Of a stretch of DNA of 63,092 bases, positions 1 to 63,092 are shown in pieces (within the stretch, counting starts at the first letter, position 1; each line of letters begins with the position of its first letter). The notes beneath the pieces are model-generated. The model did no database searches. It saw nothing but the letters and a program-made list of their open reading frames with translations, and had not been told where the DNA came from. Source of the stretch: a virus. Taxonomy: Duplodnaviria > Caudoviricetes. The stretch lies in IMG/VR virus record IMGVR_UViG_3300005805_000087, positions 1 to 63,092 of that record; one strand, written 5' to 3'. The position numbers and the translations under genes are program-made.

Positions 1-22
1 CTAATAATTACCTGAGTTAAAA

Positions 23-517
23 ATGAACAAAAAAATAAAACGACAAGCAATCGTTGATGAACCTGTAAGTGAAGCAGTTGATTCAAATCGGCTGCTGCAT
101 AATATACATCAAAAACTCGACAACGCCGCGGCCCTCAATGGTGGTTTTGATCGATTGTTGTATAAGATCGACGCGATTGAAACAAGTCAGGGTCAAATAG
201 TTTCAAAAGTTGATAAAATTCATGATGCCATCTATGATCCTGACGATGGTCTTTTCGCAAGAATTGCTGCACAAAAGTCGACATTGACAGAAATTTCAGA
301 ATGGAAACAAGAGAGGCAAGGTGCGAGTGAAGATTGCGAAAAAGAAGCTGATGTATTACAGTTAAAAGTTCAAAGGCTTGAAAGTGCGATTGTCAGTGTA
401 GAAAAATTTCAAACCACGCTTTTTTCCGCAATAAAATGGTGCGGAGTCGCACTAGGGGGCGGCATAGTAACTTTGTTATTCAAAGTTGTTTATCAAGTGC
501 TAAAGACGATGCCATAA
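23..517 (+). CDS. Hypothetical coiled-coil protein with C-terminal transmembrane helix
   Basis: 164 aa ORF; heptad-like middle; hydrophobic C-terminal segment WCGVALGGGIVTLLFKVVY; ATAATTA motif at 4-10. Confidence 0.6.
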   Translation: MNKKIKRQAIVDEPVSEAVDSNRLLHNIHQKLDNAAALNGGFDRLLYKIDAIETSQGQIVSKVDKIHDAIYDPDDGLFARIAAQKSTLTEISEWKQERQGASEDCEKEADVLQLKVQRLESAIVSVEKFQTTLFSAIKWCGVALGGGIVTLLFKVVYQVLKTMP

Positions 518-564
518 TTCCCTTTTATCGTGTACAATCTCAAATTAATGCTTAGATTTTCTAT

Positions 565-1725
565 GTGAAGCCTGTTTATAGTGCTGAAGAAATTCAAGCT
601 GCATATCTAAAAATCTTGGATCAAATTAAAACGTTTGTCAAACAAACTAATTTTTTTGATCTACAAAAAATATCTTCACTAAAATTTCAAGATCGATGTG
701 AATCAATTCTTTTTGAATTGCTTCTTTCTCATTTGATAAAAGCCGAGTCCGTTTCCCCTGGATCTCCTGACATTTTTATTGATCTTCTTTTATCCGGTTC
801 TGTTACTGATGTGAAAACAGCTGTCTTTAATAAAGATAGCTTAGAAAAAGTTTTAGCTACTTTTGCGGACACGAAAGAAAAAGATCTTATTTACGACGCG
901 CTGATACTTGCTGGCTTACATGGAAAAATTGTTCTGTCTCCCAATCCAGCCAATGGTGATACAGATTTGGTTGAATTAACATCGGGAAGTTTTTTTCAAG
1001 ATGTGCAGCCTGTTTTCTCTTTAAAATCTACAAAATTCTTGAATCCAAAAGTTCTTTGTATCGATGGCTATATAGAAAGTGTTTCTGAAATCCATAGAAT
1101 ACTTGAAGATGCATCAAAAAGTAAAGAAACAATTATTGTATTTTTACGTGGACTATCAGATGAGGTTGTTCATACATTAAAAGTAAACTATGACAGAGGT
1201 ACGCTAGCTGTAATACCCGTCATAACAAAGTATGATTTAGATGGCGTAAATCTTTTAAACGATATTGCAGTAGTTTCTGGTGGTGACGTAGTGTCAAGCT
1301 TAAAGGGGCAGTTGATTAGTACAGTTGATATTTCAACTTATCCAAGAGTACAGTGTATCGATATTACGACATCGGGCGTTTTAATAGAGAATGTTAAAAC
1401 AGCGCACGCGGTAGATTTTCACATTAACCAATTGCAAAAAAAGATTTTGGAAACTGAGTTTGACGCAACGAAAGAAATGATTGCCAAGCGTATTCAAAAC
1501 TTAGGAATGCGTAGAGTTACGATTAGACTAAGAGACGATAGAAACAAAGCGAAAAAATCTTTTATGATCGATCGTTGTCTAAGAGCTGTAAAATCAGCGT
1601 CGACTCATGGAATAGGAGATTGGGCAGGCAGATACTATCCACTTGCCAGTTTCAAAATTGGAAGTGTCTTTATGCAAAAGTTTAAAGAATCAATTGTTAA
1701 TCTTGGTGCGATGGTCAGCGATTAA
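565..1725 (+). CDS. Divergent, shortened GroEL/Cpn60-like chaperonin
   Basis: The segment NPKVLCIDGYIESVSEIHRILEDASKSKETIIVFLRGLSDEVVHTLKVNYDRGTLAVIPV...LNDIAVVSGGDVVS follows the GroEL apical domain; no GDGTT motif; 386 aa; GTG start. Confidence 0.7.
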   Translation: MKPVYSAEEIQAAYLKILDQIKTFVKQTNFFDLQKISSLKFQDRCESILFELLLSHLIKAESVSPGSPDIFIDLLLSGSVTDVKTAVFNKDSLEKVLATFADTKEKDLIYDALILAGLHGKIVLSPNPANGDTDLVELTSGSFFQDVQPVFSLKSTKFLNPKVLCIDGYIESVSEIHRILEDASKSKETIIVFLRGLSDEVVHTLKVNYDRGTLAVIPVITKYDLDGVNLLNDIAVVSGGDVVSSLKGQLISTVDISTYPRVQCIDITTSGVLIENVKTAHAVDFHINQLQKKILETEFDATKEMIAKRIQNLGMRRVTIRLRDDRNKAKKSFMIDRCLRAVKSASTHGIGDWAGRYYPLASFKIGSVFMQKFKESIVNLGAMVSD

Positions 1726-2825
1726 CCTGCAGCCAAGGCCCCAGCTTGTCCTGCAGCGGCCCCACCTTTTTCAGCTTCTTTAGCAGCTTTATCTGCCTTC
1801 TCTTTTTCAGCTGCGGTTATTCTATCCTTGATGTCCTTGACGACTTTATTCTTATCGATGGCCAGCCCATCAACAAAGCCGTCAAGTTGTCCATCAGCAA
1901 CCTTTGCGCCAGTTGCGTATGCTTTTAATACTTCAATCGCAGTATCGGCGTATGGGTGTTTGATACCTTCCTTAAATCCCATCATGTTGATTAGGAATCT
2001 AGTAACTGTTTCTTCTTCTTTAATCCCAGCTTTTTTAGCTGCGGTTTGAACCAAAACTACATTTTGTTTTTCTTGTTCTGGAGTTTGTTTTTCTCCTTCT
2101 TTTCCTGCCGCGACCGCTGCTCCTGCCTCTTTTGGATTAGTTAGTTCAACTGGAAGATCATCGACTTGAGGGCCGGCCTCTAAAAGCTTTTTAAAGCCCA
2201 TTAACTTTTCAGGAGTCGCCGACATTAGATCTGTAATAAGCTTTTTGTTATCAATCCCAGGTATCTTACCAAATACTTTTCCAAACTTTCCACTCGGTAC
2301 GAAAGCTTTTTCTAAATTTGTGAGGATATTCTTTTTGAGTGCTTCATCATCTTTAACAGCATCGTCAAGAGACATCTTTTGTTTTTCTTTGTTCGTTTCG
2401 ATATCTGAAATGTTGTTCTTTAAAATTGTTGGAAGAAGTTCGAATCCTTTTTCTAAAACTTCAGCCATAGCTAGGCCGGCAAGAATAGGATTTTTTGCAG
2501 GAGTCTTACTGAATAAGCTGGATATCTTTCCACCTAATCTAGCAAGATCTCCGCCGCCCGTGTACTTGTTAATTTCTTTAATGATGGCATCGATTGCGCC
2601 AAAAAGCAAGTCCATCTCAGCATCTTTTGCTGCGTCTTTAAGTTTCTTCAACTTTTCGATAACTTCAGTGGCTTTTTTATACTCATCTTCGTCCAAAGCT
2701 TCTATTAATAGCTTCGCATGGCTATCTTTGTTGCCTTCAGTTAAAGCTAGTTCTGCATTTCTAACTTTTGTTGAAAGTTCATCCAGCTTTTTACTTGAAT
2801 ATTTTTCTTTTAAAGTCTTTGCCAT
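1722..2825 (-). CDS. Hypothetical Lys/Glu-rich helical protein, possible internal head protein
   Basis: Long ORF; probable start MAKTLKEKY at 2825; ATATTTA motif on the minus strand at 2855-2861. Confidence 0.6.
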   Translation of the reverse strand: MAKTLKEKYSSKKLDELSTKVRNAELALTEGNKDSHAKLLIEALDEDEYKKATEVIEKLKKLKDAAKDAEMDLLFGAIDAIIKEINKYTGGGDLARLGGKISSLFSKTPAKNPILAGLAMAEVLEKGFELLPTILKNNISDIETNKEKQKMSLDDAVKDDEALKKNILTNLEKAFVPSGKFGKVFGKIPGIDNKKLITDLMSATPEKLMGFKKLLEAGPQVDDLPVELTNPKEAGAAVAAGKEGEKQTPEQEKQNVVLVQTAAKKAGIKEEETVTRFLINMMGFKEGIKHPYADTAIEVLKAYATGAKVADGQLDGFVDGLAIDKNKVVKDIKDRITAAEKEKADKAAKEAEKGGAAAGQAGALAAG

Positions 2826-2887
2826 GATATAAGAAGTTGGTTTACGGGTGCCCATAAATATTATACACTTTTACTTGGCGGTGAAAA

Positions 2888-3163
2888 ATGAACCAAGTAG
2901 ACAAAATCTCAAAAGCTCTTTTTAATTTAGTTGAATATTCTAAAGATCTTGTAAAATCTAACCTAACCACTGGTAATGCAAAAGAAAAAGACGAGCTCAA
3001 GTTAACAGAAGCACAGCTTGTAAATGTTCTAAAAATTGTTGAAGCTTCCATTGCACAAGGTTATGAAAGAGGATTCAAGACATTTCAAAAGAGTGTTTCA
3101 CAAATTTTAACAGAACCTAAAGATAATTCCAAGCCAACTTCTGAATCTCGTAAGAAGCGATGA
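2888..3163 (+). CDS. Hypothetical protein
   Basis: 91 aa ORF whose stop overlaps the next start (ATGA). Confidence 0.6.
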   Translation: MNQVDKISKALFNLVEYSKDLVKSNLTTGNAKEKDELKLTEAQLVNVLKIVEASIAQGYERGFKTFQKSVSQILTEPKDNSKPTSESRKKR

Positions 3164-3627
3164 GCTACGGACAAAAACATCTAATCACGTGTAGGTGCAT
3201 TCTTCCACAATTTAAAAAAATGGAAGATCCTCCTGCACATAAATTCATTGTTTTTTCTGTTGTTCAAGATAATGGTGACGTTGTTGTAAAATATGCACAA
3301 TGCAACAATTGCGGAGTTGTGCATAGAGTGATAGACATTTGTAAATCTGAAATTATTTCAGGTAAAGAAAACATGAACTCCATACTACAAATTGATGATA
3401 TTCGACCATCTCTTCACGTCAATTTTGTAGGTATACTTGATTCAAACTCTGCGGATTTAGCGACTTGGGAAGCCGTGCAATTTATTGTAGAGAATAAACA
3501 ATGGGGTTCAATCGCCATATTAACTACAGAGACAGAAGGCGATGAATTACACGGAAAGTATATTAGAATTTTAGGTGAATCTCTATGCAAGGTAGAGCCT
3601 TTTACAAGAAAAGTAGGAGGAATTTAA
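3160..3627 (+). CDS. Hypothetical protein, possible Zn-binding (CxC...CxxC)
   Basis: 155 aa; CRC and CNNC motifs; coupled to both neighbours. Confidence 0.65.
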   Translation: MSYGQKHLITCRCILPQFKKMEDPPAHKFIVFSVVQDNGDVVVKYAQCNNCGVVHRVIDICKSEIISGKENMNSILQIDDIRPSLHVNFVGILDSNSADLATWEAVQFIVENKQWGSIAILTTETEGDELHGKYIRILGESLCKVEPFTRKVGGI

Positions 3628-3878
3628 TGACCGAGATGTATGGACAAACCAAGGCAGAAAAGCTTGCGGAAGAAAATCTAACAGCAAGAAAAATTGTACA
3701 TGAAATATCTCAATTTGGAATCTCAGAAAGACAAAGACACTTAATCATGTACTATCTTAGTTTGGAATTAGAAGATATAGAGAAGGCCCAAGAGATATCT
3801 GCGTTTTTGAAAGAAACCATACCAGATCTAACGATAAGTGGAATTTACGAAGGAGGCAACAGTGGGAAGATCGATTAA
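3627..3878 (+). CDS. Hypothetical protein
   Basis: AGGAGG RBS before ATG at 3627, which overlaps the upstream stop. Confidence 0.6.
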   Translation: MTEMYGQTKAEKLAEENLTARKIVHEISQFGISERQRHLIMYYLSLELEDIEKAQEISAFLKETIPDLTISGIYEGGNSGKID

Positions 3879-4458
3879 GGCTTCTTATAAAAGCAGAAAT
3901 AGCATAGAAGATTTTCAGTATTCTTCTGGTCTTCCTCATGGCTCGGATGAAAGGTTGGTCGTCCTCCATGGCGAGGTGAATGAACATTCAATCTCTATGA
4001 TTATAGCTCAATTGTTGCACCTTGCAAATCAAAACCATAGACCGATTCATCTTGTGATATCCACCTATGGCGGGTCTGTCGATGAAATGTTTTCTCTTTA
4101 TGATACCATTAAGTTTTTACCCTGTCCTGTACATACTATTGCTTTAGGTAAGGTCATGTCCGCCGGAGTTCTTCTTCTTGCATCTGGTGTCAAAGGGAAG
4201 AGAATGATTGGACGTTCGGCAAGAATCATGATTCATCCGATATCAGGTGGATTAGTTGGTAATGTCTTTGAAGCGATGAACGAAATGAAAGAATTTGAAA
4301 GACTTCAAGAGCTCATGGTTTCTGCTTTGCTCACAGAAACAAAATTAAAGAAAGAAGATATCGATAGATTAATGAAAGCTGGCCATGATTTCTTTTTGAC
4401 CCCGGATCAAGCGGTTAAGATGGGAATCGTAGATAAAATTATCGGTGACAAAATCTAA
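3862..4458 (+). CDS. clpP: ClpP-family serine protease subunit
   Basis: ISTYGGSV, GKVMSAG (catalytic Ser), IMIHP (His), HDFFLTPDQAVKMGIVDKII (Asp); AGGAGG at 3851 before GTG at 3862. Confidence 0.92.
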   Translation: MGRSIKASYKSRNSIEDFQYSSGLPHGSDERLVVLHGEVNEHSISMIIAQLLHLANQNHRPIHLVISTYGGSVDEMFSLYDTIKFLPCPVHTIALGKVMSAGVLLLASGVKGKRMIGRSARIMIHPISGGLVGNVFEAMNEMKEFERLQELMVSALLTETKLKKEDIDRLMKAGHDFFLTPDQAVKMGIVDKIIGDKI

Positions 4459-4496
4459 TTTGCAAATTGTACTTTGCTTGTGGTATTGTTAAAGAG

Positions 4497-6149
4497 ATGC
4501 CGAAGTACAATTATGCTCACTATTTCCCTTTCGAAAAAATTAGAAAGGAACAGCAGACGGCGATAGAATTTGCACTTGATTCTTATGAATCAGGGAAAAA
4601 ATGCGTCATACTTGAGCTTGGCACAGGTGTAGGTAAGTCTGCGACCGGTGTAACCATTGCAAGGTATATGGAGGCTCACGCTCCTACCTTAAAAAATCAA
4701 GATGGAAAACCTTTGACAGGTGCCTATGTTGTGACGACCCAGAAGATTCTTCAGGCACAGTATCTCAGAGACTTTGGTCCTGAATCGGGAAAAAGTCTCG
4801 TCCGGTCCATCAAATCTTCCAACAATTATCAGTGTGGATTTTATGAGGATCAATCCTGCGCGGAATCTAAGCGTATATTATCAAAGCTTGCAAAGCAGCT
4901 ATCTGGAACAGAATTCCAGAAGCACTGCAAGATGAGCTGTCCTTATTCTATTGAAAAGCAGCAGTTCATTGATTCACCTATTTCCGTCACAAACTTTCCA
5001 TACATCCTTGCTGAATCGATGTACGCAGGAAAATTGGAACCTCGAGCACTTCTTATCGTTGATGAGGCTCACAATACAGAATCTGAATTAGGAAAGTTCA
5101 TTGAAGTCACATTTTCTGAAAAGTTTGCAAGAGACATCATCAAGTGTAAGCCACCCCGTAACGATACCCAGCAAGCTATCTATGATTGGGTAAGAACCAC
5201 GTATCTAAAGGCGGCCCAGAAACATGCCGCATCTCTCGAAAAATCATTGATGAAACTTAGCAACGATATCGAGGGTTACGGTGTACACTCGAAACAGTAC
5301 GAGATTCTTGACAAACACATCTGCAAGGTGAACCGGTTCATCGAGGTCTACAAACCAGAGAACTGGACTATGGCCATCTCAGCACCACCACCTGACAACA
5401 AGAAAGCCGGTAGAAAATACGAGTTTAAACCGATTGATGTTTCCCCCTACAGTTATGATACCTTTTTCAAGTTAGGAGGACGTGTCCTGATGATGTCCGC
5501 CACCATCGTGGACAAGGATATCTTCTGTACGTCACTTGGACTCGATCCGGACGAGGTCGCCTACCTTTCTATTCCGTCACCGTTTCCGGTCGAGAATAGA
5601 CCTATCCACTACATCCCCGCCGGGAGTATGTCGAAGTCTACGATAGACCGGACCCTCCCCGTGGTAGCTGAGACCATCCGGATGATTCTGGAAAAACACT
5701 CGAATCAAAAGGGGATAATCCATGCAGTGAATTATAGGGTGGCCAAGTACATCAAGGAGAACGTCTCTTCACCACGGTTACTCCTACATGATTCTCAGAA
5801 CAGGGATGAAGTACTCAAACTCCACATCAACAGTCCGGACCCAACGGTTCTACTGAGCCCATCTATGACTGAAGGTGTGGATTTACACGACGACTTGAGT
5901 AGATTTCAAGTAATCTGTAAGGTACCATTTCCATACCTTGGAGACCTAGTCGTGAAGAAGAGAATGGAAAAGAACCAAAGATGGTATCCATATACAACTG
6001 CGAAGTCTGTGATTCAGGCGCTGGGTCGATCTATTAGAAATGAAACAGACCATGCTGTTTCTTATATCATAGATGGGGATTGGGAGCGCTTCTATAGACA
6101 AAATTCTAAACTATTCCCTAAAGAATTTGGTTCTCTTGTCGGCCAATGA
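4497..6149 (+). CDS. DinG/Rad3(XPD)-family SF2 helicase
   Basis: Walker A ELGTGVGKS, DEAH box, MSAT motif III, SMTEGVD, QALGRSIR motif VI; Cys spacing compatible with an Fe-S cluster. Confidence 0.88.
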   Translation: MPKYNYAHYFPFEKIRKEQQTAIEFALDSYESGKKCVILELGTGVGKSATGVTIARYMEAHAPTLKNQDGKPLTGAYVVTTQKILQAQYLRDFGPESGKSLVRSIKSSNNYQCGFYEDQSCAESKRILSKLAKQLSGTEFQKHCKMSCPYSIEKQQFIDSPISVTNFPYILAESMYAGKLEPRALLIVDEAHNTESELGKFIEVTFSEKFARDIIKCKPPRNDTQQAIYDWVRTTYLKAAQKHAASLEKSLMKLSNDIEGYGVHSKQYEILDKHICKVNRFIEVYKPENWTMAISAPPPDNKKAGRKYEFKPIDVSPYSYDTFFKLGGRVLMMSATIVDKDIFCTSLGLDPDEVAYLSIPSPFPVENRPIHYIPAGSMSKSTIDRTLPVVAETIRMILEKHSNQKGIIHAVNYRVAKYIKENVSSPRLLLHDSQNRDEVLKLHINSPDPTVLLSPSMTEGVDLHDDLSRFQVICKVPFPYLGDLVVKKRMEKNQRWYPYTTAKSVIQALGRSIRNETDHAVSYIIDGDWERFYRQNSKLFPKEFGSLVGQ

Positions 6150-6153
6150 CCTA

Positions 6154-6182
6154 TTTACTATCCGCTGAACCAGAAATATATT
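6154..6182 (+). promoter_or_regulatory. Putative sigma70-type promoter
   Basis: TTTACT-N17-TATATT upstream of the Hc1-like gene. Confidence 0.4.
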
Positions 6183-6206
6183 CTGGTTACATTTTAGGAG
6201 AAAAAA

Positions 6207-6407
6207 ATGGATAACAGCCAAGTTTTAGACAAGTGGAATGAAATTAAAGCTCTAATTGAAGCTCTTGAGCATGACGTTACAAAGAATGCCCGCGGCACCG
6301 CCGCAGCAGGTGTTCGTGCTAGAAAAGGACTTCGTCAACTTCAGGCCAAATCAAAAGAGCTTGTCAAGTTAACAATTGAGCTTGACAAAGGTGAAAAGAA
6401 GGATTGA
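6207..6407 (+). CDS. Hc1-like (histone H1-like) nucleoid-binding protein
   Basis: RGTAAAGVRARKGLRQL matches the Hc1 core GNKAAGxRARK; AGGAG RBS. Confidence 0.75.
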   Translation: MDNSQVLDKWNEIKALIEALEHDVTKNARGTAAAGVRARKGLRQLQAKSKELVKLTIELDKGEKKD

Positions 6408-6410
6408 CCC

Positions 6411-6797
6411 ATGCCACACCACAATAGAGCAATATTAGCAGTAATTGAAGAGCAAAATCTCGATCCAGCTGGCGATTACGTGGCTAGCAAAGATGGATCT
6501 TTGACTCTTGATCCAAAAACAGCGCGTGACCTAAAGCTAAAAGAAGAGACAGCGCATAAAGAAGTAGTTAAGTCTCAACCAAAGGTCAAGAAAGAACAAA
6601 AGCCAGAAATTGTTTCTCAACCTGTTGTCGAAGTCGCTCCTGCGCCGCCGGTTGTCGAATCTACAGTAGAAGATCTACCAGCCGAAACAATAGAAGAGAC
6701 TGAATCTAATTTTGTTGAGACAGCTGTAGAAGAAATAAAGGAAACGCAGAAGAAAAAGTTTAAAGTAAAGAAATCAAAAGACTTAGATCAGTCTTGA
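6411..6797 (+). CDS. Hypothetical low-complexity (Glu/Pro/Lys-rich) protein
   Basis: 128 aa ORF directly after the Hc1-like gene. Confidence 0.55.
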   Translation: MPHHNRAILAVIEEQNLDPAGDYVASKDGSLTLDPKTARDLKLKEETAHKEVVKSQPKVKKEQKPEIVSQPVVEVAPAPPVVESTVEDLPAETIEETESNFVETAVEEIKETQKKKFKVKKSKDLDQS

Positions 6798-7042
6798 ATT
6801 ATACTTTTTACTTTTTTGTAGATATTCTTTTCGATTTGGCAGATCCTCATTCTCGTCAGGCCATAGATCTTACCGATCTCCTGGAGAGTTTTAGGGCCTG
6901 CCTTCGAAGCAATTATGACGCAGTTTTGTCCTGCTTTGTAGTTTATCCAATTGCTGCATGATTTTCTTTGACAGTTTATTCCGTGCTGCTCGTGCAAAGA
7001 AAAACATGATTTGTCTTGAATTATTTTTAGCTTTTTCTTCAT
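6788..7042 (-). CDS. Small sigma70 region-4 HTH protein with Cys-rich N-terminus
   Basis: TLQEIGKIYGLTRMRICQIEKNIYKK matches region 4.2 (TLEEVG..F.VTRERIRQIE); four Cys upstream. Confidence 0.78.
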   Translation of the reverse strand: MKKKLKIIQDKSCFSLHEQHGINCQRKSCSNWINYKAGQNCVIIASKAGPKTLQEIGKIYGLTRMRICQIEKNIYKKVKSIIQD

Positions 7043-7123
7043 GGGTTTGCTCGTTTCAAGCAAACACTATTAAATCAACAATTAATTGTTTAAATCAATG
7101 TAGTATATTTGGCATATAACCAC

Positions 7124-8521
7124 ATGAAAAAAACCTATGTCCTTGATACCAATGTTCTTCTTAGCGATCCAAGCGCAATTTTTTCTTTCGAAGACAATGA
7201 TCTTATCATACCTTTAGCTATCTTAGAGGAACTTGATCGACATAAAAGTAGATTAGATGAAGTTGGTCGCAATGCACGACACGCTTCAAAAACTTTAGAT
7301 GAGCTTCGTATAAAGGGTAGCCTTGTAGATGGTGTGTTATTACAGAACGGCGCGGTTCTTAAAATCGCCACGATCGATCCCAACATCTTAACCAACATAC
7401 CACCAGAGCTCGAAGCCTCTAAGGTTGATAACATGATTATTTCTTTCATGTTGCAATTAAAACAAACTAATGAAGCCTGTATTTTAGTAACTAAAGATAT
7501 CAACGTTAGAATTAAGTGTGATTCATTAGGCATAAAGTGTCAAGATTATCTCAAGTTGCGTGTAGCTGCAGATGCGGAACATTTTTATAGAGGTGTGGCT
7601 GTAATAGAGCTTAATGAGGCAAGAGTTGACCAGTTTTATCAAGAAAATCAAATCCTTTTAACACAACAGGAGACAAAAGAACATACACTATATCCAAACC
7701 AAGTGATCGTGATAAAGAACACTGGTATCGACGGTAAAACTACTAAATCTGCGTTGTCTAAATGCATCTCTCCTGAGTACCCATTAGTACCAATCCAAAA
7801 AATTGAGCAGGCTTTTGGATTGAGACCAAGAAATAAAGAACAAACTTTTTCATTAGATCTATTGTTCGATGACAATATAAAGCTGCTAACATTAACTGGT
7901 CCTTCAGGCACAGGAAAAACATTATTAGCTCTTGCTTCTGCTCTTGAACAGCTCAAGGGGTTAGGCCACCCAGATAATGCTAAGTATGATAAGCTCATTG
8001 TAACCCGACCGGTCCAGCCTGTAGGAAAAGATATTGGTTTCTTACCAGGTACTCTTGATGAAAAAATGGAACCATGGATCTCTCCTATACGCGACAACAT
8101 CAACTTTTTGATGAACAGTGGTAGAAAGGTTGCAAAGAAAAAGGTAATAGACCCGATAACTGGAAAACCGAAAGTAGGAGATGAGTATTACCTTGCGTTG
8201 ATGCAAGAACGCGGACTCATCGAGATTGAGGCGATAACGTTCATCCGTGGTAGGTCTATCCCCAATGCCTTTATTATCATTGATGAAGCTCAGAATTTAT
8301 CGATGCACGAGTTAAAAACCATCATAACGCGTGTCGGAGATGGAACGAAGGTGGTCCTTACCGGTGACATTGAACAGATCGATAACGTCCATGTTGATAC
8401 TTTTACAAACGGGTTAACCTATGCCGTTGAAAAGTTTAAAGAACATGCCATAGCTGGTCATGTAAACCTAATTAAAGGTGAGCGTAGTGAGCTTGCGACA
8501 TTGGCTTCAAAGATTCTTTAA
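7124..8521 (+). CDS. phoH: PIN-PhoH (PhoH2/YlaK-like) protein
   Basis: PIN motifs YVLDTNVLL and LVTKDINVRIK; Walker A GPSGTGKT; GFLPG; IRGRSI; IIDEAQN; GDIEQID. Confidence 0.93.
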   Translation: MKKTYVLDTNVLLSDPSAIFSFEDNDLIIPLAILEELDRHKSRLDEVGRNARHASKTLDELRIKGSLVDGVLLQNGAVLKIATIDPNILTNIPPELEASKVDNMIISFMLQLKQTNEACILVTKDINVRIKCDSLGIKCQDYLKLRVAADAEHFYRGVAVIELNEARVDQFYQENQILLTQQETKEHTLYPNQVIVIKNTGIDGKTTKSALSKCISPEYPLVPIQKIEQAFGLRPRNKEQTFSLDLLFDDNIKLLTLTGPSGTGKTLLALASALEQLKGLGHPDNAKYDKLIVTRPVQPVGKDIGFLPGTLDEKMEPWISPIRDNINFLMNSGRKVAKKKVIDPITGKPKVGDEYYLALMQERGLIEIEAITFIRGRSIPNAFIIIDEAQNLSMHELKTIITRVGDGTKVVLTGDIEQIDNVHVDTFTNGLTYAVEKFKEHAIAGHVNLIKGERSELATLASKIL

Positions 8522-8570
8522 CATTCTTGGGCAATGAACTGATAAATCTGCATATTTGATATGTGTAAAC

Positions 8571-9635
8571 ATGAGTGGGATATTAGACAATAAATCTAGA
8601 GTCATCGACGCCATATTGACGTTTGAAGGGCGCCGTCAGATGGCGGATGGTAACTTTACGATAAAGTATGCCACTTTTTCCGACACCTTTGTTTCCTATG
8701 GAATAGACAAGTCAGAAGGGCATGAAGACCCAACTACAAAAATTTATCTTGAATCTTGGAATGCTCCGCAAGATCAAATTACGTTCGAAGCTGATGATTC
8801 AGGAAATCTGATTCCATTTAGACAACACAACAGTATAAATGCAACTTCAACAACTGGAAGTAATGAAAATATATCTCGTTGGGTAACTTTTAAAGATGGA
8901 AAGTTAAAGTCAAATACTAAAAATTATACGACTTTATACAACGTAACAAGTAGCTTTGCACAAGATGCAATTCGAGGTGCGGATTTTGCTTCACAAATAC
9001 AAGGATTATTAACATCTTCAATTGATAACTTTAATAAGTTAAGAATATTAGGTTCTGCAGATCAACTATTCGAAGATAAAGACTTTGCAGTTGGTCCTAA
9101 TGACGTACAAATAAGAATCCCAGTAAACGATGTGACACGTCAAATGGAATTTCCAACAAACGTGAATACCGTTGATTCGCTTTTCAATGATGAAAAGTTA
9201 AGAAATGTGATCAACTTCAAATACTTGCCACCAATAAAAAAGGCCAGTGCTACGACTAATAAAACAGATATTGTTGCATTGAAAGATGCGAACTTATTTT
9301 TAGGAGATTATGCTCCTTGGGGTCCTATTGATCCTTTAACTTTAGCTGATATTAAAAAAGAGTTAAAGAATTACGAAGAAACAGCCAAAGAGTTTATCTT
9401 TGATCCAACATCACGCGATAATGAAATTGTTGGACAATTTTTTGAAATAACGAATGATCAAGCAAGAAAACTTGATGTGATTGATTATGGAAAACTGGAT
9501 AACTCATCATTTTCTTTAAACGCAACCACGAATCATGTGTTTTTTGTTGGAAAAGTTGTTGTTGATGATAATGGAACTGAGTGCTTTATTCACTTATTCA
9601 CTATTTTATTTGGGCCATCTGAAGGTGCTCTATGA
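8571..9635 (+). CDS. Putative virion/baseplate structural protein
   Basis: N-terminus GILDNKSRVIDAILTFEGRRQMA resembles that of 17408; first gene of a structural-looking operon. Confidence 0.55.
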   Translation: MSGILDNKSRVIDAILTFEGRRQMADGNFTIKYATFSDTFVSYGIDKSEGHEDPTTKIYLESWNAPQDQITFEADDSGNLIPFRQHNSINATSTTGSNENISRWVTFKDGKLKSNTKNYTTLYNVTSSFAQDAIRGADFASQIQGLLTSSIDNFNKLRILGSADQLFEDKDFAVGPNDVQIRIPVNDVTRQMEFPTNVNTVDSLFNDEKLRNVINFKYLPPIKKASATTNKTDIVALKDANLFLGDYAPWGPIDPLTLADIKKELKNYEETAKEFIFDPTSRDNEIVGQFFEITNDQARKLDVIDYGKLDNSSFSLNATTNHVFFVGKVVVDDNGTECFIHLFTILFGPSEGAL

Positions 9636-11926
9636 CGATAACTTTTAACGCAGATTCAATTTCTACTTCGCTAAAAGTGAACGATTATTTTGCTACGTTA
9701 ATCAAAGATAGCGAGAATTTCTATACGTTTCAATTGTTGCTTAAAGTTAAGCAAAGTGACATAATTCAAAATTCATTATCATCTATCAAAATTTTTGCAA
9801 GGAATGCTACGTTCGAGGACACAACATCTACTGGTGTTGGGCAGGATCCTAATTTAGCGACCGCTAACAATAGAATAACATCTACCAATACGAATAGACA
9901 ACAAAATATAGTAAACCAAGATGCCATAATAGCTAAAACAGAAGTCAGTCTTTATCGTTATGTCAATGCGCAAGTAAAGTCTTTGATTTTAAGTGGGATA
10001 TCTCCTGAAGACGTCGAATCACTCTATGATTTCAAAGAAGTTTTAGAGAAAAATACAAAACCAACTATTCGAGTACCAAGCGAAATAAACGTATCATCCA
10101 TTAGAAGCTTAAATTTGGAATTGCTCAGCAGGTATAGAATAGATCCAGGCAGCTTGATAAACGTTATTCCAAATAGCAATTTTATTGTAGAAGATCTAAA
10201 GAAGTATTACATAAATGAAGCTTTAATTTCTCAATCAGAAGATAGCGAATACTTTGGGCTAGTTAAAAAAGTTTCCTTTAATGATGAAATAGTCATAAAG
10301 ACAATGATCGATCTTCCAAAGACCCCAACTTTAGAGCTCGGAAAAGTTAATTTTGAAATTAGCGTTTACAAAGAAAATAGAGAAGATCCGATCAACACAA
10401 AATTTGTTTCAATTGATGTGAATCAACAAAAACAATATTATCAGCCTAACCACAACTCTTTACCTAAGCTTTCTTATGCTGCGGGAAGACTTAATGTGGA
10501 ACAATCTTTTAATCCAGGAAAAGTTTCCATAAAAAAGAAACAAATGGATGGTTATGGAAATGGAACTTTTTATACAGACTTTTCAACAAGCAATTTAGAA
10601 GCAAACCAATCTTTTTCCTTTTATACACCTTCATTATTGGGAAAGCTTGAAGTATATCGTTGCTTTAATGATGTTTTAAATTCAAATTTTAGTAGTGCTG
10701 TTGTTGGAGAAAATTTATCATTTGATACAACGGGTTTAGAAATAACAGACTCAACAGTTGATGGTGCTATTAAGTTACAACTATTGACTCCTCCAAGCTA
10801 TGCTGAACAAGTTCAAATAGAAAAACAAACGTACAATTCTTCTGGACTAAAAATTGGTGAGAAAGATATTGTTTTGCCTTTCTCAGACCTGGCGCAAAAT
10901 AAAGTGATTTATGATACCCTGGTAAAAAATGGAGAAGTCTACGAATACTTTGTCAAATATTTGACGAGGGGGCAGGTGAGAGACTCCATAGTTCGCTTAC
11001 ACCAGTATTCGATAAATTCAAAAAACATACCAGTTTCTGCAAAAATAACCAATCAAACTTTTAGCTTTATCAATGGTGAACCTGTCGTATCATTCACAGT
11101 ACAGGGAAGTATTGAACAAAACGATCAAGATAAAATTAATGCAGCTTTGAAAGCGCTAGATCTTTACAACGATTTTGCAGATGAGATCAAGCAAACAAGA
11201 GAAAAATTCGGAAGCTTACTTTATCTTAAAATTGAACGTATAAGTTTAAAAACAGGTGTACGAGACGCCTTTGATATCTTGCCTGGTGCTGCAGCTACAG
11301 ATAGCTCAGGAAATTTTTCTATATCTTTTAGTGACTCTCCTGAAGTTAGACAAAAGCTTTTCATTCCTAACTTAGATTTAAGTTCAAATTATCGATATCA
11401 GGTTAGAGCATACTTTAAAAATCCATTGACCCTACTACGAGATTACGTAAAAGTAGGAACATCGCCTAGTAGTAAAAAACCTTATGCATATCGCCCATAT
11501 CGTTTCTTACAAGAGTCTACGTTGCAAGGAACTCTACCGATCGAAGATGCAGATGGAAATATAATCGGCTTTACGAGTTTAATCGAGCAAAGCGATATTG
11601 GCATTGTTGCATCTACATTAGTTAATGGCTCATCAATTTCTACGCAATTACAAACGGTCACAGCAAAAAGAGTTGATTCTAACAAAATTAAGCTTTCTTG
11701 GAGTTTTGGAGGAAGGATAGAAAACTACGATCATTTCATAGTCATAAAAGAAGTGAATAAAAATCGTAGAATTCTAACAACGACGACTTTAAATCAACAT
11801 ATAGATTATTTTGACAAGCATGATTCAGGAACAGTTATTTATTACGTAATACCTGTTCTAAATGATTATTCAACAACGGCCGCTAACCGTTCAAATTCTA
11901 TTCTGATTGATCCAAGCGAGCTTTAA
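9632..11926 (+). CDS. Large putative virion protein with FN3/Ig-like segments
   Basis: 764 aa, beta-rich; patterns YEYFVKY, YRYQVRAY, IKLSWS...YYVIPV. Confidence 0.5.
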   Translation: MTITFNADSISTSLKVNDYFATLIKDSENFYTFQLLLKVKQSDIIQNSLSSIKIFARNATFEDTTSTGVGQDPNLATANNRITSTNTNRQQNIVNQDAIIAKTEVSLYRYVNAQVKSLILSGISPEDVESLYDFKEVLEKNTKPTIRVPSEINVSSIRSLNLELLSRYRIDPGSLINVIPNSNFIVEDLKKYYINEALISQSEDSEYFGLVKKVSFNDEIVIKTMIDLPKTPTLELGKVNFEISVYKENREDPINTKFVSIDVNQQKQYYQPNHNSLPKLSYAAGRLNVEQSFNPGKVSIKKKQMDGYGNGTFYTDFSTSNLEANQSFSFYTPSLLGKLEVYRCFNDVLNSNFSSAVVGENLSFDTTGLEITDSTVDGAIKLQLLTPPSYAEQVQIEKQTYNSSGLKIGEKDIVLPFSDLAQNKVIYDTLVKNGEVYEYFVKYLTRGQVRDSIVRLHQYSINSKNIPVSAKITNQTFSFINGEPVVSFTVQGSIEQNDQDKINAALKALDLYNDFADEIKQTREKFGSLLYLKIERISLKTGVRDAFDILPGAAATDSSGNFSISFSDSPEVRQKLFIPNLDLSSNYRYQVRAYFKNPLTLLRDYVKVGTSPSSKKPYAYRPYRFLQESTLQGTLPIEDADGNIIGFTSLIEQSDIGIVASTLVNGSSISTQLQTVTAKRVDSNKIKLSWSFGGRIENYDHFIVIKEVNKNRRILTTTTLNQHIDYFDKHDSGTVIYYVIPVLNDYSTTAANRSNSILIDPSEL

Positions 11927-11927
11927 T

Positions 11928-14900
11928 ATGACCAGTTTTAAATTAACTAAAGCAAAAGGAACAAAAACTGCAGCGGTACCTAAACCACCTGTTGTTTCTA
12001 CTGTAACTCCTATACTTAGCGAACCGTTACCACCTAAAGCTTTAACAACTTTCACTATTGACGAAGGAAATAGCCTTTTTACCGCGACACCTAGTAACAA
12101 CGTTGCGATAACAGCTTTTGATTATTCTACTGGAGTGGATAGTCAAAATCCAGAAATAATTTCTTTTGCAGATTTTATTCCGCTTTATGATGATGCTGGA
12201 AATTTAAGCGCAGCAGGACAATCGCTGCAAGTAAAACAGGATGCGCTATTTTTATCTGCCAAAAAATCGATCGATTCTACGTTGGCCCTTCCTACTATAG
12301 ATGCTGTTATACAGCAGTTGAAATCTAATGAAACTGAGATCAATTCTTTTTGTGAATCTTTTATATCAGACATCAATGGAGTTTTTAATACAGTCGATGC
12401 AATAAAAAAGAAATTTGATTTTAGAGTGCCATTCACAAATGAAGAAAATCAAACTTTAATACAGCTGAATCCAACAGATCCAAATTACCCAGCTTCAGCG
12501 GCCGACATTTTATTCGATTCAAGTCCCGATATCGAAAATTGGACTAACACAAAAACCTGGGTTAGATCTTGCCTTGAATTAAAAGAAGTTTTAAAGAGAG
12601 GCTTGCCTAATGGATTGCTAAGTGATTCAACGATCGTACCGAGTGTACAAAATTCCTCGGCCTATAAAGATCCATATACATTATTGGGTTCTTCTACGAA
12701 TAATGATTTTCCACCCCGCTCAAGAACGACCCGGTTTGGTTTCAAGCCACAACAGTTCAGCCCAGGTAATTTTAAGAACTATGGTGATGTACCTGGTGAA
12801 CAAGAATTTAATCAGTTTGTTTCAGATATTTCTACTCTATATGATGTGGGATTATTCTCTGAAGCGAACACAAGTGATGTTCCAAAGCATGTCGCAAGGA
12901 TGTGCTATGTTCTTAGTAAAGAGCATGTATTTTCTAAAGCATTGAAAAGCTCAATTTTCGATACTTGGTATACTGCATCAGGCTTTCAAAAAGATGATAG
13001 CGTTTCTGGAAAGTATAGATTTTGGGATTATGTAATAGGACAGTCTGGCACCGATGTAACTGAGATACCAGTGCAGCTTGGCAACACAGGTTTTTCTGCA
13101 ATAAACCTTGCGCAATCTAGACAAACGATTACTACACAAGCAAATCCAAGTCAAACAAGCACAATTGAAGTTTTAACTTTTGAAAACGAGTATATCATAG
13201 ATAACATAGGCACACGACGTGATGATGTTGTGATGACACCTGGATCATACTTTTATCTAGAAAGCAATTTAAAATCTTCAATTGATCCGCCAACTTTGCC
13301 ACAAAATTTACAGGCATTGGACGAGCAACTTGATAAGTTTAAAAGCTTTTTTGACACGCTAAGAAAAGAATTGGTTTTTAGTGCCACACCACGACCTCGT
13401 CAGCCTCGTGAAATAATTGCGACCATTAATCAACAACCTCAAAATTCTCTAGGCCTGAGCGCCTATTATAGTGTTGCTCTTGAACATCCAATCGAGTTAT
13501 TTAGAAAAATATCTAACCAAGTACTTGTTCAAAATGGATTGTTGGATAGAAACAAATTCATACAACTATCCAACCCAGCACAAGTAAGCGCAAGCCCAAA
13601 TTTTGGTCCTGCATTATTACGAGAAGCAACCCTTAATAAACGCTTAATGGCGCTTTTATTTGTCTACGTAGCTGGAATCATAAATGAAGATTTTAATGCG
13701 ACCGTCGCACGCAAACTTACTACGATCGAACAACAAACATATGAGCCTCCATCAGATGATCCCAATGATTTAGGATTAGCCCCAGGAGAACCGATCGTTA
13801 AAAAAGCAGTTGTCAATATTTCTTATCAAGAATTAATAACACAAGAAATCATAAAAATATTGGAAACAAAGCCACAAGGCGCTTCAAGTAAAAAGAACAA
13901 TTATTTCTTTGTTGAAGAGCTTTTTAATGAATTGAATGCAAAAAATTCTTCGGCAAGTACAACGTTCGCATTTTTTAAATCGATTGCCGAGTTCATGAAT
14001 TCTCTTTTAGATCCAGTAACAGAAGAAAATGTTTATGCGTTTGAGACAAAGAATGGAATAGAAAATTATTACACATTTTACTCTTCTATTTCACGCACAA
14101 CGTTTTTCTGTGGTTTGTTCGAATTGATTTGCTATATTGTAAGTTTGGCAACTGCGGATGGATTTGGACCGCTTAAAGAAGGTGAACCATCTAAAATAAT
14201 TGTCGAGCAAATTGCAGAACCATTCGTCTCTGTGAGTGGAAATATTAAAATTTTGAATTTTGAAAACTACATCTCAAGAATAGAAACAAGCATTGCTGAA
14301 GAAAATAGAAACTTCAAGAATTATCTAAGCAGGTTTTACTATTTTATTGCAGCTCTATATAAGCAGATCAATCCATTCAAAAATAATTTTGCGACCATTT
14401 CCTCAACAACACAAGGAAATGTAAATCCATTAAGCAGATTAGCTGGAACCACAAGAGAAATAATAGGTGACCCAGCTTTGGCGCAGCTTTTAATAACAAA
14501 AGAGCAATTGTCGTTGGTAAAAAGCAAGTTATCTTATCTTAAAAAACGCACAACACCCACTTACTCTTCAGAAATAAAGAACGTTTTACCTTATTTCTTG
14601 GAGCTAAAAGATAACCCAGATCTAGATTTGTTTTTACCCTTAGAGGATACGCATCTTGGAGCTTGGAATTTCTTTTTGAAAGATTTTTTCAAGAACGATC
14701 CAAAATTTAGACAGTCAGAAGCATTCAATAAAAAAATTGCTTCAATAGCTATTCCACAAGGTCTTGTTAGAAGGCTATCAAGAAAGTATGCTTCAAACTA
14801 TAATAGCAACTTAAGATTGGCTCCTATAATAAAAATCAACCTTTATAGAGTTGATGAACTTCGACCTTCTTTGGTACACAAACCTTTGAGCTTTTTGTTT

Positions 14901-15494
14901 AATGCTAATGAATATCCAACAAGAATATTAAATCATTACGTATCAGGAACTTTAGAAGCTGAAAGCAACAGCATCGTATCTCCTGTATTAAATGAGGATC
15001 AAAAAAAGCAACAAAATGAAACAAGAGAGAATCATAAAACAAGCTTCATTTTGGAAGAATATCTAAAGTTTACAACCTCAACATTTTTTGATGAGCAGAA
15101 ATATCAGCAGTATGATTTAATCAAACCCGTTATAGATGCTGAGTTCCAGAAATTTCTCCAATCTACAGGAGCGAATGTATCTTATTCACCCACATCATCT
15201 ACTACAAAATATTACACGGAAGAAAACTTACTTACCAACTTAGAAGCCTTGAAGAAAAGCTTGATCATGCCTAAAAAGTTTGATAGAGTTTTTCACGTTT
15301 TGTTTGACCCTGATGATTTTGAAGTTTATGTCAACCCTGCGGATCCTAAAGCAACGACGGCTGCGGATATCGAGTTATATAATGACGTAATAGTAACGAG
15401 AAATGAAAATGGGCAATTGAGGTATCTTCGTAGACAAACGAGACCAGAAGATATTACGTTCGATAGTTATTTCACGCAGATTGAATTAATATAG
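11928..15494 (+). CDS. Large hypothetical protein, probably virion-associated
   Basis: About 1190 aa open frame inside the structural operon; no recognised motif. Confidence 0.5.
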   Translation: MTSFKLTKAKGTKTAAVPKPPVVSTVTPILSEPLPPKALTTFTIDEGNSLFTATPSNNVAITAFDYSTGVDSQNPEIISFADFIPLYDDAGNLSAAGQSLQVKQDALFLSAKKSIDSTLALPTIDAVIQQLKSNETEINSFCESFISDINGVFNTVDAIKKKFDFRVPFTNEENQTLIQLNPTDPNYPASAADILFDSSPDIENWTNTKTWVRSCLELKEVLKRGLPNGLLSDSTIVPSVQNSSAYKDPYTLLGSSTNNDFPPRSRTTRFGFKPQQFSPGNFKNYGDVPGEQEFNQFVSDISTLYDVGLFSEANTSDVPKHVARMCYVLSKEHVFSKALKSSIFDTWYTASGFQKDDSVSGKYRFWDYVIGQSGTDVTEIPVQLGNTGFSAINLAQSRQTITTQANPSQTSTIEVLTFENEYIIDNIGTRRDDVVMTPGSYFYLESNLKSSIDPPTLPQNLQALDEQLDKFKSFFDTLRKELVFSATPRPRQPREIIATINQQPQNSLGLSAYYSVALEHPIELFRKISNQVLVQNGLLDRNKFIQLSNPAQVSASPNFGPALLREATLNKRLMALLFVYVAGIINEDFNATVARKLTTIEQQTYEPPSDDPNDLGLAPGEPIVKKAVVNISYQELITQEIIKILETKPQGASSKKNNYFFVEELFNELNAKNSSASTTFAFFKSIAEFMNSLLDPVTEENVYAFETKNGIENYYTFYSSISRTTFFCGLFELICYIVSLATADGFGPLKEGEPSKIIVEQIAEPFVSVSGNIKILNFENYISRIETSIAEENRNFKNYLSRFYYFIAALYKQINPFKNNFATISSTTQGNVNPLSRLAGTTREIIGDPALAQLLITKEQLSLVKSKLSYLKKRTTPTYSSEIKNVLPYFLELKDNPDLDLFLPLEDTHLGAWNFFLKDFFKNDPKFRQSEAFNKKIASIAIPQGLVRRLSRKYASNYNSNLRLAPIIKINLYRVDELRPSLVHKPLSFLFNANEYPTRILNHYVSGTLEAESNSIVSPVLNEDQKKQQNETRENHKTSFILEEYLKFTTSTFFDEQKYQQYDLIKPVIDAEFQKFLQSTGANVSYSPTSSTTKYYTEENLLTNLEALKKSLIMPKKFDRVFHVLFDPDDFEVYVNPADPKATTAADIELYNDVIVTRNENGQLRYLRRQTRPEDITFDSYFTQIELI

Positions 15495-15502
15495 AGTGCA
15501 AA

Positions 15503-17335
15503 ATGGGAAACATTTCAAAGCCATCAAGCAACATCTTTGCCATCGGCATTCCCGAGCCAACAAGCTTTACCGCTGAGTTTGTTTACAATTATTATACGGC
15601 GGATGAAAGAACCAACGAAGATTCTGGAATTCCTGAAGCTATCAAAGTTCGCTCTGCTGAACAGATAGATTACAAAAGCGTAAATTTTTCATTAAGGGTA
15701 CCAAGAGCAGTCGCACTCAATTGGACTATTGCTGCGGGAAGCAATGTAGGATCATCTTCACCCGGATTTTCTATAAAAGAAAATTTTTCAAAAATAGTTT
15801 TTGAAGAAAAGTTTGCTTCATCAAAATATATTCCGTATGCATTTTCTAACGTTCAAGAAATAGAAGATGCCTTTAAAGACATCAACAACGACGGTGTCTT
15901 AGATTTTGGAACAAGCCAAGCTACTTCAATCGACAATTTTATACAGAAGCTTTTAGTGAAATATTCTGAAACTGAAGATGAATCTAACATCGAAGAAAAG
16001 AAACAACAGCTTTTAGAAGCTCTGCAAAATATTGAAAAAATTGCTGATCAACCTGAGCGAACTTTAGGTATCAAGATTTATGATCAATCTGGAAAAAAAG
16101 TTACTAATACTTCAGGGTTTGATCAACTGGTGCAAGATGATATTACATTAAACGTGCAGTTAAATTCTTTGGTTTTGCCTGATATTTTTCTTTCTTCATC
16201 TTTTGTGAAGTCAAGCACGATAAACACTTATTATCAAAAGTCACTACAAAACAAATCGCCTTTCGAGGAGACAATAAGTCCAGTTAATATTGGTGGAAAG
16301 ATACAAAAACCACTAGTAAAGTTTATCGGTTACATAATAGATCGTTATGAATATTCTTCTAATGAAAGTGTAAAAAACAAAACTTTCATAGTCGAATCTG
16401 CAAATTCGCTGCAGTTTGTTGATCTCTTCGTTAAGTATGGTTCTACGTACGTTTACACTATTAGGTGTGTGTCTGAGGTATCGACTAATGCATTTGTAAC
16501 GAATGAGAACAGTGTTACAACTGAAGTTGGTGTGACTTATTATATAGCTTCACGCCCCAAGCCTATTCAGCGTCCCTTAATTTGTTTAGAAGATGTTCCT
16601 CCGCCTACTCCAACAGATCTAAATTTCATATGGAACTATAAGAAAGGTGAGCTGAACATCGTCTGGACGATGCCATCTAATCCTCAAAGAGATATCAAAC
16701 AATATCAAGTATTCCGTAGAAAAACGATAAATGAACCTTTTGAATTATTACAACAAATCTGCTTTGATTTTTCTACACAAAAAAGCGAAACAGGTGAACT
16801 TATAGATGGCAATAGAATCGGAATGACAGAGGAAGAAAAATCATTCGTTCTTTATGAAAAAGTTCCGCTCAGTAGTTTTATAGATCAAGAATTCAAAATT
16901 AACCCTGAGTTATCTTTGGCTCCAAAATACATCTATACTGTTGCAGCTGTTGATGCGCATGGTCTTATCTCAAATTATGCTGCGCAGTTTGAAGTGACAT
17001 TCGATTTTTATCAAAACAAGATTGTAAAAAGGTTAATTAGCTCGCCTGGAGCCCCAAGACCTTATCCAAACCTTCTTTTAAATGCCGACTTATTTAAAGA
17101 CGTCATAAGTGTAAAAGGAGAAAACTCTACTAAAATGAAGGTATATTTTATGCCTGAATATTTTAAGATAAAATATAGTCCAACCGGTAATAGCTCCGGC
17201 CGGATAGAGAAGATGGTTTCTACTATTCAAGACAATGGATTCTATCAACTTCAATTCATTAATCTACAGAATCAAAAGAGCGATTCCGTAAAAATTTCAA
17301 TAAATGACCCAGAAGGCTTGACGAAAATAAGTTGA
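15503..17335 (+). CDS. Putative virion protein with FN3-like domains
   Basis: DVPPPTPTDLNFIW...IVWTMP...YQVFRRK...YIYTVAAVDAHGLISNY is FN3-like. Confidence 0.55.
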   Translation: MGNISKPSSNIFAIGIPEPTSFTAEFVYNYYTADERTNEDSGIPEAIKVRSAEQIDYKSVNFSLRVPRAVALNWTIAAGSNVGSSSPGFSIKENFSKIVFEEKFASSKYIPYAFSNVQEIEDAFKDINNDGVLDFGTSQATSIDNFIQKLLVKYSETEDESNIEEKKQQLLEALQNIEKIADQPERTLGIKIYDQSGKKVTNTSGFDQLVQDDITLNVQLNSLVLPDIFLSSSFVKSSTINTYYQKSLQNKSPFEETISPVNIGGKIQKPLVKFIGYIIDRYEYSSNESVKNKTFIVESANSLQFVDLFVKYGSTYVYTIRCVSEVSTNAFVTNENSVTTEVGVTYYIASRPKPIQRPLICLEDVPPPTPTDLNFIWNYKKGELNIVWTMPSNPQRDIKQYQVFRRKTINEPFELLQQICFDFSTQKSETGELIDGNRIGMTEEEKSFVLYEKVPLSSFIDQEFKINPELSLAPKYIYTVAAVDAHGLISNYAAQFEVTFDFYQNKIVKRLISSPGAPRPYPNLLLNADLFKDVISVKGENSTKMKVYFMPEYFKIKYSPTGNSSGRIEKMVSTIQDNGFYQLQFINLQNQKSDSVKISINDPEGLTKIS

Positions 17336-17407
17336 CGAGTAAAATAAAAGTACCACGCTAGCGTACAATTTAATATCTATATCGAGATTAAGTGTGAGGA
17401 AACAACT

Positions 17408-18136
17408 ATGGGATGGTTAGATAATTCAACTAACAACATTATATTAGATGCAGTATTGACAGACTTTGGCCGTCAAGCGCTCGCCCGAAATAATGGCAGC
17501 TTTTCTATTGCAAAGTTTGCTTTAGGAGATGACGAAGTAAACTATACGACCATCCAAAAATATGGCAGAACCGTCGGCCGAGAAAAAATTGAAAAAAACA
17601 CGCCTGTATTTGAAGCTTTTACAAACCAAAACTTAGCTCTCAAGTACAAGCTTATAAGCGCACCAGTTGCCCTACTTTATCTACCTCAGGTAACATACAC
17701 TATCGGTAATGGAAACTCTTCAGCAACAACGGTAGTAATCAATGTGAGCACAAGCGCCACAACGCCAGCTCGAACCATCACAGTAACTCAATCTCCTGCC
17801 GGAACTGAAACGACTATTCCTCCAAATTTGATCGACACCAATTACAATGTGTATGTGCCAGATCTTTTCTTAAGTGTGGCAGGAGAAAAATCTTCAGCAC
17901 CTGATGTCAATAAGATTGTTACATATACACTCGCCGCCCCTGCAGCTCAAAACACAAATAACCGTACGCTACAGTTCACATTACAGCCAAAAGTCTCTGC
18001 TAGCTCGACCACTCTTTTCACAGTGTATGGTCAAACGATAGGCAGCTTGCAAACTATAAAAACGCTGATAAGAATTGTTGGATTAAATTCTGGTGCGGTA
18101 ATAGACATACCAGTCGAAGTTTCAAGAACAGCATAG
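17408..18136 (+). CDS. Putative baseplate/tail-fibre attachment protein
   Basis: ILDAVLTDFGRQALARNNGSFSIAKFALGDDE resembles tail-collar fibre (DUF3751-type) N-termini; GAGGA RBS. Confidence 0.55.
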   Translation: MGWLDNSTNNIILDAVLTDFGRQALARNNGSFSIAKFALGDDEVNYTTIQKYGRTVGREKIEKNTPVFEAFTNQNLALKYKLISAPVALLYLPQVTYTIGNGNSSATTVVINVSTSATTPARTITVTQSPAGTETTIPPNLIDTNYNVYVPDLFLSVAGEKSSAPDVNKIVTYTLAAPAAQNTNNRTLQFTLQPKVSASSTTLFTVYGQTIGSLQTIKTLIRIVGLNSGAVIDIPVEVSRTA

Positions 18137-18154
18137 TAATTAAAGGATTCTACG

Positions 18155-19396
18155 ATGGCAACTTTTCAACAAATCAACCCCTCTGATATTCAGACAGCCA
18201 GATCATTTTTGAATCAGCTTATTGACGTTCTTCAAGAAGACATAAGCGGATCTGTTTCTCGTAGAAAATATCAACACTTTGTGACAGGTGGCGTTGGTCC
18301 TGGAGTGACTTCTTCATTATTTCAAACTGTGTATGATCAAGATTTTACATTACAAACCGCCAACCCTATTTTTGATATCACGGTCGGTCTTGCCCCGGAT
18401 GCGATCAGCGGAACAATCGCGTACACTACTCGTACGGACATTGATTCAGCAGGAAAAGCAATGTATCCAAGCAGCTCTCTAATGATGAGAGAAAAGGTTG
18501 ATATTTACAAACAATTTGCGCAAACTCTACTGGGGGATTCAGCGTTACAATTCAAGGTCCCCCTCGAGGGAACAAGCCAGGTTGCGATCGACTCTGCGAT
18601 GTTTATTGCATTTAAGCGATTGTTCGCAAGAGATCAAATTAAGCGTGAGACTTTCGCAGTGCGGTTCTACCAATCTGCTTCGTTCGTTTCCAGAATTAAC
18701 CCGATCGACGAAGCTCCCTCAGCCGACTCTGATGGCGTCACAAATTTAAATGTGACTTCAATTTCAGGATCTACAATTTTTACAGATTTAGGTTCTGCAA
18801 CTCAAAAGTTTTCAACAGTCGGTGGACAGTACGGAATAATCGTTGATTCGTCCCAGACTTCTCGTCAAGTTGGTTTAATGTTCTATGACGCTGGTGTCGC
18901 AGTTTTTGATCTTGCAAAGATTGTTTCAGGAAGCCAATTCATGTCCGGAACAATCGACGCAATGTCGACTAATGGTACTTTAGTTCTTGGTGGCGCTGGT
19001 ACTCAAACAGAAGACAAAGCGAAATTTATTCCTGATTTCATGACATCAGGAAGTATCGATAACATTGTTGACCACCTTTGCGGCACGCGTTTCCAATCAG
19101 GTTCATTGACGGCGGTGACGTTTCAGAACGTTACCAACATTAACTCGTCTTTGATTTTCTGTCGAGCTCAAGCCCAGGATTTCAACTATTCTTCTAATCC
19201 AACATTCATTGATGATGATAATAGAATTGTTGTAATCGATGCCGGTGAGGAGGATAAGCAAGACTCTTTCACATATGTAACTTCGATCGGCCTATATGAC
19301 TCCAGTGATAACCTCCTCGCGGTGGCAAAACTCAGCAGACCGGTCGAAAAGAGTCCAGAGCGTGACTTAACATTTAGAATTAGATTAGACTTCTGA
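18155..19396 (+). CDS. Putative baseplate/virion structural protein
   Basis: C-terminus YVTSIGLYDSSDNLLAVAKLSRPVEK...FRIRLDF, shared with the next gene. Confidence 0.6.
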   Translation: MATFQQINPSDIQTARSFLNQLIDVLQEDISGSVSRRKYQHFVTGGVGPGVTSSLFQTVYDQDFTLQTANPIFDITVGLAPDAISGTIAYTTRTDIDSAGKAMYPSSSLMMREKVDIYKQFAQTLLGDSALQFKVPLEGTSQVAIDSAMFIAFKRLFARDQIKRETFAVRFYQSASFVSRINPIDEAPSADSDGVTNLNVTSISGSTIFTDLGSATQKFSTVGGQYGIIVDSSQTSRQVGLMFYDAGVAVFDLAKIVSGSQFMSGTIDAMSTNGTLVLGGAGTQTEDKAKFIPDFMTSGSIDNIVDHLCGTRFQSGSLTAVTFQNVTNINSSLIFCRAQAQDFNYSSNPTFIDDDNRIVVIDAGEEDKQDSFTYVTSIGLYDSSDNLLAVAKLSRPVEKSPERDLTFRIRLDF

Positions 19397-19422
19397 TAAC
19401 CTTAGTGGACTAGAGATGTTAA

Positions 19423-21927
19423 ATGGCGATATTACCTGTCAGCCTAGAAGACGTAGAGTTTTTCACGACGCTTGCCAACCCATCTCGCACGTACATCTCT
19501 AGTTCATCTGGTGTAACTGGTTCAATTAGCGTTTTTCCAAGAGGGTCTCGAATTGAAAAAGAAATCCGTCCTCTTTCTAATTTTTCAGTATCATACTTGA
19601 ATGATGATGATATAGAAAACTTTAGAAATGCTGCGCTATCTGAGGCAAAAACGACCTCACTGAGTGGTTCATTTAGCTCGGCGATGGAAGTATATCTTGA
19701 TGAGGTCAATAATCAATCAATATCTGCAAAAAAGCAATCAAAAATTTACATCGATAGGTTTACACCTGGTGTGGATCTTACGAAGAACATGCTAAAAAAG
19801 ATGAATGTCAAAGACATTCTAATGAACTATTATCGCACCAATTATCCCACAGCTAATTGGGGATATACTAACTACAATACGTTGAATTTTTTTACTGCGC
19901 CTGGTGTGACTACTTCGTCAGTGTTATTGTATCCTAATATAGAAAACACCAATGCGCCAGCGCATAATGGGTACGTTACAGGAGCGTACGCATTATCAGG
20001 TGCTTTTAGTTTTGATTTTAGAATTAATCCACGCTACAAGGTGGATAGTACCGATGGTTCGCATTTCAAAGCTGGAACAATTTTCCATCTTTCTTCAAGC
20101 TATGCCTTATCTTTGATAACAGGTTCTCATAAAGATGAAAATGGCTTGCCTGCTTCATTTAGGCTACAATTACAACTTAGCCATTCTGCAGATATTGCAC
20201 CTTCAAAAGCGATTCCGGGTACATATCCAAATAACTTAATTTTCTTATCTGACGATAATGTTTTAGATTGGAATAATTGGCATCGCGTCGTCGTACGATG
20301 GGGTACCAATGCTATCAATGACGGTACGGGTTCTTTCAATATCGATGGAGTAGATAGAGGTACATTCGTCATTTCATCAGGGACGATAATGCCAAAAGTG
20401 TATTCATCCCCCGCACGAAATCCAGATGTTCTTAGTATAGGAAATTTCTATGAAGGAATAAACCAAAATTCTTCTTCTTTATCTTATTTCTTTACTGACA
20501 TTGTTAAAGAAAGAGAAGGCTTAGAAGAATTAGAAAATACAGGCGGTAACTATGATCATCCTTTAACGAGCTCTTTTAAGCACCCGTTAAAAGCAGAAGT
20601 TCATGAACTTGTAATTCACAGAACGTACTTAACCAATCCACAAATTTCTGCGTCCATGAAAAATGGATTAGCGAATGTCGATCCAGAAAAGCATGCACTC
20701 TACATTCCTCCATTTTTTGTTTCTTCTACACCAATCCGCAAGTATACAGCAGCTCCGCTAATGGGTGGTACTGCTTATGGTGGGGTTCTACAGACACCAT
20801 TTTTTGCGATAGATGGATCTACGGATGATCCGTTCAACGTCGCGATGTCATTTGGCGTTAATGGTCACTATATTAACCTTGAAAACTTTGTCAAAGATTT
20901 TGTTAATGAAGTTTTTCCAAGATTACATCACTTATCTGCGACCATCATTGATTACACATCCTCTGTACAAGAAGCAAACAAATTTTTGTATGATGATCCG
21001 AGCGTCAAAAAGAGAAATTTGACGATTCTACCATGCGATGATGGAAATTTTTATCCAAACTATGGATTGCTATCTTCAGAAACAACGAATAAATTTGTAG
21101 ATTATCTTGGTAGAGTAGACTTTTCAATAATCAACCTTGACAACCTATTAAGCACTGCATCTCTATTGTTCGGTAAAACCTATGATTCATCGACCGGTAG
21201 TGAGTTCATCGAACAACAAATTGGATTTTCTCCTGAGCAGCCGGGTCTAATTCCAGGACCAGCAATATTAAACATCAAAAATAATATAGCTAGTACTATT
21301 GCGACCGATGAAGGTGCATACGGGCCTGGCGTCCAGCGTGACGTTTCTTTAGCAATATATCAAAGAACGAAAGATCCATCATCAAACCAAGTAACTCTTT
21401 TCAACATCAGTAATCTTTATTACGGTAGTAGAATTCTACCTGGATCTTTTGAATTAAAAGATAGTGACCTCTCTGGTTCGTCAGGAAAAATTTCTATAAC
21501 GCTAAAAGATGATGGATTTGGAAATATCTACAGAGCAGACGCATTAACTCCTCATGCCGAGCAATCTTCTGTTGGTAATATTTTCTACAACGAAGGTGTT
21601 GTTCTTATTAAAAGTCCTCATCTTTATTTCTTTGGTAAAGAACAATATGAGATGTCATTTGAGGGAGAACATCAACTTCATACTTCGAAATATGATATTC
21701 TCGCGCCAAGCGGTCTTTTAAATTCATCTTCTAATCCAACTTATGCCCGTGTCGAAAATGCGATTTCTGCTTCAGCTAATCCATTAGATACAAGCAAATT
21801 CGTTTACATCTCTAACATTAATTTTCATGATGAAAATTTGAACGTAGTCGCGAAAGCTGTTCTTGCTCAACCTGTCATAAAGAGAGAAGAAGAAAAGATT
21901 CTCTTCAAGGTCGCATTCGACTTCTGA
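19423..21927 (+). CDS. Putative baseplate/virion protein with LamG-like segment
   Basis: WHRVVVRW...FNIDGVDRG is LamG-like; C-terminus YISNINFHDENLNVVAKAVLAQPVIK...FKVAFDF parallels 18155. Confidence 0.55.
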   Translation: MAILPVSLEDVEFFTTLANPSRTYISSSSGVTGSISVFPRGSRIEKEIRPLSNFSVSYLNDDDIENFRNAALSEAKTTSLSGSFSSAMEVYLDEVNNQSISAKKQSKIYIDRFTPGVDLTKNMLKKMNVKDILMNYYRTNYPTANWGYTNYNTLNFFTAPGVTTSSVLLYPNIENTNAPAHNGYVTGAYALSGAFSFDFRINPRYKVDSTDGSHFKAGTIFHLSSSYALSLITGSHKDENGLPASFRLQLQLSHSADIAPSKAIPGTYPNNLIFLSDDNVLDWNNWHRVVVRWGTNAINDGTGSFNIDGVDRGTFVISSGTIMPKVYSSPARNPDVLSIGNFYEGINQNSSSLSYFFTDIVKEREGLEELENTGGNYDHPLTSSFKHPLKAEVHELVIHRTYLTNPQISASMKNGLANVDPEKHALYIPPFFVSSTPIRKYTAAPLMGGTAYGGVLQTPFFAIDGSTDDPFNVAMSFGVNGHYINLENFVKDFVNEVFPRLHHLSATIIDYTSSVQEANKFLYDDPSVKKRNLTILPCDDGNFYPNYGLLSSETTNKFVDYLGRVDFSIINLDNLLSTASLLFGKTYDSSTGSEFIEQQIGFSPEQPGLIPGPAILNIKNNIASTIATDEGAYGPGVQRDVSLAIYQRTKDPSSNQVTLFNISNLYYGSRILPGSFELKDSDLSGSSGKISITLKDDGFGNIYRADALTPHAEQSSVGNIFYNEGVVLIKSPHLYFFGKEQYEMSFEGEHQLHTSKYDILAPSGLLNSSSNPTYARVENAISASANPLDTSKFVYISNINFHDENLNVVAKAVLAQPVIKREEEKILFKVAFDF

Positions 21928-21931
21928 TTTT

Positions 21932-22336
21932 ATGCCTAAAAAAACTCGCAGAAGAAGACGCCGTAAAGGTGGACGCTATCATCGAGGCCTGCATGTGTCT
22001 CCTACAGCGGGAGAATGCAAATTTCGTTCTTCATGGGAGCAAAAATACATGATCCATTTGGACGCGTGTAGTGACGTCGCATCATGGACATACGAAAAAC
22101 TCGTCATCGAATATGTCTCTAACCAAAAAACAAAAAAGATTAGAAAATACTATCCTGATTTTTATGTTGAATATGTCGATGGAACAAGACAAGTAATAGA
22201 AATCAAGCAAAAGCGAAAACTTTTTCAAGCGACAGTTAAAAAGAAAACAAAGGCTGCTGAACAGTGGTGTGCTATTAACGGAGCCACATACAAAATATTA
22301 ACAGAAATAGAGTTAAAAGACATGGGTCTACTTTAA
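21932..22336 (+). CDS. T4 gp4-like head completion nuclease (TnsA-like PD-(D/E)xK fold)
   Basis: FRSSWEQKYM, WTYE..VIEY, KYYPDFYVEY, IEIK. Confidence 0.8.
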   Translation: MPKKTRRRRRRKGGRYHRGLHVSPTAGECKFRSSWEQKYMIHLDACSDVASWTYEKLVIEYVSNQKTKKIRKYYPDFYVEYVDGTRQVIEIKQKRKLFQATVKKKTKAAEQWCAINGATYKILTEIELKDMGLL

Positions 22337-22379
22337 GAAGATTTTACTAAAACCATTCTCGATTAACAATAACCTATAC

Positions 22380-22949
22380 ATGAAGTTAATCCTTGGCCTC
22401 GATGTCTCGACCTCCATCACGGGGGTCTGTATCCTTAACCCGATAATCCCACCGGACGTGAAGGGTTCTCACATTGCATACCTCGACCACATCGAGTTCA
22501 AGAAGTGTAAGACCATCTGGGACAAGGCCGACGTCGTCGCCAATGAGTTCTCCAATTTCTTACATACCCATCCAGGTGAGTATCGGGTCGTCCTTGAGGA
22601 ACCGTTGATGGGGTTTCGTACAGGAATGTCTTCCGCCGCGACCATCACGACCCTCATGAGGTTCAACGGCATCGTGTCGTACATCGCACGCGAGATATTC
22701 AAGGTTGATCCTGAGTACATCGCGTCGTCGTCGGCAAGAAAGACCTGTGGAGTAAAGGTACAACGTACGTCAATTGCCGGTATGTCTGGCAAGGAGCAAG
22801 TGTTTAAATACATGGCGGAACATGACCTGTCTCACGTCACCTGGCCAAAGAAAAAGAATGGGTCTCCTGTGGACTGGAGCCGGGATGCGACAGACGCATA
22901 CGTGATCGCTCGAGCTGCGATGATTTCAGGTCCTGTGAAAAACGACTGA
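22380..22949 (+). CDS. RuvC-like Holliday junction resolvase
   Basis: ILGLDVSTSITG, VVLEEP, DATDAYVIA acidic catalytic pattern. Confidence 0.8.
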   Translation: MKLILGLDVSTSITGVCILNPIIPPDVKGSHIAYLDHIEFKKCKTIWDKADVVANEFSNFLHTHPGEYRVVLEEPLMGFRTGMSSAATITTLMRFNGIVSYIAREIFKVDPEYIASSSARKTCGVKVQRTSIAGMSGKEQVFKYMAEHDLSHVTWPKKKNGSPVDWSRDATDAYVIARAAMISGPVKND

Positions 22950-22970
22950 CGGATAGGTTACAATGAGTTC

Positions 22971-23948
22971 GTGGTCGTCTCACTCACGGACAAACTGAAG
23001 TTCTACGAGTCCATCTTCGGTCGCGGACGTCTGTCCGGGAACGGGAAGAACTTCGATGTTCGGTGTCCCATCTGCGCGCCGACCGATCCAACGAAGAAAA
23101 AATTGGCGATTCGCACATCAGATGATGCCAATCACTGTTGGACATGTGGCTGGAAGGCACGAAGCCTCGCTCCTTTATTGCGGAAATATGGGACACAAGA
23201 ACACCTGAATCTTTATCGGGAATTAACTGGTCAAGGTGGAAGTATCGGCGTAGTAACTGCAGAAGTTGAAACAATACAGAAGATTGAGCTTCCAAAGGAC
23301 TTTCGATTATTGGCACTAGCTTCAGAACTCGACCCCGATGTCAAGGCAGCGTGGAGATACGTTTATTCCCGTGGATTGACGGATCGTGATGCATGGTACT
23401 ACAAGTTTGGTATTTCAGATGAACATCGGTGGAAGCGCCGCGTCATCATGCCGTCGTTCGACATGAACGGCGAGTTGAACTACTTCGTCGCCCGGGCGGT
23501 GGATAAGAACAAAAAACCAAAGTACGACAACCCTGACGTTGATAAGAACCCGATCGTCTTCAACGAGATAAACCTAGATTGGAATAAAAGACTTGTGCTC
23601 TGTGAGGGCCCATTCGATCTTGTCAAATGTCCAGAAAACTCGACTGCTCTGTTGGGGTCTGACCTGGATGAACGACACGAGGTTTTCAACAAGATACTCC
23701 TACATGGAACTCCGGTCGCTCTTGCCCTTGATGGAGACATGTGGTTTAAGAAGACCCCAAGGATCGTTAAGAAACTTCAAGAGTACAATGTCGATGTAGT
23801 GGTAGTCGATGTCCGACCTTGGGGAGACCCAGGTAGTATGTCGAAAGCCGAGTTTGAGAAAGCTCTAGCAGATGCCAAACCGTTTGAGTGGGAAGATAGA
23901 TTCGCTAACAGGCTTACCAAAGCAGCAGAAACTAGCTTTAGATTGTAA
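22971..23948 (+). CDS. DnaG-type (gp61-like) DNA primase
   Basis: Zn finger CPIC...HCWTC; YVYSRG; TOPRIM motifs LCEGPFD and ALDGD. Confidence 0.85.
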   Translation: MVVSLTDKLKFYESIFGRGRLSGNGKNFDVRCPICAPTDPTKKKLAIRTSDDANHCWTCGWKARSLAPLLRKYGTQEHLNLYRELTGQGGSIGVVTAEVETIQKIELPKDFRLLALASELDPDVKAAWRYVYSRGLTDRDAWYYKFGISDEHRWKRRVIMPSFDMNGELNYFVARAVDKNKKPKYDNPDVDKNPIVFNEINLDWNKRLVLCEGPFDLVKCPENSTALLGSDLDERHEVFNKILLHGTPVALALDGDMWFKKTPRIVKKLQEYNVDVVVVDVRPWGDPGSMSKAEFEKALADAKPFEWEDRFANRLTKAAETSFRL

Positions 23949-23960
23949 TAGTTATAGTCC

Positions 23961-24923
23961 GTGAAGAAGTCAGTTGTTATTACAGAAGCCCGTCTTAGAG
24001 AGATTGTTCAAGAAGAACTTTTTCGTAGTTATCTTATTGAAGAAGGTCTTTGGGACGATGTTAAAGGTGGAGTAAAAAAACTTTCAGCAAAGGTCACAGC
24101 GAAGTTTAAATCTCTCGCTACGGACTGGGCGTCCGTCATAAAAGAAAAAATTGATGAACTAGGTAATCTTCCTGAAGAAACTGCGCTTATTATCAGCGCT
24201 GTAAAATCTGCGACAAAAGAAACTGGCGAATCTATACCAATGGATGCCGCGTTATCCGCAGCAAAAGAACTTGGAAAAATTGATGCTTTGTCAGTCGCGG
24301 AATCAGATTTATCTGGGCCTATTCATGATGAAGCTGCGGCACTATCAGAAGCCTATGTCGTGCTCAACAACAAGGGCTATACCCAGCGCAAGGAGCAGTT
24401 AAACGAATTTGGAATTGTTACTGCAGCCGGTATCGGACTTGCACTCATCGGTGGATTACCTTTGGTGTTTAAAGGATTAAAAAAGCTGGCAGCAGCTTTA
24501 AATGCGCAAAAGACCGCTGAGCTTTTTGAAAAAGCGTATGTAGTGACTCATGCGCTTGAGCAAAAGACAATTGATTATGTCGTACCCGATATGCTATCAT
24601 ATCAGGTCTATAAGCTTCTTAATGAAAAAGGTTTTCACGTAACGGGAGAGCAAACCCTTCTATCATATGAAGATTACAAGTCTGATGCTGATGCTACCGG
24701 TGCGAGAAAAAAGACCGATGATTTAATCTACAAAGCGATTCTTATCGCATTCGCTATAAATGGTCTCATTGGTGTATTGAAAGCTGGCGCATCAATGCTT
24801 GGTTTTGTTGAAGGCGCAGCGACTGCTGTTAAGGGTGTTGAAGTCGGTCAAGGTGCAGCGACTGTGGCTCGTATCGTGACCGGCGCAGAAGCAGCTGCAA
24901 TCGCTGCCGCAGAAACTGTTTAA
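23961..24923 (+). CDS. Hypothetical protein with shared N-terminal leader and two hydrophobic segments
   Basis: VITEARLREIVQEEL leader; hydrophobic GIVTAAGIGLALIGGLPLVF and AILIAFAINGLIGVL; ATAGTTA at 23948. Confidence 0.65.
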   Translation: MKKSVVITEARLREIVQEELFRSYLIEEGLWDDVKGGVKKLSAKVTAKFKSLATDWASVIKEKIDELGNLPEETALIISAVKSATKETGESIPMDAALSAAKELGKIDALSVAESDLSGPIHDEAAALSEAYVVLNNKGYTQRKEQLNEFGIVTAAGIGLALIGGLPLVFKGLKKLAAALNAQKTAELFEKAYVVTHALEQKTIDYVVPDMLSYQVYKLLNEKGFHVTGEQTLLSYEDYKSDADATGARKKTDDLIYKAILIAFAINGLIGVLKAGASMLGFVEGAATAVKGVEVGQGAATVARIVTGAEAAAIAAAETV

Positions 24924-24952
24924 TTGAACAATATCATAAACTGTTGTATGTT
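24924..24952 (+). promoter_or_regulatory. Putative sigma70-type promoter
   Basis: TTGAAC-N17-TATGTT just upstream of the SbcCD fusion. Confidence 0.35.
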
Positions 24953-24963
24953 TTATTTGAAAC

Positions 24964-27900
24964 ATGCTACGAATTGCCCATACGGCCGATGTCCATTGGC
25001 GAGGATTGAGCCGACATGACGAATACCGTGAGGTATTCACCGCCTTTATTGAAGATTGCAAGAAGAATAAAGTCGACCACATCTTCATCGGTGGCGATAT
25101 CTTCCATACCAAGACGACAGGAATTTCACCTGAGTACATCGAACAACTCACCTGGTGGCTCGAGTCGATGGCAAAAGTCGCCCCGGTCCATCTCACACTG
25201 GGAAACCACGATGGTAACCTTGTTAATCTATCTCGTCAGGATGCGGTATCTCCTATCGTTCAAGCATTGGACAATCCGAACATCCACCTTTATAAGAAGA
25301 GTGGAGTTTATGAGTTTCATCCTGGTTATACGTGGTGCGTCTATTCTCTCTTCGATGAAGAAGGTTGGCCACAGGTTGTTCCGCAGTCCGACAAGGTAAA
25401 CATTGCATGTTATCACGGTCCCGTTCAGGGCTCTGTAACCGAAGTAGGTTGGGAGATGGAGGGAACGAAGGTAGAATTCTTTAAAGACTATCCATTCGTT
25501 CTCCTTGGTGACATCCATCAACTCCAACACCTTGGATATAGAGACACAAAAGATGGAAGCAAAAAGCCGTGGATCTCTTATCCTGGAACACCAATCCAGC
25601 AAAACTATGCTGAAGATTTAAACCACGGTTATCTTCTTTGGGAAATTGAATCGATCGACGACTGGAACGTCGAGTTCAAAAAGCTTCCGAATCCAAAGCC
25701 ATATGTTACACTTCAGTGGAACGGTACAGCAGAGGATTTAATTTCGTCTGCATCACAACATCCTGATGGCTCTCGGTTCCGCATTAGGTCTACAGACGCC
25801 CTGGGTCAAAAAGACTTTAAAGCAATTAGTGACGTTTTGAAAGGCAGGAAGCAGGCAACCGAGATTACGTTTAAATCAGACTTTGTCGTTGATAAGTCCG
25901 TCGTCAAGACAGGGACCGCGACACTCGGCAAAGCTGACCTTCGTAATCCTGATGTTCTTCTTAAGCTGATTAAGGATTATTATTCCACAGCACAGATAAC
26001 TCAACACGAATGGGATACCGTCGCTGACAACGTTAAGTCCTATCTTTCTACAGTTACTGCGACCGAAGAAACAACACGCAATTCGAAGTGGTCGCTTCGT
26101 TATCTAGAGTTTGATAATATGTTTGCCTATGGCCCTGGCAATGCGATTAATTTTGATAAGTTGAATGGTATCGTTGGAGTCTTTGGTCCAAATCGTATTG
26201 GTAAGTCTTCCATTGTCGGTACATTGATGTATTCTCTCTTTAACGCGACTGATCGTGGGCCGATGAAGAACATCCACATTTGTAATATTCGAAAGCCATA
26301 CTGCTCTTCTAAAGCAATAATCAACCATGATGGAACAGATTATGTCATTGAACGTCAGACCACGAAGAGTGAAAGCAAGAAAGGCGTTTGGTCTGCAACT
26401 ACTGCGCTGAACGTCTTTAGAATTAGAGATGATGGTGAAGCTGATGATCTGGCTGGAGAACAAAGAACAGATACCGAAAAGGTTATTCGTTCTCTTATTG
26501 GCAATCAAGAAGATTTCATGATGACTTCTTTGTCAGCGCAAGGAGAAACGAATCAATTTATTTCTCAAGGATCAACAAAGCGCCGCGCGGTCCTATCCAG
26601 ATTTTTAGATCTCGATATCTTCGATAGAATGCACGAGATTGCAAATAAAGAATTGAGCGGATTAAAATCGCAATTAAAGAGTTACCCAGACAGAGACTGG
26701 GAATCGATTCTTGAACAAGAAAAACTATCGATCGATTCTGCCAGTAATGAAATTGAAAACATCATTAATAAAATCAAAGAAAAGCAACTCAAATTATCTG
26801 AACTACAACACGAACTTGCAAAGCACAAAGATATAACGCCAGTTACAAAAGCTCAAGTTGAATCATTCGCAAAGCAAGTAGCGACCTTAGAACAGAAGTG
26901 TAAGTCTTGTAGTGAAGAAATTTCTAGACTAGAAAGCGAAATTGAAGAACACAATAAAAAGCTAGAGACTATCAAGGAAGTTAAATCTGAAAATGATATT
27001 CTTATTCTTCGAGCCCGCGATGCAGCATACAAGAGCCTTGAATCATCTTTGGCTTCTTTGAAGCATGTTTACGAAAAAGAAAATACTCAGCTTCTACAAT
27101 ATAAAAAATCTTTGAAAATTCTTGATGAGGTTCCTTGTGGAGATGATTATCCGACCTGCAAGTTTATTAAAGATGCACATATTAATAAAGGTAAATTAGA
27201 AGATCAAGAAGCAAAAACAAAGTTGGCACAAGAAAAGCTTGCTGAAGCGGAGGCAGCGTTTGTTGAACTTGAAAAAGAGAATATTCCAGCCCGTCTTGAA
27301 AAGATGGAACGCCTTCTTGAATTAGAATCAAAGATGCTGCTGGAGGTTTCAAGGAAAGAAACTGAACTCGCAAAGGTTAAGTCTTCTTGTGGCGCTCAAT
27401 CAACTGACTTGACAGCTGCTAAGGAACGATTGGCGCTTCTAGAAGAGGCTCTAAAAAATGAAGAAAATGCTGAGGCTGTTTCCATCAAGTCTAATATCGA
27501 TGAAATTTCTAAGGCAATAGATGATCTAACTACAGAAAAACTGGAAACAGCGACCAAGAAAGGTAGATTGACTGCGACCTTAGAAAAGCTGAAGGAAGAA
27601 AAGTCTCTTCGCGATGCCCTTCTTGAAAAGATGAAAGTGCATGAACTTGTCACAACAGCCTTTTCTAAAAAAGGTATCCCTCTCATTATTACAAAATCTC
27701 AGTTACCTCTTATTAATGCGGAGATTGCAAAGATCCTTCATGGCATCGTAGACTTTACTATCGAACTTGAAAACGATGAAGGATCTGATTCATCTGAGAT
27801 CTATATCAACTACGGAGATTCTCGGCGTGTTATTGAGCTCTGTTCTGGAATGGAAAAGACCATCTCGGCCTTGGCCATAAGAGTTGCAATGATCAACGTT

Positions 27901-28128
27901 TCTTCTCTACCTAAGCCTGACATTTTTATTATGGACGAAGGCTTTGGTACTTTAGATGATGCTGCTGTAGAAGCCTGCAATAGGCTATTGACATCCTTAA
28001 AGAGATATTTCAGAGTCGTTGTTGTTATTACACATGTCGATGGAATAAAAGATATAGCTGATTATATGTTGGAAATTACAAAAAACGAAAAAGATTCTAA
28101 GGTCACTTATGGTATCGATGATGAGTGA
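24964..28128 (+). CDS. Fused SbcD(Mre11/gp47)-SbcC(Rad50/gp46) nuclease-ATPase
   Basis: Phosphoesterase motifs ADVH, GGDIFH, GNHD, GDIH; then Walker A GPNRIGKS, Q-loop SAQGE, coiled coil, signature CSGME, Walker B IMDEGFGTLD, ITH, all in one frame. Confidence 0.9.
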   Translation: MLRIAHTADVHWRGLSRHDEYREVFTAFIEDCKKNKVDHIFIGGDIFHTKTTGISPEYIEQLTWWLESMAKVAPVHLTLGNHDGNLVNLSRQDAVSPIVQALDNPNIHLYKKSGVYEFHPGYTWCVYSLFDEEGWPQVVPQSDKVNIACYHGPVQGSVTEVGWEMEGTKVEFFKDYPFVLLGDIHQLQHLGYRDTKDGSKKPWISYPGTPIQQNYAEDLNHGYLLWEIESIDDWNVEFKKLPNPKPYVTLQWNGTAEDLISSASQHPDGSRFRIRSTDALGQKDFKAISDVLKGRKQATEITFKSDFVVDKSVVKTGTATLGKADLRNPDVLLKLIKDYYSTAQITQHEWDTVADNVKSYLSTVTATEETTRNSKWSLRYLEFDNMFAYGPGNAINFDKLNGIVGVFGPNRIGKSSIVGTLMYSLFNATDRGPMKNIHICNIRKPYCSSKAIINHDGTDYVIERQTTKSESKKGVWSATTALNVFRIRDDGEADDLAGEQRTDTEKVIRSLIGNQEDFMMTSLSAQGETNQFISQGSTKRRAVLSRFLDLDIFDRMHEIANKELSGLKSQLKSYPDRDWESILEQEKLSIDSASNEIENIINKIKEKQLKLSELQHELAKHKDITPVTKAQVESFAKQVATLEQKCKSCSEEISRLESEIEEHNKKLETIKEVKSENDILILRARDAAYKSLESSLASLKHVYEKENTQLLQYKKSLKILDEVPCGDDYPTCKFIKDAHINKGKLEDQEAKTKLAQEKLAEAEAAFVELEKENIPARLEKMERLLELESKMLLEVSRKETELAKVKSSCGAQSTDLTAAKERLALLEEALKNEENAEAVSIKSNIDEISKAIDDLTTEKLETATKKGRLTATLEKLKEEKSLRDALLEKMKVHELVTTAFSKKGIPLIITKSQLPLINAEIAKILHGIVDFTIELENDEGSDSSEIYINYGDSRRVIELCSGMEKTISALAIRVAMINVSSLPKPDIFIMDEGFGTLDDAAVEACNRLLTSLKRYFRVVVVITHVDGIKDIADYMLEITKNEKDSKVTYGIDDE

Positions 28129-28432
28129 ATGGCAAAAATATACAAACAATAGAAAAATTTTGCGTCGGGAAAATCATGTATTGATCGTTCCAGAAGCCTA
28201 TACAGCGCAGTCAATAGAAATGCCTTTGTTTTGTGATGTTTGCGGTATTCGCTTCGGCCACATGGAAGATGAAAAGTCATACCAGAAATTTAAATGTTGT
28301 TCTTCGTGCGCAAATACTTGGGCATATTCTCATAAAAAAGAATGGGAAGAAGGTTGGCGTCCTTCGAATGAACAAATTGAAAAAGCTATTGAGAAAAGAC
28401 TAATAGTCAATCCAGACTTGGTCTTTGAGTGA
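28121..28432 (+). CDS. Hypothetical Zn-finger protein
   Basis: CDVC...CCSSC; overlaps the upstream stop. Confidence 0.6.
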   Translation: MSEWQKYTNNRKILRRENHVLIVPEAYTAQSIEMPLFCDVCGIRFGHMEDEKSYQKFKCCSSCANTWAYSHKKEWEEGWRPSNEQIEKAIEKRLIVNPDLVFE

Positions 28433-28463
28433 AGAACCGTTATATTTAGATGTGGAGACATCT

Positions 28464-28841
28464 ATGCCCAAGATTGATTACAACGCACTCGGCCAAGCCC
28501 TCGACACCTCCTGGGGTCGTACATCAACACCTAAGACCGCGTCATATTCTGTTAAGTTTAAACTGGCAGGTGATGTATTGACGGCGTCATACCAAGCGAT
28601 CGTAAACTTTGCTTCTGAAAAAGAAATGATCGTGATGTATCGTAACTATGAGCAAGAGTCCATAGACGTGATCAACGCAGTTTTGAAAAACGTCAAAGCA
28701 GTGTACAAGGATCTTACAGGTGAAACTCTTTCTACAAAAGAGCATGGAACAAACTCTTCTGTCGAGGTCATTAATTTTAACGTCCATAATCCAAAGCGGA
28801 CAGCCTACTTCCGCAGGAAGACGGCGTTCGAAATAGCCTGA
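28464..28841 (+). CDS. Hypothetical protein immediately upstream of terminase
   Basis: GGAG RBS and ATATTTA (28442) before ATG at 28464; stop overlaps the terminase start. Confidence 0.65.
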   Translation: MPKIDYNALGQALDTSWGRTSTPKTASYSVKFKLAGDVLTASYQAIVNFASEKEMIVMYRNYEQESIDVINAVLKNVKAVYKDLTGETLSTKEHGTNSSVEVINFNVHNPKRTAYFRRKTAFEIA

Positions 28842-30451
28842 TGCAACCACTAAATAGAAACGAACAAGTACAGGAGATCATCCGTTGCGGAAAAGATCCC
28901 GTGTACTTCATGAAAAATTATGTAAAGATCCAGCATACAGTGCGTGGTCTTATACCATTTGAAACGTATGATTTTCAGGACGATTGTGTCAAAAACTTTG
29001 AAGAACATCGCTTCAATATAGTTCTTAAATCACGTCAGCTAGGTCTATCGACAGTTACAGCTGCGTATGCTGTTTGGTTTGCTATTTTCAAAAAGGACAA
29101 GAACATCCTGGTTATTGCTACTAAGCTGTCAACGGCAATGAACTTCATCAAAAAGGTGAAGATTATGTTGGATGGTCTTCCCAAGTGGTTGTTGCTTACC
29201 AAGTTTGAACCAACCAAGCAGTCTATCTCTTTTGATAATGGCTCTCAAATAACAGCCATTCCAACGTCTCCCGACGCCGGTCGTTCTGAAGCGTTGTCTC
29301 TTCTTATTGTCGATGAGGCAGCGTTTATTAGAGACTTCGAAGACATCTGGACCGGTCTATATCCTACCCTATCCACCGGTGGTAATGCCGTCATCATCTC
29401 GACTCCAAACGGCGTTGGTGGACAATATTATCGACTATGGATGGAAGGTGAAACCAAGCAGAACGAGTTTAATACCATCAAACTTCCTTGGTGGGTTCAT
29501 CCTGAGCACGATGACGATTGGTTCGCAAAAGAGACCCGCAACCTTCCGAAGAGAAAAGTTGCTCAAGAGTTTCTTTGTGACTTTATCTCTTCTGGTGACA
29601 CATTCCTCCAGCCAAGCGAACTTGAAGCGATTAGAGAATCTATACGTCCTCCATTAGAAAAGAGTGGTCCTCAAAGCGCAGTTTGGATTTGGCGTCGGCC
29701 CGAACCTGGAAAAAAGTATGTTATTGCTTCTGACGTTGCCCGTGGAGATGCGGGAGATTTTTCTACTTTTCATATCGTAGACAATGAAACATGCGAAGTT
29801 GTCGGCGAATACATGGGAAAAATACCCCCAGATAAATTGGCGGACTTGTTATTCGAATATGGTAAGCTCTATAATGATGCTTTGATATGCCCAGAACAAA
29901 ACACATTCGGATACTTTACCTGTACAAAACTACGCGATGATGGATATCCCCGTCTTTATTACCAAGGCGCTTCAGGAGATCCATTCGAGCATCGCCCAAC
30001 CGACCCCAACGCAGTGCCAGGCTTTTCTACACAGGCCAAGACCCGTTCTCAAATACTTGCAAAATTAGAAGAGTTAGCAAGGAACAATAAAATAAAGGTT
30101 TATTCTCAAAGGCTTTATGACCAACTACAGGCCTTCGTTTGGAATGGGTCTAGAGCTCAAGCAGCAAAAGATGCACATGACGATTTGATTATGAGCTTGG
30201 CCATTGCAACTTGGTTGGTTGCAGGAGACTCAGGCTTCAGTGAACAGGCAACTGCGCTTGCTATGGCTATGTTGAAAGCAACAAAAGTCGATCGTAGAAA
30301 TGATATGCCTGGTGATGTTTCTTCTGTAAGGCCTGTACCAAATTCAATGTCTAGAACTTATCACCCGACGCCGCAAGATGTGCATAAACCAAAAGATCCA
30401 TCACAAGTTCGACACGTTGATGTCTCAGACTTTTCTTGGCTCTACCGCTGA
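28841..30451 (+). CDS. terL: Terminase large subunit (T4 gp17-like)
   Basis: DPVYFMKNYVKI, LKSRQLGLST, Walker B LLIVDEAAF, ISTPNG, QEFLCDF, nuclease motifs ASDVARG and HDDLIMSLA. Confidence 0.95.
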   Translation: MQPLNRNEQVQEIIRCGKDPVYFMKNYVKIQHTVRGLIPFETYDFQDDCVKNFEEHRFNIVLKSRQLGLSTVTAAYAVWFAIFKKDKNILVIATKLSTAMNFIKKVKIMLDGLPKWLLLTKFEPTKQSISFDNGSQITAIPTSPDAGRSEALSLLIVDEAAFIRDFEDIWTGLYPTLSTGGNAVIISTPNGVGGQYYRLWMEGETKQNEFNTIKLPWWVHPEHDDDWFAKETRNLPKRKVAQEFLCDFISSGDTFLQPSELEAIRESIRPPLEKSGPQSAVWIWRRPEPGKKYVIASDVARGDAGDFSTFHIVDNETCEVVGEYMGKIPPDKLADLLFEYGKLYNDALICPEQNTFGYFTCTKLRDDGYPRLYYQGASGDPFEHRPTDPNAVPGFSTQAKTRSQILAKLEELARNNKIKVYSQRLYDQLQAFVWNGSRAQAAKDAHDDLIMSLAIATWLVAGDSGFSEQATALAMAMLKATKVDRRNDMPGDVSSVRPVPNSMSRTYHPTPQDVHKPKDPSQVRHVDVSDFSWLYR

Positions 30452-30495
30452 TAATTGTTAAGCAAGCTAATATCTATTAGCGGTAGAGGATTAAT

Positions 30496-30816
30496 ATGTC
30501 CAAGATCACGATTACAGAACTTCGTAAAATTATTGCTGAAGAGATAAAAAACCTCCAAGAAGGCGTCAATGAAGACCAGGCTGCTGCGATGGCATCAAAC
30601 GCCAGCAAGCTTCTCAAGGCCATTGAATCTTTTAAAGAAGTTGCGACAGCAAAAGCAAAAGCTGATCTCGGAGACCATGTCGATGAAACTGAAAAGCTGT
30701 TGAAAAGAATCATCGCTTCTCCAATGCAGTACGTCGATATGCCAAAACCAACTGTAAGTAAAGTCACTCTTAAGCCAGGTGAAAAACCTGCAGCTGAAGA
30801 AAAGAAGGTAGTCTGA
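30496..30816 (+). CDS. Small protein with shared N-terminal leader (putative head/internal protein)
   Basis: MSKITITELRKIIAEEIKNLQEG; ATATCTA at 30470; GAGGA RBS. Confidence 0.65.
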   Translation: MSKITITELRKIIAEEIKNLQEGVNEDQAAAMASNASKLLKAIESFKEVATAKAKADLGDHVDETEKLLKRIIASPMQYVDMPKPTVSKVTLKPGEKPAAEEKKVV

Positions 30817-30893
30817 CGGGTATACGATAAAATTTTTGTAGTTATTATTCTTGAAAGAAAGAGCCCAATCCAAGATAGGAAGGGCAAAAAAAT

Positions 30894-32873
30894 ATGGCAA
30901 GAGAATCACAACAATCATTATTTCAACGCCTCTCAAAGCTCTTCAAGAGTGGTCCTGTCGTAAAGCGTAAGATTCGGACACTTGATACAACAATAGCCGT
31001 CGCAGATAAGACTAAGTCTTCTGGCGCTTTGTTATTTCAAAAGTCGTTAGCACCAACTTACGCTACGATTACTGCGAATGCTTATAACCTCTCAGAGCGC
31101 CTGATGAGGTACCAAGACTTCAGCGAGATGGAATACACTCCTGAAATTGCTGCCGCTCTTGACATCTATGCCGATGAGACAGTAGCACAGGATGATAAAG
31201 GCAGGGTCCTCCACATCTACTCAGATAACGAAAGAATAAAAGAAATTCTTGAGGATCTTTTCTACAATACCCTTAACGTCGAGTTCAACCTCCGTTCGTG
31301 GGCAAGAAACCTTTGCAAGTATGGAGACTTCTTTCTCTATAACGACGTGTCGCCACAGTATGGTGTAATTAATGCGTTTCCAATTCCAGTCAATGAATTA
31401 GAGCGTGAAGAGAACTATGATCCGAACGATCCTTTTGCAGTCCGCTATCGCTGGGTTACATTAGGTAATAGAACCCTTGAAAACTGGGAGGTTACCCACT
31501 TCCGCCTCCTCGGCAATGACATGTTCCTTCCCTATGGCTCATCTATCATCGAGGCCGCGCGTCGTATCTGGCGTCAGTTGATCCTTATTGAAGATGCGAT
31601 GTTGGTCTATCGTGTTGTCCGTGCACCCGAACGCCGCGTCTTTTACATTGATGTTGCGAACATTCCTCCTGAAAATGTTCCCATGTACGTTGAAGAGCAG
31701 AGAAAGAATCTTCGTACGAATCAGGTTGTTGATAAGGCAACAGGTCGTCTCGACCTTCGTTATGCGCCATTAAGCATTGAAGATGATTACTTCATTCCGG
31801 TCCGTGGTGGGGAATCTGGTACAAGGATTGATACCCTTGCTGGTGGTCAAAACGCTGCAGCAGTTGAAGACGTCGCCTACATTCAAAAGAAGCTCTTTGC
31901 TGCTCTTAAGGTTCCACGTGCCTACCTCGGTTATGATGAGATGTTGTCTTCCAAGGCAACATTGGCACAAGAGGATATCCGTTTCTCTAGGACCATCAAC
32001 GTAATCCAGAAGGTCCTCATATCCGAGCTAAATAAACTCGCGATAATCCACCTATATTCCAATGGGTTTGATTCTGAAGATTTACAGAACTTTACCCTGC
32101 ACCTCTCTAATCCATCGACCGTCGCCCAGCAACAGAAGCTTGAGCTATGGCGTTCTAAGTTTGAGATCGCTGGAACTGTCCCTGAAGGCATGGGCAGTAA
32201 GCAGTTTATTCGCAAGATGATCTGGGGCCTCAATGATGAGCAGATTGAAGAGATTGATGAACAACGTTACCTTGAGAAAATTGTTGATACTGCGATAGAA
32301 AATGCAAAACCTGAAGAAGAAGCTGCTGAAGCAGTAGAAGCTCCGGCCGAAGAGGAAGCTGGTGAAGAAGAGACAGGCGAAGAAGCTACGGGCGAGGAAG
32401 AAGGTGGTCTTTTCGCAGGTGATGATATCGAAGAAAAAGAACCCGGAATTGACCTTTTAACAGCGGGTGATGAACCCGATTTAATGCCGTCTTTACTTGA
32501 AAAAGATAAACTACCAGTTAAGCCGATGTCAAGATTAAAGAAGGCGATGTATGACAGTTCTCGTAGAAAAAAACATGCCTTGCATGAACCTGATTTCGTC
32601 AAGATGACATCGCACGATGGAAATGGTATGGATGATCCATTTGATAAAGGGTGGATGAAATCTGTTGTAGGTAATCCGTTCAAAGAATCTCATCAAAAAT
32701 CTTCGTCTTTACGTGTAGCATTACCACCTGATTTACAATCAACACTTGCTAAGATGTCCACTAAAATGCAGAGTGCAATGCCTGCTAAAACCGAACTTCT
32801 ATCTGAAGAAAAAAATTCAGAATTGATTTTAAATGAACAAGAGAACAACTTACTTATTTTAGATGAAGAGTGA
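30894..32873 (+). CDS. Portal protein (T4 gp20-like)
   Basis: LIEDAMLVYRVVRAPERRVFYIDV, EDDYFIPVRG, IDTLAGG, DVAYIQKKLFAALKVP; acidic C-terminal extension. Confidence 0.95.
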   Translation: MARESQQSLFQRLSKLFKSGPVVKRKIRTLDTTIAVADKTKSSGALLFQKSLAPTYATITANAYNLSERLMRYQDFSEMEYTPEIAAALDIYADETVAQDDKGRVLHIYSDNERIKEILEDLFYNTLNVEFNLRSWARNLCKYGDFFLYNDVSPQYGVINAFPIPVNELEREENYDPNDPFAVRYRWVTLGNRTLENWEVTHFRLLGNDMFLPYGSSIIEAARRIWRQLILIEDAMLVYRVVRAPERRVFYIDVANIPPENVPMYVEEQRKNLRTNQVVDKATGRLDLRYAPLSIEDDYFIPVRGGESGTRIDTLAGGQNAAAVEDVAYIQKKLFAALKVPRAYLGYDEMLSSKATLAQEDIRFSRTINVIQKVLISELNKLAIIHLYSNGFDSEDLQNFTLHLSNPSTVAQQQKLELWRSKFEIAGTVPEGMGSKQFIRKMIWGLNDEQIEEIDEQRYLEKIVDTAIENAKPEEEAAEAVEAPAEEEAGEEETGEEATGEEEGGLFAGDDIEEKEPGIDLLTAGDEPDLMPSLLEKDKLPVKPMSRLKKAMYDSSRRKKHALHEPDFVKMTSHDGNGMDDPFDKGWMKSVVGNPFKESHQKSSSLRVALPPDLQSTLAKMSTKMQSAMPAKTELLSEEKNSELILNEQENNLLILDEE

Positions 32874-32884
32874 AAGGTCGACCG

Positions 32885-33754
32885 ATGACAAGATCCCACA
32901 ACAAGAAAAGAAATACGGCTCTATTATATGAGTTCTTGGTCCGTACAATCTCTAGTGCTTTAGTCGAGGGTGACAAAAAAAAGTCAGCTCTAGCACTAAG
33001 AATTTTGCGTAGGCACTTCAAGCCTGGCACTCAGCTTTATAAAGAGTTTAGGCTCTTTAATGCTCTTGTAAAGACAACAGTAAGTTCTGATAATGTTGCT
33101 TCATCTATTATTTCAGAGGCTCGTAATGCAGCGACAACGGCGGATCTGGCAGCGCTTGACCGCGAAAAGTCCTTGCTTATTCGTAGCATTAACCACATGA
33201 TTAAAGATGAAAACTTTTATGATCAGCCAATTGCCGAGTATCGTCTTTATGCCACCATCCAAACTCTTTTGAATGAGTGGAGAAAGCCAGTTGGTACAGC
33301 GGACATTGTTGCTCTCGCGAATTATGAAGAGCAATTACGCGGTTGGCTGGTTACAGAAAAGAAGAAAGAAGAGCAGACAGTCCTTGACGAGACCCCTGGT
33401 ACAACTCGTCTTCTCATGAAGGTCATGATGAAGAAGCTCAATGAAAAGTATTCTAATGCTCTCAATAACGAACAGCGTGAAATCATTAAGGCTTATGCTT
33501 TTTCTACCGCTAATGAGGATCAAACAACAATTAAGAAAAAGCTTGAAGAAATTCGAGGCAATCTTCTTGAGTCCATCGACCAATACATTGATCAAAAGAA
33601 GGAAGATAAGTTTATCGCCACTAAGATGCAGGACGCAAAGTCCAAAATCATATCCGAGTCTCTTGAGAGTGTAGACGACTCGACCGTATCTAAGTTTATG
33701 TTGTTTTCTACATTACGCCACGAGCTCACATCGAGCGAAGGAGAAGAGTCATGA
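32885..33754 (+). CDS. Hypothetical head-module protein
   Basis: About 290 aa helical ORF between portal and protease, starting HNKKRNTALLYEFL. Confidence 0.65.
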   Translation: MTRSHNKKRNTALLYEFLVRTISSALVEGDKKKSALALRILRRHFKPGTQLYKEFRLFNALVKTTVSSDNVASSIISEARNAATTADLAALDREKSLLIRSINHMIKDENFYDQPIAEYRLYATIQTLLNEWRKPVGTADIVALANYEEQLRGWLVTEKKKEEQTVLDETPGTTRLLMKVMMKKLNEKYSNALNNEQREIIKAYAFSTANEDQTTIKKKLEEIRGNLLESIDQYIDQKKEDKFIATKMQDAKSKIISESLESVDDSTVSKFMLFSTLRHELTSSEGEES

Positions 33755-34362
33755 AAGACTTACGTTTATTAAATTCATATGAGGTCTTCGATTACACACC
33801 GGAGATGATCAAAGAGTCCCGCGAAAAGAACAACGGCAAGGTAATGATGAAGGGTATCCTACAAAAGGCGGACACCCTAAACCAAAATGGTCGTATCTAT
33901 CCAATCCACGTCCTCGAGCGTGAAGTCCGCAATTATCAAAAGTTTATCGTCGAAAATCGTGCGCTTGGTGAGCTCGACCACCCAGATTCATCTGTTGTCA
34001 ACCTTAAGAATGTTTCCCATGTTGTGCGAGAAGCATACCTCGAAGGTGGAACAGTCTTTGGAACTGTCGAACTACTTGACACGCCATCCGGTAAGATTCT
34101 CCAGTCTCTTGTCGAATCAGGCGTAAAGCTTGGTATCTCTTCACGAGGTGTGGGATCGACCAAGAAGCAAGGTGATTATCACGTCGTTCAGGACGATTTC
34201 CAGTTAATCTGCTGGGACTATGTTTCGGAACCCTCGACCCCCGGCGCATTTATGTTGCCAGAAGGTCGTCGGATAACCCAGGCCGAGCTCCAGAAGGTTT
34301 TCAATAAATCCGATAGGATTGACAGAATCCTAAATGACATCATTTCTTTTGGAGGTAAGTGA
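33751..34362 (+). CDS. Prohead core protease (T4 gp21-like)
   Basis: NQNGRIYP, ALGELDHP, VSHVV, GISSRGVGS, DYVSEPSTPGAF. Confidence 0.95.
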   Translation: MKDLRLLNSYEVFDYTPEMIKESREKNNGKVMMKGILQKADTLNQNGRIYPIHVLEREVRNYQKFIVENRALGELDHPDSSVVNLKNVSHVVREAYLEGGTVFGTVELLDTPSGKILQSLVESGVKLGISSRGVGSTKKQGDYHVVQDDFQLICWDYVSEPSTPGAFMLPEGRRITQAELQKVFNKSDRIDRILNDIISFGGK

Positions 34363-34364
34363 CC

Positions 34365-34772
34365 ATGGGTTTAAAAGATCCTCGTATAGGTTTTAACTCC
34401 GTTACGGAGTTCATGGGATCTGGGCTACCATGGGTTACATCTTCCGTGATATTACCTGGTGTTACATACCGTTATGAATTTAAAAAACTATCAAAACGTG
34501 TATTTGTTTGGAACCACAATACAGGTAGTAATATCCACGTTAGAGTAGGTTTTACTCGAAATGGTGTTGAGTTAGGCAATTATTTCAAGATTGATGGTGG
34601 CGAACAATTTGAATTTGATTCAAGAGTAAAAGAAGTATTTCTACGCTCTGATACCGCGATTGACAGCCACCCTATTAGTATTTTTGCTGAACTCGTAGGC
34701 ATCGATGCAAGTATGATGCCGATTTTAACAGGCTCTGTAGACGGCACCGCATTCTGGGAAGGCATAGGTTGA
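34365..34772 (+). CDS. Small beta-rich virion protein, paralog of 61238-61633
   Basis: Shares P(W/F)VTSS, GFT.NG, NYF, LTGS and G(I/V)G* with the 61238 ORF. Confidence 0.6.
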   Translation: MGLKDPRIGFNSVTEFMGSGLPWVTSSVILPGVTYRYEFKKLSKRVFVWNHNTGSNIHVRVGFTRNGVELGNYFKIDGGEQFEFDSRVKEVFLRSDTAIDSHPISIFAELVGIDASMMPILTGSVDGTAFWEGIG

Positions 34773-34773
34773 T

Positions 34774-35217
34774 ATGGGTATTACTAAAAAAGAATTAAAA
34801 GCTATTGTTAAAGAATGTCTTGTAGAGATTCTTGCCGAAGGTATAGGTTCTTCCACTGGCTCGGCCATTAATGAAGCTAAAAAGGTTTCTGCAAAAGCGA
34901 CACCCTCTGTTTCAACAGTGATGCGTCAAAACGCATCTCGTGTAAAAATACAACCCCCAGCCCCAACGGCTGCGCTTAAAGAAGCAATTCGTCAGAATGC
35001 TGGAAATAATGATGTCATGGCAGCAATACTCGCCGACACCGCCGCCACAACCTTACCAACGATGCTAGAAAATGATGGTTCTCGATCGGCAAGACCTGCG
35101 CCTACAGGCGCAGCCGAAAGAGTAGTGGCATCATATGCTCCTGAAGAGTTATTTGGTGAAGAGGCTGCTTCTAAATGGGCCGACCTCGCATTTATGGGCA
35201 TGCCTAACAAAGGGTGA
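34774..35217 (+). CDS. Hypothetical head-module protein with leader variant
   Basis: MGITKKELKAIVKECLVEILAEG. Confidence 0.65.
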   Translation: MGITKKELKAIVKECLVEILAEGIGSSTGSAINEAKKVSAKATPSVSTVMRQNASRVKIQPPAPTAALKEAIRQNAGNNDVMAAILADTAATTLPTMLENDGSRSARPAPTGAAERVVASYAPEELFGEEAASKWADLAFMGMPNKG

Positions 35218-35277
35218 TATTTTTTTTCAAATTTCATTTTGAACGCAATATTTAGCAATGTTGCAGGGAGAATTAAC

Positions 35278-35523
35278 ATGAAACTTACAAGCGAATTACT
35301 CAAGAAGATCATTGCAGAAGAAGTTGCCAAGTTCGGCGACGAGGTTTCCACAGTTGACGCAGCTAAGGAAACAGAGGAGCTCGAGGCTGATGAAATGGGC
35401 TCCGATAAAGCCCTCGAGAAGAAGATTGATTACATCAAGGCTCTCAAGATTGAAGAGTCTCGTCTTCGCGCTCGCCTCAAGAAGGTTGTTGAGACACGCT
35501 CACGCGTCGCTCGCAGCATCTGA
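35278..35523 (+). CDS. Small head-module protein with shared leader
   Basis: MKLTSELLKKIIAEEV; GGGAG RBS; ATATTTA at 35248. Confidence 0.7.
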   Translation: MKLTSELLKKIIAEEVAKFGDEVSTVDAAKETEELEADEMGSDKALEKKIDYIKALKIEESRLRARLKKVVETRSRVARSI

Positions 35524-35560
35524 GTTAATCATTTATAATTGAATTCGAAAGGCGACTATT

Positions 35561-36058
35561 ATGGGAACACCAGGCAGCGGACGATATACAACTTACATTC
35601 CTGTTAAAAGCTCCAGGAATGACAGGCTAAGCAAGCTTTTTAAAAATTCAGGTGACATTTACTCTGATGCCGAAAGCAATGCGAAAGCCGCTGAAGCAGC
35701 TGTTGCGACCCGAAATACAGCTGTGACTGGTAAAGGTGACGTAGATCTATTCGGCAATGGAGTAGATCTTACCTACGGTGTTGCCACAGAGACTGTGCCA
35801 AACACAACAGAAGTCGCATGGACCAAAGCTGGTGACCCTGCAAACCCATATGTGCCGGATCTTTCATCACCCGGACCAGGTAGAACAGATGGAACAGAAA
35901 AGGATGTAGATCCAGGGCTTATGACAACTGATATTAAGCCAAACTTTGATCCAAACAATCCAAGTGTAAACACAACTTCTCCATCTGCAACAGCTCCTCG
36001 CCTTGGAACTACATCTTTAGGCGAAAATTTGCAACCAGGAAAGAGCTCGGTTATATAA
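35561..36058 (+). CDS. Hypothetical Pro/Gly/Thr-rich protein
   Basis: 165 aa ORF in the head module. Confidence 0.6.
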   Translation: MGTPGSGRYTTYIPVKSSRNDRLSKLFKNSGDIYSDAESNAKAAEAAVATRNTAVTGKGDVDLFGNGVDLTYGVATETVPNTTEVAWTKAGDPANPYVPDLSSPGPGRTDGTEKDVDPGLMTTDIKPNFDPNNPSVNTTSPSATAPRLGTTSLGENLQPGKSSVI

Positions 36059-36107
36059 TCTTATTATTGAATAATAGTTAATGAGTATAAGAGAGGCCTG
36101 AGAAAAT

Positions 36108-38216
36108 ATGTCAAAGCAGCTGTATGAAGAGGCGTTAGCCGATGTTAAAAAGTTGAAAGAGATTGCTGAAGATAATGCAAAGAAAGCATTGATTGAAGCT
36201 GTTTCTCCACGTATTAAAGACTTAATTGAGGCTGAGCTCCTTCGCGAGGCTGATGAAAAAGAAGATATGCAAGATGATCTTCTTTTAGACATAGGTCCTG
36301 AAAGCATGATGGCAGAACCAATGATGCCAGCAGATGTTGATGTTTCTGCTGCTATGTCTTTACCCGATGAAGAAGGAAAGGTTACTCTCGACCTTGACGC
36401 ATTAAACGTAGCACCAGCTGGCGAAGAATATGAGCTCAGCGCTGAGTCTGTTAAAATGATCAACCCAATAGTTGAAAAGATTAATTCAACAACAGCACTT
36501 AAGGTCGAGTCAAAGCTTTTCCAACTTGGAGAAGCGGTAGAAAAGTTTATGGAAGCTGATCAAAAGACAATTAAGTCTTCAGGCTTCCAGAAAAAGATCA
36601 ATGAGATGGTCTCGGAGATCGAAAGTTTATATGAATACCTGCAGGATTCTGCGGGCAGCCTTCAGGACAAGACTGTCTACGAAGGTAAGTTAGAGAAATT
36701 GTACAAACAACTTAACAAGCTCGTGGAGCAGGAAAACATGAAAAATTTGAAAGCATTGACAGAAGAGGATGTTACGCTAAAGTTAACCGGCATGCCAGAC
36801 GACGTCGACCTCGACGCCATCGGTGTTGACCTTATCACAGGTGAAGAAGGTGGCGAAGAAGCCGCTGAAGAAGCCGGTGAAGAAGGTGGCGAGGAAGAGG
36901 TTGAACTTGACCTCGGCGGCGAAGAAGAAGAGTCCGCAGGAGAAGAGAAAGAAGCTGGTGAGGAAGAGGTTGAAGCTACACAAGCTGAATCTGTTGAAAT
37001 GACAGACGACACGATTGTTGAAATCAGCGAGAGCATGCTCCGCCGCGAAATTGCTCGTATGCGCTCTCTTCGTGAAGGTGATGAAGAGAATGTGAACGCC
37101 TCTGGCCACGGAGCTGGCGAAGTTTCTGACGAGTTTATTGCAGATGATTTTGGCGACGCTCTCGAGCTCGACATTACAACCGAGGCTCAGGAACAAGACG
37201 AGGCCGAGGAACAAGATGAAATGAAACATATGAAGAAGCAAGCTCAAAAGAAGCAAGATGAGATGTATCAACAAGATGAAGCTGAAGACATGGAAGAAAT
37301 GTATGAGCTTGATCAAATGATGCATGGCGAAGCTGAAGAGCAAGACGAGGCTCAGGAACAAGACGAGGCTCAGATGAAGCAAGCTGTGGATCGCCCAGGC
37401 TCTCGTGGTCAAGCAACATCAGCAGGCCCAGGCGCAGGTTCCTCCAAGCGAGGTCGTTCGCCTGGAACAGACGTGGCAGAAGCTCAGAAACAGGATGAAG
37501 CTCAAGAGCAAGATGAAGCACAAGAGAAGAAGGACGAAAAGGTTCATGAAGCTCGCGCTCGTCTCTCACGTGAGATGAAAATCCAAGCTGAAGCTAAGAA
37601 GAAGGCAACTCAAGCCAAGAAGCAGCAGAAGGAAGCCCAGATGAAGTCTAAGAAGGCTCAGCAAGAGGCTCAAATGGCTGCTAAGAAGAAGCAAAAGCAA
37701 GAAGCTCAAAAGAAGCAACAAGAAGCTCAAAAGCAAGCCAAGCAAGCCAAGAAGATGGCTGAAGCTTACGCTTACTTTGCGAACGTCTTCAACGAGTCAG
37801 TGCGTCGCGCTGGCAAGTTACAATCGGTTCTTTCAGAGAGCCGCGATGAGGCAGTCCAGAATGGCGCCTCTACACAGTCCACGAAGGAGACTTCAGTCCT
37901 TCGTCAGAAGTTGGCAGAAACGAATCTGTTCAACACAAAACTTCTCTATTGCAACAAGCTCCTCCAGAACGAAGCCCTCACAAAGCGTCAGAAGGCGGAG
38001 ATCATCGAACGTCTCGATGAGGCGAAGAGCGAGAGAGAAGTCAAGCTCGTGTACGAAAGCCTAATCAAGGCACTCGGTGGCACATCTCGTCCAATGGTCG
38101 AAGGTGCACAACGCCGCGTCCTCGGTTCTTCTTCACAAGCAACACGTCCAGCATCGACCGTCATTAGCGAAGGCTATGAAGCAGATCGTTGGGCAAGACT
38201 CGCAGGTCTCAAGTGA
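36108..38216 (+). CDS. Prohead core/scaffold protein (functional analogue of T4 gp22)
   Basis: 702 aa, very acidic, coiled-coil, directly upstream of the major capsid gene; ends DRWARLAGLK. Confidence 0.75.
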   Translation: MSKQLYEEALADVKKLKEIAEDNAKKALIEAVSPRIKDLIEAELLREADEKEDMQDDLLLDIGPESMMAEPMMPADVDVSAAMSLPDEEGKVTLDLDALNVAPAGEEYELSAESVKMINPIVEKINSTTALKVESKLFQLGEAVEKFMEADQKTIKSSGFQKKINEMVSEIESLYEYLQDSAGSLQDKTVYEGKLEKLYKQLNKLVEQENMKNLKALTEEDVTLKLTGMPDDVDLDAIGVDLITGEEGGEEAAEEAGEEGGEEEVELDLGGEEEESAGEEKEAGEEEVEATQAESVEMTDDTIVEISESMLRREIARMRSLREGDEENVNASGHGAGEVSDEFIADDFGDALELDITTEAQEQDEAEEQDEMKHMKKQAQKKQDEMYQQDEAEDMEEMYELDQMMHGEAEEQDEAQEQDEAQMKQAVDRPGSRGQATSAGPGAGSSKRGRSPGTDVAEAQKQDEAQEQDEAQEKKDEKVHEARARLSREMKIQAEAKKKATQAKKQQKEAQMKSKKAQQEAQMAAKKKQKQEAQKKQQEAQKQAKQAKKMAEAYAYFANVFNESVRRAGKLQSVLSESRDEAVQNGASTQSTKETSVLRQKLAETNLFNTKLLYCNKLLQNEALTKRQKAEIIERLDEAKSEREVKLVYESLIKALGGTSRPMVEGAQRRVLGSSSQATRPASTVISEGYEADRWARLAGLK
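37182..37530 (+). repeat. Intragenic EAQEQD-type repeats
   Basis: Exact 23-mer GAGGCTCAGGAACAAGACGAGGC at 37182 and 37347, plus degenerate copies. Confidence 0.8.
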
Positions 38217-38248
38217 TTCGTTATTAACCAACTTTATTAGGAGAAAAA

Positions 38249-40138
38249 ATGAAACAGTTTACATTAGAACATTTAGCACAGGGCATTAAGGACCGCCACG
38301 TCGGTGCCGAGCGTGCCCGTTTAACAGAGAAGTGGAGCCGCACAGGTCTCCTCCGTGGCCTCGATGGCACACGTCGCGAGATGATGTCTCAGCTTCTCGA
38401 AAACCAGGCAGCACAGGTCCTCAAGGAGAGCAATGCTCTCTCCACAGGCGCAGGCAGCCTTGTTGGCTCTGGTCAAATCCAGGGTTTCAGCAACATCGCA
38501 TTCCCAATCGTTCGCCGCGTGTTCGGTGGCCTCGTTGCCAACGAGCTCGTCTCGATTCAGCCAATGTCTCTTCCATCAGGTCTCATCTTCTACTTGGATT
38601 ACACCTATGGAACACAGCGCAACATCGATGGCGACACAACAGGCGAAGTTTACAAGAAGGGTGACTCCATCTACAACAACCCACGTGGTAAGGGCGTCCA
38701 ATCCGGATCTCTTGCAACAGGTGGTATGTACGACCTCGTCGGCACTGGTTACTCTCGCGTCACAGGTTCAACAACATCGTTGAATCTTGCTGCAGCGACA
38801 GTGTACTCCGGTTCCTATGGTGGCGTTGATGGAACAACATGGACCGCAAACCTTCTCCTCGATACAGGCGCGGAGTTCAGCGGCTCTAATGCTCGTTTCT
38901 GCGACTTCGATAGCCAAGTTGAAACCGCACTCACAAACAACGAGTACGACGTTCTCTTCGTGTATGTCCCAACATCTGCAATCACAGCTGCAATCACAGG
39001 CGCGGACCTCACATCAGTTGATCAGATGGCACTCTTCTCTGGTTCCTATGCTCAGCATGGCGACGGTACCTGGGGCGAGGCATACCAAGGTGGCAACAAG
39101 GTTATCAACCTTCGTCGCCTCAACAAGCGTGGTAACTTCAGTCCAACAGTTGCTCCATACTTCACACCAGACGCGCTCAACGGTACACACGTTCAGTTCG
39201 TGTTGAAGACCTCAGGACAAGTTGGTTCACCATCTGCCTCTGGTAAGCTCTCTGTTGCAGTTTCGACGAGCCTCTCTGTTGACTCCGCTTCCGGTGCGAC
39301 AGTCACAGTGCCTTCGTTCGAGTCTGACTTCGGAACAACACCACGTCCAGTTATCCCAGAGATCGACATCAAGATCGAGTCCATTGCCATTACGGCAGAG
39401 ACCCGCAAGCTCCGCGCACGCTGGTCTCCAGAGCTCGCACAAGACCTCAACGCATACCACTCGATGGATGCTGAGGTTGAGCTCACCTCGATCCTCTCCG
39501 AGCAGATCGCTCTCGAGATCGATCGCGAGATCCTCAATGACCTCGTGACACAGGCAAACGGCGCCAACTACTACTGGAGCCGTGCACCAGGCAAGTTCGT
39601 CAACAAGACAACAGGCTCACCTGTGACATTGGCCTCTTCCCTCTCAATCGGCCCAGCCTTCACCGGTACGGTCCGTGAGTGGTACGAGACACTCATCGAG
39701 ACAATCATTGATGTCGCCAACACCATCCACCGCAAGACACTCCGTGGCTCAGCAAACTTCCTCGTTTGCGGTCCGGACGTCGCAACCATCCTCGAGGCTT
39801 CCGTGCTCTACAAGCCAAAGTTCTCCATGGACGGCGAGGGACAGGTTGGTTCGCCATTCACCATCGGTGCAGAGGCGATCGGTACACTCAGCAACCGCTT
39901 CACAGTCTACAAGGATCCTTACTTCGTTCGTAACAAGATCCTCGTCGGCTACAAGGGCGGCAGCTACCTCGAGACAGGCTACGTCTATGCTCCATACGTG
40001 CCACTCATCGTGACACCAACAATCTTCGCACCAGAAGACTTCACACCACGTAAGGGCGTGATGACTCGCTACGGTAAGAAGACTGTTCGTTCCGACTTCT
40101 ACGGAACAGTCACCTGCCTCGACATGAACATCATCTGA
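38249..40138 (+). CDS. Major capsid protein (T4 gp23-like)
   Basis: LLENQ, PIVRRVF, VSIQPMSLPSGLIFY, ETRKLRARWSPELAQDLNAYH, EIDREI, YAPYVPL, FTPRKGVMTRYG; strong codon bias; AGGAG RBS. Confidence 0.97.
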   Translation: MKQFTLEHLAQGIKDRHVGAERARLTEKWSRTGLLRGLDGTRREMMSQLLENQAAQVLKESNALSTGAGSLVGSGQIQGFSNIAFPIVRRVFGGLVANELVSIQPMSLPSGLIFYLDYTYGTQRNIDGDTTGEVYKKGDSIYNNPRGKGVQSGSLATGGMYDLVGTGYSRVTGSTTSLNLAAATVYSGSYGGVDGTTWTANLLLDTGAEFSGSNARFCDFDSQVETALTNNEYDVLFVYVPTSAITAAITGADLTSVDQMALFSGSYAQHGDGTWGEAYQGGNKVINLRRLNKRGNFSPTVAPYFTPDALNGTHVQFVLKTSGQVGSPSASGKLSVAVSTSLSVDSASGATVTVPSFESDFGTTPRPVIPEIDIKIESIAITAETRKLRARWSPELAQDLNAYHSMDAEVELTSILSEQIALEIDREILNDLVTQANGANYYWSRAPGKFVNKTTGSPVTLASSLSIGPAFTGTVREWYETLIETIIDVANTIHRKTLRGSANFLVCGPDVATILEASVLYKPKFSMDGEGQVGSPFTIGAEAIGTLSNRFTVYKDPYFVRNKILVGYKGGSYLETGYVYAPYVPLIVTPTIFAPEDFTPRKGVMTRYGKKTVRSDFYGTVTCLDMNII

Positions 40139-40161
40139 TAATCTCAGATTAAGTGTTCTCT

Positions 40162-40197
40162 AGGAAGGCTCCCGAAAGGGGGCCTTCTTAGTTTTTA
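40162..40197 (+). terminator. Rho-independent terminator after the major capsid gene
   Basis: GGAAGGCTCCC-GAAA-GGGGGCCTTCT hairpin followed by a T-rich tract. Confidence 0.85.
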
Positions 40198-40287
40198 TGG
40201 TTTTATTTCTAAAATGTTGATATAATGTTCTTATGGTTTTATGGCCTTATATCTTAAGATTTTTTCTAAGGTCATGATGAGCAGACT

Positions 40288-40614
40288 ATGAGGAGGAGAA
40301 AGTATGGTCAACCAAAGCTATCTAAAGACCGTTGTGAGGTCTGTGGGTATGACCACCCGGCCGCTCTCAACATCCACCACATCATTCCTCGTTGCGATCC
40401 ACGGTGTTCTAACGACAACCACAACCTAGCCATCGTGTGTCATACGTGCCATGACCTGATTCACGTCGGTGAAATCATCATCATCGGAGTGTATCCCACC
40501 TCAGCCGGCCGCAAGTTGATGTGGTTTCAAAACGGCGATGAACCTCCGTTAGAGAAGGAATTTTGGAAGATCAAGGACAATCCTTTAGTCCTTCGCAAAA
40601 AAAATCAATTATGA
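40288..40614 (+). CDS. HNH endonuclease
   Basis: CEVCG...IHHIIP...NDNHNLAIVCHTCHDLIH. Confidence 0.85.
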   Translation: MRRRKYGQPKLSKDRCEVCGYDHPAALNIHHIIPRCDPRCSNDNHNLAIVCHTCHDLIHVGEIIIIGVYPTSAGRKLMWFQNGDEPPLEKEFWKIKDNPLVLRKKNQL

Positions 40615-40694
40615 TTAAAAGCGTTTGTGAAATAAATGTGCGCGTCGATTGTACGCTGTGTACTTTTTTTTAATCTGATGATATCTATTAATAT

Positions 40695-42182
40695 ATGGCA
40701 AGAAGCAACGTCATTAAACTTGGTTTGTTGATTGTTGGTGTTGCAGGTCTAACGACACTCGGTTGTGAAAGGCCTAATCCTTATAAGCTAAGTGGTGACA
40801 CGTCGGCCGTTTATGAAGATTGTCCGACACCATCAACGAATGGGTCCACTTCTTCAACTGTAAGTTCGACTGTAGGCTCGACTGTGGCAAGCACAACATC
40901 GGGTGGTGGCGAAGGTACAACCGTCGGTACGACCGGTCCATCGACATCGGTTTCGACTGGTTCAGGTAACCAACAACCGCAGATTGAATTAACCGAGCTC
41001 GATGAGCGTGAGTTAGATTATGGTGAGGCACTGCGCACAGCCAGCATTCTTCTCGTTGGAGATGCTCCAACAGTTGCTGAAATCTATGAGCTTGCTGACC
41101 TTCCTCCTGATATGCAGGATGAAAAGTATATCGAATTAATCGACAAGAAACTTGCAGACCCTCGTTTCGCTGCAACGCTCGTCGAATTCTTTAAGTACAC
41201 TTATAAAATGGGCGGAGCCTCTACAGTCATGGGAGAACCCAATCGTGATACGGCTCCTGTTTTCTCCGCAAGAACAGTGTATGAGGAGAAAGATTGGAGA
41301 AACATCCTGACACAGCAGACGAACACTTGCCCAACATTTAACGCTACTACGAACACGTTTAGTGATGGTAACTGTAATAACATGCCATCTTCGACCATGG
41401 CGTCTGGCATATTGACGGACCCTGGCGTTCATAGCCTCTACTTTGGTAACCTTGCGTTCCGTCGTAATCGTTTCTTCCATGAGACTTTCCTCTGCAAGTC
41501 TGGTAATGAGCAAGCAGGTGGTGAACCAACCGACGCGCCACCAACTGATGCTCCCTGTAATGGCGGAGGCTCTATTCCTGGATACAATAATAAATGGGCA
41601 GTTAGCGAAATCGCCGGAGCCTGCAACGGCGGTCGTGTAGATTTCCATGCCTACAACAACAGCAACGTCTGTGCAAACTGTCATTCAACGTGGAACCATC
41701 GCTCACCGCTCTTTGCGCAGTTCGATTCCCGCGGAATTTATCAGAGCCTTACTGCGGCCGGTGAATTCGCGGTATTTGTTCCAGTAAACGGTTCTCCGCG
41801 TGCCAAGATGAGCGATTGGCTCTGCGTCTCTCCTTCTTGTCCAAATGGTGGCAATAATAAACCAGCATGGAAGAAGACAATGAAGGTGAACGGTGTAGAA
41901 ACACCAGGTCTCGCAAACACCCCTGTCGCCTTGGGTCAAGTGATGGCGCAAGATGATGAAGTGATTGAATGCGCCGTAAAGCGAGTGTGGAATTACGCTA
42001 TGGGTCGTGCCGATATCACCGAGATTGGTGGACGTTCCTGGGTGAATCTTCCCGATCGCAAGGACAAGAATCCTGAGTTGGTGACAATGTCCAAGTTGAT
42101 TTCGCAGTTCAAGGGTAATGGTTACAACTTGAAGCAGGTACTTCGTACCATCCTACTTTCCGATGACTTTGTGAGGTTCTGA
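40695..42182 (+). CDS. Lipoprotein with heme-c-type CxxCH; DUF1588/DUF1585-like architecture
   Basis: Signal ending TTLGC; Ser/Thr/Gly linker; SGILT, FLC, CANCH..FAQFDSRG; C-terminus CAVKRVWNYAMGR...FKGNGYNLKQVLRTILLSDDF. Confidence 0.7.
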   Translation: MARSNVIKLGLLIVGVAGLTTLGCERPNPYKLSGDTSAVYEDCPTPSTNGSTSSTVSSTVGSTVASTTSGGGEGTTVGTTGPSTSVSTGSGNQQPQIELTELDERELDYGEALRTASILLVGDAPTVAEIYELADLPPDMQDEKYIELIDKKLADPRFAATLVEFFKYTYKMGGASTVMGEPNRDTAPVFSARTVYEEKDWRNILTQQTNTCPTFNATTNTFSDGNCNNMPSSTMASGILTDPGVHSLYFGNLAFRRNRFFHETFLCKSGNEQAGGEPTDAPPTDAPCNGGGSIPGYNNKWAVSEIAGACNGGRVDFHAYNNSNVCANCHSTWNHRSPLFAQFDSRGIYQSLTAAGEFAVFVPVNGSPRAKMSDWLCVSPSCPNGGNNKPAWKKTMKVNGVETPGLANTPVALGQVMAQDDEVIECAVKRVWNYAMGRADITEIGGRSWVNLPDRKDKNPELVTMSKLISQFKGNGYNLKQVLRTILLSDDFVRF

Positions 42183-42185
42183 GCC

Positions 42186-43241
42186 ATGCAGAAAAAAACT
42201 CTGAAAAAAGTCGGATTATCTACACTAGGAATTGTTGGATTGATTCTTGGGTTCAATGCATGTGGCGCAGAAGCCCCCGCAATTGGTGAAAATTATTGCC
42301 CAGACATCGAGGATTCAACTAGTCCTTCCGCTACTATCGGCGTGGTAGCTTCAAGCTCTTCTACGACGGGTGGCGGAGTTGGTGGTGCAAGTGGTAGTGC
42401 GACTGCTTCGACTGGTTCTGGTGAGGAAATGTCAACTGGTTCTGGAATGGAAGAGGAAGAACCTTTACCTGAGTATGATGTTCCTGCGTACGATGAGATC
42501 ATGTCACGTCTCCATAGCTGCCATAAATTAACATATGTGCAGTTAGGAAATTTCCTTCGTGCTCGCGGAGTTGCAATTCCACAAGGTGGTGTTTCCGACA
42601 TCCGTACGACGATGACGCCCGTTTTTGGTCAATCAGTAACGCTTGGTAGCATCTTCGGTGGCTCTGGTTCGGTATGCGAGATGGCCATTACCGAGTCGAA
42701 TGGCACCAATGATCCTATTTGCCCAATGGGCGAGGTTTGTTTTTGTAATCAAGATGACAAGCTTAACCAAGTCAACCGCAGCTGTTTGGATGTAGGTAAC
42801 AACTCTCCTGATGCGGCGGATGGATATTGTGTTTCGAAACCTTCGACTGCTGGGTATCTTTACTTCGCTGGCAAAGATTCATTAGGTGTGCCGAAGCAAG
42901 ATTCACGTCTTGGAGAGAAAGAAGAGCATTCTACAGCTTCTGCAATGAAGATGATGGATATCTTTATCCAATCCGCACCTCAAATCGTCGCAAACATTGG
43001 AGATCCGCAGAAGGCGCCAGCCTGCACGTTGAATGGTAAGAATTATCCAATGTTTGCAGGAGATAATACTTGCATCGAAGAATCTGTCAGCTGTTTGATT
43101 GGTACACCGGCTACCGATGATCACATGTTGCTTTGCAATTTGGTTCTTCAGAAAGCAAAGTCGGGTGATGCGACAGATATGATGAAGAAGAAAAACATGG
43201 CAGTTGCATTACTTCTTGCTGCTGCTCATTCGTGTCAGTGA
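42186..43241 (+). CDS. Cys-rich lipoprotein
   Basis: Signal ending LGFNAC; Ser/Thr/Gly linker; many Cys; starts 3 nt after the previous gene. Confidence 0.7.
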   Translation: MQKKTLKKVGLSTLGIVGLILGFNACGAEAPAIGENYCPDIEDSTSPSATIGVVASSSSTTGGGVGGASGSATASTGSGEEMSTGSGMEEEEPLPEYDVPAYDEIMSRLHSCHKLTYVQLGNFLRARGVAIPQGGVSDIRTTMTPVFGQSVTLGSIFGGSGSVCEMAITESNGTNDPICPMGEVCFCNQDDKLNQVNRSCLDVGNNSPDAADGYCVSKPSTAGYLYFAGKDSLGVPKQDSRLGEKEEHSTASAMKMMDIFIQSAPQIVANIGDPQKAPACTLNGKNYPMFAGDNTCIEESVSCLIGTPATDDHMLLCNLVLQKAKSGDATDMMKKKNMAVALLLAAAHSCQ

Positions 43242-43253
43242 TGGAGGGACGAG

Positions 43254-44855
43254 ATGGCTAACTGGAAATTAAAAGAACTTCAAGATGAACGCCGCCGAAC
43301 ATTCCTCAAAATGTGCACGGTGACAGCTGCTGCCATTGGAATTTCCCGCACGGATTTGTTAAACTTTCTTTCTGATGAAGGTGGTAATGGTTTAGCAGAA
43401 GCAGCGTCCACGACTTATGGTCGTTCACTTCTCGTCCCATCACCAAACGGCGTCCAAGCGTGGTTCCAAGAATTATGGCCAGTTCCGGACGTCGCGTTGA
43501 AGGCGACCGCGAACGCCAACGTTTCAGGCCTATCCGGTCAGTTCGGTGGATTCTCTTCTTATCTCTATACTTCACAGTACGGTTACAATCCAGCCAACGG
43601 ATACCGTGGAACATATACACAAGGTAAAGGAAACCCTCTTCCTTCATTGCCAATGGGCGTGAAGAGTTGGGATGGTGGAGACCGTTCTTTCTTCTACGGA
43701 CCCCATGCACCATGGTTCGACCACAACCTCGGTCTTCCAAAGTATCCTGTCACAGCCATCATGTCTGGTAAAGATGAAACCCATACTGAGTTCCCAATTT
43801 CTCAAGTCGCTCTTTCTGGAAATTCAACAATGCAAGCTGCTTTAGCTTCATTAGGCGCAGCTGGTTCTTCAGCTGTCGTACCAGTTCTTGGTATCGACCC
43901 CGTCAAATACGGTAGAGCCCCTGGTGCACCTGAAGTTGCGACTGTTCCTTCATCGGCAGGTATGATTGACCTCTTTAACAGCGCCGCAAGCCAATACACA
44001 CTGCAGAGTAAAGTCGACCAAGAACTCTTCGACACTTACTACAAGGCCCTTGTTGGTCTTCGTAAGTCTTCAAGCCGTTCAACATGGTTACCACAAATGA
44101 GTGTGACAAAGAACGCAGCTCGTATCATCGGATTGAACTTCGCGTCTCAATTGACTCCAACAAGCGCAGATCTTGCAAGCTTCGGAATCCAAGAAATGGT
44201 TGATAGCTTGAATTCAAATTCAATGTATTTGACTCCTGCTCAACGCAAAGGATTAGAAGAGTTTGGTAGAACATTAATCGTTGTTGCGAAGGCGTTCACT
44301 TTGGGTCTCAGCAAGACGGCAATTGTAGCTTTGTCTCCTGGTCCAACCAGCGATACTACCTGGACAGATCCACATGTGACATTCGATAGCCAAACCTTAA
44401 TGAACCAAGGTCGTAATACTACGAAGCATTTAGGCAAGGTTCTAGATGGCTTCTACAATTATCTCTCTCAGCAAGTGGACCCAGAAAGCCCAACAGAGAA
44501 GTTAGATGAGACAACCACTTTCGTTGCATATGGTGATACACCACATACACCTCTTATGGGTAACACGTGGCCCGATGCAACGCCCGATGCTTGCAACTGG
44601 ATCTACGTGATGGACCCGAAGGCAAACATCAAGAATGGCTGGTTCGGTCATGTTTATGCAAACAGAGTCAACAATCGTAACGCAGTTGGATTCAACCCAT
44701 TGACCGGTCAGGATGATGCAACAAAGACTTCTGAACAGATGTCTTCTTTCGCTTCTGCTGCTGCTGTTTATGCCACGTCCCAGGGAGATAGCAATAAGAC
44801 TGCAGAATATGGTGTCTCTCCAAATGTGATACCATCTCTCGTAAACTTTAAGTAA
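43254..44855 (+). CDS. Tat-exported protein, DUF1501/DUF1552-like
   Basis: Twin-arginine ERRRTFLK followed by a hydrophobic stretch and LAEA; WTDPH; LDETTTFVAYGDTPHTP; GGAGGGA RBS. Confidence 0.65.
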   Translation: MANWKLKELQDERRRTFLKMCTVTAAAIGISRTDLLNFLSDEGGNGLAEAASTTYGRSLLVPSPNGVQAWFQELWPVPDVALKATANANVSGLSGQFGGFSSYLYTSQYGYNPANGYRGTYTQGKGNPLPSLPMGVKSWDGGDRSFFYGPHAPWFDHNLGLPKYPVTAIMSGKDETHTEFPISQVALSGNSTMQAALASLGAAGSSAVVPVLGIDPVKYGRAPGAPEVATVPSSAGMIDLFNSAASQYTLQSKVDQELFDTYYKALVGLRKSSSRSTWLPQMSVTKNAARIIGLNFASQLTPTSADLASFGIQEMVDSLNSNSMYLTPAQRKGLEEFGRTLIVVAKAFTLGLSKTAIVALSPGPTSDTTWTDPHVTFDSQTLMNQGRNTTKHLGKVLDGFYNYLSQQVDPESPTEKLDETTTFVAYGDTPHTPLMGNTWPDATPDACNWIYVMDPKANIKNGWFGHVYANRVNNRNAVGFNPLTGQDDATKTSEQMSSFASAAAVYATSQGDSNKTAEYGVSPNVIPSLVNFK

Positions 44856-44868
44856 TCGATATATTTAA
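44853..44868 (+). promoter_or_regulatory. Putative late promoter (ATANTTA core)
   Basis: TAATCGATATATTTAA is identical at 44853 and 46203, each just before a leader-bearing ORF. Confidence 0.6.
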
Positions 44869-44873
44869 AGGCC

Positions 44874-45077
44874 ATGAAGATAACAGAGTCGCAGTTAAGA
44901 GAAATGATTCTCTCGGAGTTGATGGCCGACGACGAAAAGAAGCTCAAGGATTCTATTGTTAATAATCTTATGAGCCTGTTCTATCGTCATGAGATGGAAC
45001 CTGAAGAAGCTGCGAATGAGTTAGCATCCCTTGCTCGTAAAGAAATCGAATCTATTCGAGCAAAACAACCAGCTTGA
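44874..45077 (+). CDS. Small protein with shared leader
   Basis: MKITESQLREMILSEL. Confidence 0.7.
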   Translation: MKITESQLREMILSELMADDEKKLKDSIVNNLMSLFYRHEMEPEEAANELASLARKEIESIRAKQPA

Positions 45078-45096
45078 TCTGTATAAGAGGTAGAAT

Positions 45097-46122
45097 ATGA
45101 AATTGACCGAGTCACAACTTCGTAAAATCATCAGTAACGAGATTAAATCAGTTCTTCGTGAGTCAAACAATTCTTCACACAGCAAGTTAGCATCATTAAT
45201 TTTTGAAGAAGATGAAAAACCAGCTGATAAAGAAAAGTCGGTTAGCAAATCTACAGGTGAGTATGTCTCTTTTGATGACAAAACTAATATTAAAGATGTT
45301 CCTGCTGAGGAAATATACAAGCAATTGGTGAGTAAAGATCCCAACGCACCAGTATTTGCTGCAATAAAATCTGGTTTGGATTGGACTAATGTCGATCCTG
45401 TAAAGTGTGCTGAGCATTTTGAGGGAATGGGAGAAAAAACTTTCGTTGCAAGAATGAAAGATTTACAAGGAAAAATTCCAGAAACAGGTTTGCCAAAAGA
45501 TAAAATGCCTTTCCTTCCTGGTCCTAAAGACGCAAAGGGCTCTGTTGAAGATTTAAAGGATATTTTGACGCCAGGCGGTGAATATAACGTCGACTTTGAA
45601 TCGAAACAAAGAAGCGGTTCTTCATTGAGCGAAGCGGCTATAATTCATCGCTGGGGTAAATTAGCAGGCATTCTTACTGAGAAGGTAGATCCACCCGCGC
45701 CAAATGAGCTCAAAGGTTCAGGCGATGAAGAATCTGAAAAATATCTCAAAAGCGGCCTTGAAGATGGAAATGAAAAAGATGATGCTGTGCCTTTTGATGC
45801 TCCTGGAACGGTTAAAGCCAGTGCCGCTGTTCCAACACAATCAAACATTCTAATCGGTAAAACTTTGGGATTTGCTATTCCAAAGGAAGCCGGAGGTGGT
45901 GGAATCGCAGGCGGCGACCTCGGCGCGTACGCCAGCACAGACAATGAAATTTTGGATGGCCATCACCGCTGGGCTGCGACAATGATTTCAAATCCCAACG
46001 CTGATATGGGTACATTCATGAACATCGATTTAGCGAAGGTCGGTGGTGGTGACAAGACGACAGGTTTGAAACAATTGACTGCCATTGGTAATGCTTTGGG
46101 TAACCCTACCAAGACAAAGTGA
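45097..46122 (+). CDS. Leader-bearing protein with C-terminal ParB/sulfiredoxin-like domain
   Basis: MKLTESQLRKIISNEI leader; internal RWGKLAGI; PTQS...EILDGHHRWAA. Confidence 0.7.
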   Translation: MKLTESQLRKIISNEIKSVLRESNNSSHSKLASLIFEEDEKPADKEKSVSKSTGEYVSFDDKTNIKDVPAEEIYKQLVSKDPNAPVFAAIKSGLDWTNVDPVKCAEHFEGMGEKTFVARMKDLQGKIPETGLPKDKMPFLPGPKDAKGSVEDLKDILTPGGEYNVDFESKQRSGSSLSEAAIIHRWGKLAGILTEKVDPPAPNELKGSGDEESEKYLKSGLEDGNEKDDAVPFDAPGTVKASAAVPTQSNILIGKTLGFAIPKEAGGGGIAGGDLGAYASTDNEILDGHHRWAATMISNPNADMGTFMNIDLAKVGGGDKTTGLKQLTAIGNALGNPTKTK

Positions 46123-46142
46123 CTTGAGCTTATTGCTTGCTT

Positions 46143-46182
46143 AAAGGAGAAGGAGGCTAGAAAAATGCCTCCTTTTTCTTTT
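46143..46182 (+). terminator. Rho-independent terminator
   Basis: AAGGAGGC-loop-GCCTCCTT followed by TTTCTTTT. Confidence 0.75.
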
Positions 46183-46202
46183 ATGGTTTTTAGTTTCTGG
46201 TT

Positions 46203-46218
46203 TAATCGATATATTTAA
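46203..46218 (+). promoter_or_regulatory. Putative late promoter (ATANTTA core)
   Basis: Second copy of TAATCGATATATTTAA, located right after a terminator. Confidence 0.6.
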
Positions 46219-46225
46219 GGACAGT

Positions 46226-46546
46226 ATGAGAATCACAGAATCCCAACTTCGTAAGATCATTAGAGAAGAGCTCACTTCAGCTGAAGGAACTTCTAAGTTG
46301 ACAGATCAGCAAAAGAAACAGCTGAATGATCTATCTAAGAGCGCACCAAGCAACCTCGCCAGTTTCTCAAAGAATTTAAAAGTTCTTGCAGCGATTATCG
46401 ATGATATTGATCCAAAAGCTGCGGCGATCGACGCCACTCAATTAAAGCAATACTGGACTCAAACGATGGCGATTGTTTCAAGCATGATGAGCGAAGAAAA
46501 AACCTCAACATCAGATACCGCGAAGGTTACGAAAGCCTTAGGTTGA
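46226..46546 (+). CDS. Small protein with shared leader
   Basis: MRITESQLRKIIREEL. Confidence 0.7.
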   Translation: MRITESQLRKIIREELTSAEGTSKLTDQQKKQLNDLSKSAPSNLASFSKNLKVLAAIIDDIDPKAAAIDATQLKQYWTQTMAIVSSMMSEEKTSTSDTAKVTKALG

Positions 46547-46549
46547 TTT

Positions 46550-46840
46550 ATGAAGATATCTGAATCTAGATTACGTCAGATTATCTCTGAGGAGATTGCA
46601 GCGTTTCAAGAGCGTGAGATCGTCAACGTCCATTCAGGTCACACTGAGACCGCACACAGCAAACTCGTTGTTAATCTGATCAAAGGTAACCAAACACTAC
46701 TCGATGCTTTGAAAAACATTAAGTCGCAACAGGATCTTACTGCAGTCATCGAGGCGATTAACGATCTGACAGGTGTGATGGATCGACCTGTTATGATGAG
46801 TTCATTGGCGAAAGTTACGTCTCACCAGAAGAAGGGCTGA
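46550..46840 (+). CDS. Small protein with shared leader
   Basis: MKISESRLRQIISEEI. Confidence 0.7.
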   Translation: MKISESRLRQIISEEIAAFQEREIVNVHSGHTETAHSKLVVNLIKGNQTLLDALKNIKSQQDLTAVIEAINDLTGVMDRPVMMSSLAKVTSHQKKG

Positions 46841-46861
46841 TTCGCTTCCAATATCTCCATT

Positions 46862-46890
46862 TGTACACATGGAGCAAAACTGTGTACTGT
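46862..46890 (+). promoter_or_regulatory. Putative sigma70-type promoter
   Basis: TGTACA-N17-TACTGT upstream of ORF 46946. Confidence 0.3.
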
Positions 46891-46945
46891 AATCTCATAC
46901 AACGAGAGCTCAATAAAATGCTCTTGTCCTATGGAGAATATTTTT

Positions 46946-47218
46946 ATGAAGACACGTAAGAATCGCAAGTTTGTTTCACAGAACCGCAACGCCGTCATCC
47001 GCACCCGTGAGGATCGGACCGGCAAGACCCGCACTGAGACCGCCCGTCGCGACGAGCGCACGATTTCAGTTGCAGTCAGCACGAACCCACGCACAGAGTC
47101 GACGAACCTCTACATCGACTTCCCAAAGGGCGAGGTTGTTCAGTTTGATGGTCGCGAGGCCCGTACACTCTACCGTACGCTTCAGAAGCACTACCGAGAG
47201 ATCGGCGCTGCTTACTGA
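46946..47218 (+). CDS. Small Arg-rich protein, possibly nucleic-acid binding
   Basis: GGAG RBS; codon bias like the capsid gene; followed by a hairpin. Confidence 0.65.
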   Translation: MKTRKNRKFVSQNRNAVIRTREDRTGKTRTETARRDERTISVAVSTNPRTESTNLYIDFPKGEVVQFDGREARTLYRTLQKHYREIGAAY

Positions 47219-47244
47219 TTTAAAAAGTAAGTAATAAAGTCCTC

Positions 47245-47276
47245 AAGGCCGGACTTCTCGAAAGGGGAGCCGGCTT
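47245..47276 (+). other. GC-rich hairpin with GAAA tetraloop
   Basis: AAGGCCGGACTTCTC-GAAA-GGGGAGCCGGCTT; no clear U-tract. Confidence 0.55.
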
Positions 47277-47297
47277 AAGGCGTTAGAGGGCCTTGAA

Positions 47298-47867
47298 ATG
47301 AAGCTTGATAAATCAGAAGTTTTGTTATTAACGCACATTCTACATAACGCAAAAATGAGTAACAGCGTTGATTGGGAAAGCGTTGAAAATTTTAATAGAC
47401 TCTATAATAAGCTGTCGGCTTATTTAATCGGTTCAACACTTGATGTTGAAGATCGAACTGCATTTATCAAGCACCTCGAAGACGATGGAGAAGATTGTCC
47501 TTGGCAGGAAGAATCACTAGAGGACGATGCACAGTCTTTTGATGAGCATGCTTATGAAGAAAAGAAGTTAGATGGAGATTACCAATTAACTTTCTCAGAC
47601 ATACAACAACTCGAATCTCTACCAGTGATTTACAAGGGAAAGAATAAAATCCTCAAGTTTGAAGATGGAATCTCTGGTATGCTGGATATTTGCCTCGGCG
47701 AGAAAGATGATGATTTAATCCTAGACGTTACGAAGCTCGTTCGCAAAGAATCAGAATTGCACGCTAAAGTAATTTCTGGTTGGATTGTATTTAAAGTCGA
47801 ATCTTTCCCAGCGACTTGGGAAAAGTTATTAGAGCTTGATAAAACAGTTCAAGTGGAGGAAAAATGA
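47298..47867 (+). CDS. Hypothetical acidic protein
   Basis: 189 aa ORF; GAGGG RBS. Confidence 0.6.
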   Translation: MKLDKSEVLLLTHILHNAKMSNSVDWESVENFNRLYNKLSAYLIGSTLDVEDRTAFIKHLEDDGEDCPWQEESLEDDAQSFDEHAYEEKKLDGDYQLTFSDIQQLESLPVIYKGKNKILKFEDGISGMLDICLGEKDDDLILDVTKLVRKESELHAKVISGWIVFKVESFPATWEKLLELDKTVQVEEK

Positions 47868-48115
47868 ATCTTAATCTAACGCCAAGTCAATTTCTTGTTA
47901 TTTACAACATGGTTGTGAGAAATCCTGGCGTCGAAGCCAAGGAAATCCAGATAAAGATGGAAGGTGCTCTATTAGAAATTCTTTCAGAGACGGAAGACGG
48001 AATGAAGCAAAATAAATTTGAGCACTGGATGAAAGGTGAAAAAGAGAAAGTTGCATCCTTACAGGATGAGCTAAAGTCTATTAATTTGCCATCCTCTAAA
48101 AATGAAAATAAGTGA
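47864..48115 (+). CDS. Hypothetical protein
   Basis: GGAGG RBS; ATGA overlap with the upstream stop. Confidence 0.65.
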   Translation: MNLNLTPSQFLVIYNMVVRNPGVEAKEIQIKMEGALLEILSETEDGMKQNKFEHWMKGEKEKVASLQDELKSINLPSSKNENK

Positions 48116-48130
48116 ATTAAGGGGTAATAT

Positions 48131-48310
48131 ATGTCAGCTGCAACAGAAGATTTACTTTCGCAAATTATTTCAATTGAATCTTTGATCAAAGAAAAATCTC
48201 AACAAGGACAAGACGTTTCTCAATTAAAAGAACAGCTTATTGTTCTTCGTGAGCAATTTAATCTATTGAGCGAAAATTTAGGTGGGAATCAAAAAGTACT
48301 AAAAGGATAA
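48131..48310 (+). CDS. Small coiled-coil protein (59 aa, not in the ORF track)
   Basis: MSAATEDLLSQIISIESLIKEK...KVLKG*; AAGGGG RBS; fills the gap between neighbours. Confidence 0.6.
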   Translation: MSAATEDLLSQIISIESLIKEKSQQGQDVSQLKEQLIVLREQFNLLSENLGGNQKVLKG

Positions 48311-48311
48311 T

Positions 48312-48530
48312 ATGCAAGACGTAGATCTGTACCAACCGTTAATTCACAACCATAGAAGTCCTGCGCCATTGACACTTAGAGTAGGTGTTCGTGCGACCAC
48401 CGAACTTGTTGAAGGTGGAACAGCGTCTTCTTATTTAAAGCCTGAAACTTACGTTTTATTATCAGCTCTTCCAAAAGAGCTTCAGGAACGAGTGAAGACA
48501 GCTGTTCAAGCTCTCATTTATGGAATGTAA
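48312..48530 (+). CDS. Hypothetical protein
   Basis: 72 aa; AAGGA RBS. Confidence 0.6.
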   Translation: MQDVDLYQPLIHNHRSPAPLTLRVGVRATTELVEGGTASSYLKPETYVLLSALPKELQERVKTAVQALIYGM

Positions 48531-48545
48531 TGCATAGTTATCTGC

Positions 48546-48716
48546 GTGAAGCAGATGATGACAGGTTACATGCCCTTTGGCGCGCGTCGAACGATGACAC
48601 AAAGCTCTTCAGTTTCTGAAGATGAAGAAACTAAAAAAGAGATTGAAGAAGAGGATATTGATGAAAACTTGCGGCTCTTTATAAGAGAAACGCTGCAAGA
48701 AATATTCAAGTCGTAA
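48546..48716 (+). CDS. Small acidic protein (56 aa, not in the ORF track)
   Basis: GTG start after ATAGTTA (48534); ends ENLRLFIRETLQEIFKS*. Confidence 0.45.
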   Translation: MKQMMTGYMPFGARRTMTQSSSVSEDEETKKEIEEEDIDENLRLFIRETLQEIFKS

Positions 48717-48756
48717 ATTAAGTATGGGCTCAAGAATACTTATTCTTTAGAGAACC

Positions 48757-49941
48757 ATGCCCAGCTTCATAAGCACTGTCAGCCCTACTCCTTTCGGCTT
48801 CTTTGATTCTGATACGATATTTCAAACTGAAGCCGATGCGATGATTACATTTGTCAAGCGTAAGCTTGGTGATGATGTTCTTTCAGTCGAGTTGACGAAA
48901 AAAGAAATTTGGGCCTGTTTTGAAGAGGCATGTTGTGAGTACAGCCGTCTTATCCATGAGACCAAGATAACGTCTGAGTTAACAAACGTCCTTGGTTTAC
49001 CAAAAGATGGTCAAGACTTTACCAACAAGTATTCACAATCCAGCCTTGAGTTTTTGATTCGTAAAGCTGAACCATATGCCAATGAATCTTTCGTCGGAGG
49101 TTCTTACAACGCAACTCTAGGTTATCTTGACCTTGAAAACAATCGTCAAGATTACGACATTTATTCAGAGTTAAAAATTGCATCCGGTACTCTCGCCGGT
49201 AGCAACGTGTTTGATTCTATTCCGACAGGTTCAAAGGGCAAGATGAAGATTGTGGAGGTCTTCCACTTTGAACCGTTGGCGGCACAGACGTTCCTTCTCA
49301 ATGCCTCGAACATCACGAACTTCCTGGCCACAAACTTCAACTATGAATCGTACGTCAACTCGACGGTGTTCTACGTCCTCCCAATCTTCGAAGATGTTCT
49401 CCGTCGCGGAATGCTCGAGAGTGCCTTCAGAGTACGTCGTTCAAATTATTCCTATGAAGTATTAGGTACCAAGCTCAGGATTTATCCTATACCGGTTTCT
49501 GACCTACAGGTGGGTAGATTATACATCAAGGTGATGCCACCAAAAGACCCATATAATCCAGCGTATACTGATGACGCATTGAATGGTATTTCAGGACCAA
49601 ATACATTCCCATTAGGAAATATCCCATTCACATCAATTAATCAACCTGGACGTCAATGGATTCGACAATATACGCTGGCTCTATGTAGAGAATTACTTGG
49701 TTTAATTCGTTCCAAATTCCAAAGTATTCCTATCCCCAATGCTGATCTACAATTAAACGGTGAGTCTCTTGTGTCTCAAGGTCGTGAAGACAAAGAAAAG
49801 CTTATCACACAGATGAAGGAGTTCCTCGCAAACTTAACCCATCAGAAGTTGCTGGAAGCTGACGCATTAGCAGCTGAGAATCTTCAGAAGCAACTAAGAT
49901 ACATCCCGATGCCACTTGGCAAGGGAATAACGATCGGATGA
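48757..49941 (+). CDS. Neck protein (T4 gp13-like)
   Basis: KRKLGDDVLSVELTKKEIWACFEEA and WIRQYTLALCRELLG...LNGESLVSQGREDKEKL. Confidence 0.82.
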   Translation: MPSFISTVSPTPFGFFDSDTIFQTEADAMITFVKRKLGDDVLSVELTKKEIWACFEEACCEYSRLIHETKITSELTNVLGLPKDGQDFTNKYSQSSLEFLIRKAEPYANESFVGGSYNATLGYLDLENNRQDYDIYSELKIASGTLAGSNVFDSIPTGSKGKMKIVEVFHFEPLAAQTFLLNASNITNFLATNFNYESYVNSTVFYVLPIFEDVLRRGMLESAFRVRRSNYSYEVLGTKLRIYPIPVSDLQVGRLYIKVMPPKDPYNPAYTDDALNGISGPNTFPLGNIPFTSINQPGRQWIRQYTLALCRELLGLIRSKFQSIPIPNADLQLNGESLVSQGREDKEKLITQMKEFLANLTHQKLLEADALAAENLQKQLRYIPMPLGKGITIG

Positions 49942-49949
49942 GGTAAAGG

Positions 49950-50645
49950 ATGGCGAGACTATTCATTACGCCGCGTGAATACAACTTTATCTCTGATATA
50001 ACAAAGGAGATAATCAAGGATGTTGTAGGTCAGAAGATCATTTACTATCCGATCTCTGAGATCCGCACGCAGACTCACGAAGTCTATAATGAAGCTCTTA
50101 AGAAGATTTTCGATCAACCCATAATCATTGATGCTCTCGTGAATAACGAGTTTCAGACAGACACTCGAATCGATAAATTTGGTATCGACGCGCAGTATAA
50201 GATTGAAGTCTATATCCAGCACCGCGATCTTGTAGAAAAAGGAATCAGCGTTAACATCGGAGACTTTTTTTCTTTCTCGGATATCTTCTATGAGATAACA
50301 GAACGTTCCTTCATGCGTAACATGTATGGCGCTGCAGAGCATAGAGATGGTGTACGTTTAATCGGCATTAAGTCTCGCGAAGGACTTTTTACGGCGCCGA
50401 TTATTGGACCAACAGACATCAAATACACAGATTCAGATGCTGTACAAACGACGTTCGTTCAGCAAAGAGGTAAAGCTGTGGATCAAGATGGTAATCCAAC
50501 AGGAGACGTTAGGGATCTTGTTAAAAATGGTGTTCTTGATGAACCCTTAACAGGTCCTAAAGAAGTATCTCCAAAGGGAGATGCACCTGGAACTAATACT
50601 GGTTCTGGATTCTACGAAGGTTCTTCATTCTATGATGAGGATTGA
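49950..50645 (+). CDS. Neck/head-closure protein (T4 gp14-like)
   Basis: Follows gp13; EIIKDVVGQKIIYYP, DKFGID, GDFF...YEIT. Confidence 0.65.
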   Translation: MARLFITPREYNFISDITKEIIKDVVGQKIIYYPISEIRTQTHEVYNEALKKIFDQPIIIDALVNNEFQTDTRIDKFGIDAQYKIEVYIQHRDLVEKGISVNIGDFFSFSDIFYEITERSFMRNMYGAAEHRDGVRLIGIKSREGLFTAPIIGPTDIKYTDSDAVQTTFVQQRGKAVDQDGNPTGDVRDLVKNGVLDEPLTGPKEVSPKGDAPGTNTGSGFYEGSSFYDED

Positions 50646-50647
50646 TT

Positions 50648-51940
50648 ATGACTACTAGATTTGACGCAATAGACGCAAAAAATTACGGAGTTCCTGGCGT
50701 AAAGTCTGGTTATGATGGAAACGTAAAGTCTGAACTATCAATACCGTCTTGCGGAGTCGAGGATGTTGACACATCTTTATTCAATCTTTTTGATAAAGAA
50801 ATTCAACCGATGGTTGGTGGTATCCAAGGCGCAGAGCTGAAGAAAGTTCCAATTATTTTTGCTGCTGGTGAAAAATGGGCTCTTTTAAAGAAGGGTCGTC
50901 CTCTTCGTGATAAAAACAACACACTAATTTTACCGCTAATAACGATTGCAAGAATGAGCCTCAATCAAGGCCCAGAAGATTACGCAGGACGTGGCATAAA
51001 TCAGCAGACAGGCGAGATTGTGGTACGACGCAGGTTAGACTCCTCTGATAGGGATTATCAAAATTTGATTAATAGAAACCTTCTTATTAATCAAACTAAT
51101 CTTGCAGTGACAGGCTCAATGAAGATGGTGGCCAATCAGCTTTTAACTGATAGACATATTGGTAATTTACAGAATGATTCTAACGTTCGTTCTGGTGCTT
51201 TATTAGCTGCGAATAGAACGAATAATATTTTTGAGACATTAGTTGTACCTGCTCCACAGTTTTATACAGCACAATATGAAGTAACAGTTTGGGCGCAATA
51301 TATGCAACACATGAACCAAATTGTAGAAAAACTCATGTCTTCATTTTTACCACAAGCGCAATCATGGAAACTAATAACGCCTAAAGGATATTGGTTTATT
51401 GCTTCAGTTGATGGAGGCGGATTTGCAGTTGAGACGAATTTTGATGATATGTCGTCTGCTGAAAGATACATTAAGTGTAAAATTCAGCTTAAAGTTCCTG
51501 CTTACGTTTGGGCATCTTCAGCACCCGGGGTACCAATACCTGTTAAGAGATATATTTCTTCTCCTATTATTGATTTCAATTTAGCAATTGATATTGGTGA
51601 TGCAGCTCCTGAAGAATTTTCTAACAATTACACTCTTGGTAGCGATGATCCTACCTTACCTTTAGATGAGCAACCAAATTTAAGAACAGACCAAAGAAGA
51701 CCTGGCTGGAGGTCACAAGTGATACAGCCATCTAATTCACAAGAAAATGTGGACGCCAATGATCCAGCATTAAAATCATATCCACGGGGTATTAATCCTG
51801 GTGTATACAAAAAACTTGATATGGGTGGAAATCAAGTTAAATACGTAAAGATTATCAAGACCAATGCTGCGACAGGCGAGACTGTTTATTCAGCTGCGGA
51901 TCTTGAAGCTTTAAAGATCATACCGGTTGGTTCTATTTAA
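50648..51940 (+). CDS. Tail terminator/sheath stabiliser (T4 gp15-like)
   Basis: KVPIIFAAGEKW, LPLITI, PAPQFYTAQYEVTVW...MNQIVE; lies before the sheath genes. Confidence 0.65.
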   Translation: MTTRFDAIDAKNYGVPGVKSGYDGNVKSELSIPSCGVEDVDTSLFNLFDKEIQPMVGGIQGAELKKVPIIFAAGEKWALLKKGRPLRDKNNTLILPLITIARMSLNQGPEDYAGRGINQQTGEIVVRRRLDSSDRDYQNLINRNLLINQTNLAVTGSMKMVANQLLTDRHIGNLQNDSNVRSGALLAANRTNNIFETLVVPAPQFYTAQYEVTVWAQYMQHMNQIVEKLMSSFLPQAQSWKLITPKGYWFIASVDGGGFAVETNFDDMSSAERYIKCKIQLKVPAYVWASSAPGVPIPVKRYISSPIIDFNLAIDIGDAAPEEFSNNYTLGSDDPTLPLDEQPNLRTDQRRPGWRSQVIQPSNSQENVDANDPALKSYPRGINPGVYKKLDMGGNQVKYVKIIKTNAATGETVYSAADLEALKIIPVGSI

Positions 51941-52016
51941 CTAAAATACATTATTGATTGATTTATCGATTTTTGCGAGATATTTATAGCTTGATCGACC
52001 GTGAAGGAGAATGGTA

Positions 52017-55000
52017 ATGGCTGAGCAAGTTTTTAGATCTCCCAATTTTTATGAACGTGAAATTGACCTTTCCGCCCCTGCAGTTGGTGGCCCAATAGGT
52101 ACACCAGCAGGTGTTGTTGGACCAGCGAATAAAGGTCCTGCATTCGTGCCAGTAACAGTTGCAAATTTCAATGAGTTCGTTACAGCATTCGGTAACCTCG
52201 ACCCCAAGTACTTTGGACCTTACGCGGTGAACGAGTTCCTCAAGAACCGTACGTCTTTAACGTATCTTCGTGTTCTTGGCGCTGGTGCAAATACAACAAT
52301 TGCACACTTTGATGATACAGCGACAAAGGGAACAGTTAACAACGCAGGCTTCAAGCTTCCTGGCACGGTCGCTGTAGCTGATACACGCCATACCGAAGTT
52401 GTTCAATTCATTGCTGCTCAACACACGCTGTCTGCCAATGAGGCTTACGGTATGCCAATGTTTAGCGATAATAACTCCTTCCCTGGTGTCACAGCTGGTA
52501 GTGAAGTTAACATTATCCGCGGTATGGTCATGGTTCCTTCAACAGCACGTCTCTTTGTGCTAAATGGAACCGAGGCTGTCCCGGCCGGTGCTTCTATCGC
52601 AACTCTCGATGACGAGGCTCAAGCTAAAAACATCAACAGTAAGCCAAAGGTTAAGATTCTTATTTCTTCTTCCTTAGGTGCAACATTTGCAAATGATGAA
52701 GGAAAAATAGGCGTCAAAATCTTGACAGCTTCTTTCGACCCAACTGCCGATGATTATTTCGGAAAGGTTCTCAACACAGACCCAGACAAGTTCTACACGT
52801 ACCAACACTATCTTGCCGCTGACTTTGCTGTCGACGCTCAGGTCGCTGAAGTTGCAGAAGATAACTACATCGCGATATTGTCGGGCTCCGGATTGACAGA
52901 TAATTCCTCGGGTGATGCAACACTCACCTATCGTCAAATCTTTGGTTCCTATAACACACGCTTCAAGGCGCCACAGACTCCAATGTTCATCTCGCAACCG
53001 TTCGGTGCGACGGAGTATGATCTCTTTAAGATTGAAGCTCTTGATGATGGTGAGTATGCAAACTCGCTCTACAAGATCTCAATTGCGAACGTTAAAGCTT
53101 CAGCGGACAATACCAACAAGTATGGTACGTTCAACCTCCAGATTCGCGATTGGAGTGATTCCGATATAAGCCCAGTTATTATTGAAGAGTTCGTCAACTG
53201 TACTCTTGATCCTGATTCGGACAACTATGTCGCAAAGCTTGTCGGTGATCGCAAGGTTTATTACCATTTCGATGCAATCGACCCACGCGAGCGTCGCCTT
53301 GTCGCAACAGGTAAGTACTCGAACAACTCCAAGTATGTTCGCGTAATCATGTCTGAGTTAGTCGAGAAGAAGCTTGTTCCAGACACAGCTCTTCCATTCG
53401 GCTTCCATGGACCATCTTTGCTCAAGACTAACAACAACGTTAACGCTCTTGCTCAAATTGCAATTGGATCCGGTCGCCTCGGCGCAACCGGTCTCACTGG
53501 CACACACTTCCTTTCTGGTTCTATTCTTCCTCCAATCCCATACCGTTATAAGGTTACGCGAGGAGAAGTTTCGACAACAAGCACAATTGCCGGTGCACCA
53601 GGCTCAAAGGAAGTTACACTTCCATCCTTGTACTGGGGTGTTAAGTTTGAAAGAAACGCCACAACTCTTGCTAACGATGTTCTTAATCCAAACGTTATCA
53701 GCGAAAAGAACAAGCTTATTGGTTCATTAACAAAGTTCATGGGCATTGAGAAGCTTGACGCTCTTCACACTGGGTCGAACATCGATCTCTTCAATAGCAA
53801 CAAGTTCAGCCTTGCCAAGGTTGCATTAAGCAACACTTCAACAACCGACGTAACAGGCTCAGCTTCTGCTCATATGAAGGAAGCAGCATACATTAGAAAT
53901 GCAACGCCTGATTCAACAGACTACACAGTTTCTGATGGTACTGTGACCAACCGTGTGACATTAGCAACACTTCTTGCGAAGACAAGCGCTGCAAACTACA
54001 ACCGCTTCGCACCATTCGCAAAGTTCACCACCTTCATGTATGGCGGTTTTGATGGTGTCAACTATCTAGATCGCGATGCTCGCCGTCTCAATGATAAGTC
54101 TGTTTCTTTCGATGCAGATACTCTTTCCACAGGAGGCGCTGCAGCAAGCTACGTTCCATCGGGCTTCTCAACAGCAGTCAATGGCACCGGCAAGGATAAC
54201 AATGGCGTTGCATCTTATAATGCAGCAGTAGATATCATGACGGATCCATACTCCGTCGGTATTAACATCCTTAACGTCCCAGGCGTTCGTGAACCATATA
54301 TCAACGATCTAACATCTAAGAAAGTACAAGCCTACGGTCTTGCACTCCACTTAATGGATATTCCAGCATATAATGACGATGGATATCGTCTCTATGATGA
54401 CTCGACAGAGAAACCATCAGTTGCTGAGACGGTGGACGCATTCGACGCTAGAGCAATCGATAACAACTACGTTTCTACGTATTTCCCAGATGTCTACGTC
54501 GATGATCAAACGAATGTCCGTAGAGTAAAGGTTCCTGCCTCAGTTGCAGCCCTTGGAGCGCTCGGTTTCAATGACCGTGTGTCTTATCCATGGTTTGCTC
54601 CTGCTGGTTTCAACCGCGCAGCTCTCGACTTCGTGACCAACGTTGCGGTTCGTCTTAACGTCGGCGATCGTGATCGTCTCTATGATTCACGTATCAACCC
54701 AATCGCGACATTCCCACGCCTCGGCTTCGTGATCTACGGTCAAAAGACCTTGCAGGTCTCCAAGTCAGCGCTTGATCGCGTTAACGTTCGTCGCCTCCTC
54801 CTCGAGGTTAAGCGAATCGTGATTGGAATCGCACAGCGCATTGTCTTCGAACAAAACACCCCTGCAGTCCGCAATCGCTTCGTCTCAGACGCAGTTTTCC
54901 AGCTTGGTTTAATCCAAACACAAGCCGGTCTTGAGGCCTTCCAGGTTGTGATGAACGAGACAAACAACACCCAGGAGGATATCGACCTCAACCGCCTCAA

Positions 55001-55088
55001 CGGTAGAATCGTCGTTGTCCCAACTCGCTCGATCGAGTACATCGCAATCGACTTTATCGTAACTAACGCGGGCGTACAGTTCGTGTGA
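52017..55088 (+). CDS. Tail sheath protein 1 (gp18-like)
   Basis: SPNFYEREID, GPAFVP, PWFAPAGFNR, INPIATFP, GQKT, LDRVNVRRLL, FEQN, PTRSIEYIAIDF. Confidence 0.93.
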   Translation: MAEQVFRSPNFYEREIDLSAPAVGGPIGTPAGVVGPANKGPAFVPVTVANFNEFVTAFGNLDPKYFGPYAVNEFLKNRTSLTYLRVLGAGANTTIAHFDDTATKGTVNNAGFKLPGTVAVADTRHTEVVQFIAAQHTLSANEAYGMPMFSDNNSFPGVTAGSEVNIIRGMVMVPSTARLFVLNGTEAVPAGASIATLDDEAQAKNINSKPKVKILISSSLGATFANDEGKIGVKILTASFDPTADDYFGKVLNTDPDKFYTYQHYLAADFAVDAQVAEVAEDNYIAILSGSGLTDNSSGDATLTYRQIFGSYNTRFKAPQTPMFISQPFGATEYDLFKIEALDDGEYANSLYKISIANVKASADNTNKYGTFNLQIRDWSDSDISPVIIEEFVNCTLDPDSDNYVAKLVGDRKVYYHFDAIDPRERRLVATGKYSNNSKYVRVIMSELVEKKLVPDTALPFGFHGPSLLKTNNNVNALAQIAIGSGRLGATGLTGTHFLSGSILPPIPYRYKVTRGEVSTTSTIAGAPGSKEVTLPSLYWGVKFERNATTLANDVLNPNVISEKNKLIGSLTKFMGIEKLDALHTGSNIDLFNSNKFSLAKVALSNTSTTDVTGSASAHMKEAAYIRNATPDSTDYTVSDGTVTNRVTLATLLAKTSAANYNRFAPFAKFTTFMYGGFDGVNYLDRDARRLNDKSVSFDADTLSTGGAAASYVPSGFSTAVNGTGKDNNGVASYNAAVDIMTDPYSVGINILNVPGVREPYINDLTSKKVQAYGLALHLMDIPAYNDDGYRLYDDSTEKPSVAETVDAFDARAIDNNYVSTYFPDVYVDDQTNVRRVKVPASVAALGALGFNDRVSYPWFAPAGFNRAALDFVTNVAVRLNVGDRDRLYDSRINPIATFPRLGFVIYGQKTLQVSKSALDRVNVRRLLLEVKRIVIGIAQRIVFEQNTPAVRNRFVSDAVFQLGLIQTQAGLEAFQVVMNETNNTQEDIDLNRLNGRIVVVPTRSIEYIAIDFIVTNAGVQFV

Positions 55089-55142
55089 AAAATTTAAGAA
55101 GAACTATATAGTTAAGTTAGCAGCTAGAATGGAGCATCGTAG

Positions 55143-58100
55143 ATGGCACAGCTAAAACTCGGCGCAGCAGGCGTAACAGCAAACGAAATCGATATTTCAG
55201 GACCAGTATCTCCAGAACCTGTAGGCGTTCCTGCAGGTATCATTGGTACAGCAAAACAGGGACCGGCATTCGTGCCAATCACTGTTGGTCGTCTTTCGGA
55301 CTTCGAAGCAAAGTTCGGAACAGTCGATAGCAAGTACTTTGGACCAATCGCGGTTCTTGAGTGGTTGCGTAATGCACAGGCTGTAACCTATCTTCGTGTT
55401 CTTGGCGTCGGCGACGGTCTTGAGCGTCAAAGCTCAACTGCGACATATCCTGGATCGGTCACAAACTCAGGTTTCGTTGTTGGTGAGCAACAGCCTTCAG
55501 GAACAGTCGGCGCCCTTGCTCCAAATCCATATGCGAATACAAATGGACAACCAGGAAGAACATACTTTCTCGGTTGCTACATGTCAGAATCTGTTGGTTC
55601 AACTTACTTTAGTGACGCAGGATTGCAGGCTGCTGGTTCCAACACAGCAACACCAATCATCCGTGGCGTTGTTATGGCAGCATCCGGTGTCCTTCTCGCA
55701 CTCTCTTCTTCGTTGGCAGGTGCGGTTTCTTCAGCTCCTAGTTCGACGCAGATCGGTAATGTGGAGAATAGTCCAAAAGGTGCGACAGTTGGATCTGTTG
55801 TCCTCACCCAGAACTCCGTTTCTAAGCAGGACTTCGTCCTTCTTCTTAATGGCCACAAGGGTCTTGACGTAAATAGCCCCAATGTTATTACGGCTTCTTT
55901 TGATCCATCTTCTAACAACTACTTCGCCAATGTCCTTAATAGAGATCCTCTCAAGCTCCAAGAAAAAGGATATTACCTCTATGCAAACTGGGACGTTCAT
56001 ACGGCCCTCGGCACTGTAACAGGCTCAGGAATTCTCTCGAGTTCCTTCGGCGCAGGTGGCACAATTGGTAAGACGGGAGAGGAACCTTCAGCATTCCTCG
56101 TAACTTCTTCTCTTGCTCGCAACGTCGGTTCAACAACTGTTCCAAACTTTGAGAACTTTGAAGATCGCTTTGGTTATGCGAAGTCTCCATGGGTTATCTC
56201 TCAAAAGTTCGGTGGTAAGCCTGTCAACCTTTTCAAGTTCCATGCCCGTGATGCCGGTCAGGATATCTCCAACCTCTACAAGATTTCCATCGAAAATATC
56301 ACTCCTTCTATCGATCCAATGAACCGATATGGTTCATTCACGGTCAAGGTTAGAAAGTGGAGCGACCGCGATTCGACGCAAACCCTCATCGCGACAGGCG
56401 AAAGCTTCGTTTGCGATCTCAACCCAACATCCGGCCGCTACATTGCGAAGGTCATTGGCGATCTAAACGCTTACTTCGACTTCGATCGTGCGATTGAAGA
56501 ACAAAAGCTCGTCATCGAAGGTGCGTATTCAAACAACTCCAACTACATTCGCGTTGAAGTTCATCCAGACGTTGAGAATGGATTCGTTGATCCAACGGCT
56601 CTTCCAATGGGCGTTCGTGGTGTAGCGCATCTCGTGACGTCGGGTTCTGCTACGTTCGCTGCGTTGCCAGAAAACACGTTCGCAAATAACAATATCGCAC
56701 AATCTGGTGCGACACTCGACGTTAACGTCCTTCGTAAGTCCGTGACACCACCGGTTCCATTCCGCAAGAAGGTTACTGATGGCACCGTGGATTCTGCTGT
56801 TGAGACTGCAAACACCAAGTACTACTGGGGTGTTCAGTTCGAGCAAGTTGAGCTTATTACAAAGCCAAACGCTTCGGTCCTCGCAAACAAGGGCATTGAA
56901 TCCTTTGCTAAGTACTTCCCAGACTTTGCAACTGTTCAGAAGCCTGTCCTCGTTGGTGATAACGCTGGTGCTGCTGATACAGCTGCTAACGGCATCATTG
57001 ATTCAGATAGATTCTGTAACAATATCTTTAGCCTTGAGCACATCCAAGTTGTTACAGGTTCCACAACCCGTGCGGATGTCCTTGAGTGGGATGAAGCCGT
57101 CTACGTTCGTAATGGTGTAATCGCTTCGAACGAAACTAACAAGACCCGCGCATTCGGAACACAAGATCTTGCGGACACAGCGAATCGCCAGTTCGCTAAG
57201 TTCACGTTCTTCCTCCAGGGCGGATTCGATGGTGTTAACATCTTCGACAAGGATGAGGCAGAACTCACAAACAACGCAGTATCTTCAGATATGGTATTTG
57301 GCAATGGCCGTCTCCTCAATGACGGACCAAACGTCAAAGCGTACACTAAGGCAGTGGATATCATGAAGAACACGACAAATATCGATGTTCAACTCCTTGC
57401 TATCCCAGGCCTCCGTCATCCAATAGTAACAGATTATGCTACTGTTGCGACGGAAGAAAGATTCGACGCTCTCTATCTCATGGATATCGAGCAGTACACT
57501 GAAGACGGAACTGCAGCTGAAAATGAAGTTCGTTTGGATACGCAGATTGCATCTGTTTCCAACACGGTCAATAGCTTCAAGGATCGTAACCTCGATTCTT
57601 CCTTCGCCGCGGCCTACTTCCCAGACGTTCTCTACGCAGCTCCCGATGGCAACAACGTCTTTGTTCCACCATCAGTGCTCGTTCTCGGCGCTCTTTCGTT
57701 GAACGATGCAGTGGGTCATCCATGGTTCGCACCAGCTGGTTTCACCCGCGGCGCCCTTCCACAGGCTGCTCTTGAGGCTCGCGTCAGACTCAAGGATGAG
57801 GACCTTGATTCACTCTATGATGAGCGTATCAACCCACTCATTGCTTTCGTCGGCGCTCCAAAGTCCGGTTTGAATCCATCTTCCGGGCTCGTGGTCTGGG
57901 GCCAAAAAACGCTCCAGCTCGCCGCATCGGCTCTTGATAGAGTGAACGTTCGTCGTCTCCTCATCGAGATTCGTCGTCAGGTTCGCGAGATTGCTCAAAC
58001 AATCATCTTCGAACAAAATCGCGAAGCAACCCTCGCTCGTTTCTCTGCTGCCGTTACCCCACGTCTCCAGAGAATTCAAGCTCTCGCAGGTCTCGAGAGA

Positions 58101-58250
58101 TTCCGCGTCATCATCGATTCGTCCACGACGACGCAGAACGACATCGAGAACAACACTGTCCGTGGCAAGATCTTCGTCCAACCAACGAAGAGCATCGAGT
58201 TCGTCAGCCTCGACTTCGTCGTCGCCAACAACCTCAACCAGGTGCAGTGA
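55143..58250 (+). CDS. Tail sheath protein 2 (gp18-like)
   Basis: GPAFVP, PWFAPAGFTRG, INPL, WGQKT, LDRVNVRRLL, FEQN, PTKSIEFVSLDF. Confidence 0.93.
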   Translation: MAQLKLGAAGVTANEIDISGPVSPEPVGVPAGIIGTAKQGPAFVPITVGRLSDFEAKFGTVDSKYFGPIAVLEWLRNAQAVTYLRVLGVGDGLERQSSTATYPGSVTNSGFVVGEQQPSGTVGALAPNPYANTNGQPGRTYFLGCYMSESVGSTYFSDAGLQAAGSNTATPIIRGVVMAASGVLLALSSSLAGAVSSAPSSTQIGNVENSPKGATVGSVVLTQNSVSKQDFVLLLNGHKGLDVNSPNVITASFDPSSNNYFANVLNRDPLKLQEKGYYLYANWDVHTALGTVTGSGILSSSFGAGGTIGKTGEEPSAFLVTSSLARNVGSTTVPNFENFEDRFGYAKSPWVISQKFGGKPVNLFKFHARDAGQDISNLYKISIENITPSIDPMNRYGSFTVKVRKWSDRDSTQTLIATGESFVCDLNPTSGRYIAKVIGDLNAYFDFDRAIEEQKLVIEGAYSNNSNYIRVEVHPDVENGFVDPTALPMGVRGVAHLVTSGSATFAALPENTFANNNIAQSGATLDVNVLRKSVTPPVPFRKKVTDGTVDSAVETANTKYYWGVQFEQVELITKPNASVLANKGIESFAKYFPDFATVQKPVLVGDNAGAADTAANGIIDSDRFCNNIFSLEHIQVVTGSTTRADVLEWDEAVYVRNGVIASNETNKTRAFGTQDLADTANRQFAKFTFFLQGGFDGVNIFDKDEAELTNNAVSSDMVFGNGRLLNDGPNVKAYTKAVDIMKNTTNIDVQLLAIPGLRHPIVTDYATVATEERFDALYLMDIEQYTEDGTAAENEVRLDTQIASVSNTVNSFKDRNLDSSFAAAYFPDVLYAAPDGNNVFVPPSVLVLGALSLNDAVGHPWFAPAGFTRGALPQAALEARVRLKDEDLDSLYDERINPLIAFVGAPKSGLNPSSGLVVWGQKTLQLAASALDRVNVRRLLIEIRRQVREIAQTIIFEQNREATLARFSAAVTPRLQRIQALAGLERFRVIIDSSTTTQNDIENNTVRGKIFVQPTKSIEFVSLDFVVANNLNQVQ

Positions 58251-58321
58251 GAATCTAGTTAAATTGGTTTGATTTTTCATATTGAAACGTATACTTAAAA
58301 CAGGTGACAGGAGAATAGAAC

Positions 58322-58813
58322 ATGGCCGCAGAGACATTAGACGTTACATCGATGATTCCAAACAAGTTCGAGCCAAAGCGCAAGAACCGTTGGGTCCTCA
58401 TGATCGAAGGTATCGATGCTTATATCGTGAAGACAGCAGCTCGTCCAACAATCACAACGGAAGAAGTTGAAGTCCCATTCATCAACAGTCGTCGTTACCT
58501 CGCAGGTAAAACAACCTTCGGTACAATGGCTGTGACACTCCACGATCCAATCGCTCCATCCGGTGCGCAACAGGTCATGGAATGGGTTCGTACCCACTTC
58601 GAATCCGTCTCCGGTCGCTCAGGTTACGCAGACTTCTACAAGCGTGACATCCAACTCAAGCTTCTCGATCCAGTCGGCACAGTCGTTGAGCTCTGGGATA
58701 TCAAGGGCGCATTCATCACAGAAGCCAACTTCGGCGATGTCACCTACGAAGACGGCGGTCCAACGGAAATCTCCATGACACTCCGTTTCGATAATTGTGT
58801 ACTTCAATTTTGA
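58322..58813 (+). CDS. Tail tube protein (gp19-like)
   Basis: FEPKRKNRW, YKRDIQLKLLDPVGTVVELWDIKGAF, LRFDNC; follows the sheaths; AGGAG RBS. Confidence 0.88.
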   Translation: MAAETLDVTSMIPNKFEPKRKNRWVLMIEGIDAYIVKTAARPTITTEEVEVPFINSRRYLAGKTTFGTMAVTLHDPIAPSGAQQVMEWVRTHFESVSGRSGYADFYKRDIQLKLLDPVGTVVELWDIKGAFITEANFGDVTYEDGGPTEISMTLRFDNCVLQF

Positions 58814-58861
58814 GCGATTGTCGAATATACAAGTCAAAAGGTCTGTGGTATATTTACTACC

Positions 58862-59653
58862 ATGGACCTTTCGTCTTTTAAGTGCCCTGTTTGTAACGAT
58901 TACACATCTGACAAATTGGATTCTCTCCGAATTCACTGCCAAAAAAAGCACAATCTTCCCACGAAAAAATTATACACCCTACTATTCTTACCTGAAGGTA
59001 AAGAACCTACTTGCGCATGTGGTTGCGGTGAGACCACAAAGTTCTTGACACTTCAAAAAGGATTTTCAGAGTATATTCTAGGACACGCTTCTCGAGTGCA
59101 CAACAACTGGGGACACAACGAAGTAGCTAGAGCAAAGAGTTTAAAAAAGCGTCGTGATGAAGGATTATGGAGTAAAGATCCGTGGAATCGAGGAAAAACA
59201 AAAGAGAACGATTCACGCATCGCTGAGCTAGGGAAAAAGATTAGTGAACGCCACGGCGAAAGATATTCTTCACTTATGAGTGAGAATCGTTTATCTGGTG
59301 CCATCCCATCTCTCACAGGTTCTTCTCATCCACATTGGAAAGGCGGCACTTCTGCATTGCAACCTCTCGTCCGGTCTCACCTGTATAGTCGTTGGACCTT
59401 TCCGAAGTTGAAAGAGAGCGATTTCCAGTGCGCCAAATGTGGTTCTACGGCAGACCTGGAGGTCCACCACAGTGGCGAGCGTTTTGCAACAATTCTGCAC
59501 AAGGCGGTAGAGTTGTTCGGAGAACCAGGAGAATCCTTTCAATTAAAATCTCAAATATCCGAATGGATTACCAACTACCACATTGAGCAGAATATTCCTG
59601 GGACTGTCCTGTGCGCCCCCTGCCATGATTTATGTCACATGGAAGAAGGTTAA
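58862..59653 (+). CDS. Putative homing endonuclease (Zn finger, NUMOD-like segment, HNH-like C-terminus)
   Basis: CPVC...HCQKKH, CACGCG, PWNRGKT, HPHWKGG, CAKCG...EVHH...LCAPCHDLCH. Confidence 0.7.
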   Translation: MDLSSFKCPVCNDYTSDKLDSLRIHCQKKHNLPTKKLYTLLFLPEGKEPTCACGCGETTKFLTLQKGFSEYILGHASRVHNNWGHNEVARAKSLKKRRDEGLWSKDPWNRGKTKENDSRIAELGKKISERHGERYSSLMSENRLSGAIPSLTGSSHPHWKGGTSALQPLVRSHLYSRWTFPKLKESDFQCAKCGSTADLEVHHSGERFATILHKAVELFGEPGESFQLKSQISEWITNYHIEQNIPGTVLCAPCHDLCHMEEG

Positions 59654-59700
59654 AAAAATCTATGATATATTTACCGATATATCAAAAGAGGAATATTCGG

Positions 59701-60477
59701 ATGATAAACAAGGGCATTCTCGGGGCAGTTATTGTTGGTCTATTGGTCATGGCCTGTAGCGCGGATGGTGAGATGTTCTTCGGCGCGCCCTATTCAAATG
59801 CAAATGTTGGTGTCGGAGGAACATCAATGACAGCAAATTCATCCAGCACTTCATCGGGTGGATTTGGTGGTAATGGAGGCGCCAGCAATACAAGCAGCGT
59901 TATGGTTTCAGTTTCAACTTCAATAACTGTGAGTTCTACAGCTGATGTAAGTGTTGTGAGCGTGACTTCCTCTACGGCATCAAGCTCTTCTACTTCCGTC
60001 GCGTCTAGCTCTTCTACAGGAATGCCGGTCCAAAAGACCATCGATTGTGGTTCTGGATTGACATGCAATCTTGATAAAGGGGAAGCGTGCTGCTGGGATA
60101 ACTTGAATCTCCTTGATGGTCCGCAGAACAAGTGTGTTACTGGACCACTAGACAATGATGGTTGTAACACGCTTCAGTGGGGCTTTGGTCCCGAGACTCG
60201 TATAGACTGTCAAGATGAGAGTGATTGTGGAGCGACTAAGGTATGTTGTGCCCGTCGCAAGCAGTTCTTCGCCAATGGTAAACAATATTCAGTCTATGAC
60301 CAAGTGACGTGCGAAGATAGTTGTAATTATCAGTTCAATGATCAGAAGTTTGTTGTTTGTATTCCAAATGTTACCGTGTGTCCATTGATACCAAATGGTG
60401 ATAAGAAGTGGATACAAAGCGTTTGTAAGACAAGCCAGTTGTTGCCTAGCGGATACTACGTTTGCGGTTTACTTTGA
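59701..60477 (+). CDS. Cys-rich lipoprotein with Ser/Thr linker
   Basis: MINKGILGAVIVGLLVMAC lipobox; long S/T/G tract; Cys-rich C-terminal domain; GAGGA RBS; ATATTTA at 59667. Confidence 0.7.
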   Translation: MINKGILGAVIVGLLVMACSADGEMFFGAPYSNANVGVGGTSMTANSSSTSSGGFGGNGGASNTSSVMVSVSTSITVSSTADVSVVSVTSSTASSSSTSVASSSSTGMPVQKTIDCGSGLTCNLDKGEACCWDNLNLLDGPQNKCVTGPLDNDGCNTLQWGFGPETRIDCQDESDCGATKVCCARRKQFFANGKQYSVYDQVTCEDSCNYQFNDQKFVVCIPNVTVCPLIPNGDKKWIQSVCKTSQLLPSGYYVCGLL

Positions 60478-60478
60478 A

Positions 60479-61228
60479 TCAGAGTCCGTAGCGGCTCTTG
60501 GTTGCATCATAGATGCTTGTGACTTCTGCGCTACTGATAGCTCTATCGTATGTGAGCACTTGTGCGATACTACCGTTGAGAAAGTTTCCTGCACCAAATC
60601 TTCCGATGTTGGTCGAACCATCACCGATATGTGCGGTCTTGTTTGCCGTATAAGTGCTGTCAAGAGTTCCATTGATGTACAGCGTCATGCCATCTGCTGT
60701 TGTGTATGTCAGCACTGCAAGATACCAGATATTTGCAGAAAAATTAGCGGTGGACGGATATTGAAAATAACCCAGCCCAGCAGTCCAGTTTGCGTGTCCG
60801 CAGTACAATTTATTCGTGCTACCGAAGAACATAAAGTGTCCACCTGGATCGCTGCTTACGAGATTGTTATCGCTAGCTGTATCAGTCAAATTAAACCACA
60901 CAGCTTTTGTGTATGCTGCAGATGGGACGACATTCGTACCTGAAACAGTCGCGCTTTCGCTTGACGCTTTTGCGAAAGTAAAGTAACCGCCGTTGTTGGT
61001 CGAATACGTGGGCGTGTTGACTAAAGTAGCGTCATTTGCGGTCGGAGAACTGGCCAAGTCGAACCAGGTATTACCGCTCCCAGGATACGATGTGGCGTTG
61101 CCTGCGTCGAGGTGCAGCAATAATCCTGACTGCGGTATTGCTGAGGGTGGTGTATAAAAACCGAAATTAAATCCGCCACCTAATACTAGGCTGTTTTTTA
61201 GAAACCCTTGTCCGAAGCCATTGGCCAT
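60479..61228 (-). CDS. LamG/concanavalin-A-like domain virion protein
   Basis: GLLLHLDAGNATSYPGSGNTWFDL, WYLAVLTY, LYINGTL, IAQVLTYDRAISSAEV...RYGL. Confidence 0.8.
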   Translation of the reverse strand: MANGFGQGFLKNSLVLGGGFNFGFYTPPSAIPQSGLLLHLDAGNATSYPGSGNTWFDLASSPTANDATLVNTPTYSTNNGGYFTFAKASSESATVSGTNVVPSAAYTKAVWFNLTDTASDNNLVSSDPGGHFMFFGSTNKLYCGHANWTAGLGYFQYPSTANFSANIWYLAVLTYTTADGMTLYINGTLDSTYTANKTAHIGDGSTNIGRFGAGNFLNGSIAQVLTYDRAISSAEVTSIYDATKSRYGL

Positions 61229-61237
61229 ACTTAGACC

Positions 61238-61633
61238 TCAGCCGACGCCTGGGAATCCGTTTGAGCCCGTTAGTAATAGGAAGTTTTTTGAAGGAACGGA
61301 TGTTAATCCTGCAACAACGCTGAATGTTGTGCTGGCCCCGACAGCGCCGGAAAGGAAGATTCTGTCTGTTTTTAATTCAGCCGAGAAAGAATCAGAACCG
61401 CTGAGGATGAAATAATTCGCAGTCGCTGTCTTTAATCCATTTTGTGTGAAACCAATAGCAAGAGCTGTTGTTGCTGCTCCCGTGTTCTTGATGATTAAAA
61501 ATCGTGAAACCGAACCAAAGTTGATTTCTTTGGTTTGACCAAGAGTTATCGTCGATGAAGTCACGAAGGGCGTTGCAGAAACCTGGTATGCAGGAACGTA
61601 GCCCTCGTGAGGATATGGATTATTCAGAGACAT
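61238..61633 (-). CDS. Small beta-rich virion protein, paralog of 34365-34772
   Basis: Motifs shared with 34365; ATACTTA on the minus strand at 61643-61649. Confidence 0.65.
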   Translation of the reverse strand: MSLNNPYPHEGYVPAYQVSATPFVTSSTITLGQTKEINFGSVSRFLIIKNTGAATTALAIGFTQNGLKTATANYFILSGSDSFSAELKTDRIFLSGAVGASTTFSVVAGLTSVPSKNFLLLTGSNGFPGVG

Positions 61634-61735
61634 TACGGCTTATAAGTATTCTACTTAGGCGCATGTGATTCTGTAATTGTTACGTGGGATGTAGTAGATG
61701 CAATATTTTTGGTAGCTAATTTTAACAGCCTTCTA

Positions 61736-61764
61736 TTTACGCCATCAGATGAGGTGGTTATTAT
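61736..61764 (+). promoter_or_regulatory. Putative sigma70-type promoter
   Basis: TTTACG-N17-TATTAT upstream of the gp26-like gene. Confidence 0.4.
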
Positions 61765-61795
61765 TAACCAGCTTCCATAGACAAAGGAAAAATAG

Positions 61796-62674
61796 ATGAG
61801 CACAGAAACGCGTGAGCGCAATACAGTTTTTACTGGTGGAAATCAGCTTCCTGCCGGTGTTGATCCTCGCATGCCAACTCAGACTGCCGCCGAGAAGGTG
61901 AAGGCCGAGTTTGGTTTGGATATTCCTCTTGAGGTCGTTCCACTTCCTTCTTCAGGTAAGGTTTATCCACAAAATTCTTCTCTCTACGGTTCAGAGTCAG
62001 TTGAGATCCGTTCAATGACGGCTCGTGAAGAAGATATTCTTACATCTCGTGCGCTTATTAAGAAGGGTACGGTTATCACAGAGCTTATTAAGTCCTGTCT
62101 TGTTGATCGTTCAATCAACCCTCATGATCTTCTCGGTGGAGATCGTAATGCACTTATGGTGGCCATCCGTATTACAGGTTATGGTCCAGAGTACAAAGCT
62201 GAGATTGAATGCCAAGAGTGTGGAACAAAGGCCCCGCACGATTTTAATCTTGCCGAGTTACCAATTCGTCGTCTTGAAATTGAACCTGTTGCTCAAGGTT
62301 CTAACATCTTTGAGTACGTATTACCAAGAAGCAAGAAGGTTGTTAAATTCCGCTTCCTTACCGGCAAGGATGAGGAAGAGATTATGACAATGTCTGAGAA
62401 GCAAAAGAAGCTTGGTTTGTCAACAGAGTCCAACGTGACGACAAGTTTAATCCATGCCATTGTGTCTATCGATGGTATTGAGGATCGTGCGAAGATTGCA
62501 AACTTTATTCGTAACATGCCAGCTCGTGACTCCCTCGAACTCCGTAACTACATTCGTGATAATGAACCAGGTGTTGTTATGAAGCAGGATACCTCTTGTC
62601 CATCTTGCGGTCATGCCGAGGAGGTAGCGATGCCGCTCGGTGTCAACTTTCTTTGGCCTTCGGCCGGAAGATAG
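61796..62674 (+). CDS. Baseplate hub assembly/tail chaperone (T4 gp26-like)
   Basis: LPSSGKVY, IRSMTAREEDIL, DRNALMVAIRITGYG, CQECG and CPSCG; internally duplicated pattern. Confidence 0.78.
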   Translation: MSTETRERNTVFTGGNQLPAGVDPRMPTQTAAEKVKAEFGLDIPLEVVPLPSSGKVYPQNSSLYGSESVEIRSMTAREEDILTSRALIKKGTVITELIKSCLVDRSINPHDLLGGDRNALMVAIRITGYGPEYKAEIECQECGTKAPHDFNLAELPIRRLEIEPVAQGSNIFEYVLPRSKKVVKFRFLTGKDEEEIMTMSEKQKKLGLSTESNVTTSLIHAIVSIDGIEDRAKIANFIRNMPARDSLELRNYIRDNEPGVVMKQDTSCPSCGHAEEVAMPLGVNFLWPSAGR

Positions 62675-62921
62675 AGAACTACTCATATTGGAACCCACCT
62701 TTCTGCTGATGTATTATGGTGGGTTCCTTTATAGAGAAGTCTATAACATGCCTGTCTCTTATAAACGATGGTTCATAGAGAGGATCTCTAAAGAGCTTAA
62801 GGATAGTAACGAAAAAGGACAAACTGCGAGCCGCGCTGCTCATCAGAACACTCCTGATATAAGAGCGATGGAGGGCCGTGCACGTGCTCAAACACCAAGT
62901 CGTTTGCGTCGATTCACTTAA
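62640..62921 (+). CDS. gp51-like small baseplate assembly ORF, possibly a frameshift extension of the previous gene
   Basis: FLLMYYGGFLYREVYNMPVSYKRWFIERI; overlaps the gp26-like end in the +1 frame. Confidence 0.6.
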   Translation: MSTFFGLRPEDRELLILEPTFLLMYYGGFLYREVYNMPVSYKRWFIERISKELKDSNEKGQTASRAAHQNTPDIRAMEGRARAQTPSRLRRFT

Positions 62922-62978
62922 ATGGCATTTTTTTTGGCCATCGCATTATTTAGTAATAGCGTACTGTGCGAGGTCGAT

Positions 62979-63092
62979 GTGAAAGAAGAAAAAGAAGTAA
63001 TCAGTGAATTGAGAGTCAACCTTTTAGGAAAAATTTTCTTTGCGACTTTAGCGGCTTGGCTTGTTGGCAAAGCTGTTAACACAAAGATCAAA
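62979..63092 (+). CDS. Partial ORF running off the window end
   Basis: GAGG RBS then GTG: MKEEKEVISELRVNLLGKIFFATLAAWLVG...; open to the window edge. Confidence 0.45.
   Translation, partial: MKEEKEVISELRVNLLGKIFFATLAAWLVGKAVNTKIK

Follow-up and report, generated by a model that had tools for sequence, protein, structure and literature searches.

A candidate periplasmic enzyme module, apparently acquired from lake Polyangiaceae, in a jumbo T4-like phage

Why should a large phage of lake water carry, among the genes for its own virion, three genes whose products appear to be destined for the envelope of a bacterium? The locus lies in a 63,092-nucleotide window (the whole stretch analysed, IMG/VR record IMGVR_UViG_3300005805_000087), which represents part of a jumbo T4-like phage from fresh water, about 19% of its genome by the CheckV estimate in the virus record. 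The window holds terminase, portal, prohead protease and two sheath genes and, with its gp23 capsid gene, identifies a T4-like myovirus of 42% GC; a complete relative, with 71% identity to the window in its capsid protein, has 369,475 bp and terminal repeats. Literature searches found no published description of such a phage cassette. The explanation that we favour, with moderate confidence, is that the trio constitutes a host-derived, membrane-tethered periplasmic enzyme module from which the phage benefits, although what we say of its chemistry is a guess.

The three open reading frames, here g1, g2 and g3, lie on one strand, 3 and 12 nt apart (Table 1), the tight operon that a sequence-only reading of this DNA had described. 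That reading also placed the trio just downstream of the capsid gene, which needs correction, as a terminator-like hairpin and an HNH endonuclease gene intervene; the hairpin, a putative terminator recognised by pattern, would place the HNH gene and the cassette outside the capsid transcript. The ATATCTA sequence that it took for a late-type motif is indeed present, but is neither enriched (9 copies against 6.9 expected, with at least 9 in 24 of 100 shuffles) nor conserved, being missing upstream of g1 from all nine related phage loci that were aligned, and no cassette promoter was identified from these counts, shuffles and loci. Of the sequencing runs listed as containing this DNA, none is registered as RNA.

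Table 1. Coordinates in the window of the cassette, its upstream neighbours and its predicted sequence features.
Feature	Position	Strand	Basis
Major capsid protein gp23, T4-type	38249..40138	+	Pfam PF07068, E 1.5e-77; phrog_138
Terminator-like hairpin 3' of capsid gene	40160..40191	+	14-bp stem, 8 GC pairs, T-run; pattern match
HNH endonuclease gene, 5' of cassette	40288..40614	+	Pfam PF01844, 22.8 bits (cut-off 21.4); phrog_144, 4e-8
ATATCTA motif	40681..40687	+	Present; promoter role unsupported
g1, predicted lipoprotein of PSCyt/PSD domain type with haem-c attachment motif	40695..42182	+	495 aa; PF07624
g1 signal peptide, ending at lipobox Cys24	40695..40766	+	Cys24 in 16/16; lipobox rule met in 16/16
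g1 S/T/G-rich tether, aa 44-100	40824..40994	+	Composition; low pLDDT
g1 CANCH (CxxCH haem-c attachment motif), aa 326-330	41670..41684	+	Sole CxxCH in g1
g2, predicted Cys-rich lipoprotein of no known family	42186..43241	+	351 aa, 14 Cys
g2 conserved C-terminal domain, aa 218-351, ending HSCQ	42837..43238	+	Matches in nearly all Myxococcota loci
g3, Tat-signal protein with predicted alkaline-phosphatase-superfamily fold	43254..44855	+	533 aa; AF2 model, structure matches
g3 twin-arginine motif RRTFLK, aa 14-19	43293..43310	+	TIGR01409, 17.0 (cut-off 16.7)
g3 catalytic-type domain with His/Asp/Asn cluster	43410..44852	+	Residues identical in 105/105 rows

What the three proteins might be was approached through their motifs, families and models, with a PROSITE-type lipobox rule and 16 aligned homologues each for g1 and g2. 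In g1, the lipobox, the S/T/G tether and the single CANCH of the sequence-only reading were all borne out: 38 of the 56 residues at positions 45-100 are S, T or G, the protein has 12 cysteines, and CxxCH occurs in all 104 phage and bacterial rows covering the region, with NH next in 101. The same reading saw a DUF1588/DUF1585-like end, of which the second half stood, PSD2/DUF1585 (PF07624) scoring 27.7 bits against a Pfam cut-off of 25.8, whereas DUF1588 (13.9 bits) was sub-threshold, as were DUF1549 (15.5) and DUF1553 (11.7); in precomputed annotation the bacterial homologues carry PF07583 and/or PF07624. The AF2 model of g1 (pLDDT 68.8), in which residues 1-96 are disordered with pLDDT below 50, matched no solved fold, cytochrome folds included (best Z 3.5), and both haem attachment and lipidation are predicted from the motifs. 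As for g2, it had no match in Pfam, PHROG or NCBIfam and none of its 16 homologues had a real Pfam domain, while Cys26, which follows a signal-like N-terminus, and 12 further cysteines were invariant in all 16. Its richness in cysteine had thus been correctly described, but the lipobox in the window, FNAC, fails the strict rule through Asn at -2, a rule passed by 13 of the 16 homologues, and lipidation of g2 is likewise predicted from its motif. The last 135 residues contain five cysteines in 89 of 103 rows, and in most rows the protein ends in H[STA]C[EQ].

The Tat signal proposed for g3 proved sound, with R14 and R15 conserved in 105 of 105 rows and Pfam TAT_signal found in 9 of 16 homologues, and Tat export is predicted from it; together with the lipoprotein signals of g1 and g2, these invariant export signals upheld the description of the system as extracytoplasmic. 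The proposed DUF1501/DUF1552 likeness was not recovered, since neither family model matched and any relation is remote or analogous at most; no Pfam domain was found in g3 at E<=1, nor, the Tat signal aside, in 15 homologues. It was the AF2 model (pLDDT 71.8, pTM 0.77) that pointed to a fold of the hydrolase/transferase-type alkaline-phosphatase superfamily, to which all 50 listed VIA-align matches belong; the top one among those listed was 7pth_A (Z 11.8, rmsd 4.4, 247 residues aligned), and the best of those listed were soluble sulphatases and phosphodiesterases. The top Foldseek rows were also of this superfamily, none at E<=0.001. Residues H177, D372, H374, D428, D441 and N448 are identical in all 105 rows, which include bacteria and both versions of the phage cassette (see below). 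However, the canonical nucleophile site that follows strand 1 has no Ser, Thr or Cys conserved across the rows (N, D or G occupies position 65), and g3 may for this reason be something other than a hydrolase.

A search with one genome per species found 154 relatives of g3, and the best 80 were kept for locus analysis. By their record titles, all 80 are Myxococcota or unnamed Deltaproteobacteria metagenome-assembled genomes, and the order g1-g2-g3 was present in 72 of them, with six more in which the contig ended before g1, in agreement with the bacterial three-gene synteny anticipated earlier. In 59 of the 80 loci, a further CxxCH lipoprotein gene, g0 (CGSCH and CxxxCH), lies directly upstream, and it is missing from the phage versions and from the closest bacterial clade; a few loci have a di-haem peroxidase-like gene nearby. 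A tree of g3 built from 91 rows grouped the 15 phage rows into a single clade (SH-aLRT 99) which, under midpoint rooting, was nested inside lake Polyangiaceae/Myxococcota rows, with L017 as its sister (support 97). The trio in the window has 46-49% GC, close to the phage and unlike the 61-72% of the bacterial homologue genes, and whole loci differ similarly (63-74% in bacteria versus 38-46% in the first 14 phage loci). By phylogeny and gene order, the source of the cassette was evidently a planktonic lake member of the Polyangiaceae (Myxococcota).

From the same phylogeny, Polyangiaceae are also the probable host, and TatC and cytochrome-c assembly proteins were found in all four Polyangiaceae genomes tested. 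The GC content of the phage is far under the 63-70% of the candidate hosts, and a DNA search of 151 Polyangiaceae genomes gave no convincing spacer-like match. In the infected cell, Sec would export g1 and g2, which would become lipid-anchored through flexible S/T/G tethers, with the host's cytochrome-c maturation system supplying haem to g1, while g3 would fold and take up metal in the cytoplasm before crossing by Tat. The three would then form a membrane-tethered periplasmic complex, in which catalysis would fall to g3, with a phosphate or sulphate ester or a related group as its substrate, g2 would dock on g3, and g1 would be a haem-bearing accessory with a redox or substrate-handling role. 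Prediction of the complex with the g2 C-terminal domain as partner, using alignments made in this analysis, gave ipSAE values of 0.54, 0.47 and 0.46 (median 0.47; best control 0.00), a result classed as weak support: of 80 solved complexes used for calibration, 58 reached the pass mark, as did 2 of 110 mismatched pairs, and values of 0.60 or less comprised just 7 of the 80 solved complexes and both passing mismatched pairs. The three runs had at least 81% of contacts in common and partner pLDDT of at least 71, and ipSAE fell to 0.00 with g3 replaced and g1 kept, so that the "complex" of the sequence-only reading passed, if weakly. The phage copy would add to the host's own g3-family paralogues, of which there are three to four matches in each lake genome of 4.6-5.2 Mb and two each in two genomes of 11.5-16 Mb, and would maintain a limiting function of the envelope while infection proceeds, most likely the scavenging of nutrients from organic esters. 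A haem partner is unexpected for a simple phosphatase or sulphatase, and it counts against the proposed enzyme reading.

Could the cassette be no part of the phage, or a part without use to it? The closest named homologues lie in bacterial metagenome-assembled genomes, as would be expected of a chimeric assembly or of bacterial DNA wrongly recorded as viral, but such an artefact was ruled out as vanishingly improbable: the capsid-to-cassette junction recurs across samples in many IMG/VR contigs, including some of 187-211 kb, contigs from three lake-water runs span 39898-41855 and 40109-43118 (word depth mostly 7-10, no joints reported), and the GC content is phage-like. A close version of the cassette (version A) was found in 33 IMG/VR loci, the order being, where the upstream flank is present, capsid, usually HNH, then g1-g2-g3; of the first 14 viral loci, 11 have the HNH gene ahead of g1, and L009 has the flank without it. 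A second version (B), in which the HNH gene lies downstream (L137-L139), is exemplified by L139, whose capsid protein is 81% identical to that of the window and whose cassette, between the capsid and HNH genes, has 43% GC, phage-like, and products (g1', g2' and g3') 32-34% identical to the window's trio. The two versions are split by a branch with support 100, and version B is a distant cassette acquired independently by a related phage. A single phage origin was rejected, a one-clade constraint on all 29 phage rows costing 453.5 lnL (p-AU 5.3e-10). Thirty relatives of the capsid gene had 7.5 kb or more of downstream sequence; at this site ten carried version A, one version B and 19 neither, and g3 was absent from the entire records of five large relatives; the cassette is accessory, because the complete 369-kb relative is without the trio. 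This status, and the adjoining HNH gene in most loci, would suit selfish DNA that hitch-hiked with a homing endonuclease to no benefit of the phage, a highly improbable reading given two independent acquisitions, GC fully moved to the phage level, frames intact in every viral locus holding them whole, and dN/dS of 0.068, 0.080 and 0.033 for g1, g2 and g3 in the pair L001-L002 and of 0.056 and 0.037 for g1 and g3 in L006-L007 (synonymous sites were saturated against the window). The cassette passed down the phage lineage vertically, with strong purifying selection acting on it, and the earlier phrase "captured and retained" was apt in both its parts.

If the module is retained for use, its use may still differ from that proposed. 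In a periplasmic redox module, the g1 haem would carry electrons, with g0 in bacteria, and g3 would be an oxidoreductase or cofactor-bearing subunit on an alkaline-phosphatase-like scaffold. Cofactor-bearing proteins are typical Tat substrates, the CxxCH is invariant, a peroxidase-like gene accompanies a few loci, and g0, frequent in bacteria and not in the phage, suggests electron transfer more than hydrolysis; in addition, a passage of a paper citing Studholme et al. ascribes to PSCyt/PSD domains "a function in redox reactions" (PMC2754498). Against this stand the 50 listed structural matches of g3, which are hydrolases, transferases or mutases and in no case oxidoreductases, and the absence of g0 from the phage versions and their closest bacterial clade. 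We regard such a module as quite unlikely; of the "redox" in the sequence-only reading, the invariant CxxCH stands, while the g3 fold is of hydrolase/transferase type. Unlikely too, though less so, is that the three exported proteins protect the phage by altering or masking some structure of the surface or periplasm, with superinfection blocked or progeny kept off the debris of lysed cells. Known parallels to such protection are phage lipoproteins such as T5 Llp and the envelope-modifying transferases of the alkaline-phosphatase superfamily. Surface remodelling is proposed, through other genes, in a passage of a myxophage preprint (10.64898/2026.09.14.751636). Two of the three products are predicted lipoproteins on long tethers, the cassette sits in the virion-gene block, and the structural neighbours of g3 include transferases of this envelope-modifying kind, among them MCR-1/EptA, LtaS, BcsG, GacH and YejM/PbgA (Z 8.4-9.9). 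The phage genes, however, keep the invariant residues of the host family and are placed within the host clade, which suggests that the biochemical function of the host was retained rather than a new anti-phage role gained. The known lipid-linked transferases also use a membrane domain, whereas g3 is built without one and has soluble sulphatases and phosphodiesterases as its top listed structural matches.

The sequence-only reading had described g1, g2 and g3 as a tight operon just downstream of the capsid gene, and the list of open reading frames confirms three frames on one strand, in that order, with gaps of 3 and 12 nt. The position beside the T4-type major capsid gene stands as to nearness but not as to direct succession, since a terminator-like hairpin follows the capsid gene, leaving the operon close to it and not immediately behind it. 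The ATATCTA motif, named in the same reading as a late-type motif, was rejected as a late promoter on finding it neither enriched nor conserved, and a sigma-70 scan returned fewer sites than were obtained in shuffled sequences. By its terminase, portal, prohead protease and two sheath genes the window belongs to a T4-like myovirus; it is a linear IMG/VR virus record, which CheckV puts at 19% completeness by estimate. A virion-structural role for the trio, suggested by its position, was considered and rejected because all three proteins carry export signals.

Features of the cassette region and of other genes in the window
Feature	Coordinates	Strand	Remarks
g1	40695-42182	+	495 aa ORF
g2	42186-43241	+	351 aa ORF
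g3	43254-44855	+	533 aa ORF
T4-type major capsid gene	38249-40138	+	Pfam Gp23, E 1.5e-77
Terminator-like hairpin	40160-40191	+	3' of capsid gene
HNH endonuclease gene	40288-40614	+	between capsid gene and g1
Highly acidic ORF	36108-38216		702 aa; scaffold position, before capsid gene
Post-cassette gene, first of four consecutive	44874-45077		common N-terminal motif
Post-cassette gene, second	45097-46122		common N-terminal motif
Post-cassette gene, third	46226-46546		common N-terminal motif
Post-cassette gene, fourth	46550-46840		common N-terminal motif
Tail-sheath gene, first of two adjacent paralogues	52011-55088		~1030 aa
Tail-sheath gene, second paralogue	55143-58250		~1030 aa
Single ORF with nuclease and ATPase profiles	24964-28128		1054 aa; SbcD-like nuclease profile aa 1-355, SbcC-like ATPase profile aa 317-1051

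An assembly chimera is excluded by many IMG/VR contigs together with contigs from three lake-water runs of one study, the source sample possibly among them, at a word depth of mostly 7-10. Contigs of these runs span 39898-41855 without differences, linking the 3' end of the capsid gene to the HNH gene and g1, and 40109-43118, running from the HNH gene across g1 and on into g2. No joints were reported, and the HNH-g1 junction is also bridged by related sequence in a run of another study. Some contigs of the same lake-water runs (X1-X3) share the end of the capsid gene and then diverge right after its stop codon (40138), so that related phages with a different downstream region co-occur. Of the listed sequencing runs in which the stretch occurs, none is recorded as RNA.

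Several neighbouring genes have peculiarities of their own. The acidic ORF before the capsid gene has QDEAEEQDEA-type repeat units and Lys/Gln-rich stretches, and its low-complexity DNA is the source of brief spurious matches to many genomes. The four genes that follow the cassette share the N-terminal motif M-[KR]-[IL]-[TS]-E-S-[QR]-L-R-x-[IM]-I, of which a fifth copy occurs in a related phage (L139, 5335-5553); the 341-aa product of one of the four was scanned and matched no family. The internal head proteins of T4 share a capsid-targeting sequence, of which, we presume, this motif is reminiscent. Each of the two tail-sheath paralogues is about double the length of the PHROG sheath profile that it matches, and the 1054-aa ORF is, to judge from its profile matches, an apparent SbcD/SbcC fusion, two subunits that the PHROG library treats as separate families.

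The Tat signal that had been read in g3 is borne out: RRTFLK at residues 14-19 scores 17.0 on TIGR01409 (cut-off 16.7), both arginines are kept in 105/105 rows of the alignment of phage and bacterial homologues, and Pfam TAT_signal matches 9 of 16 family members. By this N-terminal twin-arginine motif g3 is a predicted Tat substrate. Its AlphaFold model (pLDDT 71.8, pTM 0.77) has the core alpha/beta fold of the alkaline-phosphatase superfamily. All 50 of the 50 rows shown by VIA-align for the model are chains of that superfamily (Z 7.8-11.8), the best of them (Z 11.8, rmsd 4.4, 247 residues aligned) covering model residues 52-533, and Foldseek against the PDB likewise ranked the superfamily first, at a best E-value of 0.075 and with no row at E<=0.001. 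A search of PDB sequences with the g3 alignment profile gave no match. Six residues, H177, D372, H374, D428, D441 and N448, are invariant in 105/105 rows, and this conserved His/Asp/Asn set could bind metal; no Ser, Thr or Cys is conserved in the 105 rows at the usual nucleophile site after strand 1.

The assignment of g3 to DUF1501 or DUF1552 failed at the level of family models, neither of which matched the window protein or 15 homologues at E<=1. The models themselves find other genes in g3-bearing genomes: PF07394 (DUF1501) has 8, 6 and 1 other matches in three g3-bearing Myxococcota genomes and PF07586 (DUF1552/HXXSHH) 8, 9 and 1 in three Myxococcota genomes, the g3 loci being absent each time. 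From the genes so found, alignments of DUF1501 and DUF1552 were made and compared with that of g3 by hhalign. The probability for DUF1501 was 3.2%, with an alignment sensible at the level of motifs (DPH/DTH and GDTPHTP/SDFGRTP), and for DUF1552 43% over 47 columns, which take in the Tat signal and the first strand only and set RSLLVPSPNG of g3 against KRFxVFYxPNG. In the features of a protein-atlas language model, the named clusters nearest to g3 (score 0.96, 196 shared features) carry DUF1501 on 42% of their members, a lead only. An exhaustive profile search through 1.84 billion proteins yielded only 345 representatives, which makes g3 a small family of its own, and ten proteins of 397-873 aa whose match to the profile lies mostly in its C-terminal part have no Pfam family in nine cases and RCC1 repeats in one. 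We conclude that the kinship of g3 with DUF1501 is one of fold, and perhaps also a remote one of sequence.

The g1 protein begins with a signal peptide that has an invariant Cys24 at its end, and the proposed lipobox is upheld, the rule (a PROSITE-type pattern, applied to g1 and g2 alike) fitting 16/16 homologues. Its S/T/G-rich stretch is disordered in the AlphaFold model (residues 1-96 at pLDDT <50) and leads into a mostly helical domain. The single CANCH is there as described, as the one CxxCH at residues 326-330; this haem-attachment motif is present in 104/104 phage and bacterial rows covering the region, with Asn-His next in 101, and by it g1 qualifies as a putative c-type cytochrome. 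The g1 model gave a best Z of 3.5 against solved chains, so that no fold could be named, and its pLDDT near the motif is only 44-65; a profile search of PDB sequences with the g1 alignment returned one non-credible low-complexity match only. Of the DUF1588/DUF1585-like end claimed for g1, the DUF1585 half proved right and the DUF1588 half did not: PF07624 (PSD2/DUF1585) is passed with 27.7 bits against a gathering cut-off of 25.8 (E 2.2e-6, best stretch aa 408-438) and is annotated in precomputed form on many phage and bacterial homologues, but PF07627 (PSCyt3/DUF1588) and PF07587 (PSD1/DUF1553) are not reached, at 13.9 and 11.7 bits against cut-offs of 27 and 28.5. PF07583 (PSCyt2/DUF1549) stays below its cut-off of 29.8 in window g1 (15.5 bits, aa 106-167) and is annotated, again precomputed, on more distant bacterial homologues, which places the relation to DUF1549 at family level only.

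In g2 an invariant Cys26 stands behind a signal-like N-terminus and is followed by a tether similar to that of g1. The lipobox ascribed to it fits the rule in 13/16 homologues with Cys26 invariant throughout, but the window protein itself, with FNAC, fails through the Asn at -2. There are 14 Cys in all, and beyond the lipobox 12 are invariant among 16 aligned homologues. The conserved part is a C-terminal domain of ~134 residues that ends in H-[S/T/A]-C-[E/Q] in most rows. No family model in Pfam, PHROGs or NCBIfam matches g2, and Pfam applied to 16 homologues returned low-complexity New_glue matches only. An identification as PSD1/DUF1553 was tried and set aside, the protein-atlas structural rows (TM 0.34-0.37) being too weak to use.

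Homologues of the trio are many at 60-91% identity, on contigs of up to 273 kb, and are found at 40-77% identity in metagenome-assembled genomes (MAGs) of Myxococcota. A search of one genome per species gave 154 g3 relatives, the best 80 of which are all labelled Myxococcota or Deltaproteobacteria MAGs and include Polyangiaceae, Kofleriaceae, Haliangiales, Chondromyces, Polyangium and Minicystis. Conserved synteny, proposed as a check, is found among these best 80 of 154: 72 loci have g1-g2-g3 on one strand, six of the other eight lie on contigs that end before the position of g1, and two (L019, L021) have room and no g1 match. In 59 of the 80 bacterial loci (L015-L094) a fourth gene, g0, lies directly upstream of g1 (e.g., L044 4447-5823); its lipoprotein product, some 400-460 aa long, has CGSCH and CxxxCH motifs and matches no Pfam family. 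The bacterial lake clade closest to the phage lacks g0, and a search for it gave nothing in the window (E>=1) or in viral loci (0/14 and 0/22). A maximum-likelihood tree of g3, rooted at the midpoint, has 91 rows, four loci with short or broken translations having been omitted. In it the 15 phage rows group in a single clade (SH-aLRT 99), nested among lake-water Polyangiaceae/Myxococcota rows, with L017 as sister (97) and then successive lake clades.

The composition of the cassette is that of the phage: bacterial loci have 63-74% GC, the first 14 phage loci 38-46% and the window trio genes 46-49%, and cassette DNA is still alignable with lake genomes at 65-67% nucleotide identity. Among phage pairs with unsaturated synonymous distance dN/dS is 0.03-0.08 for all three genes. 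The trio thus bears the marks of host-derived genes, nested in host sequences, of phage composition and under purifying selection, and the description of it as captured and retained is sustained, with lake Polyangiaceae as the group in which it nests. That the trio is a real, conserved, host-derived exported module in a jumbo lake phage we regard as well established as regards origin and retention. Genes for TatC and for cytochrome-c assembly proteins are present in candidate host genomes. When 151 genomes of the candidate host family were searched at the DNA level, they gave the cassette itself and short low-complexity matches, and no convincing spacer-like match. At 4.6-5.2 Mb, the lake Polyangiaceae genomes that stand closest to the phage genes are small ones within the family; in those of L015-L017 (G004-G006) there are 3-4 g3-family matches each, and two genomes of 11.5 and 16 Mb (G001, G002) have 2 each.

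Scanned with the g3 alignment, IMG/VR yielded 36 loci, 33 of them close (79-87% identity; version A, the window-like cassette) and three distant (33-34%; L137-L139, version B). L139 is a 200-kb viral contig whose capsid protein is 81% identical to that of the window, and 3' of its capsid gene it carries g1' (388 aa, with CANCH), g2' (241 aa) and g3' (459 aa, with RR), which are only 32-34% identical to the window proteins and phage-like in GC. In version A the HNH gene precedes the cassette, in version B it follows it, and some loci, e.g., L009, lack it; the site 3' of the capsid gene looks like an insertion hotspot. In a tree of 105 rows (the 91 earlier ones with the three distant loci and 11 of the 19 close viral loci that the scan had added) the second version falls in the other deep bacterial clade, set apart by a branch of support 100. 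Constraining the 29 phage rows to a single clade cost 453.5 log-likelihood units (p-AU 5.3e-10), a test that is formally weaker because the group was named after the tree was seen. That different versions were acquired on two separate occasions argues that the trio pays for the phage.

The cassette is accessory. A related capsid protein is encoded in 337 IMG/VR stretches, and 30 of the best 80 capsid-gene relatives extend 7.5 kb or more downstream; of these 30, 10 carry version A, one version B and 19 neither. Presence goes with capsid identity (7/8 at >=80%, 4/13 at 75-79%, 0/9 at 70-74%), and the whole records of five large relatives are free of g3, by the same g3 model that matched in 5/5 bacterial genomes. 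Among these five is a complete genome of 369,475 bp with direct terminal repeats (G009, the record of L218), whose capsid protein is 71% identical; its size shows that the clade consists of jumbo phages.

The trio had been called a complex, and structure prediction weakly supports this for one contact. With g3 (55-533), g1 (102-495) and the C-terminal domain of g2 as scored partner, three runs gave ipSAE 0.54, 0.47 and 0.46 (best control 0.00), with at least 81% of contacts in common and a partner pLDDT of at least 71. In calibration the pass mark was reached by 58/80 solved complexes and 2/110 mismatches, and scores <=0.60 were those of only 7 of the 80 solved complexes and of both mismatches. 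Replacing g3 while keeping g1 brought the score to 0.00, so the predicted contact of the g2 domain is with g3. On balance we think it probable that the trio forms a lipid-tethered periplasmic complex of host origin that supplements a host function limiting phage production. In such a complex g3 would be the metal-dependent catalytic subunit, g2 its docking partner and g1 a haem-bearing accessory, and the phage would express them to add to that limiting host function. The most economical guess, its chemistry inferred throughout, is that the complex scavenges nutrients from organic esters.

The structural matches of g3 include sulphatases, phosphodiesterases and alkaline phosphatases as well as phosphoethanolamine/glycerol-phosphate transferases. 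Remodelling of the envelope by the trio is a rival reading that seems to us unlikely. A true redox function, which the sequence-only reading had named, is another rival, and we hold it to be the less likely of the two; for the PSCyt/PSD class a Rhodopirellula transcriptome paper (PMC2754498), with reference to Studholme et al., mentions that a part in redox reactions has been suggested. The reading as a nutrient-supplying complex admits a bolder form, which we put forward tentatively: the trio might be a minimal self-sufficient PSCyt/PSD-plus-Tat-enzyme module, acquired at least twice by jumbo lake phages, that eases a nutrient/envelope bottleneck of planktonic Polyangiaceae, the phage copy acting as a haem-assisted, lipid-tethered ester-processing machine that reprograms the infected periplasm. 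If this were true, the small size of the phage trio would make it the most tractable entry point to the function of the whole module class.

Two papers give the function of the PSCyt/PSD gene-module class as unknown (PMC5615132, PMC2754498). Searches of the literature with the DUF names, PSCyt and combinations of phage, Tat, lipoprotein and cytochrome found no such genes described in phage. A 2026 preprint on 790 CRISPR-linked myxophages (10.64898/2026.09.14.751636) lists other auxiliary genes, and the words cytochrome, lipoprotein, Polyangiaceae and Straboviridae are absent from its main text. Against 50,697 GenBank phage records neither blastn of 38249-46200 nor tblastn of g3 gave a match; PHROGs has no family for g1, g2 or g3, and NCBIfam recognizes the Tat signal only. 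No earlier report was found of a multi-gene exported phage module that needs lipoprotein processing, cytochrome-c maturation and Tat. The trio is also a gene-based host clue, to lake Polyangiaceae, for a widespread uncultured group of jumbo T4-like phages, and a compact, well-conserved version of the module class for study.

Modules that join PSCyt/PSD proteins to a Tat-exported enzyme are very numerous in Planctomycetota, Verrucomicrobiota and Myxococcota, and the systems closest to the trio, found in the first two of these phyla, pair PSCyt/PSD proteins with DUF1501 or DUF1552. As in the pairs of PSCyt2/PSD1 (DUF1549/DUF1553) with Tat-exported DUF1501 (PF07394), the gene of a haem-motif PSCyt/PSD-type protein goes with that of a Tat-exported protein, but the trio has g2 between the two and, in bacteria, often g0 upstream, the window copy is phage-borne, and its g3 lacks a match to the DUF1501 model, a family that we take Pfam to place in the alkaline-phosphatase clan. 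With the PSCyt3/PSD2-type systems (DUF1588, DUF1585, DUF1592, with Tat-exported DUF1552, PF07586, HXXSHH) g1 shares DUF1585/PSD2, and the end of DUF1588/PSCyt3 can be weakly aligned to the region around its CxxCH; g1 is, as we understand it, far shorter than typical multi-domain members, and g3 lacks a PF07586 match. With the enzymes of the alkaline-phosphatase superfamily g3 shares the core fold, and its conserved His/Asp/Asn set could bind metal, but g3 shows no sequence-level relation to any solved structure (identity 5-11% in structural alignments), has no conserved nucleophile at the canonical site and has lipoproteins as obligate neighbours. Phages are known to carry auxiliary metabolic genes for extracytoplasmic functions, such as pstS and phoA of cyanophages, and auxiliary genes have been reported for myxophages; like these the trio is host-derived, sits in the genome of a lytic-type phage, is under purifying selection and has phage composition; by analogy it may plausibly be tied to nutrient supply. 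It differs from them in being a three-gene exported module and not one gene of known function, and in that its phage rows fall in two separate bacterial clades.
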